This document shows positions 1-40,174 of a stretch of 40,174 nucleotides of DNA, one piece after another; position 1 is the stretch's first letter, and the number at the start of each line of letters is the position of its first letter. Origin of the DNA: Minisyncoccota bacterium (lineage in GTDB: Bacteria; Patescibacteriota; Minisyncoccia; Phycocordibacterales; WO2-35-19); assembly GCA_036517695.1 (NCBI GenBank), contig DATDVC010000044.1, positions 1-40,174 of the forward strand. Reading direction: 5' to 3'. A program made the position numbers and the translations under genes. A model generated the notes under the pieces. It was not told the origin of the DNA. It worked only from the letters and a program-made list of their open reading frames with translations, and did not search any database.

Positions 1-266
1 AAAATGTTTTCTATATTCACAAACTCTTTCGACCAGTAGACGAACTTGATAAACTTTATGAGGCAAATAAGGGGAAATACAAAGTATTGAAAGAAATGCT
101 GATCGAAGATATGAAAAATTTCATACGGCCAATGAGAGAAAGGAGGGAAGAGGTTGCAAAAGATGAGTCTCTTATCAAAAAAGTTTTAGAAGAGGGAAAG
201 GAAAAGGCCCGCGCGGTCGCGGGCCCGAAACTTGCCGAAGCCAAAAGAGCTATCGGCGTCATTTAG
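1..266 (+). CDS. trpS: tryptophanyl-tRNA synthetase, C-terminal fragment (5' end lies outside the window)
   Basis: The frame is open from the window edge to TAG at 264-266. The tail ...LKEMLIEDMKNFIRPMRERREEVAKDESLIKKVLEEGKEKARAVAGPKLAEAKRAIGVI fits the TrpRS C-terminal helix pattern as I remember it (P-x-RER...D..L..vLeeG.ekAr.vA). It is absent from the ORF track because there is no long Met-initiated ORF. Confidence 0.6.
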   Translation, partial: NVFYIHKLFRPVDELDKLYEANKGKYKVLKEMLIEDMKNFIRPMRERREEVAKDESLIKKVLEEGKEKARAVAGPKLAEAKRAIGVI

Positions 267-594
267 GGTATTCGCTTTCTTTTTCCTTTGAGAAAAAAAG
301 AGAATGCAACGAGACCAAAGGAAAGAATGACGCAGACCACAGCGAAACAAATGCCAATGGTTTGCATATCAAAAATTTTAAGGAAGCTAACGTCCACAAT
401 ACCTCCTTACGAACCCGCTCTTCACTACATCCCAACACATACAGGATGAAGATGGAATCCAAAAACCCGAAGAGAGCCCACCAGTCATGGCTCTCCAAAA
501 AATTCATAAAGAACACAACTGCCCAAAAACCAGCCACCAGAGCCAGGAAGAACATTCCTCGCCTCCTCCATTTGACACAATAACGTAAAGCCAT
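259..594 (-). CDS. hypothetical small membrane protein (frame uncertain)
   Basis: 111-aa ORF with two N-terminal hydrophobic helices (FFLALVAGFWAVVFFMNFL, WWALFGFLDSIFILYVLG). No recognisable family. A nested alternative 44-aa ORF (263..397, GTG start behind AAGGAGGT) competes for the 3' half. Confidence 0.35.
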   Translation of the reverse strand: MALRYCVKWRRRGMFFLALVAGFWAVVFFMNFLESHDWWALFGFLDSIFILYVLGCSEERVRKEVLWTLASLKFLICKPLAFVSLWSASFFPLVSLHSLFFSKEKESEYPK

Positions 595-608
595 TAAAAT
601 GTCAATTC

Positions 609-2396
609 ATGCAAAATACATCTGACACAAAAGTGGGCGTCAAAGACGTCCTAAAACATTTTTGGATCGCTCTCAAACCGCAAAGGTTGGCTTTTTATTT
701 CACCATATTTTCCTTTTCAATCTCCAGCATTGTATCCATAATTGTTCCGTTTATTTATAAGCAGTTTTTTGATCTTTTGACATCAGCAGAAGAGAAAACT
801 TCGATAAAACCAGAACTCCTAAAAATGATCTTGCTTGTATTTATAATACATGCGATCGTGTGGGTTTTATTTAGAAGCGCAATGGTTGCCTTAAACAAGT
901 TGGAATCTAGAACAATGGCAAGAATACGCCAAATATCTTTTGACTACATGATCGGGCATTCATATGCGTTTTTTTCTAACAACTTTACAGGATCATTGGT
1001 GCAACGAGTAGGAAGATTTGCTAGATCTTTTGAGCGCTTATATGATATGTTGGTTTTTCAAGTCATTCCATTAAGCATCTACGCCATTGGTTCAATAACG
1101 ATTGTTTATCTTCAAGAACCTTTCATAGCATACATCATGATGATTTGGATATTTGTAATATTTATATTTAATTTCTTTTTTCAGAGATGGAAGTTGCAAT
1201 TTGACGTTTTAGCCACAAAAGCGGATTCAGCTACAAGCGCGGCTCTTTCAGATTCGATATCAAACCAAAACACAATAATGTCTTTTGCTGGATTCGGTAA
1301 AGAATCTAGAACGTTCAAAGATATAACAATCGATCAGTCCGATAAACAAATCAGAGCCTGGGACTTGTCAGTTATAAAAGATGCTTTTCAGCAAGGCCTA
1401 ATGATTGTGGTTGAATTTGCCATCTTCTATTACGCTATAAATTTTTGGGAAAGAAATTTGTTAAGCATAGGAACATTTGTATTAATTCAAGTGTACATAA
1501 TAGGTCTTGCAAATCGTTTATGGGATTTTGGAAGAATTATCAGAAACGTATACGAAAGCTTTGCAGACTCAAAAGAGATGGTAGAAATTTTGGAGACTCC
1601 TTATGAAGTAAAAGATCTGCCGATGGCAAAAGAGCTGGTCGTGTCGGAGGGAAAAATAGAGTTCAAAGAAATTTCTTTTGCTTTCAACGAAACCAGAAAC
1701 GTTTTAAGCGATGTAAGTTTGTCCATAAAACCCGGAGAAAAAATAGCTCTCATCGGACCTTCTGGAGCAGGGAAGTCGACAATGGTGAGACTACTTATGC
1801 GGATGTATGATCTCTCTTCCGGAAAAGTCGAGATAGACGGACAAAATATAAAAGAAGTTTTCCAGGATAGTTTGCGAAAAAACATCAGTCTTGTACCACA
1901 AGATCCGATCCTCTTTCACCGCACCTTGATGGAAAATATTCGTTATGGAAGAGAAGAAGCTACTGACGAAGAAGTTGTTGAAGCGGCAAGATTGGCTCAT
2001 TGTGATGAATTTATAGATGTTTTGCCACTTAAATACGAGACTTACGTTGGAGAACGAGGAATAAAACTTTCTGGGGGTGAGAGACAGAGAGTGGCGATTG
2101 CCAGAGCCATTTTAAAAAATGCTCCAATCTTGGTTTTGGACGAAGCAACTTCAAGTCTCGACTCACACTCCGAAAACTTAATACAAGATGCTCTAGATAA
2201 GCTTATGAAAGGAAAGACCGTGATTGTAATAGCCCACAGACTCTCTACCATAAGAAAAATGAATAGAGTGGTGGTCATAGACCAAGGAAAAATCACAGAA
2301 GAGGGTAGTCATGAGGAGCTATTGAGCAGAGAGAACAGTTTGTACAAAAAACTTTGGGAGCTCCAAGCCGGCGGATTTTTGCCAGAACAAACTTAA
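609..2396 (+). CDS. ABC transporter permease/ATP-binding fusion protein (MsbA/multidrug-exporter type)
   Basis: 595 aa with an N-terminal 6-TM exporter domain. Walker A GPSGAGKST, signature LSGGERQRVAIARA, Walker B ILVLDEATSSLD, H-loop IAHRLST. Confidence 0.92.
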   Translation: MQNTSDTKVGVKDVLKHFWIALKPQRLAFYFTIFSFSISSIVSIIVPFIYKQFFDLLTSAEEKTSIKPELLKMILLVFIIHAIVWVLFRSAMVALNKLESRTMARIRQISFDYMIGHSYAFFSNNFTGSLVQRVGRFARSFERLYDMLVFQVIPLSIYAIGSITIVYLQEPFIAYIMMIWIFVIFIFNFFFQRWKLQFDVLATKADSATSAALSDSISNQNTIMSFAGFGKESRTFKDITIDQSDKQIRAWDLSVIKDAFQQGLMIVVEFAIFYYAINFWERNLLSIGTFVLIQVYIIGLANRLWDFGRIIRNVYESFADSKEMVEILETPYEVKDLPMAKELVVSEGKIEFKEISFAFNETRNVLSDVSLSIKPGEKIALIGPSGAGKSTMVRLLMRMYDLSSGKVEIDGQNIKEVFQDSLRKNISLVPQDPILFHRTLMENIRYGREEATDEEVVEAARLAHCDEFIDVLPLKYETYVGERGIKLSGGERQRVAIARAILKNAPILVLDEATSSLDSHSENLIQDALDKLMKGKTVIVIAHRLSTIRKMNRVVVIDQGKITEEGSHEELLSRENSLYKKLWELQAGGFLPEQT

Positions 2397-2406
2397 TATA
2401 AAGATT

Positions 2407-2428
2407 TGGCCTCCAACATTGGAGGCCA
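2407..2428. terminator. hairpin between convergent genes
   Basis: Perfect 9-bp stem tggcctcca/tggaggcca with a 4-nt loop (acat). It lies between the ABC exporter stop and the stop of the minus-strand small ORF. Confidence 0.5.
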
Positions 2429-2437
2429 GAGGAGAGA

Positions 2438-2644
2438 CTAATGGGAGTTCTTCAACATTATTCGACGACCATGCCCAAAAGACAATCTGGATCCTGGGAG
2501 TGCAGGTATCGGTATTTTGTTGTAGGAATTATATACTTCTTCTCCCGTACCTGTCCCAATATTGTTTTTGAGTGTGCAGGCATGGCAAAGTGTGCTTTTG
2601 TTGTAAGCGGATTTTAGTCGCCCACATTGTACACATTGCGCCAC
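2438..2644 (-). CDS. small CxxC-x12-CxxC zinc-ribbon protein (hypothetical)
   Basis: GTG start at 2644, preceded by AAGGAGGT with 3 nt (aac) between the motif and the GTG, and an upstream TATACT box (rc of 2667-2672). 68 aa: VAQCVQCGRLKSAYNKSTLCHACTLKNN.... The track ORF (to 2728) runs into the aspS start and is probably too long. Confidence 0.5.
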   Translation of the reverse strand: MAQCVQCGRLKSAYNKSTLCHACTLKNNIGTGTGEEVYNSYNKIPIPALPGSRLSFGHGRRIMLKNSH

Positions 2645-2680
2645 GTTACCTCCTTGTCTATGAAAAAGTATACACCAGAA

Positions 2681-2708
2681 TTGTAAAAATATGAAATCTT
2701 GGTATGAT
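2681..2708 (+). promoter_or_regulatory. putative aspS promoter giving a near-leaderless mRNA
   Basis: TTGTAA (2681-2686), a 16-nt spacer, then TGgTATGAT as an extended -10 (2700-2708). The ATG at 2718 is only 9 nt after the -10 box and there is no SD. Confidence 0.35.
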
Positions 2709-2717
2709 GAGTAACAT

Positions 2718-4142
2718 ATGCAACGCACCTATATAAAAGACTTAAAAGAAAACGTTGGTGGGGAAGTGTCAATATCCGGCTGGGTGGCCGTGGCCCGCGA
2801 TCAGGGCAAAATGGTGTTTTTTGATTTTAGAGATATGACCGGGGTAGTACAGGGTGTTGTTTTGAGCAATAAAGGAGAGCTCGTGGAAAAAGCTAAAAAA
2901 ATCAAGAACGAGTCGGTAGTGAAAGTTTTGGGCAAGGTAAACAAAAGGCCAGATAAAATGGTGAACGACAAAGCGCAAAACGGCGACATTGAACTCGAAA
3001 TTACAGATATGGAAATCTTGAACGAAGCAGAGACCCTACCTTTCGACATTACCACAGACACTTCAGGGATTGATGAAAATACTCGACTAAAATATCGTTA
3101 TCTCGATCTTAGAAGCGAGCGAATGCAAAAAAATATCAGACTTCGAAGTGAGTTTATAAAAAGAGTAAGAGAACACCTTTTTAAAAAATTTTTTACCGAA
3201 ATAGAAACTCCGCTTCTCACCGAATCAACCCCGGAAGGTTCTCGCGATTTTGTAGTGCCAAGCCGCCTCAATCCAGGCAAGTTTTACGCCCTCCCACAAT
3301 CTCCCCAGCAATACAAACAACTCTTGATGACTGCTGGCTTTGAGCGTTATTTTCAAATTGCTCGAGCGGTGAGAGACGAAGACCTAAGAGCTGATCGCGG
3401 CTTCGAACACACTCAAGTAGATATTGAGATGTCTTTCGTTCAGATGGAAGATGTGATGAACACGGTTGAAACCATGATCACTGAAGTAGTAGAGTCTTTG
3501 GGTTATCAAATCAAGCAAAAACCTTTCCCCAGAATTTCTTATAAAGAGGCGATAGAAAAATATGGCGCTGACAAATTTGACATGCGAACGGAAGAAGAAA
3601 AGAAAGATGGCAAGACGCTCGCGTATGCCTGGGTGGTAAACTTCCCATTTTTCGAAAAAACAGATAAAGAAAAAGGAAGTGGTATGGAAAAAGGGAATTG
3701 GACATTTACCCACAACCCATTCTCAATGCCGATACCGGAGCACCTAGAATGGCTCATGGAAGGCAAAAATATTGAACAAATTCTCACCACCCAATACGAC
3801 CTGGTCTGCAATGGTTATGAATCTGGAGGCGGATCAATAAGGGCCCACAAACCCGAAATCCTAAAAGCTACTTATAAAATCATGGGTTATTCGGAAGAAG
3901 AGATCGAAAACGGTGTCGGCCATATGCTTGAAGCGTTTAAATACGGCACACCTCCGCACGGAGGCATTGCTCTCGGGGTCGAGCGAAACATCATGAACCT
4001 AACCGGCGAATCCTACCTTCGTGAAGTTCAATCCTTCCCAATGACTCGCGGTGGCCAAACTTCTGTAATGAAGGCTCCCAAAGAACTCTCCGAAAAACAA
4101 CTCCGCGAACTCGGCATTGAAATCAAAAAGAAAGAGAAATAA
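2718..4142 (+). CDS. aspS: aspartyl-tRNA synthetase, bacterial type without the GAD insertion domain
   Basis: 474 aa with an N-terminal OB fold. Class II motif 2 region FYALPQSPQQYKQLLMTAGFERYFQIARAVRDEDLRADRGFEHTQVDIEMSF. Motif 3 GGIALGVERNIMNLTG. Confidence 0.93.
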   Translation: MQRTYIKDLKENVGGEVSISGWVAVARDQGKMVFFDFRDMTGVVQGVVLSNKGELVEKAKKIKNESVVKVLGKVNKRPDKMVNDKAQNGDIELEITDMEILNEAETLPFDITTDTSGIDENTRLKYRYLDLRSERMQKNIRLRSEFIKRVREHLFKKFFTEIETPLLTESTPEGSRDFVVPSRLNPGKFYALPQSPQQYKQLLMTAGFERYFQIARAVRDEDLRADRGFEHTQVDIEMSFVQMEDVMNTVETMITEVVESLGYQIKQKPFPRISYKEAIEKYGADKFDMRTEEEKKDGKTLAYAWVVNFPFFEKTDKEKGSGMEKGNWTFTHNPFSMPIPEHLEWLMEGKNIEQILTTQYDLVCNGYESGGGSIRAHKPEILKATYKIMGYSEEEIENGVGHMLEAFKYGTPPHGGIALGVERNIMNLTGESYLREVQSFPMTRGGQTSVMKAPKELSEKQLRELGIEIKKKEK

Positions 4143-4145
4143 TTT

Positions 4146-4204
4146 CTCCCCTCCCATTAGACAAGGGGAGGGGCGACTTCGCTTTAGCGAAGTGGGGTGA
4201 GGTC
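4146..4204 (+). repeat. GC-rich double-hairpin element (probable aspS terminator; sibling of the element inside gltX)
   Basis: cccctccc(4148-4155)/gggagggg(4166-4173) hairpin, then acttcgct/agcgaagt hairpin, then ggggtgaggt. The same layout and the same 3' ggggtgaggt occur at 11961-12032. Confidence 0.6.
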
Positions 4205-4231
4205 TGAACAAAAAGATGATAAGATAGAATC

Positions 4232-4969
4232 GTGGAAACGGATTTTAAGGTGAAAATAGGGGAGTTTGAAGGGCCACTTGAGCTTTTGCTGGATTTGATA
4301 GAAAAAAGAAAGCTTCATATCAGCGAAGTCTCGCTCTCTCAAGTGGCAGATGAATTTATCGAACACATAAGAGCATTCGAGGAGTTCCCAATGGCAGACA
4401 GCGCCGATTTTATTTTGATCGCCTCTACTCTTTTGCTCATAAAATCAAAATCTCTCTTACCAACACTTGATCTGTCGGAAGAAGAAAAAGGGAGTATTGA
4501 AGATTTGGAAGAACGGCTAGCCGCTTACAAAAGATACAAGGATCTTGCCAAAAATCTCGAAAAAATGTTCGGCAATTTCCTTTATTTCTCCCAAGAAAGC
4601 AAAGTTTTAAATGCGGTGTTTTCTCCAACAGAAGAAGTAAATCTGGAAAACTTGAAAAGTTCTTTGCTTTCAGTCATCGAAAAAGCCCCCAAAACAGAAA
4701 TTTTGCCAAAAATAAAAGTAGGCAAGATCATAAGTCTCGAAGAAATGATCGAGAAACTCAAAGAAAGAGTGACTAAAAGCATCAAAATGAGCTTCAGCAG
4801 TTTTTCAAAAGGTGCTTCCGCGGAGGAAAAAATGGAGAAAGTAAATGTTATAGTAAGCTTTCTTGCCATGCTTGAGCTTGTCAAAAGAGGTTCGCTCCGA
4901 GCGGTGCAAGAAAAACATTTTGAAGAGATAGAGCTGGAGAGCGAAGCGGTCGGGGTGCCACAATATTGA
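4232..4969 (+). CDS. scpA: segregation and condensation protein A
   Basis: GTG start, 245 aa. The N-terminus FEGPLELLLDLIEKRKLHISEVSLSQVADEF is the typical ScpA signature. It sits directly upstream of scpB. Confidence 0.88.
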   Translation: METDFKVKIGEFEGPLELLLDLIEKRKLHISEVSLSQVADEFIEHIRAFEEFPMADSADFILIASTLLLIKSKSLLPTLDLSEEEKGSIEDLEERLAAYKRYKDLAKNLEKMFGNFLYFSQESKVLNAVFSPTEEVNLENLKSSLLSVIEKAPKTEILPKIKVGKIISLEEMIEKLKERVTKSIKMSFSSFSKGASAEEKMEKVNVIVSFLAMLELVKRGSLRAVQEKHFEEIELESEAVGVPQY

Positions 4970-4970
4970 T

Positions 4971-5513
4971 ATGAACATCGAACAAAAAATAGAAGCTGTG
5001 CTTTTTTTTAAGAACGAACCAGTCGAGATCAAGAAACTCGCAAAGATTTTAAACATTGATGAAAATCGAGCGAGGGAAGGCCTGGAAAATTTGCGACAAA
5101 ATTTAAAAGACAGAGGAGTATGCTTGATAGAGTCAGGAGGAGAAGTGGCCCTAGCCACGGCGCCTGAAGCCAAAGAATTGATCGAGCAGATAGCAAAAGA
5201 CGAAATGAGTAAAGAGATAGGCAAAGCAGGCTTGGAAACATTGGCCATTATACTTTATAATGGCTCTGTATCGCGAAGAGAGGTCGATTATATACGCGGA
5301 GTAAATTCAACCTTTGTCTTAAGAAACCTCTCTATCCGCGGTCTTATAGAAAGAGACCAGTCCGCAGGGGAGCGCGGTTTTAAATACAAACCGACAATAT
5401 CGCTCCTGGCTCATCTGGGACTAACAAACCAGTCTCAATTGCCCGACTTTGAGGAGATGACGAAAAAAATTGGTAAAATTTTTGAAGAAAATAAAAATGC
5501 AAACGACCAATAA
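4971..5513 (+). CDS. scpB: segregation and condensation protein B
   Basis: 180 aa with two winged-helix halves (IEAVLFF...PV.I..LA; LETLAIILYNGSVSRREVDYIRGV). Follows scpA after a 1-nt gap. Confidence 0.85.
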   Translation: MNIEQKIEAVLFFKNEPVEIKKLAKILNIDENRAREGLENLRQNLKDRGVCLIESGGEVALATAPEAKELIEQIAKDEMSKEIGKAGLETLAIILYNGSVSRREVDYIRGVNSTFVLRNLSIRGLIERDQSAGERGFKYKPTISLLAHLGLTNQSQLPDFEEMTKKIGKIFEENKNANDQ

Positions 5514-6447
5514 CTGGAAAGAAATATTTAATAAAGAAAACAGAACGAAATATTTCGTTCACGCTATTTCGTTCCTCTGCATAGCTTCAATTATTGTCTT
5601 TGTTTTCCTTCTGATCGGCGACAATTCGCCGAAGAAAGGGGAGGGGGCCACGGCAGAAAAACAGATCGATTATTTTGCAGACATTGAACTTGAAGCAAAA
5701 GGAGCAATGGTCTGGGATGTGGTAAACCACAGAGAAATATTTTCCCAAAACGCTGACACTCCGATGCCTCTCGCATCTCTCACAAAAGTCATGACAGCTC
5801 TGGTCGCCTCCGAAAATATTTCCGACTCGAGCGATATAGAAATATCTGCTGAATACCTTGCGCCAGAAGGAGATTCGAGACTTATCGCCGGAGACAGATG
5901 GAGAACCTCTGACTTGAGAGATTTTACTTTGCTTACCTCTTCAAATGATGGAGCTTTTGCGCTGGCCGCTATTGCGGAATCAAAAACGGCCGGTGAAAGA
6001 GAAGATTTTATTCGGTCCATGAATAGCAAGGCCAACGCAATCGGCCTCCTAAACAGCAGATTTTTCAATGAACACGGGCTTGATATAGACGAGAGCGAAA
6101 GTGGCGCTTATGGATCAGCCAGAGACATGGCCTTTCTGTTTGAATACGCGATGAAACACAGTCCTGAAGTTTTAGAAGCCACAAGGTATGAAAATATGAT
6201 TTTCGCAAGCGCCCAAAACATTTATCCGGCCCAAAATACAAATTACTTTGTAGACCAAGTGCCAAATATTATCGCCTCAAAAACAGGGTTCACGGATCTT
6301 GCTGGAGGCAATTTGGTTATAGCGTATGACGCCGGCTTAAACCGACCAATCATAATTTCGGTCCTCGGATCAAGCGAGGAGGGCAGGTTTAAAGATGCGC
6401 TGAAATTATTGGAAGCAAGTATGGAAGAGATCCAAAATTCAAAATAA
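5497..6447 (+). CDS. D-alanyl-D-alanine carboxypeptidase (S11 / PBP5-like)
   Basis: SxxK (ASLTKVMT), SxN (SSND) and KTG (KTGFT) motifs behind an N-terminal membrane anchor. I chose the ATG at 5497 over the track start at 5470, which would overlap scpB by 44 nt. Confidence 0.85.
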   Translation: MQTTNNWKEIFNKENRTKYFVHAISFLCIASIIVFVFLLIGDNSPKKGEGATAEKQIDYFADIELEAKGAMVWDVVNHREIFSQNADTPMPLASLTKVMTALVASENISDSSDIEISAEYLAPEGDSRLIAGDRWRTSDLRDFTLLTSSNDGAFALAAIAESKTAGEREDFIRSMNSKANAIGLLNSRFFNEHGLDIDESESGAYGSARDMAFLFEYAMKHSPEVLEATRYENMIFASAQNIYPAQNTNYFVDQVPNIIASKTGFTDLAGGNLVIAYDAGLNRPIIISVLGSSEEGRFKDALKLLEASMEEIQNSK

Positions 6448-6452
6448 AATAG

Positions 6453-7511
6453 ATGATTATCGATATTGTAAAAGTTTTTCTTCCGGCAGTCCTCGCGTTT
6501 AGCGTGGGCATTGGCATAACCCCGATAATCGCCGATTACTTGTATAAAAATCAAGTATGGAAGAAGAAGGCGGGGAAAGTTGCCTTGGACGGCAGTGAAG
6601 CTACGATCCGAAACCAACTTCACAAAGACAAAGATATTGGGACACCCATGATGGGAGGTGTCGTAATTTGGATAAGCTCAAGCTTTGTAATTGTGGGTAT
6701 TTGGATACTTTCAAAAATCTTTTCCGGAGACGCAGTCGCAAAGCTTGATTTTCTTTCAAGAAACCAGACTTGGGTTCCTCTTGCAACACTCCTTCTCGGA
6801 GCCCTGGTCGGACTCATAGACGATTACCTTGAAGTCACAAGTTCGAATGGAGGAATTTCGGTGAAAAAACGCCTATTCATTGTCGCAGTGATTTCTCTTG
6901 CCTGCGCCGTTTGGTTTTATGAAAAACTGGATGTTGTTTCAATCGGCCTGCCTTTGGGAGGAGAGCTTTATCTGGGGCCAATTTTCATTGGACTTTTTAT
7001 TTTGACAGCGCTTTTCATTTACGCAGGCGGAGTGATAGACGGCATAGACGGCCTTGCTGGAGGGGTGTTTGCGACCATGTTTGCCGCTTACGGAGGAATC
7101 GCGTTTTACCAACAACAAATAGACCTAGCCGCATTTTGCGCGGCATTATCTGGAGGCATATTGGCTTTCCTTTGGTTCAATATTCCTCCGGCAAGATTTT
7201 ATATGACAGAAACCGGCACCATGGGCCTCACGATTACCCTTACGGTAGTTGCTTTTATGACCGACCGCTTGGGAGATGGGTATGGGCTTTTGGTTTTGCC
7301 GGTAGTCGCGCTCCCTCTTGTGATAACAGTTTTCTCTAACCTCATCCAAGTTCTTTCCAAAAAATTTCGGGGCAAAAAAGTCTTCCTAGTTGCGCCACTC
7401 CACCACCACTTCGAAGCTCTTGGCTGGCCGTCCTACAAAATCACCATGCGCTACTGGGTCTTCTCAACCATCTGCGCAATTTTAGGCATTTCTTTAGCTT
7501 TGATCGGGTGA
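6453..7511 (+). CDS. mraY: phospho-N-acetylmuramoyl-pentapeptide transferase
   Basis: 352-aa polytopic protein. DDxxD-like LIDDYLE, GIDGLAGG, and a C-terminal APLHHHFE motif. Confidence 0.93.
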   Translation: MIIDIVKVFLPAVLAFSVGIGITPIIADYLYKNQVWKKKAGKVALDGSEATIRNQLHKDKDIGTPMMGGVVIWISSSFVIVGIWILSKIFSGDAVAKLDFLSRNQTWVPLATLLLGALVGLIDDYLEVTSSNGGISVKKRLFIVAVISLACAVWFYEKLDVVSIGLPLGGELYLGPIFIGLFILTALFIYAGGVIDGIDGLAGGVFATMFAAYGGIAFYQQQIDLAAFCAALSGGILAFLWFNIPPARFYMTETGTMGLTITLTVVAFMTDRLGDGYGLLVLPVVALPLVITVFSNLIQVLSKKFRGKKVFLVAPLHHHFEALGWPSYKITMRYWVFSTICAILGISLALIG

Positions 7512-7515
7512 TTCT

Positions 7516-7558
7516 CGATACGAAAATCATACGAAAGCTACGAAATACTGACGAAATT
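7516..7558 (-). repeat. copy 1 (inverted, with an 11-bp deletion) of a ~40-bp TACGAAA-rich repeat
   Basis: cgaTACGAAAatcaTACGAAAgcTACGAAAtactgACGAAAtt. Its reverse complement aligns with 8043-8083 and 8484-8524. Confidence 0.75.
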
Positions 7559-7560
7559 TT

Positions 7561-7620
7561 AAAACAGAAAATCGCCAACCGTAGCCGACGAGATTCCGTC
7601 GAGACAGTGGCGATTGTTTT
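7561..7620. terminator. bidirectional terminator between mraY and the XRE gene
   Basis: aatcgcca(7570-7577)/tggcgatt(7608-7615) outer stem and cgacg/cgtcg inner stem, flanked by an A-tract 5' and a T-tract 3'. Confidence 0.55.
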
Positions 7621-7942
7621 AACCAATGCGTTGTAGAACATTTTTTGTGTTCCTCTTTGCAAGTTTTGTCTTAAGGGCAGTCAGTTTATCAGAACTGAAA
7701 CTTACCCCAAACTTATCCTTAACAAAGGAGGCAACAAGCCCTGCGTAATCTATTCCGTATGCGGTTGCGAAACTTCTCAACAGTTCTGCGGTTGGATTAG
7801 ATATGGTGCCACTCTCATACTGGGACAGCATTGATTGAGTGCACCCTAGCTTTGAAGCGGCGTCAGACTGCATAGGGGTTTTTGAAGACAAGCGGGCTTC
7901 TTGCAAAATTCTTCCAAATTTAACCAGCTTACGCTTGGACAT
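7619..7942 (-). CDS. XRE-family helix-turn-helix transcriptional regulator
   Basis: 107 aa. HTH_3-like segment FGRILQEARLSSKTPMQSDAASKLGCTQSMLSQYESG. Has its own SD (GAGGAG). Confidence 0.85.
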   Translation of the reverse strand: MSKRKLVKFGRILQEARLSSKTPMQSDAASKLGCTQSMLSQYESGTISNPTAELLRSFATAYGIDYAGLVASFVKDKFGVSFSSDKLTALKTKLAKRNTKNVLQRIG

Positions 7943-7963
7943 GCCTTATTTTCTCCTCTTTTG

Positions 7964-7992
7964 ATTATAGCAAGCTTGAATAAAAAAGTCAA
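7964..7992 (-). promoter_or_regulatory. near-consensus sigma70-type promoter of the XRE gene with an overlapping inverted repeat
   Basis: On the minus strand: TTGACT (rc of 7987-7992), a 17-nt spacer, TATAAT (rc of 7964-7969). The inverted repeat GCTTGA(7974-7979)...TCAAGC(7989-7994) overlaps the spacer and the -35 box. Confidence 0.55.
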
Positions 7993-8042
7993 GCACCAAA
8001 CCAGAATTCTCGTCCTAAACGTGAGGTGGTTTTGACTGATAA

Positions 8043-8083
8043 TTTTTGTAGCTTTTTGTCCTATTTCGCATAATTTTCGTATC
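8043..8083 (+). repeat. copy 2 of the ~40-bp repeat
   Basis: tttttgtagctttttgtcctatttcgcataattttcgtatc, roughly 85% identical to 8484-8524. A TATAAT box follows at 8089-8094. Confidence 0.75.
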
Positions 8084-8096
8084 AAATGTATAATAG

Positions 8097-8492
8097 ATGT
8101 TGATGATGAAACAAGTTATTAGTAAAAAAGTAATCTATCCCGAGCTTTCCTATAAAATCACTGGGATTTTGTTCGAAGTAAAAAAAGAGCTAGGAGATTA
8201 CGCCAGAGAAAAGCAGTATGGAGATTTAATTGCAAAAAAACTCTCGGAAAATAACATTTCATTTCAAAGAGAAGTCGCCATAGGAAATACTGGTAATATT
8301 TTGGATTTTTTGGTCGATAACAAAATCATTTTAGAGCTTAAGGCGTGCCGCATGATACTAAAAGAGCACTACAGACAGATCCAAAACTATCTCCAGCAAA
8401 CCAATACAAAACTCGGAATACTTGCAAACTTTCGAGAAAGATTTATGAAGCCAGCTAGGATTATTCGTATTGATTCCGAAAAGTTTTCGTAG
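8097..8492 (+). CDS. GxxExxY-family protein (PD-(D/E)XK nuclease-like, PDDEXK_3)
   Basis: 131 aa. ...ELGDYAREKQYGDLIAKKL...ISFQREV...ILDFLVDNKIILELKA...HYRQIQNYLQQTNTKLGILANF matches the family layout (G..E..Y, D-x(n)-ELK, Q..nYL, GlL.NF). The true start may be the ATG at 8103 or 8106. Confidence 0.75.
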   Translation: MLMMKQVISKKVIYPELSYKITGILFEVKKELGDYAREKQYGDLIAKKLSENNISFQREVAIGNTGNILDFLVDNKIILELKACRMILKEHYRQIQNYLQQTNTKLGILANFRERFMKPARIIRIDSEKFS

Positions 8493-8524
8493 CTTTTTGT
8501 TGTAATTCGCATGATTTTCGTATG
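8484..8524 (+). repeat. copy 3 of the ~40-bp repeat, ending in the ftsW start codon
   Basis: ttttcgtagctttttgttgtaattcgcatgattttcgtATG. Confidence 0.75.
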
Positions 8525-9622
8525 AAAAAGATTGGAAAAATAAGCCGGCCGTTTTTGTTCTGGACTATCGCGCTCGTGGTAGCCGGCTTTTTTATTTTTA
8601 TGTCTGCTTCACTCGGTGAACTAGCCAGGAATGAAGTCAAATTTTCTAGCGTGGCATTCAACCAAGTTTTTTTTGGCTTATTCTTGGGATCTATCGCATG
8701 CATTTTCTTCGCCCGCATCGACTACCATATTTGGAAAAAATGGGCTTTTGTAGCTTTCGTGGGTTCTATAATCCTCACTCTTTTGGTTTTCGTGCCCAAA
8801 ATCGGTCTTGAACACGGTGGCGCAAAAAGATGGATTGATCTTGGTTTTATAACGTTCCAACCCTCTGAAATTTTGAAGGTTGCTTTTGTGGCATATTTCG
8901 CCGCATGGCTTTCTGGCATAAAAAAGAAGGTTGAGACTTTTTCCTGGGGTCTTGTGCCTTTTTTGGTTTTTCTTGTCTTGTTGGGCGGGATACTCTTATC
9001 TCAACCAGATACTGACACCTTTGCTGTTATTATGTTTGCGGCTTTGGGCATGTATTTTGCCTCCGGCGCGAAGTGGAGACATATATTTGCCATAATGATC
9101 GCCGGAGCAGGAGTATTGGCGCTTCTGGCCTTTACCAGACCATATGTAATGCAAAGAATCCAATCAATGCTCGACCCCGGCTCCAATCACCAAACCTCGA
9201 GTTATCAGTTAAATCAATCTCTCATAGCGGTTGGATCTGGCAGAATATGGGGCAGGGGATTCGGACAAAGTATCCAAAAATTTGCCTACTTGCCAGAACC
9301 GATAGGTGACTCGGTTTTTGCCGTAGCCGCGGAAGAATTCGGATTTGTGGGAACTTTCACACTCATAGCCATTTTTGTAATGTTTGGACTTGAAGGCCTC
9401 AAAATATCAGCTCGAGCAAACGATGATTTTGGTAGACTGTTTTCAATGGGAATTGTTATACTTATAGTATCCCAGGCAATGATCAACATTGGCGGTATAA
9501 CAGGCGTGCTCCCTCTGACCGGGATCCCCCTGCCATTTGTCAGTCATGGCGGGACAGCCCTTTTTATAAACCTAATCGAAGTCGGAATCATTATGAATAT
9601 TTCAAGGAGCAGTAAGAAATAA
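8522..9622 (+). CDS. ftsW: SEDS-family peptidoglycan glycosyltransferase FtsW/RodA
   Basis: 366-aa polytopic protein. Conserved block LPEPIGDSVFAVAAEEFGFVG and C-terminal PLPFVSHGGTA. Located between mraY and murG. Confidence 0.9.
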   Translation: MKKIGKISRPFLFWTIALVVAGFFIFMSASLGELARNEVKFSSVAFNQVFFGLFLGSIACIFFARIDYHIWKKWAFVAFVGSIILTLLVFVPKIGLEHGGAKRWIDLGFITFQPSEILKVAFVAYFAAWLSGIKKKVETFSWGLVPFLVFLVLLGGILLSQPDTDTFAVIMFAALGMYFASGAKWRHIFAIMIAGAGVLALLAFTRPYVMQRIQSMLDPGSNHQTSSYQLNQSLIAVGSGRIWGRGFGQSIQKFAYLPEPIGDSVFAVAAEEFGFVGTFTLIAIFVMFGLEGLKISARANDDFGRLFSMGIVILIVSQAMINIGGITGVLPLTGIPLPFVSHGGTALFINLIEVGIIMNISRSSKK

Positions 9623-9623
9623 A

Positions 9624-10757
9624 ATGAAAATAGTTTTTACAGGAGGAGGTACAGGTGGGCACTTTTACCCCATAATCGCGATAGCCGAATCAATCAAAAA
9701 AATTGTAACGGAGAAAAAATTGGTCGATTTGGATTTATTTTTCTTCGGACCAACACCATACAACCAGGGTATCCTTTATGACCACAATATAGAATACAAA
9801 AAGGTTGTTGCCGGAAAAATGCGCAGATATTTTTCGATATTAAACTTCATCGATTTGTTTAAAACCGGCTTTGGATCTTTGGGGGCTTTATTCAAACTTT
9901 TTGACGTATTCCCAGATGTAGTTTTTAGCAAAGGAGGTTTCGGCAGTTTCCCCACGGTGCTCGCCGCGCGCATCTTGCGCATACCCGTAGTTCTGCATGA
10001 ATCAGACTCTGCCCCGGGAAGAGTGAATAAATGGACGGGCAAATTTGCCACCCGAATAGCTCTCTCTTACAAAGAAGCCGCAGAATATTTTGACCCGCAA
10101 AAAGTGGCTTTCACTGGGCAACCTATTCTAGAAGACAAGCTCAACCGTCTTACCACCAACGCATTTGAATTTTTCGAGTTGGACAAAAGCGTCCCTGTAA
10201 TATTCATAATGGGTGGATCACAAGGAGCAGAAACAATAAACAATGCCGTACTTGACTCTCTACCCGGCTTAGTGAAAAGCTACCAAATACTTCACCAGAC
10301 CGGCGCGGCCCATTTAGAAGTGATGAAAGAGTCAGCATCCGCGATACTTCTCGGTAATGAAAATAAAAGCCGATACAGACCATTTGCATACATGAACAGC
10401 TTCGAGATGCGCATGGCAGCAGGAGCGTCTTCACTTGTGATCAGCAGGGCCGGCTCGACTATATTTGAGATAGCTTCATGGGAAGTGCCTTCGATCATTA
10501 TTCCCATAGAGGACTCCAATGAAAATCACCAGGTCAAAAACGCGTTTGCCTATGCCCACTCCGGAGCTTGTAGCGTGCTTCAGGAAGAAAATTTGAAGAC
10601 GCACATTTTGTTGGCAGAGATTAACAGGGTTTTGGGCAGTGAAGAAATTATGCAACGCATGCGCGAAGGCGCAAAAAACTTCTTCAAACCCGGCGCCGCC
10701 GACCAAATCGCCAAAGAACTTGTAGCAATTGCGCTGTCACACCAGAAATTAGACTAG
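9624..10757 (+). CDS. murG: UDP-N-acetylglucosamine--N-acetylmuramyl-(pentapeptide) pyrophosphoryl-undecaprenol GlcNAc transferase
   Basis: 377 aa. N-terminal GGGTGGHFYP, central GGSQGA, C-terminal SRAGSTIFE. Confidence 0.92.
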   Translation: MKIVFTGGGTGGHFYPIIAIAESIKKIVTEKKLVDLDLFFFGPTPYNQGILYDHNIEYKKVVAGKMRRYFSILNFIDLFKTGFGSLGALFKLFDVFPDVVFSKGGFGSFPTVLAARILRIPVVLHESDSAPGRVNKWTGKFATRIALSYKEAAEYFDPQKVAFTGQPILEDKLNRLTTNAFEFFELDKSVPVIFIMGGSQGAETINNAVLDSLPGLVKSYQILHQTGAAHLEVMKESASAILLGNENKSRYRPFAYMNSFEMRMAAGASSLVISRAGSTIFEIASWEVPSIIIPIEDSNENHQVKNAFAYAHSGACSVLQEENLKTHILLAEINRVLGSEEIMQRMREGAKNFFKPGAADQIAKELVAIALSHQKLD

Positions 10758-10797
10758 TTTTACTCTTGCAACGCAAGGGCTGGGTAAAATAAGATTT

Positions 10798-10806
10798 TGC
10801 TATAAT
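10798..10806 (+). promoter_or_regulatory. extended -10 box (TGcTATAAT) 8 nt before the gltX ATG
   Basis: tgcTATAAT at 10798-10806 and ATG at 10815. There is no SD and the predicted leader is 0-2 nt. Confidence 0.35.
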
Positions 10807-10814
10807 TTTTAAGT

Positions 10815-12194
10815 ATGGAAAAAAAAGACATTGTCATTGTACGATTTCCGCCAAGCCCTACGGGATTTTTGCAAATGGGCAACGTGCGGACGCTTATCTA
10901 TAATTATCTCTTTGCAAAGAAACATGGTGGCAAGTTTTTGGTGCGTATAGAAGACACAGACAAAGTTCGATCAACAAAGGAATACGAGGATGCGATTTTT
11001 AGCGATTTGGAATGGCTCGGGCTCGATTATGACAACAAGCAAGAAGTTTGGAGATCTTCGGAAAGAAACGATGTTTACAAAAGCAAAATCCAAGAACTCT
11101 TAAAAAATGGTTCGGCTTATATTTCAGAGGAAACAGAAGGTGAAAACAAGGAAGTGGTTAGATTTAAAAATCCTGGTGGTAAGATAAAATTCCACGATCT
11201 CATCCGGGGAGATATAGAGATAGATGTGAATGATCTGGGAGACTTCATAATCGCACGAAACATAAATGACCCTCTTTATCACTTGGCCGTCTGCATTGAC
11301 GATGTCGAAAGTGGTATCACCCACATAATCCGTGGCGATGATCATATCTCAAACACACCTCGACAAATTTTAATACTTGAGGCACTGGGTGGTAAGAGAC
11401 CCATCTATGCCCATCTGCCACTAGTCTTGGCGCCTGACAAATCAAAACTCTCTAAAAGAAAACATGGTGAAAGTGTTTCGTTAAAATATTACAAGGAGAA
11501 AGGGTACGAACCACAAGCTGTTTTAAATTTTCTTGCGCTTATTGGATGGAATCCGGGAACTGATCAGGAAATTTTTACTCTGGAAGAACTTGTGAAAGCT
11601 TTTGATCTTTCAAAGGTCCAAAAAAAGGGAGGTATCTTCAATGTGGAAAAACTTGACTGGGTAAACCGCGAACACATTCTCCATACTCCGCTCAAATCTC
11701 AAATCTCAAATCTCAAATCCGAAATAAATAAAACCAAATTCCAAAATCACCAAAAAATTTCAGATGGAGAATTTATTGAAAAGTTTTTAAAAATCATTTT
11801 GGATCGGGTTCACCGATGGGGAGAAGTGAGTGAACTTTTGGAAGCAGGGGAGTTTGATTATCTTTTCGAAACACCGGTCTTGGATCCAGAAAAGATAACT
11901 TGGAAAAATCAAACAAAAGAAGAAGCAAAAAATAATTTGGAGCAACTACTAAAAATTCTCGCCCCCTCTCCTTTGCAAGGAGAGGCCCGCCCGCCTGGAC
12001 GGCACGTCGGGCGGGGGATAAGGGGTGAGGTAGAAAAATTTGCAGAAAAAGAGGGGAAAGGAGAGACTTTGTGGCCCTTGCGCTACTCCCTATCGGGAAA
12101 GGAAAAATCTCCAGATCCATTTACCTTAATCCAAATCCTCGGCAAGCAAGAGACCATTGATCGAATCCAAAACGCCATTGAAACTTTGAAATGA
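10815..12194 (+). CDS. gltX: glutamyl-tRNA synthetase (atypical HIGH motif, two internal repeat insertions)
   Basis: 459 aa. RFPPSPTGFLQMGNVRT, HLAVCIDDVESGITHIIRGDDHISNTPRQ, and KLSKRK as the KMSKS motif. Confidence 0.9.
   Translation: MEKKDIVIVRFPPSPTGFLQMGNVRTLIYNYLFAKKHGGKFLVRIEDTDKVRSTKEYEDAIFSDLEWLGLDYDNKQEVWRSSERNDVYKSKIQELLKNGSAYISEETEGENKEVVRFKNPGGKIKFHDLIRGDIEIDVNDLGDFIIARNINDPLYHLAVCIDDVESGITHIIRGDDHISNTPRQILILEALGGKRPIYAHLPLVLAPDKSKLSKRKHGESVSLKYYKEKGYEPQAVLNFLALIGWNPGTDQEIFTLEELVKAFDLSKVQKKGGIFNVEKLDWVNREHILHTPLKSQISNLKSEINKTKFQNHQKISDGEFIEKFLKIILDRVHRWGEVSELLEAGEFDYLFETPVLDPEKITWKNQTKEEAKNNLEQLLKILAPSPLQGEARPPGRHVGRGIRGEVEKFAEKEGKGETLWPLRYSLSGKEKSPDPFTLIQILGKQETIDRIQNAIETLK
11691..11718 (+). 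repeat. (ctcaaat)x4 heptanucleotide tandem repeat inside gltX
   Basis: Four perfect 7-bp units, encoding LKSQISNLK. Confidence 0.9.
11961..12032 (+). repeat. GC-rich double-hairpin element inserted in frame in gltX
   Basis: cctctcctt/aaggagagg hairpin, cccgcccg/cgggcggg hairpin, and a terminal ggggtgaggt. Much more GC-rich than the flanking sequence by eye. Translated as PSPLQGEARPPGRHVGRGIRGEV. Confidence 0.7.
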
Positions 12195-13471
12195 AAACGA
12201 GTATGTATATAAAATTTAAATTATATTTGGGGCTGTTGATTCTTTGTTCCATCGTGACTCTACCTTACATTACGCATTCTCAATCTGCAGGAGAATTGCA
12301 AGACAAAATAGATTCTCATAACGATAAGATTAAAAAGCTGGAGGAAGACATGAAGGCCTACGAAAAACAAATAGAAACGGTTGGAACCGAAGCAAAAACT
12401 CTGCAAAACGCCATCAAAACTCTAGACATCAGCAAGCAAAAAATAAGCACTGAAATCAAAAAAACCCAAACTGGGATTGAAAAAACAAACTTGTCGATAG
12501 AACAACTGGGTAGCGAAATTGGCAACATAGAGCAAAAGATAGAGTCCAATATTGAGATCATTGAAAAAGCCATAAGAAACATGAATCAAAATGATGACAA
12601 AACGCTTCTCGAAAGCTTCCTCGAGAGCAAGAGTTTGGCGGAAGTTTTGGATGAATATGAGTCGGTAAGTCAGTTCCAACAAAAGATACGCGAACAGTCG
12701 AAAGAACTTGCCTATTATAAAGAAGATCTATCCGGCAAAAAAACTGTCGCGGAAAAAGAAAAGAAAAATCTAGTAACTCTAAAGTCAGATCTGGACGACC
12801 AGAACCAAATATTGGACATAAACAAAAAGGAAAAAAATCAGCTTCTTTCTGAAACCAAAAGCAAGGAAAGCGCTTATAAAACACTACTTGCAAGCAGACA
12901 AGCCGAAAAAGAAAAATTCGAACGCGAGCTTTTTGAATTTGAATCACAATTAAAAAAAGTGATAGACCCAAACAGCTTCCCCACCGCAGGGAAGGGAATA
13001 CTCAAATACCCTCTTGATAACATCACAGTAACCCAAGCTTTCGGCAGGACGGTCGACGCTAAAAAGCTTTACGTGTCAGGGACCCACAACGGAGTCGACT
13101 TCAGGGCTAGTCGTGGCACTCCAGTTAAAGCTTCTCTTGACGGAATCGTTGAAGGATTGGGAAATACAGACTCGCAGAAAGGTTGCTACTCTTACGGCAA
13201 ATGGGTTTTGATAAAACACCCGAATGGACTATCGACCCTTTACGCTCATCTCGATTTGATAAAAGTATCATCCGGACAAAGCGTAGAAACCGGCGAACTG
13301 TTGGGCTACAGCGGGCAAACCGGCTACGCCACAGGCCCGCACCTTCACTTTACAGTTTACGCAAGCCAAGGTGTTGAGATCCAAAGATACTCTTCAAGCA
13401 AGAATTGCAAAAATGTCGACATCCCCATAGCTGACAGCCAAGCATACCTTGACCCTATGTTATACTTCTAG
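12191..13471 (+). CDS. M23-family peptidase with an N-terminal coiled coil (EnvC-like)
   Basis: 426 aa: signal/TM segment, a long coiled coil, then LytM-type motifs HNGVDF and GPHLHF. The start overlaps the gltX stop (ATGA). Confidence 0.88.
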   Translation: MKTSMYIKFKLYLGLLILCSIVTLPYITHSQSAGELQDKIDSHNDKIKKLEEDMKAYEKQIETVGTEAKTLQNAIKTLDISKQKISTEIKKTQTGIEKTNLSIEQLGSEIGNIEQKIESNIEIIEKAIRNMNQNDDKTLLESFLESKSLAEVLDEYESVSQFQQKIREQSKELAYYKEDLSGKKTVAEKEKKNLVTLKSDLDDQNQILDINKKEKNQLLSETKSKESAYKTLLASRQAEKEKFERELFEFESQLKKVIDPNSFPTAGKGILKYPLDNITVTQAFGRTVDAKKLYVSGTHNGVDFRASRGTPVKASLDGIVEGLGNTDSQKGCYSYGKWVLIKHPNGLSTLYAHLDLIKVSSGQSVETGELLGYSGQTGYATGPHLHFTVYASQGVEIQRYSSSKNCKNVDIPIADSQAYLDPMLYF

Positions 13472-13473
13472 AC

Positions 13474-13722
13474 ATGAAAAAAACTAGCCAAAAAGGTTTT
13501 ATACGAGCAACCTTGATCATAGTCGGGGCTTTAGTCGTCCTTAAATACGCTTACGACATAGACGTCGTTGAATTTCTAACAACCGGCAATTTTAGGAAAA
13601 TATTGGATAAATTTTATAATTTAGGATCAGCCGGCTGGGAAAAGTATAGGGAACTAATCTTGAAGGTTTGGGATTACATTTGGACGCTAGCAAAGAATAC
13701 AATCTCCAAAATAAAAAATTAA
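13474..13722 (+). CDS. hypothetical small membrane-anchored protein
   Basis: 82 aa with one N-terminal TM helix (ATLIIVGALVVLKYA). Tightly coupled to the preceding gene. Confidence 0.5.
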   Translation: MKKTSQKGFIRATLIIVGALVVLKYAYDIDVVEFLTTGNFRKILDKFYNLGSAGWEKYRELILKVWDYIWTLAKNTISKIKN

Positions 13723-13863
13723 CGAACAGGGGAGCCGTTTTAAACATCCGTAAACCCGTCTTTAGTTTAAATGATAGGTATGGTTTACAAGATATATTGT
13801 GGGACGTTTATATAGCTTATGGCTATGGATGGTCATCTATTTTATTTATTTTTATATCTACAT

Positions 13864-13906
13864 AAAAACAAAATCCCCTACCACAAGGATAAGAGATTTT
13901 GTTTTT
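13864..13906. terminator. AT-rich hairpin between convergent genes
   Basis: aaaaacaaaatc(13864-13875)/gattttgttttt(13895-13906): a 12-bp stem that includes A/T tracts on both sides. Confidence 0.45.
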
Positions 13907-13910
13907 AATT

Positions 13911-14450
13911 TTATCTAACTGCCAACGCGTTATATTCGGAGTATGCCGCAGTTTTTTTCCAACATGGGGCAGAGGAGGACCAGGGCTGAACTCCATATTT
14001 CTCGAAAAGATATCTCGCATAAGCGGTATTCCCTTCTATGGTCAATATGTTGTATCCAAGTCTTGCTGAATCCTCGTTGTGGTAATACTCGTTGATTTGC
14101 ATCACGCCTCTGTCCAAATTGTTCACTTCGCCACGAAGAATATCTCCTCTGTGATCGTGCTGACGAAATCTGGATTCACACTTTGCGATTTCAACCATTA
14201 CCGGTATGTCGGAAAAATAATTTCTGACATACTCTTCTACTGTTATACTTTTTTCAATGTCCTTATTCTCTACCGTCTTACTAGTTTTAACGTAGTTCGG
14301 AGAGAGCATGTCCTGAACAGTCTTTTCTGGCATAACTTGAGGTATTGCACTCACAGCGCCAAGTCCGGCAATGTTCGAGGCCATCATAACGAATCCCAAA
14401 ACTGTAGTTTGGAAAATAAGCCAATTGTTTAATTTTAATCTCTCCCCCAC
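13911..14450 (-). CDS. secreted lysozyme-like / lytic-transglycosylase-like protein
   Basis: 179 aa with a GTG start and a signal-anchor. AKCESRFRQ...RGVMQINEYYH resembles the catalytic Glu plus G-x-MQI block of the lysozyme-like (SLT/transglycosylase-like) superfamily. Confidence 0.65.
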   Translation of the reverse strand: MGERLKLNNWLIFQTTVLGFVMMASNIAGLGAVSAIPQVMPEKTVQDMLSPNYVKTSKTVENKDIEKSITVEEYVRNYFSDIPVMVEIAKCESRFRQHDHRGDILRGEVNNLDRGVMQINEYYHNEDSARLGYNILTIEGNTAYARYLFEKYGVQPWSSSAPCWKKTAAYSEYNALAVR

Positions 14451-14614
14451 CCTGATTATTTAGCCGAATGGGCAAGAAAAGAGTAGGGACATCATTTAGA
14501 TAATCCTCAAGCGCGAACCTGTTTTTTCCACCAGTGAATCCGGCGAGTTTAACATTTTTTTGCTTGAGCCAAAAAACATCCCTAAAAACAACAAATCCAG
14601 CTTTCACTGGAACT
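14451..14614 (-). promoter_or_regulatory. predicted ~160-nt structured 5' leader of the lytic-transglycosylase-like gene
   Basis: Nested helices (minus-strand RNA): UAGGGAUGU (14576-14584) with AUGUCCCUA (14484-14492), and CUCAAGC (14562-14568) with GCUUGAG (14506-14512). A possible long-range pairing joins CCAGUGAA (14603-14610) and UUCACUGG (14531-14538). Confidence 0.35.
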
Positions 14615-14620
14615 ACATAC

Positions 14621-14649
14621 AGTATAGCATATTTATCGATTGACGTCAA
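14621..14649 (-). promoter_or_regulatory. sigma70-type promoter (TTGACG-17-TATACT)
   Basis: On the minus strand: -35 TTGACG (rc of 14644-14649), a 17-nt spacer, -10 TATACT (rc of 14621-14626). Confidence 0.5.
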
Positions 14650-14660
14650 TAGATAAATAT
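14629..14660. repeat. 32-bp near-perfect palindrome centred on TGACGTCA
   Basis: atatttatcgattgacg|tcaatagataaatat, with 15 of 16 positions symmetric. It makes the ORFs on both strands begin MTSIDKY. Confidence 0.9.
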
Positions 14661-14685
14661 TGTGCTATTTTGGCCTGTTTTATGG

Positions 14686-16215
14686 CTAAAATACCACCAA
14701 ATCACCTGGGTTTAAGCCATCTACAACCTCTGCCATTCCATCGCTCCCCTCTCTTCCAAGATTTATTTCTATTTTTTCTTGCTTTCCATTTACTACCTTA
14801 TTTACAAAACTTTTCCCGTCCTCTTTACTGACGGCATACAAAGGCAAAACAACAGCATTGTCTATTTTGGAAGTCTCTATCTTTAGATCGGCCGTGAGAC
14901 CGTTTTTTATCCTAGGATCAATACCGTCATAATTCCAAGAGACTGTCCCGTCTTCCAATTTTTCTATATTTCCAAAATCGACTCTGATTTTATAATTGAC
15001 AACACCTTCAACTAAGATATCGCCCGGCTCAATAAAAGATACAAATCCTCTAAAATCTTCACCCGGGAATGCATCAAACTTCACAGATACGGAGTTGCCT
15101 TCTTTTAGTTTGCCTATGTTTATCTCTGATATGTTGGCTTCTATATACATATCCTGATTGCTTGTCATGGAGACAAGTGTTTCTCCCGCATTCACTGCCG
15201 CTCCGACTTTCGCGTCTTGGACTGTGATCAATCCGTCAAATGGAGCTCTGATGACCGCTTTACCTAGAGTTGCTTCAAGGGAAGAGAGAGCGCTTCTTGC
15301 TTGGTCTACCTTTGCCTTTTGGATTAGCACGTCCTTGTATTCGCCAGTCTGACTATCCAACTGGGGAGCAAGGTTAAGCTTGTCTTTGGCAGAAATAAGA
15401 CTAGCAAACGAGGTGGCCACGTCAGATCTTGCATTTGATATTGAGGTTTTGTAGCCATTAACCGTAGTCTCATATTCAAAATTTGCCGGAGAAAATGAAT
15501 TCATCGCAGAAGCCACACTGTCAAGAAAATCAAGAATGGTCTTCATGTTCGAGATTGCTTTTTCGGTACTTTTATATGGATCCGTCTCTAAACTTTCGGT
15601 GTTTTTAGAAGCTTCCCATGCTTTTAAAATTTCCTCTATTATTATCCTTTCATTGTTTAAAGCCAAAGACTGTTCGGTTGGAACAGGAAAATAGTGTATG
15701 AAATTGCCATCAGTAAAGCTGACCTCAAACCTGGGGTTTTGTGGCACATTTTCGAAAAACTGATCAACTTTATTTCTGATGGCATTGTCAGAAGTAAGGA
15801 AAGCGTCCTGCAAGGCGACTTCAAGCGAGCGCGCAGAATCTTCATAGGACCTAGGAGAGACATTTTCTATTTCTCGCAACCTCAAAATCTCTTCATCTAG
15901 AACAGCTCTCGCTTTTGCTATATCAGAAGAAACTTCTCCAGACTCCAAAGAAGCTATTGTCTCTCCAGCCCTTACAAAATCGCCGACAGACGCCCGCACA
16001 ATCGCCACCCTCCCGGATTTGTCAAAGCCAAGATCAACGCTTCTGGCAGGTTTGACCTTCCCCGTAGCGGCCACTTCTTGCACTATTTCTCCCCTCTCTA
16101 CCGTAAGAATCTGCCCTCCATTTTCTCCGCCAAAAACAAAGATCGATGCAATGCCGAGCGCCACCAAGATTCCAAAAATGACCTTCTTTGATTTAAGTAT
16201 TTTCGCAAAATTCAT
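14686..16215 (-). CDS. HlyD/MacA-type periplasmic adaptor (membrane-fusion) protein
   Basis: 509 aa with an N-terminal TM, a lipoyl/barrel-sandwich segment (GEIVQEVAATGKVKP...ASVGDFVRAGETIASLE), a long alpha-hairpin and a C-terminal beta-barrel. Last gene of the permease-ATPase-adaptor operon. Confidence 0.8.
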   Translation of the reverse strand: MNFAKILKSKKVIFGILVALGIASIFVFGGENGGQILTVERGEIVQEVAATGKVKPARSVDLGFDKSGRVAIVRASVGDFVRAGETIASLESGEVSSDIAKARAVLDEEILRLREIENVSPRSYEDSARSLEVALQDAFLTSDNAIRNKVDQFFENVPQNPRFEVSFTDGNFIHYFPVPTEQSLALNNERIIIEEILKAWEASKNTESLETDPYKSTEKAISNMKTILDFLDSVASAMNSFSPANFEYETTVNGYKTSISNARSDVATSFASLISAKDKLNLAPQLDSQTGEYKDVLIQKAKVDQARSALSSLEATLGKAVIRAPFDGLITVQDAKVGAAVNAGETLVSMTSNQDMYIEANISEINIGKLKEGNSVSVKFDAFPGEDFRGFVSFIEPGDILVEGVVNYKIRVDFGNIEKLEDGTVSWNYDGIDPRIKNGLTADLKIETSKIDNAVVLPLYAVSKEDGKSFVNKVVNGKQEKIEINLGREGSDGMAEVVDGLNPGDLVVF

Positions 16216-16257
16216 AGATGCTTATTCTAACACAATATTTACATTTTTAAATGGTTT

Positions 16258-16956
16258 TTAATGAATGATGTCTTTAGGCAGACCATCAGAAAGGATCTGC
16301 CCCTCTCCTATCCTTATGGCTCTTTTGGTAAGCAGGGCATATTCAGGTTCATGAGTAACCATGATTATAGTTTGCCCCTTACCGTTTAGTTCCAAGAAAG
16401 CTTCCATGACAGTGTTCGCCGTTTCCGAATCAAGGTTTGCTGTTGGCTCATCTGCAAATATTATTTTTGGCTCGTGAGCTATCGCTCTAGCAATAGAAAC
16501 TCTCTGCTGTTCACCGCCAGACATTTGGTTCGGTAGATTATCCACCCTCGAAGAAAGACCGACCTTTGAAAGGGCGTCATGCGCCTTCTTATAAGCTATA
16601 CCTTTTTCTATACCCTGCATCAAGAGAGGCACAACTGTATTTTCTGTGGCAGTAAGTTCCGGCACAAGAGCGTAATCTTGAAAAACATACCCAAGCTCAC
16701 GAAGCCGGAAATCTGTGCGCTCATCATGGTCAAGAGAAGTTACGTTTACCCCGTCTATAACTATTTCCCCAGAGTTCGGGTGATCCAAGAGACCCAGCTG
16801 ATAGAGAAGGGTTGATTTACCGGATCCGGACCTGCCAGTTATCGAAAAAAAGCTTCCTTCTTCGACAAAAAAAGACATTTTATCCAAAACCAGTAACTCT
16901 TTGTCTCCAGTTTTAAAAGATTTGGTCAAATTTTTTACTTCGATTATATTTTTCAT
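16258..16956 (-). CDS. ABC transporter ATP-binding protein (MacB/LolD type)
   Basis: Walker A GRSGSGKST, signature MSGGEQQRVSIARA, Walker B IIFADEPTANLD, H-loop MVTHEP. Confidence 0.92.
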   Translation of the reverse strand: MKNIIEVKNLTKSFKTGDKELLVLDKMSFFVEEGSFFSITGRSGSGKSTLLYQLGLLDHPNSGEIVIDGVNVTSLDHDERTDFRLRELGYVFQDYALVPELTATENTVVPLLMQGIEKGIAYKKAHDALSKVGLSSRVDNLPNQMSGGEQQRVSIARAIAHEPKIIFADEPTANLDSETANTVMEAFLELNGKGQTIIMVTHEPEYALLTKRAIRIGEGQILSDGLPKDIIH

Positions 16957-16969
16957 TTTTATTTTATGA

Positions 16970-18247
16970 TCATCTGCCCAGTATTGAGTCCAGCGTATTT
17001 TTCTTTACTACAATGCGCGCAGGGACAAAGCCGGCAATCAAGGTGGCAAACATCAGCATGAAAACTCTAAAGAATGTCGCTCCAACCTCGGCCACCAAAA
17101 TGCCGTCGCTGAAAGGAAATCTTATCGGGTTGGCGGCAATAAAAGGAACCAGAAAACCATATAGAATCAAAAGGCCTATTCCTATGCCAAAAAACGCATA
17201 GAAAACAGATTGAAATATGTAAGCGATCTCGATAGCTTGCGCGCTTATGCCTATACCCTTGAGTATACCGATAAACTTCCTTCTGGTGATAGCGTTGACA
17301 AATATGACGATAAAAATGGTTATGGAAGCGACCACCAGACCAATGGAACCAACCACATTTCCAAGAATTGCGAAAGTATTCTTGATGTCTATCACGAATT
17401 TAGGTAAAGCGTCTTCCGCTGTTTGGACTCTCGCAGTCTCCCCCACCCCGGCTCTTAAAAGAGAATCTTTTACCAGGTTTGGGTCAGTGCCAGGAATTAA
17501 TTTGATAGCTATCTCATCTACATTGTAGTCAGTCCGCCCAATCATATTTCGGAGCACCGAATCAAGCACGTAAGCTCTAAAATCTACTTCGTCAGCCTTG
17601 CTTTGTATCACGCCTTTGACGATAAACTCTTTAGTGTTGCCCGCCACCGAAACCCTGACCTTATCGCCCATCTCCACGTTTTCAAGAAAACTAAAACTTG
17701 CAGAGTCAACCGGAACATATTTTTTTAGAAGACTCGAACCAAGAACAATATACTCGGAATCATTGGGCCCCAGAAAAGAACCTTCTGCCATTTTACTGGA
17801 CAGATTTGTCGTTGCTTCTTCTTTAATAGGGTTTATGCCGGCAATAACTCCACCCGCGCTATTTGGCGCGTCAGTCAACTTGACTCTTGATTTGTAACCG
17901 GCCTCTATAGTTCCAGACTCCAGATATCTAGCCGAGTAAGTCCTCACCCAAGGCAAACTTTCAATCTTTTTCAAAACATCCGGAGTGCTTTCTATATAAC
18001 CCTTCTTTGGAAGCTTGGAGACAAAAACTTCCCCAGTCGAATATTCTCTGTAAACAAGAATAGATCCTTCTATCAGCCCGACCAAAACTCCTCGAACAAC
18101 AACAAGGTTTAGGAATGTTAGAGTCATCACGAAAATAATAAGAGCGGTGGTCGCCTTGCTCGATCTTTTGACCTGCCTCAAAGCCAAAAAGAATCCGAGA
18201 TTAAGCGATATAAAAAACTGATTTATTTTTTTCTTCTGCTTTTCCAT
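16970..18247 (-). CDS. ABC transporter permease, FtsX/MacB-like
   Basis: 425 aa: TM1, a large extracytoplasmic domain, then three C-terminal TM helices (FtsX-domain topology). Adjacent to the ATPase gene. Confidence 0.82.
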   Translation of the reverse strand: MEKQKKKINQFFISLNLGFFLALRQVKRSSKATTALIIFVMTLTFLNLVVVRGVLVGLIEGSILVYREYSTGEVFVSKLPKKGYIESTPDVLKKIESLPWVRTYSARYLESGTIEAGYKSRVKLTDAPNSAGGVIAGINPIKEEATTNLSSKMAEGSFLGPNDSEYIVLGSSLLKKYVPVDSASFSFLENVEMGDKVRVSVAGNTKEFIVKGVIQSKADEVDFRAYVLDSVLRNMIGRTDYNVDEIAIKLIPGTDPNLVKDSLLRAGVGETARVQTAEDALPKFVIDIKNTFAILGNVVGSIGLVVASITIFIVIFVNAITRRKFIGILKGIGISAQAIEIAYIFQSVFYAFFGIGIGLLILYGFLVPFIAANPIRFPFSDGILVAEVGATFFRVFMLMFATLIAGFVPARIVVKKNTLDSILGR

Positions 18248-18260
18248 CTTCTATTTATTG

Positions 18261-18740
18261 CTACTGCAAACCCTTGCAGTTGGCAGCAGGAGTGTAGCCT
18301 TTGGCCCGAGCTTCTTCGATAGAGTTAAAAGTGATTTTATTTTTTTCGGTAATTTGTTTGGCTCCAGCGCACCACGGGTAATGATACTTCGTGCCGTTCT
18401 TTGAAGCAACCACGGTTTCCGCGCTCGGATAACTTGTGCCAGATATCAGAGATGCGGAATTTTGCTGTGTTTCGAGTGGTGCGGAGCTCCCCTCTCTCAG
18501 ATTTAGAGAGGAGTTTGGGAGTGAGTTATTTGAGTTATAAACCCGCACAGGTTCTCTTGTTTTTGTCGCCCCAGAAATTCTGCCTAGAAAAAATGAAGCC
18601 AAAGCCACCAACACCAAAACAGAAGCCAAAAAATATCTGCTTTCTAAAAAAGCCTCTAATTTGGCCTTGAAATCACTTGTATTTTCAAGCTCAAAATCTT
18701 CTTCCGATACATACTCGTCGACACTTGCCTTTTCTTCCAT
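18261..18740 (-). CDS. membrane-anchored protein with a C-terminal Ada-like ('sunset') domain
   Basis: 159 aa: acidic N-terminus, one TM, a Ser/Asn-rich linker, and the C-terminal [40 protein letters not shown] pattern. Confidence 0.6.
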
Positions 18741-18747
18741 GTTGGTT

Positions 18748-18755
18748 TAATATTA
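18748..18755. promoter_or_regulatory. overlapping back-to-back -10 boxes in a 23-bp divergent gap
   Basis: In tTAATATTAg, TAATAT reads on the plus strand at 18748-18753 (ATG of rpmA 10 nt later). TAATAT also reads on the minus strand at 18755-18750 (ATG of the 18740 gene 9 nt later). Confidence 0.35.
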
Positions 18756-18763
18756 GCACCACT

Positions 18764-19036
18764 ATGGCACATAAAAAAGCCGCAGGAACAACCAAAAACG
18801 GGAGAGATTCTCAAGCAAAATATCTAGGCGTAAAGATAGCCGACGGCGGTTTTGCTGGTGTCGGCTCTATAATAGTGCGCCAACGAGGATCTAAAATACT
18901 ACCGGGAGACAATGTCGGGCTAGGCCGAGATTACACCATTTTTGCTCTCAAGGAAGGCACTGTAAAGATGAATTCGAAGCGAAAAGTTCATTTTGACGGC
19001 TCCATCGTCACCAAAAAAACAGTAAGCGTAGTCTAG
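18764..19036 (+). CDS. rpmA: 50S ribosomal protein L27
   Basis: [62 protein letters not shown] is the canonical L27 sequence. The track ORF start at 18677 adds a non-L27 extension that overlaps the divergent gene. Confidence 0.93.
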
Positions 19037-19063
19037 AAAAAATGTTTATGTAGCAAACATCCG

Positions 19064-19516
19064 CTACTCGGCCTCCACCTCCACCTCAAATTCTTTTTCC
19101 ATGTCCCCCACCACGGCTTTTACCATATGAGAACCTGTTTGCTTGATTGGCGTGTTTATTTTTAAGAATTTTATAAATTCGGCCGGAAGATCTATTTTTG
19201 CCTGACTTTTCAAAGCTTTTGATATGTCTTCTTCGTGCACGGCGGCAAAAAGATGTCCGGAAGAATTTGCTTTTGATTTTATTAAAACATGTGTCTCCGA
19301 AAGAGAGTCCAACTGTTTTCGTAAAAGTTCTTTTTTGGTTTCCAGTTCGGCGTCATTTGCCGATTTCAAAACCATGGCCTTTTTGACTGCGCTCTGACTT
19401 GCAAATTCGGCAAGTTTTTTGGGCAAAAGAAAATTGTTGGCGTATCCGTCTGATACTTCTTTGATCTCATACTTCCGACCAATCCCCTTCACATCTTGTT
19501 TTAAAATTATTTTCAT
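19064..19516 (-). CDS. rplI: 50S ribosomal protein L9
   Basis: MKIILKQDVKGIGRKYEIKEVSDGYANNFLLPKKLA is the L9 N-terminal domain, followed by a long connecting helix and a C-terminal domain. Confidence 0.9.
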   Translation of the reverse strand: MKIILKQDVKGIGRKYEIKEVSDGYANNFLLPKKLAEFASQSAVKKAMVLKSANDAELETKKELLRKQLDSLSETHVLIKSKANSSGHLFAAVHEEDISKALKSQAKIDLPAEFIKFLKINTPIKQTGSHMVKAVVGDMEKEFEVEVEAE

Positions 19517-19522
19517 TTTATT

Positions 19523-20731
19523 TTACAGATTTAGCAAATATTTTACCGCTTCATCAAGGATGGGATCAGCCCCATCTTTTGTGTTTTCTGGAGTCGCGAG
19601 GACTTCAATGTCGGGGGTAATGCCTCCAACAGAAATCGAATTGCCCATCGGAGTCAGCCAGTGAGCCACGGTGATTTTTAGCGAGGTTTCAGAAGTTATG
19701 GGTAGCAGTTCTTGAACCGAACCTTTGCCAAAAGTCTTTTCTCCTATTATCACACCCTTGTCATGCTCTCTCAATGCCCCAGCCAATATCTCCGAAGCCG
19801 AAGCGGAACCGCCGTTTACAAGAATGGCCAACTTCAACCTGTCTGTAAAAACATCATAGCCCTTGCTTCTATATTCGCGTTTTTCTTTGCCCTCGCCGAA
19901 GTCTTCCGTTACCACAACTTTGCCGGTCGGCAGAAACCAACTCGCCATGTCGATCGCCGCCTCCAAAAAACCCCCGGGGTTATTTCTCAAATCGATCACC
20001 AATTTGTCTGCGCCAGATTCAACAAATTCCCTCAACCCTTCCCTAAACAACCCCGTTGAATTCGCAGAAAAATTGTATAATTCTAAGACAAACACGCCCT
20101 CGGGCAACAACTTCGTCTCTACTGTCGGTATTTCGATAGCCGCTCTGATGATATCTTTAGTTACTGGATCCTCCCCTTCTCTTGCAAAAATTATGGACAC
20201 TTTAGTGCCGATTTCTCCCCTTATCAATCTGACGGCCTCGTCAGTATTCATATTTAAAGAAGGTTTGCCGTCAATCGAGAGTATCTTGTCCCCCGGTTTA
20301 ACGCCGGCCTTGAACGCGGGTGTATTTTTTAGAGGGGCAATTACCGTCAGAGAACCGTCGGTTATATCAATCTCCATTCCAACACCGCCAAAACTGCCGC
20401 TTATTTCTTCCTCAAAAACTTTTGCTTCAGCCGGAGGGAAAAATACCGTGTAGGGATCTTTGTAGGACGCGGCAAGACCGCCGATAGCGCCCCAAAGTTT
20501 GTCTTCGCTTGTGACTCCGGGAGTTGTCGAGGAAGATGGAGCAAATCTTTCATTCAAAATGGACCAGGCCTTCCAAAATGGCTCCAGATCAACATTTTCC
20601 GTGCTGGTAGCATTAAGAATTGAAATATTCGCGCGATAATAAGATTGGCCTTTTCCAATTTGGAAACCAACGACAAACACTACGCCAATCAGCACCAACG
20701 ATATTAGTATATTTGCATGTTTTTCTTTCAT
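19523..20731 (-). CDS. ctp: S41-family C-terminal processing peptidase
   Basis: 402 aa with an N-terminal anchor, a PDZ segment (AGVKPGDKILSIDG), the catalytic Ser block NGGSASASEI, and a downstream K in GEKTFGKGSVQ. Confidence 0.9.
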   Translation of the reverse strand: MKEKHANILISLVLIGVVFVVGFQIGKGQSYYRANISILNATSTENVDLEPFWKAWSILNERFAPSSSTTPGVTSEDKLWGAIGGLAASYKDPYTVFFPPAEAKVFEEEISGSFGGVGMEIDITDGSLTVIAPLKNTPAFKAGVKPGDKILSIDGKPSLNMNTDEAVRLIRGEIGTKVSIIFAREGEDPVTKDIIRAAIEIPTVETKLLPEGVFVLELYNFSANSTGLFREGLREFVESGADKLVIDLRNNPGGFLEAAIDMASWFLPTGKVVVTEDFGEGKEKREYRSKGYDVFTDRLKLAILVNGGSASASEILAGALREHDKGVIIGEKTFGKGSVQELLPITSETSLKITVAHWLTPMGNSISVGGITPDIEVLATPENTKDGADPILDEAVKYLLNL

Positions 20732-20805
20732 TTTTTTCTATGTTTTCTGCTATAATATATCATATATAAATCTTTATAAAAACTATTATTTAGTAGCCAA
20801 AACCA

Positions 20806-21708
20806 ATGATTACAAACAGGTCGTTTTTTGACCAGACTTGGGCAGACGTGAATTCACCAACAAAAGAAGAGCTCGACTCTCTAACACTTTCAGAAAATCT
20901 TGATCCGATAATAGCGAGAGACCTGCTTATACCCACCCCAAAACAGCAGGCCAAAGAATTTGGCGATAGTCTCTATGTGGTCCTTCATGTTCCTTTTTTC
21001 AACCATTCCCGCATGGAAAATTCCGAGCAAGAAATTGATTTTGTAATTTCAGAAAAAAAACTGATCACAGTAAGATACGATAGCATAGACGCACTTCATC
21101 ATTTCAGCAAACAGATTGAGGTTGCCGAAATATTGAACAAAGAGCATCACCCTCATCTATTTTTCGGTCTAGCGGAAGAAATTTATAAATTCCTTTTTGA
21201 TGAGATCGAGTATATGGAAGACCAAATAAAAGAGATCGAGACGAAAACTTTTTCCGGGCTTGAAAAAGAAATGGTTTGGAGTATTTCATACGTGGCGCGC
21301 AATCTTCTTCTGATCAAGCGCACCGTAGGCGCTCACGAGACAGTTTGGGAAAATCTTGAAAAAAATGGGGAGAAACTTTTTGGCGCAAAATTTGCAAAAG
21401 ACGCAAAACGGCTGTTTGAGGAGTGGAAACGCTTGATGGCAACAACCAAAAATATGACAGATGGGCTGGAGGAAATCAGACAGACAAACAACTCCCTTCT
21501 CACAACCAAACAGAACGAGGTTATGCAAGTTTTCACAATTATGGCCTTTGTCACCTTCCCTCTTTCGTTGATTGCTGGGATTTTCGGCATGAACACGACA
21601 TCAATGCCTATAGTCGGTGCGTTGAATGATTTTTGGATAATAGTAGGCATCATGCTTGCCATAAGCATTGCAATGTTTTTCTATTTCAAGTATAAAAAGT
21701 GGATATAA
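20806..21708 (+). CDS. corA: CorA-family magnesium/cobalt transporter
   Basis: 300 aa with a cytoplasmic N-domain and two C-terminal TM helices joined by the GMN motif (IFGMNTTSMP). Confidence 0.88.
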   Translation: MITNRSFFDQTWADVNSPTKEELDSLTLSENLDPIIARDLLIPTPKQQAKEFGDSLYVVLHVPFFNHSRMENSEQEIDFVISEKKLITVRYDSIDALHHFSKQIEVAEILNKEHHPHLFFGLAEEIYKFLFDEIEYMEDQIKEIETKTFSGLEKEMVWSISYVARNLLLIKRTVGAHETVWENLEKNGEKLFGAKFAKDAKRLFEEWKRLMATTKNMTDGLEEIRQTNNSLLTTKQNEVMQVFTIMAFVTFPLSLIAGIFGMNTTSMPIVGALNDFWIIVGIMLAISIAMFFYFKYKKWI

Positions 21709-23093
21709 TGGAAATCAACCTACATAACACGCTAACAAACAAAAAAGAAAAGTTTGAATCACTCGAGAAAGGTGCGGTCAAAATGTACAACTGCGGTCCA
21801 ACAGTTTACGGAAGACAACACATAGGAAATCTTTCGATGTTTGTGTTTGCCGATATATTAAGAAGGACACTGGAATATTCCGGACTCAAGGTAAAGCAGG
21901 TAATAAACTTTACTGACTTTGGGCACCTATCTGGAGACAATGACGGCCAAGCCGACGAGGGAGAAGACAGGATGAGCAAAGGTTTAAAAAGGGAGGGTTT
22001 TGCCTTAACACTCGAAAACATGAGGAAGCTGGCCGAGAAATACGCCAACATTTTCCTTTCTGATCTCAAGCTTTTAAACATTGACCCCGAAAAAATTATT
22101 TTCCCTTACGCTTCAGACTATATAGAAGAACAAATAAATCTTATAAAAATTTTAGAGGAAAAAGGATTCGCCTACAGTGGAGAACAAGGTGTTTATTTTG
22201 ATACCAAGAAATTCCCCAACTACGGCAAGCTTGGCAACATAAATCTTGAGGGCTTGGAGGAAGGCGCTCGCGTATCAAAAACCGAAAAACGAAACCCTAC
22301 AGATTTTATCCTTTGGAAATCAGACAAAAAGCTGGGCTGGGAGTCGCCATGGGGTTTGGGTTTTCCCGGCTGGCACATTGAATGCTCGGCGATGATTATA
22401 AAAATTTTAGGCGAACAAATAGACATCCACACCGGAGGCATCGAGCATATAGGCGTGCATCACAACAATGAAATCGCCCAATCTGAAGCGGCAACCGGCA
22501 CCTCGCCATTTTCAAAATTCTGGCTTCATCGCGAGCATATCAAAATAGATGACATGAAAATCTCAAAATCCGAAGGCACAGCTTTTTATATGGATGATTT
22601 GTTGAAACACAAGATTCACCCTCTCTCCTTCCGCTACTGGTTACTCACTTCACACTACAAAACTCCAGCCAATTTTACCTGGGAAGGAGTGCTTGGCGCC
22701 CAAAATGCTTATGAAAAAATACTCTCCTCTTTCAAAGAACTTCCAGAAGAAAGCGGGAATGATGGCGAGATCGTGAGTGGTTTTGAAGAAGCGATTTCAG
22801 ACGATCTAAATACCCCGAAAGTTATGGCCCTGCTTCAGGACGCAAAATCAAAATATGCGATAAGTAAAATCGATTCTGTTCTTGGTTTGAAAATAGAAAC
22901 TTTGTCCAAAGAAATTTTTGAAAATATCCCCGACGAAATATTGGAGCTCAAAAAAGAACGCGATGATGCAAGAAGTAGAAAAGATTGGCAAAGAAGCGAC
23001 GAACTTAGAGTTGAAATAGAAAAAGAAGGCTACATCCTTGAAGACAAAATTGAATCTGGCACCATCCGCCGTGTTCTCGCCTCGATAAATTGA
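21699..23093 (+). CDS. cysS: cysteinyl-tRNA synthetase
   Basis: CGPTVYGRQHIGNL (HIGH), WHIECS, and KISKSEG (KMSKS). The alternative start at 21708 forms a TAATG overlap with the corA stop. Confidence 0.93.
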   Translation: MDIMEINLHNTLTNKKEKFESLEKGAVKMYNCGPTVYGRQHIGNLSMFVFADILRRTLEYSGLKVKQVINFTDFGHLSGDNDGQADEGEDRMSKGLKREGFALTLENMRKLAEKYANIFLSDLKLLNIDPEKIIFPYASDYIEEQINLIKILEEKGFAYSGEQGVYFDTKKFPNYGKLGNINLEGLEEGARVSKTEKRNPTDFILWKSDKKLGWESPWGLGFPGWHIECSAMIIKILGEQIDIHTGGIEHIGVHHNNEIAQSEAATGTSPFSKFWLHREHIKIDDMKISKSEGTAFYMDDLLKHKIHPLSFRYWLLTSHYKTPANFTWEGVLGAQNAYEKILSSFKELPEESGNDGEIVSGFEEAISDDLNTPKVMALLQDAKSKYAISKIDSVLGLKIETLSKEIFENIPDEILELKKERDDARSRKDWQRSDELRVEIEKEGYILEDKIESGTIRRVLASIN

Positions 23094-23180
23094 GCCCCTT
23101 CCATAAATCAATTCGTTTCTCAAGTTAAATATTTTCCCAAGTCATAATTTTCCCAAGTTATAAATATTTTTAACACACCA

Positions 23181-23225
23181 CAAACAACCCAAGTTCGGGC
23201 GATAGGTCAAACTTGGGTTGTTTTG
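23181..23225. terminator. hairpin terminator shared by cysS and the PaaX-like gene; copy 1 of a duplicated 38-bp hairpin
   Basis: caaacaacccaagtt / loop cgggcgataggtca / aacttgggttgttttg, followed by ttttgttt. Confidence 0.65.
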
Positions 23226-23226
23226 T

Positions 23227-23844
23227 TTATGTTTTATGGTTTGTAAAAGGAAAGGCCATCTTTAATTTTCGATCTGGTTCAATGGAATCCGCAACAATAT
23301 ACTTAATATTCCCTTCCACTCCATACAAACTAGCTATTTTGAATACAGCATCCTTACATTCATGCGGATAAACAAATATCGATTTTTCAAGATTACACAT
23401 TCCGATAAAAGTAAGAGTGTTCGAAAAACGTTTTCTTTGAATTTTCTGTTTCTCTGGAATATCAAAAGTGACTATCCTCCATTTTCCATCCCAGATAGGA
23501 TTGTGAGGCAATTTAATTTTTTTTGCCTGCAAATTAGCAAAGAAATTTTTCCCTTCCTCCGTTAGAGCTAAGTGGCCTTTTCCGTTTTTTATCCAAAAAC
23601 GCACGAATTTCCTATTTTCAAGAGATTTGATTGCCCTTTTTGTTCTGTAGTTGCTTCTGTAATCCGGAGCCCACCCAAGAAGCTTTATTATGTGTCCAGC
23701 CGCGCCAGGAGCGGCTATGCCCAAAAACATTATCGTTCCAATTTTTGCGACACTTTCAAGAATTTCAACGGTTTTTTCGTTTAGTATTGTTTTTCTTTTT
23801 GCTACCACCCACTCATTGTAACCCAAGTTCGGGCGATAGGCCAA
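23227..23844 (-). CDS. PaaX-like (Cas2-fold) putative transcriptional regulator
   Basis: WDGKWRIVTFDIPEKQKIQRKRFSNTLTFIGMCNLEKSIFVYPHE matches the PaaX-family core (WDG.W.lv.fdiPe..r..R..l...L...Gf..l..svwv.P). The TTG start of the track ORF lies inside hairpin copy 2, so the real start may be a few codons downstream. Confidence 0.6.
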   Translation of the reverse strand: MAYRPNLGYNEWVVAKRKTILNEKTVEILESVAKIGTIMFLGIAAPGAAGHIIKLLGWAPDYRSNYRTKRAIKSLENRKFVRFWIKNGKGHLALTEEGKNFFANLQAKKIKLPHNPIWDGKWRIVTFDIPEKQKIQRKRFSNTLTFIGMCNLEKSIFVYPHECKDAVFKIASLYGVEGNIKYIVADSIEPDRKLKMAFPFTNHKT

Positions 23845-23856
23845 ACTTGGGTTGTT
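23820..23856. repeat. copy 2 of the 38-bp hairpin
   Basis: aacccaagttcgggcgataggccaaacttgggttgttt differs from 23186-23222 at one loop base. Confidence 0.85.
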
Positions 23857-23943
23857 TATTAATTTTTTTAAAAATGGTAAAACAAAAATAATTGTGGAAA
23901 AAGTATTTAAATTTAGATATATTTAATCGCAAGTAATAATAAT

Positions 23944-24014
23944 GCGGGTATAGTTTAGTGGCATGATGCGACCTTCCCAAGGTTGAGACGGGGGTTCGAT
24001 TCCCCCTACCCGCA
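23944..24014 (+). tRNA. tRNA-Gly (anticodon CCC)
   Basis: 71 nt. 7-bp acceptor stem gcgggta/tacccgc; T arm ggggg-ttcgatt-ccccc; anticodon stem cgacc/ggttg with loop ttCCCaa. The D stem is weak (two G-U pairs). No CCA is encoded. Confidence 0.88.
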
Positions 24015-24244
24015 CATTAGTATACTTTTCTTACGATTTTCTGAATCTGTTATTTAGTTTTCCGATTTTGGCGGTTATAACACGTTTGTTTTTCTAATAC
24101 TGGAAATGATACGATTTTTTGAACAAAAACTGATTTAAGCCTTAAAATAAGGGTATTCTCAGCTTTTTAGATCGGTTCTAACCGGCTATTTACAAATGTC
24201 TTATTTAATGATTATATGATACGCAGAATAGATAAGGAGAACTT

Positions 24245-24721
24245 ATGCAAATCAAGCGTGTCTCTACTAGAGTAGCCCTAATTGTCTTTGGCATCGTATT
24301 CAAACTTCCAGCCTTGAGGCAAATGACTACTCATGGGCTCCGGTTTCACTACATGCGCGGGATTATCGCTAATGCATCGGAGTTTGCAACTTACATCCTG
24401 TGCAATAAAGCTTCCTTTCTGGCACCAGTTTTTAGTCTGGGCTTCGTAAGTATCTCGAGGTTTGAGAGTGGCGAGAAACCAACATGGGAGGAACTGAGGG
24501 AGATTTTTCGGAAGCTTCCACCCGACGCACAGAAACTTCTTAGATATATGAGTCGTCATCCTTTTACCCCTCAAAACTTTCGGCGAAGTAGCACCGGATT
24601 GAAAATGATCGACTTCGGCGATGGTTTTGGAGAGAGATATCCTTTATCGTACTTTCTTCGTAGATTCCACAAGGAATTTGAAGAAGTACTTAAGGAGGTA
24701 CAGACAGCGGCTATGAAATAG
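24245..24721 (+). CDS. hypothetical protein (possible minimal kinase-like fold)
   Basis: 158 aa with a good SD (ataAGGAGAacttATG). The motif order VFKLP ... SEF ... HPFTPQNF ... MIDFGD resembles the beta3-Lys, alphaC-Glu, catalytic-loop and DFG elements of protein-kinase-like folds. This is unverified. Confidence 0.5.
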   Translation: MQIKRVSTRVALIVFGIVFKLPALRQMTTHGLRFHYMRGIIANASEFATYILCNKASFLAPVFSLGFVSISRFESGEKPTWEELREIFRKLPPDAQKLLRYMSRHPFTPQNFRRSSTGLKMIDFGDGFGERYPLSYFLRRFHKEFEEVLKEVQTAAMK

Positions 24722-24743
24722 TCGCTGTTTTTGTATTAAAAAA

Positions 24744-25133
24744 TTATTTCGGTGGATATAAATATGCAGTAACAGCATCATACATTTTTTTCATTTCTAA
24801 GACATGAGGTTCGAAAGCCTTATTGAGATGTAGACACCAATAGCGGTAATTATCGTGAAAACCATAATCGTCCTCCTCAAACAGCCTTGAAGTAAAGGCA
24901 TTCCTATACTTTATCTCAATAGGCATTTGTATTTTTTGAAATAGGTCAAACCACAAGGCGTCAAATTCCTTTAATTCATCTGTACCTTTAGATGTAGATT
25001 TATCTTTATTTTCATAATATCTAGATTGGTAATGTCCATATAGTCTCAACAATATATCGTCATATTTATCTAATCCATAATCTTTGTACTTACTAAGCTC
25101 AGTTTTTATCAAAAGTGGATGTAAATTTATCAT
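24744..25133 (-). CDS. hypothetical protein
   Basis: 129-aa AT-rich ORF, rich in Tyr/Lys/Asp, with no recognisable motif. Confidence 0.45.
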   Translation of the reverse strand: MINLHPLLIKTELSKYKDYGLDKYDDILLRLYGHYQSRYYENKDKSTSKGTDELKEFDALWFDLFQKIQMPIEIKYRNAFTSRLFEEDDYGFHDNYRYWCLHLNKAFEPHVLEMKKMYDAVTAYLYPPK

Positions 25134-25260
25134 TCCCCATATTATTTATGGGATAATACTACATTCGGTTATAACTTGGTATACTAATCCTAAAATATCC
25201 TTATTTTATAACACATTTTTGATATTTAATCTGACAGAATTGAGTTTTGAATAAAATTTG

Positions 25261-25288
25261 TTGACAAAATTTTATAGTTTGATAGCAT
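25261..25288 (+). promoter_or_regulatory. strong sigma70-type promoter with no downstream ORF
   Basis: TTGACA (25261-25266), a 16-nt spacer, then TGaTAGCAT as an extended -10 (25280-25288). Confidence 0.55.
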
Positions 25289-25294
25289 TTCCCC

Positions 25295-25399
25295 TTGGAA
25301 GAGTGCGTCTAGCGGTCCTTCTTACTCCGCCTTGGAACGCCTGATGGGGAAACACTCTTCCGCCAAATTTGCCGGCGTCTCACGAGATGCCGTTTTTCT
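25295..25399 (+). ncRNA. candidate ~100-nt structured small RNA (unclassified)
   Basis: A GC-rich segment between the promoter above and an intrinsic terminator. It has a perfect 9-bp helix, GGAAGAGUG (25297-25305) with CACUCUUCC (25353-25361), enclosing 47 nt with C/U-rich stretches. The 8-nt motif CCUUGGAA occurs twice. There is no plausible coding frame. Confidence 0.45.
25373..25399 (+). terminator. intrinsic terminator of the candidate sRNA
   Basis: CGGCGUCU-CACG-AGAUGCCG (8 bp, one G-U pair) followed by UUUUUCU. It abuts the stop codon of the convergent ftsB-like gene. Confidence 0.6.
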
Positions 25400-25778
25400 A
25401 TTGGCCAAACAAGTTGCCCAAAAAATCTTTAAATTTCTGCCAACTCGATTTTTGAGGCAAAACCGATTCGGACGGAGCTTTTTCTTCCACGATAAAAGCA
25501 ACACTCTCCCCCGCTTCCGCCATGTTTAGTTTGCGACGTATTTCAAATTCAACACCCTCTTCGGTTGATAGCCGTTCTATCGATTGTTCTAAGATTTTTT
25601 TTCTTTCTTGCAATTCAGATTTTTCATTTTGCATCCGAGCCAGAGCATCCTCCGCCCCCCTCTTTTTCAAATATACATTTTTTACAGAGTGACCAAAAAG
25701 ACCGAGAAGCAAAAGCAAGAAGCAGAAAATTACAGCTCTTTTCCATCTGTTACCGCTTTTTGTTTTAACGCCACGCAT
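25398..25778 (-). CDS. septum formation initiator (FtsB/DivIC-like)
   Basis: 126 aa: basic N-terminus, one TM, a coiled coil (LARMQNEKSELQERKKILEQSIERL), then EFEIRRKLNMAEAGESV, typical of the DivIC/FtsB family. Confidence 0.7.
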   Translation of the reverse strand: MRGVKTKSGNRWKRAVIFCFLLLLLGLFGHSVKNVYLKKRGAEDALARMQNEKSELQERKKILEQSIERLSTEEGVEFEIRRKLNMAEAGESVAFIVEEKAPSESVLPQKSSWQKFKDFLGNLFGQ

Positions 25779-25905
25779 ATAATTATGTTATCATAATAAA
25801 CATATGCTTTGGCATCCCAGATCACAAAAAATATTACGATTCTTGTGGACAATAGTGGCTGTAATGGTAATTTTGGGTATGATCCTTGTTTATCTGCCCT
25901 ATTGA

Positions 25906-27720
25906 TCAGCCCTTCATCACCTTCAAAAAAACATCATGCGGAATATTTACCGAGCCTCTGGACTGCATTTTTTTCTTGCCTTTCTTTTGTTTTTCTCGCA
26001 GTTTCATCTTTCTGGTTATATCACCACCATACATATGTTGGGTGACATCTTTGCGAAAAGCGGAGATGGTGCGAGAAGAAATTATCCTGCCCAAAGCCTT
26101 GCCCTGGATCTTCACCGCTATCATCTGGCGAGGTATTAGGTTGTGCAATTTTTCGACCATGGTTTCGGCGTCCTGTTCAACCGTTCGTCTGGAAACAACC
26201 CTTGAAAAAGCGGGCTGTACTTCGTCCGCAACAAGTATGTCTAGTCTTACCACATTGGCTTCGCGCATATCTTTTATTTCGTAAGATATCGATGCATATC
26301 CGGAGGTAGCACTTTTCAGCTTGTCAAAAAAATTGCGCATAAGTTCCCGGAGTGGCATCTCTACGCGCATTTCTGTTTTATCTTCTCCGAAATTTATAGA
26401 AGTTTGGAGCTCCGCTTCGTGTTCATAAAAAAGCTGGACAAGAGCCCCAACAAAAGACGCTGGCGTGATGATCACCACAGAAGCCCACGGCTCATATATC
26501 TTTTCAAGAAGGCCTTCGTCGGGAAAAAGAGCCGGAGAATATATCATTTCTTTTTTGGGAGTTCCATCACGGTTGAGATTTTTGTAAACGACTTCATAGG
26601 TTATGGTCGGCATGGTAACTACCAACTCGAGCTTAAACTCCCTTCTCAATCTTTCCGTTATTATCTCCAAATGAAGCATGCCCAAGAAGCCACACCTAAA
26701 ACCCCTACCTAAAAGTCCCGATGATTCCTCTTCGTAGGTATAAGAAGAGTCAGAAAGTTTTAGTTTGGAAAGTGATTGTTTCAAAAGAACAAAATCATCT
26801 TGAGCTTCCGGGTAAATCGAAGCCCACACCACGGGCTTGGGAGATTGATAGCCAGAAAGAGGTTCGTCCGAGTCTGATGCGTGTGCCACTGTATCCCCCA
26901 CAGAAGCTATGCCGGGCTCTTTTATGCCAGTTACTATGTAGCCGATTTCGCCGGCAGAAAGCTTTTCTTTCTTGGTTTCTTCGGGAGAAAAAATACCAAC
27001 TTCTGTTGCGGTAAATTTTTGTTGAGCCACCTTAAAGATAAGCTCGGTATCAGCCCCCACCTCCCCCTCCATCACGCGCACAAACACCATGACCCCCCTA
27101 TGCGGAGAATATTTGAAATCAAAAACCAGAGACTTAAACTGGTCTCCCTCTGTCTTTGGAGGAGGGATTTTTTCCACCACGGTTTCAAGCAATGCCTCCA
27201 CACCTTCCCCGGTCTTGCCAGAAACAAGCAATATTTCTTCTGCGCTACAGCCCAAAAGCTCCATAACTTCGCTTCTCACTTCATCCACACGCGCAAGAGG
27301 AGAATCTATTTTACTCAAAACCGGAATAATTTTTAGCCCGGACTCTCGAGCCATATTTAGAGTAGTAAAAGTTTGGGCTTGCACGCCTTGAGTAGAGTCA
27401 ACCAAGAGTATAGACCCTTCAACCGCTTTGAGCGCCCTAGAAACTTCATATGAAAAATCTATGTGGCCCGGAGTATCTATCAAATTTAAAACATATTCCT
27501 GTCCTTCGCTTTGCTCAGGACCTCCAGGATGCCAGAGCATCCTTACGGGTTGCATTTTAATGGTTATCCCCCTCTCCCTCTCAAGCTCCATGGAATCAAG
27601 AACTTGGTCTTGCATTTTTCTCTTTTCAATTGTGCCCGTTATCTCAAGCATGCGGTCGGCCAAGGTTGATTTGCCGTGGTCAATGTGGGCTATGATGCTA
27701 AAGTTGCGTATATTCTTCAT
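25906..27720 (-). CDS. lepA: translation elongation factor 4
   Basis: 604 aa. G-domain AHIDHGKST / DTPGH / SKID, and the LepA-specific C-terminal domain (...HMYGGDITRKMKLREKQKKGKKKM). Confidence 0.95.
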   Translation of the reverse strand: MKNIRNFSIIAHIDHGKSTLADRMLEITGTIEKRKMQDQVLDSMELERERGITIKMQPVRMLWHPGGPEQSEGQEYVLNLIDTPGHIDFSYEVSRALKAVEGSILLVDSTQGVQAQTFTTLNMARESGLKIIPVLSKIDSPLARVDEVRSEVMELLGCSAEEILLVSGKTGEGVEALLETVVEKIPPPKTEGDQFKSLVFDFKYSPHRGVMVFVRVMEGEVGADTELIFKVAQQKFTATEVGIFSPEETKKEKLSAGEIGYIVTGIKEPGIASVGDTVAHASDSDEPLSGYQSPKPVVWASIYPEAQDDFVLLKQSLSKLKLSDSSYTYEEESSGLLGRGFRCGFLGMLHLEIITERLRREFKLELVVTMPTITYEVVYKNLNRDGTPKKEMIYSPALFPDEGLLEKIYEPWASVVIITPASFVGALVQLFYEHEAELQTSINFGEDKTEMRVEMPLRELMRNFFDKLKSATSGYASISYEIKDMREANVVRLDILVADEVQPAFSRVVSRRTVEQDAETMVEKLHNLIPRQMIAVKIQGKALGRIISSRTISAFRKDVTQHMYGGDITRKMKLREKQKKGKKKMQSRGSVNIPHDVFLKVMKG

Positions 27721-27722
27721 TG

Positions 27723-29345
27723 CTAAAATCTTTCAGTTAACTCTTTCATATCTCGATTTTTAGATAGTACAAGAAAAACAGCCCCAAAGACAATACCCAA
27801 AAGACCGGCAAAAAAACCGTGGCCAAATACTCCTATAAATGTATCCAGATTGAACAGGCCGTCCATGAGCCACAAACCAAAATAAGAGCCGAGAGCGACA
27901 ATCGCGGCGGTTACACCACCTGCCATGACGGAAGAACTGATAACTCGCCAAACCTTTTGAACCAATTGGCCGTCAAGCGCCAAAAAAAGTATGGTGGCGC
28001 TAACAAGAGCGCCGAAAGAGTAAGATAGAGGTAAAAGCAATATACCAACATGCAAATCTTCTACGTTTAAAACAGTGGCCATAATTTCAAGCAGACCACG
28101 GAAAAAATCAGGCGAGCCGATTATTAAAAGAGCTGTCGCAACTGAAACAATGCCACCAATCAAATTACCCAGAAGTGGCCACTTGGTTTTACCAAGAGCA
28201 TAGTGACTGCGAGAGAGGAAAAGTTGAATACTTTGAAAAACAGTTGAAGCTACAAAAATCGCAAGACAGGCCGCAACCAATCTGGTAGCTGACCAGTCAA
28301 AAGCTCCCGAACCAAGAACAACTCTCACAATATGAGCGCGGAGCACAATGACCAGAGCCGTAAAAGGCAACGACCAGAAAATTATTTGGCGCAGACCGTC
28401 GCTTATCCTTTCAACAATTTCATTTGTGTCTTTTTTGGCGGCCGATATGGACAAAGCAGGAAAGGCCGCCAGACTAAAACTTACACCGATTAAAGATAGG
28501 GGCACAGACTGCAGATTAAGGGCCAGATTAAAAACAGTAATAGAGCCAGGTGATATTTTAGAAGCAAGAGCTACAAAAAAGAAGCCGACAAAACTGACCA
28601 CCGAAAGAGCAAGGGTGCGTGGCACAGAAAGAAGAGCCGTCTCCCTAACCACCGGCCAATTTATTTTTCTGGTAAATTTTGGCCTAATGGAGGAACTTAA
28701 AACAAATATTGCCTGCAAAGAAAAGTGGAGTAAAGCGCCAAACATGACACCGATCACCACTCCAGTGACACCAAGCGGATTAACCAAAAAAACGATACCC
28801 ACAATAATACCCAAATTATACAGAAGCGGACTTAGTGAGTATAAGATAAACCTCTTTTCATACTGAACGATACTGCCAAAAAAATTTGAAAAGCCCAAAA
28901 AAAACGGTGAGACAAGCAATAGTCTAGAAAGAAAAATTGTCTCTGCTCGAGCTGAAGCTGAAAACCCGGTAAAAAAGGTATTGATCACGAGTGGCATCGA
29001 AAACCAAGCCAGGATACAAAAAAAGCTGATTGCGATTGAAAAAACTGTAAATATCGATTCAGCAGTTTCTTTTAGTCTTTTCGGTTCTTGTTCCTGCCTT
29101 GCAAAAAGCGGGATCAGAGCCGATATGGAAACCAGCGAAGCCACTGTCACAAAAATAAGATCCGGCACTTTGAAGGCCGCATAATAAATATCAAGCTCCA
29201 CACCTGTTCCAAAATGATGGGCAAGCAAGCGATCACGCAAAAGAGCTAAAATTTGGGAAAATAAGGCAAATACAGAAAGCCAAAAAGCGGCTTCTCTTAG
29301 GCCGCTTATTTTGCTTGTAATCATTCTCAAGGTTTTGGCTACCAT
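27723..29345 (-). CDS. murJ: lipid II flippase MurJ
   Basis: 540-aa, ~14-TM MOP-superfamily protein. The N-terminus ...LLALLRDRLLAHHFGTGVELDIYYAAFKVPDLIF is the typical MurJ signature. Confidence 0.88.
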   Translation of the reverse strand: MVAKTLRMITSKISGLREAAFWLSVFALFSQILALLRDRLLAHHFGTGVELDIYYAAFKVPDLIFVTVASLVSISALIPLFARQEQEPKRLKETAESIFTVFSIAISFFCILAWFSMPLVINTFFTGFSASARAETIFLSRLLLVSPFFLGFSNFFGSIVQYEKRFILYSLSPLLYNLGIIVGIVFLVNPLGVTGVVIGVMFGALLHFSLQAIFVLSSSIRPKFTRKINWPVVRETALLSVPRTLALSVVSFVGFFFVALASKISPGSITVFNLALNLQSVPLSLIGVSFSLAAFPALSISAAKKDTNEIVERISDGLRQIIFWSLPFTALVIVLRAHIVRVVLGSGAFDWSATRLVAACLAIFVASTVFQSIQLFLSRSHYALGKTKWPLLGNLIGGIVSVATALLIIGSPDFFRGLLEIMATVLNVEDLHVGILLLPLSYSFGALVSATILFLALDGQLVQKVWRVISSSVMAGGVTAAIVALGSYFGLWLMDGLFNLDTFIGVFGHGFFAGLLGIVFGAVFLVLSKNRDMKELTERF

Positions 29346-29371
29346 TGCCCTGTCAGTTTAACACACAGAGA

Positions 29372-31690
29372 TTAGTTTTCTTCTATCGGAGGTTCTGGCC
29401 TTTTTTCGGGCTCGGCATCTATCGGCGGCTCGGCATTGCTAAATGGTGATTTGCCTGCCCGTAAATTGTCCAGAATGAGGACGACTTCGGCATTATCTGG
29501 ATTTGTTTTTTGTATCTCTTCAAATTGCGCAATTGCGTCAATATCCCTACCCAAATTCTCATAAGAAAGCCCTAGGAAGTAACGGGCATTCGCATAGTCA
29601 TTTATCAACTCAACCGCTCTCTCAAAAGCTTTAGCGGCGCCAGCAAAGTCTCGGTTGTTATACTTAAGCAAACCAAGTTGAAAATAAAGAACGGCATTGC
29701 CAGAGTCAATGAAAGTCGCCGCTTCAACCGAATCAATGGCTCCCTGAATATTATTGGAGGCAACTTCAAGTTGGGCCAAAGTAAAATAGGCATCGGTATA
29801 ATTATTCTTAAGCTGAATGGCTTTGCCGATATTTTCTCTAGCCCCGCCAATATCACCAGAAAGGGCTTTTAATCTGGCAAAAGCAAGCGGAATTGCAGGA
29901 TTTTGCGGTGAACGATTTTGAGCTTCAATATACGCGACATTGGCATTTTCCACAGCTCCAGAGATGCCATTAGCGCCCAAAACCTCATAAACCCGACCCA
30001 GAGCAAACCAATTTTGATAATTTTTACTATTCCATGCGATTGCTTGCCTGGAACCTTCTATTGCTCCGGTAACAGCATTTTGAACAGCAATCCTTTGAGA
30101 TTCATTTAGATTTTCAACTGAAGAAACCGTGCTGACAATAGACCCGATTTCAGAAAGAGACAGCTCGGCAACCCTCCTCCAATAAAGATCGGTCGGCGCT
30201 ATCTGAATAGCTTTATTGACATCTCCTTTATTAAAAAAAGATGTAGCTACCACTCTTTCAATCACAAAATAACCGAAAGCTATCGAGGAAATGAGTAAGA
30301 TAATGATACTGAACACGGCAGCAAAATTTGCTTTCGGATTTCGAAAAATATTTATTGTTTTTTGTTCAACCACCCCTTGAGAAACCAAGCTACCAGCAAA
30401 AACTCCGCTTAAAATGAAGGCCAGTCCGATAAGACTAATGCTTGGCACATAAACAAAAGCCATCACCCACAAAAAGAGAGAGGAAAAAAATGCGGTCGAA
30501 GACACTTGGCGATACCTTAAGTCAGGGCCTGTATAAAATATGGCTTTAAATCCCGCGCGCGCATACAAAAACAAGAAAGCAAGGATCGTAACAGTGCCCA
30601 AAATTCCGGTAGTAATTGCAACAGTTGGTATAAACCCAGAACCAAAATTAAATTCCGCCCCCCAAAACTGGGTTACGTTTATATCAACAGGTCTCTTGAG
30701 ATCCCAAAATTCTTTAAACATATTTGGGCCAACTCCCAAAATTGGGTTCACCTGCCACGCTTGGCCAATCATCTCAACTGTAGTATCCAAATTTGGTCGC
30801 ACCTCAACAGAATTGATTTTAAAGGCATTCGACAAAAAACCCGAAAGAGAAGAGCCGGAAAGAAGAACTACGACACAAGCAGAAAGCACGAATAGCGACG
30901 GGAAAGAAGCTTTTTTCATCTCATGATCGCCACTCACAGACCAGGAAAAAGTATAGACAAAATAAACAAGAGCAAATAAACCCAAAACAATGACTACCGG
31001 CAAAAATCCGGACGCGGCGACAAAAGCAATCGAAATGGCCATAAACGCATATGCCAAATAACGAGCTTTGCCCGCAATCCACATATTTAAAGCCGCAATC
31101 AAAACAACACAAACCATTCCAAGAAAAATAGCCGTATCAATGGCGCCACCTAGAACAAAATTTGGAATTCGAGAACCTATCGATTCCGGCAAAACGCCAC
31201 CAATGGCTAAAATTCTTACAAACAAATGCGCTATCACAACCCCCGCCGAAACAAATAGAAGATTAAAAAACCTTATCCCATTGTCGACTTTTTCTCTCAA
31301 AGAAAACATGGCTACAAACAAAAGCATGGTCAACATCAGTATGGAACCAGAAGTGCCCAACTCAAAAACTTGTCCAACTATAGATTTGATTGGCTGTCCT
31401 GAAAAAAATGAAGCTAAAAAATAAACTACCGGAAAAACCGCAATTGGTATCAAAAATTTTGATTTCGGAAAAGATATGATGCCACGAGAGAGGGTCATGG
31501 CGAGAAACGTGCCGAGAAACAAGACTGCCACCACCGCAAGCAAAGCTACTTTTGCGGAATATAAAGAAACACTTGGAGATGGTATAAATATGATCGGCAA
31601 CAAAAGCGTAACCCCAAAAAGACAGCGTTCAAATACTTTTCCGAAATCAAAATGAAATCTACTATTTGTCTGTTCTGCTTGTTCTTCCAT
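29372..31690 (-). CDS. O-antigen ligase (Wzy_C)-like polytopic membrane protein fused to C-terminal TPR repeats
   Basis: 772 aa. About 480 aa of multi-TM domain, then tandem TPR-like repeats (WFALGRVYEVLG, AYFTLAQLEVASNN, LYFQLGLLKYNNRDFAGAAKAFERAVELINDYANARYFLGLSYENLG). Confidence 0.7.
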   Translation of the reverse strand: MEEQAEQTNSRFHFDFGKVFERCLFGVTLLLPIIFIPSPSVSLYSAKVALLAVVAVLFLGTFLAMTLSRGIISFPKSKFLIPIAVFPVVYFLASFFSGQPIKSIVGQVFELGTSGSILMLTMLLFVAMFSLREKVDNGIRFFNLLFVSAGVVIAHLFVRILAIGGVLPESIGSRIPNFVLGGAIDTAIFLGMVCVVLIAALNMWIAGKARYLAYAFMAISIAFVAASGFLPVVIVLGLFALVYFVYTFSWSVSGDHEMKKASFPSLFVLSACVVVLLSGSSLSGFLSNAFKINSVEVRPNLDTTVEMIGQAWQVNPILGVGPNMFKEFWDLKRPVDINVTQFWGAEFNFGSGFIPTVAITTGILGTVTILAFLFLYARAGFKAIFYTGPDLRYRQVSSTAFFSSLFLWVMAFVYVPSISLIGLAFILSGVFAGSLVSQGVVEQKTINIFRNPKANFAAVFSIIILLISSIAFGYFVIERVVATSFFNKGDVNKAIQIAPTDLYWRRVAELSLSEIGSIVSTVSSVENLNESQRIAVQNAVTGAIEGSRQAIAWNSKNYQNWFALGRVYEVLGANGISGAVENANVAYIEAQNRSPQNPAIPLAFARLKALSGDIGGARENIGKAIQLKNNYTDAYFTLAQLEVASNNIQGAIDSVEAATFIDSGNAVLYFQLGLLKYNNRDFAGAAKAFERAVELINDYANARYFLGLSYENLGRDIDAIAQFEEIQKTNPDNAEVVLILDNLRAGKSPFSNAEPPIDAEPEKRPEPPIEEN

Positions 31691-31741
31691 AAATAATTTA
31701 TTACAAGTTATACTTAATCTTGCTAATAATGCTACGCGAAA

Positions 31742-32233
31742 CTATTTATAATTTTCTATAGTCTTGACCAACTGACTATCGTCTCTTAAATATTCATAGA
31801 ATAAAATTTGACTTCTGTTTACATGCATGATGTCTTCCGGGCCATGCAATTCTTGCCCCAACTTTACCAAAGTAAATCCTGATCCTTGGATCGCTTCAGG
31901 AGAAAAGTCGCTGTTGGCATTTTGAAGGTAGTACACTTCTTTTAGAGTAAGTTCTTGATCATTTTTGTCTATTATTTTTCCGAAGTAAACCTGCCCATTT
32001 GAAAGAAAGACTGCGCTATAATTCAAAACCAAGTTGTTTGACTTTTTATTGATGAAATATTTTGAACCGATGATCGCGCCGTAAAGCAAGGCAAGGACTA
32101 CTAAAACTTTGAGTAGAGTCTTTAGGAAAGAGGCAAAACCTTTTCCGCTCTTTTTAGCCACGGATCCAGAGCCAACTATTTGCTCTGGCAATTTTTCTGG
32201 ATTGGGCGGATTGTTAAAACGCATATCGTGCAT
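31742..32233 (-). CDS. hypothetical membrane-anchored protein
   Basis: 163 aa with one TM (LLKVLVVLALLYGAIIG) and an extracytoplasmic globular part. Confidence 0.5.
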   Translation of the reverse strand: MHDMRFNNPPNPEKLPEQIVGSGSVAKKSGKGFASFLKTLLKVLVVLALLYGAIIGSKYFINKKSNNLVLNYSAVFLSNGQVYFGKIIDKNDQELTLKEVYYLQNANSDFSPEAIQGSGFTLVKLGQELHGPEDIMHVNRSQILFYEYLRDDSQLVKTIENYK

Positions 32234-32250
32234 ATAGATCTTCTAGATAA

Positions 32251-33270
32251 TCATTGCTGGCCGGCGGCTACCAAAGCTTGTAACTTCATAAGAAGCGCGA
32301 GAACCTGCTGTTGGAGTAAGAGAATTTGAGCTCTTATGGATTCTATTTGAGCCGGTGTAAGCCCGCTTGACGCATAGCCACCTCCCCCGCCTCCTCCAAG
32401 CAACTGATTTATTCTAGCTCTGGTTGACGGACCAACAAAGCCGTAGCCTGTAGAAACCGGATCACCAGAAGAGACTATCCCTTGAGCGCTTTGAAAAGCT
32501 TTGACTGCCACTTCTGTGGCTGGGCCATAGTAGCCGGTAATGTTGTCAGCTGTGGTGTAACCTTGATTGACCAAGAATTGTTGGAGAGTTTTGACGTCGT
32601 CTCCGGTGGCGCCACGAAAAAGATTGCGGATCAAACCCCCCGCCGGCGCATAAGCAGAAACAGTGCCAATAGGAGGAATATAGCCAGAGCTATTACTGAC
32701 ACTACCAGAAGAAGAGCCCCCTCCGCCGCCGCCACCCCCACCACTCGAAGCCCCGCCACCAGAACTGGTGTTATCAGAGGAAGAAGACCCTGAACCTATT
32801 GTGTAGGACCCATTAACAACTGCGCTCAAAACATCAGATCCATTTGCGGCTACATTTGAGTCGGTTGTGCTGTTCGAAGTATGGCTAAAAGTAAGGTTGG
32901 CGCTCCCCTCTGCTATGGCTTTAAAAGTTACCGTGGCGAGCACGCCGGATCCGTTGTATTTGTTGCCACCAAGCGCTACTTGAGAAAAAGTTATTCTGCC
33001 GTTAGAAGAATTGACGGTATTTGCCAAAGTCATCGGCATGAGAGAACCTGGAGTTATCTGATTTCCCTGAACCTGTAACAGCGCTGGATTATAATTTAAA
33101 TATCGCAAGTCTACCCCATCTACTTGAGACCCTTGCGTATCCAAATTTATAGTAACAGTAAAAGTGTCTCCCACGTTTACACTTTGGGAAGAAGGAGAGA
33201 CCGATAGAGTAGCCGCTGAAGCAAGTGAAGGCACAAGTAACATTCCGATTATTGCAATAACTTTTTTCAT
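32251..33270 (-). CDS. secreted cohesin-domain protein with a peptidoglycan-binding (PG_binding_1) domain
   Basis: Signal peptide. Cohesin-like module LSVSPSSQSVNVGDTFTVTINLDTQGSQVDGVDLRYLNYNPALLQV...ATVTFKAIAEGSANLTF. Gly/Ser linker. PG_binding_1 pattern GATGDDVKTLQQFLVNQGYT..ITGYYGPATEVAVKAFQSAQGI. C-terminal coiled coil. Confidence 0.72.
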   Translation of the reverse strand: MKKVIAIIGMLLVPSLASAATLSVSPSSQSVNVGDTFTVTINLDTQGSQVDGVDLRYLNYNPALLQVQGNQITPGSLMPMTLANTVNSSNGRITFSQVALGGNKYNGSGVLATVTFKAIAEGSANLTFSHTSNSTTDSNVAANGSDVLSAVVNGSYTIGSGSSSSDNTSSGGGASSGGGGGGGGGSSSGSVSNSSGYIPPIGTVSAYAPAGGLIRNLFRGATGDDVKTLQQFLVNQGYTTADNITGYYGPATEVAVKAFQSAQGIVSSGDPVSTGYGFVGPSTRARINQLLGGGGGGGYASSGLTPAQIESIRAQILLLQQQVLALLMKLQALVAAGQQ

Positions 33271-33314
33271 TTTTTTAAATTTTATAATTTAAATTACAAT
33301 TCTATAATTTTATA

Positions 33315-35195
33315 CTATTCCCCACTTTGAAGCCAATTGTTTGAAAGAAATGCGAAGTCGAGAGAGTTTACACTGCTATCTCTGTTTAGGTCTGCGAGAG
33401 CGTCAGAGGTAGACCACTTTCCGTTCATGTAGGAAAAGTCCAGCGAATTGATCAACTGATCGTCATTAAAGTCTCCTGCTGGTAACGTTGGAAAACTGAC
33501 ATCAAGAACGGTAGTATTTCTCAAATCAACACCGGACTGAATCTTTGAAAGATAACCGGAAACCACAGCTCTCATTGCCACCGTAGGCAACAAGCCGGCC
33601 GGCACATCTACGGTATGGCGACCGAGAGTGTCTGTGGTGATGCTCGCTTGATATAACTTATTGCCAAGATTTGATGGGTCAAGAAACTCTACCGTTCCTG
33701 ACACATCTCTACCACTCGACGGCGCGCCTTCCGGCACCAAAACAATTCTTCGCTGAACCGAAAGAGAGAATATCGGGGTTGTAGCTGAAACAGCGGAGCT
33801 TTGAGAAGAAACATTACCCGCGTTGTCTACGGCTGACACCCTGTAACTGTAAGCGGTATTTGCCGAAAGAGCTGTATCCAAATAAGCAGTCGAAGCGGTA
33901 GTGCCGACTTGGACGCCATCACGAAATACTCTGTAACTTGCGACACCGGAGACGGCCTGACCGCTACCCGCCGGATCAGTCGAATCATTCCAAGAAACTT
34001 GAATTTGGCTCTCGCTTGTTGGGGTCGCTGAAAGTCCCGATGGAACAGAGGGGGCGGTAGTGTCAGGAAGACTATTGGTTGTAAAAGTGCTGTCGGAAGA
34101 CATGGCCAAGTTGCCCGCCGAATCGCGAGACTTGACTCTAAAGTGATAGGTTGCGGCAGGAGAAAGACCAGAAACCGTAGCAGAATGACTTGTTAAAAGA
34201 GAAGGATTGCGAGTAGTTTGTGATCCATAAGAAGTAGTAGCGCCGTATTCCACTTGAGTATCGGACGCTTCGTTGGTGTTCCAAGAGACAGTAGCACCTG
34301 AAGTGGTAACCCCGGAAACTGCTACAGAAGAAATGGTTGGCGGGGTGGTGTCAGGAGGCGCTTGAGTAGTAAAAGTGTTATCTCCTGATGTGGAGAGATT
34401 ACCCGCCGCATCGCGAGACTTGACTCTGTAGTGATAAAGAGTGGAAGCTGAAAGACCAGACAGAGTCGCCGAGTGCGAAGTAACAAGAGAAGAGTTGAGA
34501 GCAGTCTGGCTTCCGTAAGAAGTAGTAGCGCCGTATTCCACTTGGGTATCGGACGCTTCGTTGGTATTCCAAGAAACAGTCGCACCAGAAGTGGTCACAC
34601 CGGAAGATGAGATAGAAGAGATGGTTGGCGGAGTGGTATCAAGAGCTACCCCAGTATAAGAGCCACTTCCTACAGAAGCTAGCAAATCCCCTCCGAGACC
34701 GGCCACATTTGAATCAGTGCCACTTCCCAAGCTAAAATCAAAAGTAGCGCTTGAAGATCCGGCAGATATTGCTCTGAAAGTAACAGTGGCTACCGTTCCG
34801 GAACCGCTGTAAGTGGAGCCAGGGGTTGCAATTTGAGAAAATTGGATGGTGCCAGCCGTATTGTCTATGTTGTTGATTATTGTAAGAGCCATGAGACTGC
34901 CTGGAGAAATTTGCACGCCAGAGGTTCCCGCGTCAGCGTCTACGACCTGCAAAACGGCCGGATTGAAACGGAGCTTGTTCACATCAACTCCGTAAGCGGA
35001 TTGGCCTCCGGTATTTAAGAGAATATTAACTGTAAAAGTATTATTTACGTTTACCGAAGTCGACGATGGAGAAAGCGAGAGCACGGCCGATGGAGTGACT
35101 TGAGCCACTTGGGCACTCGGCAAACCAGAGACCGAAGTCTGAAGCGCTATTAAAATTGCGGTTAAAGACGAAACTATTTGTTGTAATGTTTGCAT
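33315..35195 (-). CDS. cohesin - 3x fibronectin type III - dockerin surface protein
   Basis: 626 aa. An N-terminal cohesin-like module paralogous to the one in 32251..33270. Two ~90%-identical FN3 repeats plus a third FN3, then an Ig/CarboxypepD_reg-like module. C-terminal dockerin duplicated F-hand: GDFNDDQLINSLDFSYM...ADLNRDSSVNSLDFAFL. Confidence 0.75.
   Translation of the reverse strand: MQTLQQIVSSLTAILIALQTSVSGLPSAQVAQVTPSAVLSLSPSSTSVNVNNTFTVNILLNTGGQSAYGVDVNKLRFNPAVLQVVDADAGTSGVQISPGSLMALTIINNIDNTAGTIQFSQIATPGSTYSGSGTVATVTFRAISAGSSSATFDFSLGSGTDSNVAGLGGDLLASVGSGSYTGVALDTTPPTISSISSSGVTTSGATVSWNTNEASDTQVEYGATTSYGSQTALNSSLVTSHSATLSGLSASTLYHYRVKSRDAAGNLSTSGDNTFTTQAPPDTTPPTISSVAVSGVTTSGATVSWNTNEASDTQVEYGATTSYGSQTTRNPSLLTSHSATVSGLSPAATYHFRVKSRDSAGNLAMSSDSTFTTNSLPDTTAPSVPSGLSATPTSESQIQVSWNDSTDPAGSGQAVSGVASYRVFRDGVQVGTTASTAYLDTALSANTAYSYRVSAVDNAGNVSSQSSAVSATTPIFSLSVQRRIVLVPEGAPSSGRDVSGTVEFLDPSNLGNKLYQASITTDTLGRHTVDVPAGLLPTVAMRAVVSGYLSKIQSGVDLRNTTVLDVSFPTLPAGDFNDDQLINSLDFSYMNGKWSTSDALADLNRDSSVNSLDFAFLSNNWLQSGE
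34065..34640 (-). repeat. tandem duplication of a 288-bp FN3-coding unit
   Basis: Residues 186-281 and 282-377 (DTTPPTISS...VSWNTNEASDTQVEYGATTSYGSQT...) are near-identical. The DNA is roughly 90% identical over the aligned stretches. Confidence 0.85.
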
Positions 35196-35271
35196 ATAGA
35201 CTATTATACCCTCTCAACAGAGGAGTAAATAGACGTGTTGTGGAAAGCTAAGAAGAAGGTCTGGAAGGGAG

Positions 35272-35946
35272 TTACAAATCCAATAATTTGCGAGTTAAGA
35301 TTGGCACCTCTTTTAGAAAATAATCTTTCACTTCTTGCCAAGTCACAGAAAAATTTATATTTGGCATTGGGTCCTCATCAGCATCAGGAAAATAAGTGAG
35401 ACTTTTAAGAATGTGGTGTAGATTGTGATTAGTTTGAGGATACTGATCATTTATTTTAAGAATAACTTGCTCAAGAGATTCTATATTGCGCACATACCAA
35501 TACAAATCTACAAAGTCGCGCTTCTTGCCTCTCTGACTCAACGCAATAATTTTCATAACGGCAACATCTTTTGTTTGCAAAACTTTGACTGAACCATATG
35601 GTAAAAATTTTTCTTTAGGAAGAAAAAAGGGGTACCCTATAAAACTCACTTTTGCTCCCAGTAACTTGCCATACACAGTTGCCTCTCTGGTAAAATCAAG
35701 CTCCCATTCAACATCTTTAAAATGAGTAATTAGGATATCGGTAGAAAAATCAAGTGTGGGTATGAAAAAATCCAAATCAACACTGCTTCTATGGCCAACT
35801 TGTAAAGCAAGAGCGGTACCACCAGCTAGATACCAATCTGATTCCTCAAGCCATTTTTGAGTAGACAAAAAATCCAAAGCTTTGTGGGTGCTTTTGGGCA
35901 AAATTTCTGTATGCCAGATTATACTGTTTTTAGTAGTTGGTTCCAC
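35272..35946 (-). CDS. nucleotidyltransferase AbiEii/AbiGii-family toxin
   Basis: 224 aa. ...YLAGGTALALQVGHRSSVDLDFF... and ...KRDFVDLYW... are the conserved AbiEii (DUF1814) blocks. Confidence 0.8.
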   Translation of the reverse strand: MEPTTKNSIIWHTEILPKSTHKALDFLSTQKWLEESDWYLAGGTALALQVGHRSSVDLDFFIPTLDFSTDILITHFKDVEWELDFTREATVYGKLLGAKVSFIGYPFFLPKEKFLPYGSVKVLQTKDVAVMKIIALSQRGKKRDFVDLYWYVRNIESLEQVILKINDQYPQTNHNLHHILKSLTYFPDADEDPMPNINFSVTWQEVKDYFLKEVPILTRKLLDL

Positions 35947-36173
35947 AGGTTTTTAGTAAAAGGAAAAATTACCCTAGAAACTTTTATGGTATCCGAGATT
36001 AATTCTTTCGGATAATAGTTCCACATCCACTTAACCTCATTATCATAACCATAATCTAATATCCTCTCGATAATATATTTAGCATGTTTCTCCGGATCAA
36101 TCGTCTTTGGATCCACATCCCAAAAGAGCTCTGGTCTAAATTTAATTAAATCAGTTTTTTCTCCCTTTTTCAT
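35919..36173 (-). CDS. small partner protein of AbiEii (putative non-canonical antitoxin)
   Basis: 84 aa with an LFWDVDPKTID...KYIIERILDYG motif. It overlaps the AbiEii start by 28 nt, which suggests translational coupling. No wHTH of the usual AbiEi size is present. Confidence 0.55.
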   Translation of the reverse strand: MKKGEKTDLIKFRPELFWDVDPKTIDPEKHAKYIIERILDYGYDNEVKWMWNYYPKELISDTIKVSRVIFPFTKNLWNQLLKTV

Positions 36174-36216
36174 GCTCCTATTGTAACATATTTGAGCAAT
36201 TTTTGCTCGCCTAAAC

Positions 36217-36275
36217 CGACCAATTCTGCACCATTATGACATAGCCAAAGACCTGACATTTAAATTAGCGGTGGT
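36217..36275. repeat. copy A of a ~50-bp element found 3' of the fic and hicA genes
   Basis: cgacCAATTCTGCAcCAttATGaCATAGCcAAaga...TTTAA...cGGTgG aligns with 37305-37352. Confidence 0.65.
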
Positions 36276-36301
36276 TTGGACTCGTTGGCCGAGATAGTAA
36301 T

Positions 36302-37228
36302 TTATAAATTCCTCTCAATTATTTCATATCCAGAATTGATGGCATCGCAAACAAAATCTTCCAAGAGAGACAAATCATCCTCTATTTGAGCTTTATTGAG
36401 ATAGGTGTAATACAATCTCTTTTTTTCCTGAAGGATTATGACTGGAGCCAGATTCGCTTTTATAGACATAGCCTGCATTAGAAGCCTGCTCACTCTGCCA
36501 TTACCGTCCCCAAACGGATGTATTTTTTCAAACTGGCTGTGAATGTCGGCAATGTGTTTTATCATATTGCTGTTTTTTTGATTTATTTTTCTGATCAGTT
36601 TTTTCATGAGAGCGCCAATTTTTGCAAAATTTGCAGTCGGCACATAAGTGCCCATAATCCTTACCCCATGATTTCTGTAATTGCCCGCATCAGAGCGAAT
36701 GGAGTTAAGTAAAATTCCGTGGAGCTTCAAAATAAATTTCTCGCTTAGAGGTTTTTTGTCGACTAAATGTCTCATTAAGTATTCTAGTGCCGCTTGATGA
36801 TTTTTGGCTTCTAATTGTTCTACCAAACTTTTATTTGGCAAGGCAGTATTATGAAAAATAACGGCTGCGGTGTCATCTTTTGAAAGAGTGCTACCTTCAA
36901 TGCTGTTGGTATTGTAAGTAAGAGAAAGATAAAATTGGTCCCGAATATCCGGATTATCTATAATCTCTTTCAATATATTTTTGTGTGATTTTCGCTTGGT
37001 AAGAATTATAACTCTTTTGGCCTCCAAAACATTTTCTGGAATTATTTTTTCTCCCGAATATTCTTTGTAAAGCTCGTCAATCTTAAGAAGCGCACTTTTC
37101 CTGGGTGTAGCCTTTTCGTTAATCCAACGATTAAGAGCGACAAAAGTCACTCCCAAGCGAGTTGCGAGCTTTGCCTGATTTAAACCAGAAAGCTTCAGAA
37201 TAAATTGCAATTTTTCTTTTGTGGTCAT
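36302..37228 (-). CDS. Fic-family protein with an N-terminal HTH domain
   Basis: Fic motif HPFGDGNGRVSRLL, putative inhibitory motif TNSIEG ([ST]xxxE[GN]), and N-terminal HTH LSGLNQAKLATRLGVTFVALNRWINE. Confidence 0.88.
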   Translation of the reverse strand: MTTKEKLQFILKLSGLNQAKLATRLGVTFVALNRWINEKATPRKSALLKIDELYKEYSGEKIIPENVLEAKRVIILTKRKSHKNILKEIIDNPDIRDQFYLSLTYNTNSIEGSTLSKDDTAAVIFHNTALPNKSLVEQLEAKNHQAALEYLMRHLVDKKPLSEKFILKLHGILLNSIRSDAGNYRNHGVRIMGTYVPTANFAKIGALMKKLIRKINQKNSNMIKHIADIHSQFEKIHPFGDGNGRVSRLLMQAMSIKANLAPVIILQEKKRLYYTYLNKAQIEDDLSLLEDFVCDAINSGYEIIERNL

Positions 37229-37304
37229 GGATCTTATGATATCAAACTATATATAGTTAGTCAATATTTCATATTCTTATATAGTTTTAATTGGGTTTTT
37301 ACAG

Positions 37305-37352
37305 ACTCCAATTCTGCATCAGAATGGCATAGCTAAGAGAATTTAACGGTAG
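37305..37352. repeat. copy B of the ~50-bp element
   Basis: gactCCAATTCTGCAtCAgaATGgCATAGCtAAgagaaTTTAAcGGTaG, containing the hairpin ccaattctg-cat-cagaatgg. Confidence 0.65.
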
Positions 37353-37366
37353 AATCGCGATTGACG

Positions 37367-37591
37367 TCACAAAAGCTTCCTGAACTCCTCTTCAGAAATT
37401 TTAGCTTGTTTCAAAATTTTCTTGAGAAGACCACGGCCAATGTCTCCAGAATGGATCGGGATTGAAGTCTGCAAGTTTTCTGCCTCATTTACCAAGATCA
37501 AATGGCTTCCAATTTGATTATATTCTTCAAATCCTGCTCGTTTTAGAGCAGAGATAACTTTCCTATAATTTACTTGTGGCAGGCGACTCAT
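37367..37591 (-). CDS. hicA: type II toxin HicA
   Basis: 74 aa. VISALKRAGFEEYNQIGSHLIL...IPIHSGDIGRGLLKKILKQAKISEEEF fits the HicA/YcfA pattern (GSH, H..k.i..g.l..Ilkq.gi). Confidence 0.85.
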   Translation of the reverse strand: MSRLPQVNYRKVISALKRAGFEEYNQIGSHLILVNEAENLQTSIPIHSGDIGRGLLKKILKQAKISEEEFRKLL

Positions 37592-37836
37592 GCCAAAACT
37601 TGTGGAGAAATGATACTTACAGAAAATGGACTTGTTTTAGAATTATCAACTGGTACATCTTCCCCTCTTGTAGCTAGCACGCTCACAAATCCAAATATGG
37701 CATCTTGTGCCATTTTTAAAGCCTCATCAAAAGTTCGTCCTTGTGTCAAACAGCCAGGGAGAGCTGGCACGGATACTACATATATTCCGTCCTCGTCTCT
37801 TTCTATTTGAATATTATAAGTTAATCGCTTTTCCAT
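37588..37836 (-). CDS. hicB: type II antitoxin HicB (UPF0150 fold)
   Basis: 82 aa. YNIQIERDEDGIYVVSVPALPGCLTQGRTFDEALKMAQDAI is the canonical HicB N-domain. There is a 4-nt overlap with hicA. Confidence 0.85.
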   Translation of the reverse strand: MEKRLTYNIQIERDEDGIYVVSVPALPGCLTQGRTFDEALKMAQDAIFGFVSVLATRGEDVPVDNSKTSPFSVSIISPQVLA

Positions 37837-37851
37837 AACATCTACACTATA

Positions 37852-40174
37852 TCACACGCTCCAATTTTGAACCATGATTACATAGTCCAGAGAGTTGACG
37901 AGACCGTCGCGATTGAGATCGTAAGTAGCATTGCTTGTATTCCAAGCGGATGTCATAAGAGAAAGGTCTATGGAGTTGACCAGTCCATCTTGATTGAAGT
38001 CACCTACTATAGGAGCGGAGTAACTTTGTAGATAATCTTCTACAGACCACCCATCTGCTCCGGAATCATAGTTGATATTCCACCAATAGTAGCCGTCAGC
38101 TGATTGTCCGCCGGATATGATTGTTCCGAGAGTAGCGAGGGATTGAGTGCCGAGGAGAGTGCCAGAGGCTGATGGGGTGGAACGGACATTTAGATTTGAT
38201 GTAGTTTGCACCCTATCCCCTGCTTTGAATTTGGTTGATGTAGGAGGAGTTACAGAACCAGTGTATTCGTAAGCACCAATATCGGGCTGGGAGTCGCGCA
38301 AACGATTATCGAGATCCACGGCAATGCCCAAGCCAGTTGCTCCGGCATTAATGGCCATACTACCAGTTTGGAGATGAAAATCCTTATTAACAGTATTTAC
38401 ATACCCCGGTGTATTGGTTTCTAAATTATTGGATGCCGTAACAACCCCCGTACCTGCATGAACAATGTAGCAACCTAAACAAAAGATATTGTTCCTGACT
38501 GTTGCCGTGGTAATTGAATTAGCACCTGACTTCCCAAAACCAAGCACCGCGTTATAAATGGTGTTGTGATAGAAAAATATATTCCGTGTACTACCGAAAC
38601 CGCCACCTCCGACACTGCCACCAATACGAGGTAGCGCAAGTAAATTGTTTGTGATTGTCCAGTTGTTGAATAAGTTGTCTGTAGTTGATTCCACCATAAA
38701 AGTTTCATCCACTTCCAAGCATGTATTGCGTGTGAAAATTAGATTTTTAGCAACGCGCAACTGCCAATCTCCAACCCAGCTTGACCCTAAATTGAAAGTT
38801 TGCCAACAATCGCTATGGGCGCCAGACGCATCGGCCAGACGATTACCATGGTAATAATTACCTTCCCACAAAATAGTATCTCCCCAAAAAACATTGTGAT
38901 CGCCATCGCCCTGACCGCGCATTCGCTCGCTTTCGTTATCAGTCAAAGTCACATTGTTAGCATAAATAAGTACTCCGTCACCAGTGCCAGTAATATAATT
39001 ACGGGAAATAATTATATGGTGTGGTAGGTCTGACGCAGACACCGGATTGCTAGGTTCAATATCTATGCCTATGCTGGGACTGCCTGGAGTAATACTACCA
39101 TCTACTACATTATCCAAAAAATCAATATCGTGACGGGCATTTCCTGAAGTCTTAAGACCTGAACTACCCCCAACCACCTTAAAACACTGGACGGTTACAT
39201 AATCAGCCACCACAATAAAACCTTGCGTTGTTGCCGCTGAATTAGGTCTTACCCCTCGTGAAAGAGGATCGTTAATAGATGTCGTAGGACAACTACTGCC
39301 AGAGTAACCCTGGTAAACAATTTTGTTTCCGACAGACCCACTGCGAGATATAGTCACAGTTTCATTATAAGTGCCAGGATAAACAATAACTGTATCTCCT
39401 GCTACGGTAGCATTAGTGGCGACCTGAATCGTTGCATATTCTTGACCGCTACCAACACAACGAATATTGGTGGCTCCACATGATACTCCTCCTACCACCT
39501 GTGTCGTTGCAGTAGCTGATGTAGATTGCGTGCTATTATTGCCTGCGGCATCATAAGCACTAACTGTATAAGAATATAAAGTTGAGGCAGAAAGTCCGAT
39601 ATCAGAGTAGCTATTTGAAATACTTGTACCAATCTGTACTCCACCTCTGTATATTTTATAACCAATAACTCCAACAATATCAGTTGAGACGGTCCAAGAG
39701 AGATTGATTTGGGAAGAAGAAATTGAGGAGGCAGAAAGATTAGTTGGAACGGAGGGAGGAGTGGTATCTGGTGGAGGTAGAGAGGTCACAGTAACAGTGA
39801 TATTTGAATTTGTTGATCCTTGAGAATTGGTAGCTGTTATGGTGTAAGTGGTAGTGACAGTCGGCGACACACTAATACTAGAACCAGAAACAGATCCGAT
39901 ACTGGAAATAGAAAGTGTGGGAGTTGGATTGCCGGAAACTAACCAAGATAGTGTCGATGAGTTACCTTGGGAAATTGAAGCAGGAGAGGCAATAAAAGAA
40001 GAGATGGATGGAGAGGTAAGAGCTGAAGAAACCCCTGGTATCAGCGAAATCGCCACAATACCACCATCTTCAAAGTTGGTATCAGTTGAAGCTTCAACTA
40101 CGATATTTCCTGAAGGAGAACCAGTTGCCCAAGCGCCATCCGCATTGCCGGCAGTACGAGCAACCTGTGTTAAT
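37852..40174 (-). CDS. large surface protein: Ig-like - FN3 - right-handed beta-helix - SH3b - dockerin (5' end outside the window)
   Basis: The frame stays open upstream of the track start (40056) to the window edge. FN3: PPDTTPPSVPTNLSASS...YKIYRGG...YSYTVSAYDAAGN. Beta-helix repeats: NVTLTDN, NLIFTRN, WTITNN, NIFFYHNTIYN, ...DIGAYEY. SH3b: FKAGDRVQTTSNLNVRSTPS...YYWWNINY. C-terminal dockerin: GDFNQDGLVNSIDLSLM...YDLNRDGLVNSLDYVIM. Confidence 0.8.
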   Translation of the reverse strand, partial: LTQVARTAGNADGAWATGSPSGNIVVEASTDTNFEDGGIVAISLIPGVSSALTSPSISSFIASPASISQGNSSTLSWLVSGNPTPTLSISSIGSVSGSSISVSPTVTTTYTITATNSQGSTNSNITVTVTSLPPPDTTPPSVPTNLSASSISSSQINLSWTVSTDIVGVIGYKIYRGGVQIGTSISNSYSDIGLSASTLYSYTVSAYDAAGNNSTQSTSATATTQVVGGVSCGATNIRCVGSGQEYATIQVATNATVAGDTVIVYPGTYNETVTISRSGSVGNKIVYQGYSGSSCPTTSINDPLSRGVRPNSAATTQGFIVVADYVTVQCFKVVGGSSGLKTSGNARHDIDFLDNVVDGSITPGSPSIGIDIEPSNPVSASDLPHHIIISRNYITGTGDGVLIYANNVTLTDNESERMRGQGDGDHNVFWGDTILWEGNYYHGNRLADASGAHSDCWQTFNLGSSWVGDWQLRVAKNLIFTRNTCLEVDETFMVESTTDNLFNNWTITNNLLALPRIGGSVGGGGFGSTRNIFFYHNTIYNAVLGFGKSGANSITTATVRNNIFCLGCYIVHAGTGVVTASNNLETNTPGYVNTVNKDFHLQTGSMAINAGATGLGIAVDLDNRLRDSQPDIGAYEYTGSVTPPTSTKFKAGDRVQTTSNLNVRSTPSASGTLLGTQSLATLGTIISGGQSADGYYWWNINYDSGADGWSVEDYLQSYSAPIVGDFNQDGLVNSIDLSLMTSAWNTSNATYDLNRDGLVNSLDYVIMVQNWSV

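Follow-up and report, generated by a model that had tools for sequence, protein, structure and literature searches.

A candidate small RNA gene of narrow distribution at the 3' end of a divIC-like gene in Saccharibacteria

A promoter-to-terminator unit that abuts the 3' end of a divIC/ftsB-like gene in a Saccharibacteria genome may encode a new small RNA of narrow distribution, an interpretation that is credible but unproven. Its own predicted promoter, Rho-independent terminator and non-coding character place it, at the sequence level only, in the sRNA class. The reading that we favour, with confidence that stops just short of even, is that of a fast-evolving, clade-restricted non-coding RNA gene of ~100 nt, most likely a trans base-pairing sRNA that would act independently of a chaperone. 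An earlier, sequence-only reading of this DNA had pointed out the unit, and all the sequence features that it described are where it put them (Table 1). Its suggestion of an undescribed sRNA gains from the lack of a matching Rfam family and from syntenic orthologs that share a covarying closing helix, but loses from the narrowness of the conservation.

The promoter-to-terminator unit and its neighbourhood

The unit lies in a window of 40,174 nt, the whole stretch of DNA that was analysed, from a 581-kb Saccharibacteria MAG that is 84% complete (G000). The lineage carrying the candidate RNA is uncultured and comes from groundwater and soil. As the earlier reading had it, a near-consensus promoter (10 of 12 positions, plus an extended -10) leads into a GC-rich segment amid AT-rich surroundings (G+C of 0.55 at 25300-25399 versus 0.24-0.27 at 25100-25299), at the end of which stands a clean intrinsic terminator. 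TG-extended promoters of the form TTGACA...TAnnnT are strongly non-random in G000, where they are ~11-fold enriched (11 in the 581-kb genome versus 1.0 +/- 1.3 in 10 Markov simulations), and the same class is found at the syntenic site of G001, G010, G002, G004, G011 and the metagenome locus L077. The terminator consists of the hairpin CGGCGTCT-CACG-AGATGCCG at 25373-25392 followed by T5 at 25393-25397; its U-tract exists on the plus strand only, with none after the hairpin on the minus strand of either G000 or G001. The G000 assembly holds 41 strict terminators on both strands together, and just one of its 30 consensus promoters, that of this unit, has a strict terminator 40-450 nt downstream. 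Since chance alone should yield ~0.4 such pairs in the genome, the uniqueness of the pairing is weak evidence when taken alone, and it is the orthologs that carry the argument.

The convergent gene matches Pfam DivIC (E=1.2e-07) and, well under that model's cut-off, NCBIfam FtsB (E=3.1e-04), and has tblastn matches in the loci of 22 relatives (23 counting G000 itself). Its stop codon adjoins the RNA terminator, and the next downstream genes, the divIC-like gene, lepA and murJ, all lie on the strand opposite to the RNA. The sole tRNA that ARAGORN finds on the contig is tRNA-Gly(CCC). Contigs of four DNA runs, aligned over 24700-25900, list no differences within the RNA segment where it is covered, those of runs X7 and X8 spanning 25261-25397 incompletely; there are therefore no natural variants to exploit. 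Of 16 runs listed for the locus, 0 are RNA runs.

We agree that the unit holds no credible ORF. It contains just two reading frames, one of 13 aa that starts at GTG and one of 65 aa that starts at TTG, the latter crossing the terminator and running antisense to the divIC-like gene, and neither is kept in G001. A small-peptide reading was rejected on the grounds that the frames are unconserved and have no ribosome-binding site.

Table 1. Features of the candidate RNA unit and adjoining genes, in window coordinates
Feature	Position	Strand	Remark
Whole unit	25261-25397	+	
Sigma-70-type promoter	25261-25288	+	TTGACA-16-TGaTAGCAT
-35 element	25261-25266	+	TTGACA, followed by 16-nt spacer
Extended -10 element	25280-25281, 25283-25288	+	TG, TAGCAT
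Likely transcription start	25295-25297	+	placed solely by spacing to the -10 box
Closing helix, 5' strand	25296-25305	+	(U)GGAAGAGUG; core AAGAG at 25299-25303
Variable interior	25306-25352	+	47 nt
C/U-rich stretch	25316-25331	+	UCCUUCUUACUCCGCC
Closing helix, 3' strand	25353-25362	+	CACUCUUCC(G); core CUCUU at 25355-25359
Linker	25363-25372	+	short, A/U-rich, single-stranded
Intrinsic terminator	25373-25397	+	8-bp stem, 4-nt loop, U5
Stop codon of divIC-like gene	25398-25400	-	
divIC/ftsB-like gene	25398-25778	-	convergent, 126 aa; synteny anchor
tRNA-Gly(CCC)	23944-24015		

Orthologous units and the closing helix

The perfect 9-bp helix that had been reported around a 47-nt core, formed by GGAAGAGUG (25297-25305) and CACUCUUCC (25353-25361), is indeed there, and a possible U25296-G25362 wobble would lengthen it to 10 bp. 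Orthologous units, likewise convergent on the divIC-like gene, occupy the syntenic site in G001 (same genus), in G010 and in L077. In all four, a TTGACA/TGnTAnnnT promoter is followed by an RNA that opens with a helix of 9-12 bp (10 bp in G000, 9 in G001, 12 in L077 and 10 in G010), and in G001, L077 and G010, too, the helix begins 7-11 nt past the -10 hexamer. The helix core AAGAG/CUCUU is invariant in 4/4 orthologs, and three flanking pairs covary: GC to UA at offset +1, UA/CG/GU at -5 and GC/AU at -7. Alignment A7 misplaced the 3' strand, and helix pairs were therefore counted with a script anchored on AAGAG/CUCUU; RNAalifold, applied to G000 and G001, reports one compensatory pair. Between G000 and G001 the terminator stems have nearly no sequence in common, and both are 8-bp hairpins followed by a U-run.

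Outside the helix, conservation is limited. In the regional MAFFT alignment, which has 30 gap columns across them, the RNA cores of G000 and G001 are 60% identical, and the core-trimmed alignment A5 gives a mean column identity of 74%; the neighbouring divIC genes are 63% identical, and by either alignment the RNA core is conserved no better than this gene. The AAGAG-to-CUCUU span runs to 61, 77, 141 and 150 nt in the four orthologs, the interior appears essentially unalignable outside the G000/G001 pair, and the known sequences number four. The 5' domain of L077 is orthologous to that of G000, while the long RNAs of L077 and G004 align at just 40%. The check for conservation and covariation thus yields three syntenic orthologs with a covarying closing helix, but a narrow spread and a barely alignable interior.

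C/U-rich stretches are found in all four orthologs. In G000 the stretch occupies the apical loop, where the MFE fold leaves most of it unpaired, and in G001, G010 and L077 it lies in the 3' linker before the terminator, which is longer there and U/C-rich. Elsewhere in the interior, UGAUGGGGA (25342-25350) has UGACGGGGA as its counterpart in G001. The shared 8-mer CCUUCUUA could be due to chance, ~0.2-0.5 such words being expected by our estimate.

The folding z-score of the G000 RNA is modest and strand-asymmetric: -1.93 for a 112-nt version (equalled by 7/200 shuffles) and -2.45 for a 110-nt version (by 3/200), versus -0.32 for the minus strand. The G001 RNA folds with z = -4.0, which 0/200 shuffles equal. 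Two further elements of the sequence-only reading fare less well. The UUCCCC/GGGGAA pseudoknot that it proposed is doubtful because the 5' arm (25289-25294) sits after the -10 box but ahead of the likely start, upstream of the RNA as placed by promoter spacing, and the UUCCCC arm is absent from 3/3 orthologs. Similarly, the motif CCUUGGAA described as duplicated does occur in two copies (CCTTGGAA at 25293-25300 and 25330-25337), but the duplication is not conserved.

Known RNA families and the search for further members

At gathering scores, Rfam recognises nothing in the window except the tRNA-Gly; at E<=10 over 25150-25500 it returns chance matches only, outside or straddling the element, so that the idea of an undescribed sRNA is not refuted. 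Gathering-level searches of 20 syntenic loci gave tRNAs only, and no family matched at the RNA sites of five loci (E<=1) or of L077, L074 and L096 (E<=0.5). The earlier reading could not fit the RNA to SRP RNA, tmRNA, RNase P, 6S or a riboswitch, and no model matches at the locus. For 6S RNA, RF00013 has no match at the locus or anywhere in G000 (E<=10), and ARAGORN finds no tmRNA in G000. RNase P RNA (RF00010) maps elsewhere in 5/5 genomes searched, weakly in G000 (C46:2992-3310, 23 bits) and at 78-91 bits on other contigs in G001, G002, G010 and G004. A riboswitch or cis-regulatory leader finds no Rfam match and has no same-strand gene next downstream. A hammerhead-like CUGAUG...GAAA arrangement was rejected by eye, as stem II has no room, and has no Rfam match.

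A divergent 4.5S SRP RNA overlooked by the Rfam model merits separate consideration, since its ~100 nt, its high G+C content and the long helix between its 5' and 3' ends all recall 4.5S RNA, and RF00169 finds no SRP RNA anywhere in G000 or, when run at E<=1 under stricter filters, in the order (0/61 genomes; control genomes positive in 13/14). However, at E<=10 neither strand of 25150-25500 matches RF00169, and the protein partner is missing as well: searches for the Ffh M domain (PF02978) were positive in 0/41 genomes and those for the SRP54 GTPase domain (PF00448) in 0/5. Across the phylum sample the latter gave weak matches only, in 48/121 genomes, and those listed mostly cover the first ~25-65 of 196 model positions; we read them as generic P-loops. 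SRP RNA, Ffh and FtsY were, in sum, not found in the lineage. Loss of ffh and ffs has already been published for Parcubacteria (PMC4508563) and for 'many other CPR bacteria' (PMC8080830), and in excerpts of PMC10768705 the SRP genes mentioned belong to the host bacterium only. Unlike SRP RNA with its conserved helix-8 core, moreover, the candidate has a hypervariable interior. We give the SRP reading next to no credence and regard it as effectively refuted.

Searches by sequence and structure added no members in 39 family genomes, 401 order genomes and two collection scans. A covariance model of G000 and G001 (R2) picked out only these two at a convincing score among the 39 family genomes; weak matches in G033 (E=0.13) and G036 (E=0.9) were rejected, being without helix and motif. 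A model built on G000 alone (R1) missed G001 even with filters off, and nhmmer against 30 lepA-downstream regions recovered only the RNA itself. BLASTN of the 139-nt unit against 61 relatives matched 44 genomes at E<=1, all through short words that we dismissed as chance; the matches at query positions 87-120, 15 of which were inspected, are only CCGCCAAATTTGCCGG-like words in unrelated sequence. The exact pattern GAAGAGYG-N30-60-TGAYGGGGANNCRCTCTTC matched once in the genome contig collection, on the contig of G001, and 0 times in the metagenome contig collection. A promoter-plus-GAAGAG pattern gave 31 matches in 29/401 order genomes, versus roughly 20 for the reversed control, and among the 30 loci obtained, one match having none, a closure check showed a helix of at least 9 bp in G000 only.

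Mode of action and rival explanations

Under the favoured sRNA reading, a strong housekeeping-type promoter would fire straight into the closing helix of 9-12 bp with its AAGAG/CUCUU core; the helix would clamp a fast-evolving interior of variable length and be followed by a single-stranded linker and the intrinsic terminator. Protection from nucleases would come from the 5' helix and the terminator hairpin, and the purine-rich ribosome-binding sites of target mRNAs (AAGGA/GGAG) would be paired by the exposed C/U-rich stretch (UCCUU...CUCC in G000; UUCUUCC-type in the orthologs). Trans base-pairing is, we infer, the most likely mode of action, and pairing of the C/U-rich stretches with ribosome-binding sites is plausible: AGGAG, GGAGA and AAGGA are the top 5-mers, other than those of A/T only, upstream of G000 starts, and their complements lie in the unpaired loop. 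Neither Hfq nor CsrA was found in G000 at its 84% completeness. The 16S 3' end was not located in the assembly with a short motif, and the anti-Shine-Dalgarno sequence was thus not read. With RNAduplex, the duplex energies of the loop against 556 putative initiation regions did not surpass those of shuffled sequences, with a minimum of -35.3 versus -36.2 +/- 3.2 in 60 mononucleotide shuffles, and a top-10 mean of -32.6 versus -31.8 +/- 1.4, in a test that ignores accessibility, uses crudely called gene starts and employs shuffles that keep the C/U-rich composition.

RsaE and RoxS of Firmicutes are chaperone-independent sRNAs with C-rich loops, and the candidate RNA may be likened to them. It also resembles the actinobacterial 6C sRNA, as portrayed in excerpts of PMC6486639, in its length of ~100 nt, its own (here predicted) transcription unit, its stem-loop and Rho-independent terminator, and in unpaired pyrimidine-rich stretches that could pair with the Shine-Dalgarno sequence, Hfq being among the proteins not found in G000. 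In contrast to 6C and RsaE, the candidate has no Rfam match, its stretch is C/U-mixed rather than a CCCC run, and the exposed stretch shifts position among orthologs.

Among the points against the favoured reading is the invariance of the AAGAG/CUCUU core, which a purely structural clamp would not predict. Protein recognition sites typically show a helix core that stays invariant next to a hypervariable insert, and the RNA might instead be a protein-binding or housekeeping RNA (scaffold or sponge) whose partner reads the stem and leaves the interior free to vary. The very strong promoter suggests abundance, and one version of this idea, a miniature 6S-like RNA that binds RNA polymerase, could draw on the lack of a 6S RNA detected by RF00013 in G000. 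6S RNAs are ~180 nt long, forming a rod of ~150-200 nt with a large central bubble that mimics an open promoter. The candidate is like them an orphan RNA with a closing stem and a strong housekeeping promoter that makes it look abundant, but it is about half as long, does not have the central-bubble architecture, and its 47-nt interior is too small for 6S-style open-promoter mimicry. There is, besides, no family match and no candidate partner gene linked to the RNA locus, and a housekeeping RNA should be spread much more widely than over two of the 39 family genomes searched with R2 (G000 and G001). We consider a protein-binding role very unlikely.

The main rival is a position-dependent cis element, in which head-on transcription into the divIC 3' end would act as antisense, roadblock or terminator module; the place, the promoter and the terminator would be selected and the sequence not. 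The unit runs exactly up to the convergent stop codon, with its U-tract adjoining it, as cis-antisense and bidirectional-terminator modules might, and without a minus-strand U-tract after the hairpin, divIC transcripts may extend across the RNA in antisense; it is on such putative read-through transcripts that the antisense would act. Promoter-bearing units that differ widely in sequence and in length (~110 to 425 nt) occur at the same convergent position in 6/23 syntenic GTDB loci and 1/29 metagenome loci, which fits a position that is kept while sequence turns over. However, a consensus TTGACA...TAnnnT is missing from the 520 nt that precede the divIC stop in 17/23 GTDB and 28/29 metagenome loci, which makes the arrangement dispensable; in many of these promoter-less loci a tRNA gene adjoins the divIC stop. 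Unlike bidirectional modules, the candidate terminator is unidirectional, with a U-tract on the sRNA strand only, and no part of the RNA body overlaps the divIC coding region. Furthermore, the helix covaries, and a purely positional element would need neither its compensatory changes nor a core invariant in 4/4 orthologs. We judge the cis-element reading unlikely.

As unlikely, in our view, is that the unit has no function: a promoter-like sequence and, ~100 nt further downstream, the hairpin that terminates the convergent divIC gene would stand together by accident, separated by a GC-rich palindrome, and the likeness to G001, L077 and G010 would reflect shared ancestry alone. The ~0.4 promoter-terminator pairs expected by chance and the z-score of just about -2 are compatible with this, as is the alignability of the whole region between G000 and G001 (56-74%), in which the RNA core is no more conserved than its flanks. 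Against it, the U-tract is on the strand of the RNA and not on that of divIC, the TG-extended promoter is kept in 4/4 orthologs amid diverging surroundings, the helix is preserved by double changes at three positions, and the terminators of G000 and G001 each retain an 8-bp hairpin and a U-run despite scarcely any sequence in common between their stems.

A broader and rather unlikely extension would make the divIC 3' site a conserved 'RNA cradle' of one Saccharibacteria family, the clamp being a protein recognition site and the insert conferring lineage-specific specificity. Of a single ancestral RNA with high expression, only the start-proximal AAGAG/CUCUU clamp would have survived as the interior grew or shrank between about 47 and about 140 nt, and in more distant genera the RNA may have diverged beyond recognition into units of 180-425 nt. 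If true, this would give CPR bacteria the first RNA family described as specific to them. The immediate value of the candidate is modest, that of one gene in an uncultured lineage with four sequences. CPR bacteria, Saccharibacteria among them, combine tiny genomes with few recognisable regulators and are missing several universal ribonucleoproteins such as SRP; their post-transcriptional regulation is essentially unexplored, and among the papers listed by a limited full-text literature search none describes an sRNA in them. A validated, strongly transcribed sRNA would offer a first handle on such control, and the laboratory co-cultures that exist for Saccharibacteria could permit a test in a cultivable relative.

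Anatomy of the unit and chance expectation

The element studied, a candidate ~100-nt sRNA unit on contig C44, lies in the draft genome G000 (581 kb in 49 contigs, 84% complete). The sequence-only reading, which had described it as an orphan promoter-to-terminator unit, had its coordinates and motifs right, the duplicated CCTTGGAA among them, and its G+C-rich segment in AT-rich surroundings is borne out by a G+C content of up to 0.55 in the unit vs 0.24-0.27 directly upstream. The unit is convergent on the divIC-like gene, with its U-tract adjoining the divIC-like stop codon, and a leader or riboswitch is ruled out because no + strand gene follows.

Features of the unit, its neighbours and longer divIC-convergent units in relatives
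Feature	Position	Strand	Description
Promoter	25261-25288	+	TTGACA, 16-nt spacer, TGaTAGCAT (extended -10); 10/12 matches plus extended -10
Probable transcription start	~25295-25297	+	
Closing helix	25297-25305 with 25353-25361	+	GGAAGAGUG with CACUCUUCC; perfect pairing, 47 nt enclosed
Terminator	25373-25397	+	8-bp hairpin, 5 GC, 4-nt loop, then T5
divIC/ftsB-like gene	25398-25778	-	
lepA	25906-27720	-	
murJ	neighbour	-	
Longer orphan promoter-to-terminator units, other genera	L033:710-985 (G010); L035 (G002); L037 (G004); L056 (G011)		about 180-425 nt, divIC-convergent
Longer orphan promoter-to-terminator unit, metagenome locus	L077:1573-1969	-	divIC-convergent

The pseudoknot proposed by the same reading is doubtful: its UUCCCC arm (25289-25294) lies downstream of the -10 box but ahead of the probable start, and is without counterpart in the orthologs described below, where these positions read GATATAC (G001, same genus), TATAGTA (metagenome locus L077) and TCGTTTA (G010). 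None of the orthologs has the duplicated CCUUGGAA, and GGGGA is common to G000 and G001 only.

Consensus promoters (TTGACA-N16-18-TAnnnT) occur 30 times in the G000 genome vs 16 ± 3 in Markov simulations. With a TGn extension the numbers are 11 vs 1.0 ± 1.3, which argues that the extended class consists mostly of real promoters, the unit's presumably among them. The assembly contains 41 strictly defined intrinsic terminators, and of the 30 promoters only the unit's is followed by one at a distance of 40-450 nt; since about 0.4 pairs are expected by chance, the pairing is weak as an argument alone. The + strand folds better than its shuffles (z = -1.93 and -2.45; 7/200 and 3/200 shuffles as good), the - strand no better (z = -0.32).

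Other TG-extended consensus promoters in G000, at C21:12503 (+), C49:10017 (+) and C1:12453 (-), the last identical to C16:6942 (+), are followed by structured-looking sequence with no obvious ORF and may mark additional sRNAs or leaders. An AT-rich block with CCTAAAATATCCTTATTTT (25182-25225; one copy only in G000) precedes the sRNA promoter. G001 has it in almost the same form, L077 and G010 in a similar one, and in the sequencing runs it also matches additional contigs that come from other organisms. Its probable role is that of promoter or 5' UTR for a divergent 129-aa gene (24744-25133, -) with no family match.

Known RNA families

Rfam holds no match for the unit at gathering scores or at E ≤ 10, and model searches for SRP RNA, tmRNA, RNase P and 6S, none of which the sequence-only reading had recognised, likewise gave nothing at the unit. 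A GC-rich orphan of ~100 nt first brings SRP RNA to mind. Neither RF00169 nor RF01854 matched in G000, and RF00169 gave no match in 61 genomes from the same order. On the protein side, 0/41 genomes gave a match to the Ffh M domain and 0/5 one to the SRP54 GTPase domain. In a phylum sample the latter gave weak matches only (48/121 genomes); among the matches listed, most extended over no more than the initial ~25-65 positions of a model of 196. The SRP searches on control genomes gave matches in 13-14 of 14. The SRP system as a whole went undetected in G000 and its relatives, RNA and partner proteins alike, and the unit is therefore not SRP RNA. Such loss is already published: neither ffh nor ffs was detected in Parcubacteria (PMC4508563), and SRP loss is noted for many CPR bacteria (PMC8080830).

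RNase P RNA is rejected, its gene lying at other positions in G000 and in four relatives; the G000 match (C46:2992-3310) is weak, at 23 bits vs 78-91 bits in the relatives. ARAGORN finds no tmRNA in G000, its only find on C44 being tRNA-Gly(CCC) at 23944-24015, and tmRNA is likewise rejected. A short-motif search did not find the 16S 3' end in the assembly either; both absences are probably gaps in an 84% complete genome. Against 6S RNA stand the lack of an RF00013 match in G000 and an RNA far too short for 6S architecture.

Orthologs and a covarying helix

By sequence alone the unit cannot be traced outside its genus: BLASTN in 61 relatives returned chance words, a covariance model built on G000 alone missed even G001, and a two-sequence model (G000 and G001) matched convincingly only those two among 39 family genomes. 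Synteny was more informative. The region downstream of lepA was taken from the loci of 29 relatives (30 with G000's own), the divIC-like gene was located in 23 of these (G000 among them), and the sequence beyond its stop codon was then read; a profile of five DivIC proteins brought in 29 metagenome loci, one of them L077.

In G001 (LepA 86% identical), TTGACA-16-TGcTATCTT stands at the same spot, and the RNA starts with AGAAGAGCGG, closes with CCGCUCUUC and continues through a U/C-rich linker into an unrelated 8-bp terminator with U6; it folds at z = -4.0. The helix appears in the trimmed alignment of the two (A5, 74% identity), where a double change has turned one U-A pair into C-G; UGAYGGGGA is common to both. 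L077 has the conserved upstream block plus TTGACA-16-TGcTATACT, its RNA starting with AGAAGAGUGAGUG and closing with UACUCACUCUUC 141 nt later, and G010 (LepA 84%) has TTGACA-16-TGaTACAAT and a helix, GGGUAAGAG...CUCUUACCC, spanning 150 nt.

For pair counting, G000, G001, L077 and G010 were anchored on AAGAG and CUCUU. Their contiguous helices measure 10, 9, 12 and 10 bp and begin a few bases from the inferred start site in all four. Five core pairs are invariant in 4/4, and the flanks covary: GC, GC, GC, UA at offset +1; UA, CG, UA, GU at -5; and unpaired, GC, AU, unpaired at -7. The interiors are essentially unalignable (four-ortholog alignment A7). Conservation and covariation, the check put forward by the sequence-only reading, were thus found in part: helix flanks covary across four orthologs, and convincing model matches stop at the G000-G001 pair.

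Between these two genomes, identity is 60% in the RNA core (30 gap columns), 63% in divIC and 69% in the upstream intergenic block; selection is visible only in helix, promoter and terminator. All 16 listed sequencing runs with the locus are groundwater or soil DNA, and contigs from four DNA runs show no differences across the RNA wherever covered, leaving no variation within populations to draw on.

Possible mode of action and the divIC-convergent site

All four genomes keep a strong promoter, a 5' helix from about +1 with compensatory changes, an interior that varies, and an unpaired linker that leads into an intrinsic terminator, from which we infer an RNA that would be made and stable. RNAs are classically guarded from exonucleases, and from nucleases that depend on the 5' end, by a 5' helix and a 3' hairpin, and the two would shield this RNA in the same way. 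It may then act in trans via a pyrimidine-rich unpaired stretch: AAGGA and GGAG, which rank among the most frequent 5-mer cores ahead of start codons in G000, have their complements in the G000 loop UCCUUCUUACUCC, and UUCUUCC-type runs occur in the pre-terminator linker of G001, G010 and L077. Duplex energies of the exposed loop (25310-25346) with 556 crudely called initiation regions were no better than those of 60 shuffles, and neither Hfq nor CsrA was found in the 84% complete G000. In this proposal the unit would work like the C-rich-loop sRNAs that act without a chaperone in Gram-positive bacteria, although by sequence it belongs to none of their families.

The chief competing reading gives the unit a position-dependent role at the 3' end of divIC, as antisense RNA or roadblock. 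It explains the conserved position better than a trans-acting sRNA does, but the covarying helix worse. Judged from sequence, the unit is probably a real RNA gene; the full statement, trans-acting mode included, is more tentative, falling slightly short of an even call. It is a credible candidate for a previously undescribed, lineage-restricted sRNA, ordinary in kind and narrow in distribution, with predicted expression, and real enough to deserve expression follow-up.

A uniform scan for an exact consensus promoter ≤520 nt from the divIC stop and pointing at it found one in 6/23 GTDB loci (G000, G001, G010, G002, G004 and G011) and in 1/29 metagenome loci (L077), with a strict terminator at the stop codon in four of the six. 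The units of G002, G004 and G011 (about 335, 425 and 180 nt) have no recognisable similarity to that of G000 and no shared ORF, and these, like the longer units of G010 and L077, have no Rfam match. The G002 unit starts with an AGGAGG ribosome-binding site and an 18-aa ORF; in that of L077 a terminator-like hairpin stands inside the unit, about 250 nt from its start. A tRNA gene, tRNA-Gly where identifiable, adjoins the divIC stop in many of the remaining loci. Given these promoter-bearing units and tRNA genes, the site is a habitual home for small stable-RNA genes; the long G002, G004 and G011 units may or may not descend from the same RNA as G000's.

In the relative G009 (locus L034), the LepA open frame is 738 aa vs about 604, with a purine-rich, repeat-like stretch (GGAC[GA]GAT[AG]GG...) beyond the usual stop; divIC was not found downstream with the query used. 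Between the divIC-like gene and lepA, a 33-aa ORF (25804-25905, +; MLWHP..., hydrophobic C-terminal half) recurs at the same place in G001, G010, G002, G003, G004 and G017. Neither Pfam nor NCBIfam gave a match for it, and it looks like an unannotated small membrane protein.

Follow-up and report, generated by a model that had tools for sequence, protein, structure and literature searches.

What might cohesin and dockerin modules, divided among three nearby genes, do for a CPR bacterium? In clostridial cellulosomes these modules link anchoring and adaptor scaffoldins with enzymes that bear dockerins, as in ScaA/ScaB/ScaC of Acetivibrio cellulolyticus or Pseudobacteroides cellulosolvens and in CipA with OlpB/SdbA of Clostridium thermocellum. 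The genes considered here, for proteins P1, P2, and P3, lie in a 40,174-nucleotide stretch of DNA (the window). Its origin is Candidatus Paceibacterota, now Minisyncoccota, in agreement with the CPR-like genome proposed in a preliminary description, and the bacterium is probably tiny and host-dependent. Our view of the genome is this one 40-kb window, to which the census of its cohesins and dockerins is limited. We give a probability of about 0.55 to our model as a whole, a non-cellulosomal cohesin-dockerin surface display system in this Paceibacteria-type CPR bacterium.

Modules of the three proteins

All three ORFs are on the minus strand, with the coordinates assigned in the preliminary description (Table 1). 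The P3 frame runs off the window end and lacks its N-terminus; full-length P3 homologues start with a Sec signal peptide. We judged Pfam matches against each family's gathering cut-off (GA), and the cohesins, dockerins, and peptidoglycan-binding domain described earlier all lay above it. P1 has one cohesin (E=4.5e-13, 50 bits, GA 24.1, aa 24-139) and a PG_binding_1 domain (E=6e-13, 49.2 bits, GA 23, aa 222-269). P2 has a cohesin (E=7.2e-7, 29.9 bits, GA 24.1, aa 42-160), three fn3 stretches (E=4.4e-18), and a dockerin (Dockerin_1, E=1.5e-7, 31.9 bits, GA 22.9, aa 573-619) with the doubled F-hand that had been reported. P3 ends in a dockerin (Dockerin_1, E=2e-9, 37.9 bits). The NCBI names for P1 and P3 are 'cohesin domain-containing protein' and 'dockerin type I domain-containing protein, partial', respectively.

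The cohesin in the AF2 model of P1 is a beta-sandwich, and the top 34 matches of that model in a Foldseek search of the PDB were all cohesins (probability 1.0), with solved cellulosomal cohesins among those matched. Sequence profile searches gave no match between the cohesins here and solved cohesins, from which they are too divergent. The PG_binding_1 domain of P1 did match, in a profile search, the PG-binding domains of solved cell-wall enzymes (4xxt, 1lbu, 4lpq). A conserved C-terminal helix, overlooked earlier, has the family consensus AQIKxLQxxVxxLLxKLQ (alignment A1), in which I/L/V residues appear to follow a coiled-coil-like heptad a/d pattern; it is possibly an oligomerization coiled coil or a membrane-surface helix.

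The P2 cohesin is paralogous to that of P1 (52% identity, BLASTP E=5e-45). FN3 units 1 and 2 of the P2 stalk are a 288-bp tandem duplication (tandem repeat at 34114..34645); a strain variant (L002) has a 722 aa adaptor with four FN3, and the count ranges from 0 to 4 across strains and species. The ~93-aa module before the dockerin, also overlooked earlier, is retained in every adaptor, including those with few or zero FN3. Five of its eight members matched CarboxypepD_reg weakly (best E=0.0029), and no PDB sequence match was found for it. A beta-sandwich directly before the adaptor dockerin recalls the clostridial X-Doc dyad, and the module is possibly an analogue of the X-module beside type II dockerins. 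The signal of P2 is atypical, since its hydrophobic core is without positive charge, and the N-termini of some family members (L011, L012) resemble uncleaved membrane anchors.

The modules proposed for P3 were borne out in part. Its FN3 (E=6e-6), dockerin (AF2 helices, pLDDT 85-91), and beta-helix stood, and the Ig-like module stayed below cut-off (I-set, E=0.02). The SH3b is probable: the SH3_3 match is sub-threshold (E=0.15, 12.7 bits, GA 27), the region has AF2 pLDDT <50, and a PDB profile search matched it to two small Clostridium perfringens domains, 2kyb and 2kt8 (E ~0.002-0.003), which we take to be bacterial SH3-type domains; the module is present only in the closest relatives. The beta-helix was modelled with pLDDT mostly >85-90 across the helix and matched NCBIfam choice_anch_Q (31.1 bits, cut-off 25, E=2e-7). 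No Pfam beta-helix family matched P3 at E<1; its homologues bear Beta_helix, DUF1565, and Pel9A-like domains.

Table 1. Features of the cohesin-dockerin locus, with positions in the window.
Feature	Position	Strand	Basis or remarks
P1, putative anchoring protein, 339 aa	32251..33270	-	Signal peptide, cohesin, Gly/Ser linker, PG_binding_1, C-terminal helix
P1 Sec-type signal peptide, aa 1-19, MKKVIAIIGMLLVPSLASA	33214..33270	-	Read from sequence; kept in family alignment A1
P1 cohesin, aa 20-160, anchor clade	32791..33213	-	Pfam; AF2/Foldseek; NJ tree
P1 Gly/Ser-rich flexible linker, aa 161-215	32626..32790	-	Low-complexity G/S; AF2 pLDDT <50, without secondary structure
P1 PG_binding_1, aa 217-292	32395..32622	-	Pfam; PDB profile search; AF2 helices, pLDDT ~90
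P1 conserved C-terminal helix, aa 305-336	32263..32358	-	AF2 helix 306-336; pLDDT ~81-87 over most
P2, putative adaptor protein, 626 aa	33315..35195	-	N-terminal hydrophobic signal, cohesin, 3 FN3, pre-dockerin beta module, dockerin; alignment A3
P2 cohesin, aa 36-182, adaptor clade	34650..35090	-	Pfam; BLASTP; NJ tree
P2 stalk, three FN3, aa 186-477	33765..34640	-	Pfam fn3 and Pur_ac_phosph_N
P2 beta-rich CarboxypepD_reg-like module, ~93 aa	33486..33764	-	Abuts dockerin; kept in family alignment A3
P2 dockerin, aa 571-626, adaptor type, DFNDDQLINSLD ... DLNRDSSVNSLD	33318..33485	-	Pfam; calcium ligands; clade
Toxin-antitoxin (TA)/Fic island	35272..37836	-	Pfam; AbiEii and DUF6922, HTH-Fic, HicA/HicB; inserted, outside the system
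P3, putative cargo protein, at least 773 aa	37852..>40174	-	ORF; Pfam; N-terminus beyond window end
P3 Ig-like module, aa 40-135 (sub-threshold), and FN3, aa 138-225	39499..40056	-	Pfam
P3 right-handed parallel beta-helix, aa 230-640	38254..39486	-	AF2; Foldseek; NCBIfam; ends in choice-of-anchor-Q motif ...DIGAYEY
P3 probable SH3b-like module, aa 650-718	38020..38226	-	Abuts dockerin; Pfam sub-threshold; PDB profile matches
P3 dockerin, aa 722-773, cargo type, DFNQDGLVNSID ... DLNRDGLVNSLD	37855..38010	-	Pfam; AF2; clade

Cohesin and dockerin classes and gene order

Each of the four F-hand loops in the P2 and P3 dockerins reads D-x-N-x-D-x-x-x-N-S-x-D. The calcium ligands D1, N3, D5, N9, and D12, positions on which the preliminary description had staked its dockerin assignment, are retained on alignment in all four loops and are nearly invariant over 29 related dockerins. 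In a neighbor-joining (NJ) tree, the cohesins fall into two clades, one of adaptors and one of anchors, and each spans species. Dockerins likewise split into adaptor and cargo types that differ consistently at helix surface positions 13-19; this split holds across closer related species and blurs in the more distant loci L015, L017, and L019. Two conserved clades of each module fit two conserved specificities. Twelve cohesin residues are clade-specific, without mapping clearly onto the dockerin-binding face. We infer both the binding among P1, P2, and P3 and the pairing of each dockerin with each cohesin; class co-conservation does not assign pairs.

Pairing might also be promiscuous, with both dockerins binding both cohesins, or the P2 dockerin binding the P2 cohesin; P2 would then chain head to tail into filaments or a surface mesh, with P1 as base and cargo as cap. 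The presence of both modules on P2, the closeness of the two cohesins, the loop residues common to the two dockerins, their shared S-[LI] pair at positions 10-11, and the small number of clade-specific cohesin residues would suit such a network, as would a 1426-aa protein of L012 whose adaptor-clade cohesin and cargo-type dockerin would let it self-chain if adaptor cohesins accept cargo dockerins. Distinct specificities, however, predict the cross-species conservation of two cohesin and two dockerin clades that we found, and the dockerin classes are consistently unlike at helix positions 13-19, so we regard a network as unlikely.

The co-occurrence survey suggested earlier found the three-gene set, co-directional, in many Patescibacteria loci. 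The order cargo(s), Coh..Doc adaptor, and Coh-PGB anchor recurs in L007, L010, L017, and L061, with order variants in L011, L012, L015, L019, L024, and L060, and all cohesin and dockerin ORFs found in related loci lie on the anchor's strand. L016 is a natural fusion of Doc, Coh, and PGB within one 1925-aa ORF. L008 shows a cargo-type dockerin gene beside the anchor and no visible adaptor; direct docking of cargo on the anchor is therefore conceivable.

Gene order also bears on whether the modules interact at all. Many non-cellulolytic genomes hold dockerins or cohesins without a demonstrated partner (PMC9012536), and the sandwiches and repeats here could act separately, for instance as adhesin domains and calcium-stabilized tails, their adjacency being mere clustering of surface-protein genes. 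We consider this the least probable of the alternatives given the tight, ordered, co-directional linkage in many species, the co-conservation of cohesin and dockerin classes, the L016 fusion, and the binding demonstrated for archaeal non-cellulosomal pairs, as cited in PMC9012536. A calcium-dependent complex of P1, P2, and P3 at the cell surface, joined through cohesins and dockerins, is likely; whether it is built in a strict anchor-adaptor-cargo order is an even call. The earlier anchor/adaptor/cargo reading is in part supported, by gene order and clades and by the anchors and peptidoglycan discussed below, with the cohesin-dockerin pairing kept as a conjectural part.

Anchoring and the proposed assembly

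In other lineages, cohesins of the anchor clade come with different attachments: the TM helix is C-terminal in L015 and N-terminal in L022-24, and L011, L012, and L014 have an amphipathic helix at the C-terminus. Of P1's relatives, taking the 150 best representatives, 66 have the Coh-PGB(n) layout and another 6 a cohesin with a C-terminal TM helix. The TM helices argue that the anchor position is a self-anchor. This genome encodes the peptidoglycan synthesis proteins MraY, FtsW, MurG, MurJ (its gene is beside the cohesin-dockerin locus), and a PBP5-like enzyme, so the cell owns a wall to bind, and P1 presumably binds it. The hold would be non-covalent, as in the PG_binding_1, LysM, or SH3b display of endolysins and Gram-positive surface proteins. 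Unlike in those proteins, the PG-binding module of P1 bears a cohesin socket and not an enzyme, so wall-bound P1 would act as a receptor for other proteins.

The target could instead be a host bacterium's peptidoglycan, bound by PG_binding_1 and the P3 SH3b-like module in a bridging adhesin whose complex is tethered otherwise or released. PG_binding_1 targets peptidoglycan from outside in endolysins and wall enzymes (PDB matches 7rum, 3bkh, 4xxt), the CPR lifestyle is often epibiotic (PMC10633639), and the anchor-like N-termini in the P2 family point the same way. But TM helices on anchor-clade cohesins attach only to the producer cell, this cell makes its own peptidoglycan with MurJ encoded beside the locus, and the SH3b call is weak; we consider a bridging adhesin quite unlikely.

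In the display system that we favor, secreted P1 would be held on the cell's own peptidoglycan through PG_binding_1, its C-terminal helix perhaps driving oligomer formation, and would present a single cohesin on its flexible Gly/Ser linker. That cohesin would receive the adaptor-type dockerin of P2, braced by the adjoining beta module, in a calcium-dependent manner. The FN3 stalk of P2 would then keep P2's own cohesin, paralogous to the first, at some distance from the wall, where it would capture cargo-type dockerins such as that of P3.

Cargo and comparison with known systems

The best Foldseek matches of the P3 beta-helix were 7v6i (GH136, 3e-8), 1ru4 (PL9 Pel9A, 1.2e-7), and PL6 lyases, with chondroitinase B also matched, at 11-16% identity to solved enzymes and moderate TM-scores. 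A polar D/H/D cluster within the helix (D423, H442, D455) is 65-81% conserved. On the reading that we favor, P3 would be a beta-helix protein of a glycan-binding or -cutting kind. Cargoes of relatives carry Laminin_G_3 lectins, Big_7/Big_13 Ig domains, InlB B-repeats, and beta-helices, and the majority of cargo domains in related loci are lectins, Ig-like, or uncharacterized. P3 and 17 cargoes from related loci yielded no GH, CE, or CBM family, in line with the preliminary description, in which the cargo is not a glycoside hydrolase; nor was a protease domain found among the cargoes of related loci, or a peptidoglycan hydrolase in any cargo. An attack by the cargo on a host wall, as suggested earlier, would be speculative, the more so with the SH3b call being weak. 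Cargoes of lectin, Ig-like, and beta-helix type, never GH or CBM, argue for a display system and not a cellulosome.

A minimal but true cellulosome-like complex would collect lyases or hydrolases and feed the cell by breaking down polymers from the environment, which is how cohesin and dockerin genes of Shapirobacterales, another CPR lineage, are read in PMC9123182. The enzymes matched by the beta-helix, the conserved polar cluster, and the adaptor and anchor logic would fit this. However, the absence of GH, CE, and CBM from these cargoes, the low identity and moderate TM-scores, and the one cohesin per scaffold, which would leave enzymes unclustered, make such a complex improbable. A display system would likely present lectins, adhesins, and beta-helices as exchangeable heads for binding or processing host or substrate surface glycans, and we suggest a role in host attachment only tentatively.

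The locus shares with clostridial cellulosomes the same Pfam cohesin and dockerin families, an adaptor with both modules, and a separate wall-attached cohesin protein. It differs in having one cohesin per protein, not multi-cohesin scaffoldins, a PG_binding_1 anchor in place of SLH repeats or sortase, no CBM, and lectin, Ig-like, or beta-helix cargoes without recognized glycoside hydrolases, all in an ultra-small CPR bacterium. Comparable too are the non-cellulosomal sets of Archaeoglobus fulgidus, ANME-1, and ANME-2, whose genes also occur in non-cellulose-degraders and which, like other archaeal and bacterial sets, have a proposed role in extracellular-space organization or cell-cell contact; the ANME cargoes are reported to be substrate-binding and S-layer proteins (PMC9012536). 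Within the same superphylum, two reports tie these domains to glycan interaction or host contact: cohesin/dockerin gene expression is reported for Shapirobacterales (PMC9123182), and the dockerin protein SEML1_0315 is essential in the cultured Saccharibacterium Southlakia epibionticum (PMC10633639). The passages found concern domain presence and make no mention of an operon of anchor, adaptor, and cargo, of a cohesin protein that binds peptidoglycan, or of conserved cohesin and dockerin classes.

Clustered co-directional cohesin/dockerin genes are also found in Methanophagales, Bathyarchaeia, and Anaerolineae (L027, L030, L034-L037, L041-L044, L051, L058), but without a PG_binding_1 anchor; within the loci sampled, cargo, adaptor, and PG-binding anchor formed a compact ordered triad only in Patescibacteria. 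Here the triad is not contiguous, the P3 and P2 genes being parted by the ~2.6 kb toxin-antitoxin/Fic island, whereas the adaptor gene directly adjoins the cargo gene, without an island, in L007, L010, L011, and L061. HicA is called in L001, and the island has a mobile look.

Domains and folds of the putative anchor, adaptor and cargo proteins

The stretch from position 32251 to the contig end carries three large open reading frames on the minus strand, exactly where the preliminary description had placed them. By exact sequence match, the window belongs to a metagenome-assembled genome classed at NCBI under Candidatus Paceibacterota (now Minisyncoccota), a phylum of the CPR/Patescibacteria. 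We refer to their products as P1 (putative anchoring protein), P2 (putative adaptor) and P3 (putative cargo protein), and their positions are listed in the table. The key cohesin, dockerin, PG_binding_1 and fn3 modules proposed for these proteins all scored above the curated Pfam cut-offs.

The two modules expected of P1 were both detected, namely Cohesin (PF00963; E = 4.5e-13, 50 bits against a gathering cut-off of 24.1) and PG_binding_1 (PF01471; E = 6e-13, 49.2 bits against 23). Anchors from related loci matched the Pfam Cohesin family as well (E = 1.7e-10 to 3.5e-8). Searches of the PDB with P1 alone or with its family profile (alignment A1) matched no solved cohesin and retrieved PG-binding domains only (4xxt, 1lbu, and 4lpq with the profile). 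The P1 family is thus too divergent for a sequence match to solved cohesins, and the fold was settled by structure prediction and Foldseek. For an AlphaFold2 (AF2) model built on 18 family members, all top 34 Foldseek matches in the PDB were cohesins with a probability of 1.0, including 5lxv, 1g1k, 2vn6, 1aoh, and 1ohz (TM-scores normalised to target of 0.5-0.69), in line with the nine-stranded flattened beta-sandwich (jelly-roll) of solved cohesins. A disordered Gly/Ser linker and a three-helix PG-binding bundle (helices 224-235, 250-262, and 281-291; pLDDT about 90) were also modelled, together with a 30-residue C-terminal helix that is conserved in the family and was missed in the preliminary description. 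By our own reading of the sequence and alignment A1, the I/L/V residues of this helix appear to fall on a regular heptad.

P2 had been described as a second, paralogous cohesin followed by three FN3 spacers and a C-terminal dockerin, and Pfam bore this out (Cohesin: E = 7.2e-7, 29.9 bits against a cut-off of 24.1; Dockerin_1, PF00404: E = 1.5e-7, 31.9 bits against a gathering cut-off of 22.9; three FN3 stretches). Its cohesin is 52% identical to that of P1. The same pairing of cohesin and dockerin within a single chain is found in orthologues from at least 10 loci. Directly before the dockerin, all adaptors additionally have a module of about 93 aa, conserved and rich in beta structure, that was absent from the earlier account; it had only weak similarity to CarboxypepD_reg in Pfam and no significant match to solved X-modules in a PDB profile search. 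The number of FN3 units ranges from none to four among P2 orthologues. Two of the three units in P2 are encoded by a tandem duplication, and the near-identical strain at locus L002 has four, one extra 96-aa FN3 giving a protein of 722 rather than 626 aa, so stalk length is polymorphic within the species.

For P3, a dockerin (Dockerin_1; E = 2e-9, 37.9 bits against a cut-off of 22.9) and FN3 (E = 6e-6) were found as proposed, while the N-terminal Ig domain remained below threshold. The SH3b assignment also fell short in Pfam (SH3_3, PF08239: 12.7 bits against a gathering cut-off of 27, E = 0.15). A PDB profile search with this module retrieved 2kyb and 2kt8 (E about 0.002-0.003), which we take to be bacterial SH3-type domains, and AF2 confidence in the region was below 50; the module before the dockerin is probably SH3b. 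The helices that follow the calcium loops of the dockerin were modelled with pLDDT 85-91. The reading frame is open to the end of the window and the N-terminus is therefore missing; full-length homologues begin with a Sec signal peptide. Since a homologue search with full-length P3 was dominated by FN3-repeat proteins, it was rerun with the beta-helix alone. The window and L001, the one independent assembly that extends this far, both stop at one and the same point inside the cargo gene (position 40174 in the window, position 1 of L001), and this shared contig end probably reflects repeated Ig/FN3 DNA upstream.

No beta-helix family (Beta_helix, Pel9A-like, DUF1565) matched P3 in Pfam at E < 1. 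The proposed beta-helix was nevertheless recovered by structure: the central part of P3 forms a right-handed parallel beta-helix in the AF2 model (pLDDT mostly above 85-90), and Foldseek matched it to 7v6i (3e-8), 1ru4 (1.2e-7; TM-score normalised to target 0.59), 8bwk, and 1dbg. The closest folds, at 11-16% identity, are those of a GH136 lacto-N-biosidase, the PL9 pectate lyase Pel9A, PL6 alginate lyases, and chondroitinase B. P3 also passes the NCBIfam model choice-of-anchor Q (31.1 bits, cut-off 25), and remote homologues of the helix carry PF13229, PF07602 or PF22842. A polar cluster inside the helix (D423, H442, and D455, in motifs GDGDH…NYYHGN…AHSDCW) is conserved at 65-81% among 37 remote homologues and might serve in catalysis or in binding a metal.

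The duplicated F-hand typical of dockerins (ligands 1, 3, 5, 9, and 12) is present in both P2, with calcium loops DFNDDQLINSLD and DLNRDSSVNSLD, and P3, with loops DFNQDGLVNSID and DLNRDGLVNSLD. All four loops read D-x-N-x-D-x-x-x-N-S-x-D, with the calcium-ligand positions intact.

Positions of features in the window and in loci from related genomes
Feature	Source	Position	Strand	Remarks
Peptidoglycan synthesis/remodelling genes	Window	5470..13471 and 27723..29345		PBP5-like S11 carboxypeptidase, MraY, FtsW, MurG, M23 peptidase, MurJ
Conserved single-pass membrane protein	Window	31742..32233	-	163 aa; 17 nt downstream of anchor gene; no family match
P1 (anchor)	Window	32251..33270	-	339 aa
P2 (adaptor)	Window	33315..35195	-	626 aa
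Tandem duplication in P2	Window	34114..34645		288 bp, 80% identity; encodes two FN3 units
TA/defence island	Window	35272..37836	-	~2.6 kb, between cargo and adaptor genes
AbiEii toxin + DUF6922	Window	35272..36173	-	Island
HTH-Fic protein	Window	36302..37228	-	Island
HicA	Window	about 37367..37591	-	Island
HicB	Window	37588..37836	-	Island
P3 (cargo)	Window	37852..>40174	-	At least 773 aa
Polar cluster of P3	Window	38800..38910		aa about 423-455
P2 orthologue with four FN3	L002	158-2326
Cohesin-lectin-dockerin protein	L012	138-4418		1426 aa
Single ORF with cargo and anchor domains	L016	5189-10966		1925 aa
Anchor-clade cohesin with alternative tail	L012	13118-13825		Other Patescibacteria; amphipathic C-terminal helix
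Anchor-clade cohesin with alternative tail	L015	7507-8142		Other Patescibacteria; C-terminal TM helix
Anchor-clade cohesin with alternative tail	L019	2882-4054		Other Patescibacteria; repeats without Pfam match
Anchor-clade cohesin with alternative tail	L024	1986-2627		Other Patescibacteria; N-terminal TM helix

Gene order and module classes in related genomes

We used a P1-family query against one genome per GTDB species to collect 53 loci, and six-frame ORFs of these loci were scanned with custom cohesin, PG-binding, and dockerin HMMs. The three genes recur together in the Patescibacteria loci in a co-directional order, where at least one dockerin-only cargo is followed by a cohesin...dockerin adaptor and then by a cohesin-PG_binding_1 anchor. 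This order is clean in L007, L010, L017, and the metagenomic locus L061, and variants of it were found in L011, L012, L015, L019, L024, and L060. A metagenome scan with the cargo-type dockerin gave only three close loci, the rest being generic dockerins, and was used for synteny. The cargo gene directly adjoins the adaptor gene in L007, L010, L011, and L061, which have no toxin-antitoxin (TA)/defence island between them, indicating that the island in the window was inserted into a cluster whose genes were contiguous in the ancestor. A single ORF in L016 combines a PcRGLX-like domain, dockerin, FN3, cohesin, and PG_binding_1, and its sequence looks like a natural cargo-anchor fusion; its dockerin and cohesin were seen only by the custom HMMs and not by Pfam at E < 1e-4.

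The genes downstream of the system encode the 163-aa membrane protein, a membrane protein with TPRs, MurJ, and LepA, all of them chromosomal backbone. We considered the first two as parts of the system and rejected them, since both belong to the conserved backbone in L009 and L010 (in L010 about 8 kb from the anchor); homologues of the 163-aa protein travel there with TPR/MurJ and not with cohesin genes. A promoter and terminator scan gave counts near shuffled expectation and marked no operon boundaries.

A neighbour-joining tree separated adaptor from anchor cohesins, each set forming a clade with members from different species. The dockerins of closer relatives similarly fall into two types, adaptor (…FSYMNxKW…FAYLSNNWLxSGE) and cargo (…LSLMTSAW…YVIMVQNWTP). 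Because the classes of both modules each span species, the duplications predate those species and both classes were kept. It may be that the cohesin and dockerin modules do not interact at all; the retention of both classes is exactly what two distinct binding specificities would predict. Clade-specific cohesin residues amount to 12 positions only, with no clear enrichment on the dockerin-binding face, and say nothing on pairing.

A cohesin fused to a PG-binding domain is seen in no fewer than 66 clusters of proteins (50% identity). Among the best 150 of 237 strong representative relatives of P1, 66 had the architecture cohesin-PG_binding(n) and six had a cohesin with a C-terminal TM helix. 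Anchor-clade cohesins of other lineages carry alternative anchors, which are a C-terminal TM, an N-terminal TM, an amphipathic C-terminal helix (FxxIxxxFxRIxxGFxRIFG), or a repeat of roughly 60-80 aa (…PTVYLLxxGxKxxIxS…) with no Pfam match. That lineages swap anchors in this way is the strongest reason we have to read the P1 position as a self-anchor. The peptidoglycan genes in the window show that the cell makes its own wall, to which P1 could attach. The PG-binding domain may instead be aimed at host peptidoglycan, making P1 part of a bridging adhesin, an arrangement to be weighed against the exchange of PG_binding_1 for TM helices at the same position.

Proposed assembly and its alternatives

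The observation of complementary modules on the three proteins is real and better supported than its first description, drawn from the sequence alone, could have known; the three-tier arrangement is still a sequence-based model. The analysis establishes the domains, their folds, the calcium ligands, the synteny, and the conservation of the classes; binding, the order of pairing, attachment to the cell's own wall, and a role towards a host are inferences. In the working order that seems most likely, P1 would be secreted and kept on the cell's own peptidoglycan, with its coiled-coil-like helix perhaps giving multivalency and its flexible linker presenting one cohesin. The dockerin of P2 would plug into P1, with the neighbouring beta module as a brace, an arrangement that recalls type II systems and their X-Doc pair. 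The FN3 stalk of P2 would then put a second cohesin roughly 15 nm out (an estimate from typical domain sizes), where it would take cargo-type dockerins such as that of P3.

A promiscuous or head-to-tail polymer may form instead of a strict stack. P2 has both a cohesin and a dockerin, and the 1426-aa protein of L012 joins an adaptor-clade cohesin to a cargo-type dockerin, with a Laminin_G_3 lectin and a beta-helix in the same chain. Copies of this protein could link to one another, provided that adaptor cohesins accept cargo dockerins. Against such a polymer stands the retention of two classes of each module, as distinct specificities would predict.

The cargoes in related loci include ConA-like lectins (Laminin_G_3), Ig-like proteins (Big_7, Big_13), InlB B-repeats, and beta-helices. 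P3 and 17 cargoes from related loci gave no match to a GH, CE or CBM family, and the cargoes of those loci showed no protease or peptidoglycan hydrolase family either. This cargo set points to the binding or trimming of surface glycans rather than to biomass digestion.

On a broader reading, the stack would be one instance of a dedicated modular 'adhesosome' common to Paceibacteria and relatives and a chief factor in how these episymbionts attach and which hosts they use. Its conserved operon may encode two orthogonal cohesin-dockerin specificities, its envelope-attachment module may be swapped by lineage (PG_binding_1, TM helix or amphipathic helix), its FN3 stalk length may be tuned by tandem duplication, perhaps to clear an S-layer, and its interchangeable lectin, adhesin or beta-helix heads may recognise and process host surface glycans. 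We consider it rather doubtful, at roughly three chances in ten, that this reading holds as a whole.

Relation to cellulosomes and other cohesin-dockerin systems

The likeness to cellulosomes that had been suggested holds for the anchoring-plus-adaptor tier logic of complex cellulosomes, with an adaptor bearing both cohesin and dockerin, and fails for the scaffoldin, the cargo, and the mode of attachment. Cellulosomes have a primary scaffoldin with several cohesins, whereas P1 and P2 have one cohesin each and the locus encodes no multi-cohesin protein. Cellulosomal cargo consists of GH, esterase or lyase enzymes with CBMs, while P3 has a beta-helix with a distant fold likeness to PL and GH enzymes. 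Attachment by SLH or sortase is replaced by PG_binding_1 on P1, and Pfam and NCBIfam gave no SLH or LPXTG match. We thus rejected a true cellulosome as the primary reading, there being neither GH/CBM cargo nor multi-cohesin scaffoldins. The system may still be a small degradative complex of the cellulosome kind, and the cohesin and dockerin genes of a different CPR lineage have been read in this way (PMC9123182); the absence of GH, CE and CBM families from P3 and the 17 cargoes counts against this reading too. The system belongs with the non-cellulosomal cohesin-dockerin systems described for archaea and other bacteria (PMC9012536).

The CPR literature that we found mentions these modules at the domain level only: a dockerin protein is essential in a Saccharibacterium (PMC10633639), and cohesin and dockerin genes are expressed in Shapirobacterales (PMC9123182). 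In the literature searched, no paper named cohesin, dockerin, and Parcubacteria together, and we found no description of this system or of an anchor in which a cohesin is joined to a peptidoglycan-binding domain. The automatic names at NCBI ('cohesin domain-containing', 'fibronectin type III domain-containing', and 'dockerin type I domain-containing, partial') already give the domains, so that the individual domains are public annotation and the system as a whole is not.

Little is known of how CPR/Patescibacteria attach to their hosts and exploit them, except for a few Saccharibacteria in culture. The locus offers a compact, directly testable candidate surface apparatus of an uncultured CPR lineage, with three proteins and four small binding modules, whose predicted calcium-dependent binding, pairing specificity, and peptidoglycan binding can be approached with recombinant fragments and without culturing. 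It would extend cohesin-dockerin biology to an anchor made of a cohesin fused to a peptidoglycan-binding domain. Its cargoes suggest adhesion or glycan recognition over biomass breakdown, and cohesin or dockerin matches in CPR genomes should not be equated with cellulosomes. A small orthogonal cohesin-dockerin pair with a wall-binding anchor could also be of use in displaying proteins on cells of the Gram-positive type.

Similarity to the P1 cohesin also led to loci of Anaerolineae, ANME-1 (Methanophagales), and Bathyarchaeia (L027, L030, L034-L037, L041-L044, L051, and L058) in which genes with a cohesin, a dockerin, or both are densely clustered and point the same way; none of these clusters has a PG_binding_1 anchor. 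Metagenomic relatives of the P1 cohesin include true scaffoldin-like proteins with many cohesins, namely P0319 (2276 aa), with nine cohesins and a dockerin, and P0345 (916 aa), with six cohesins.
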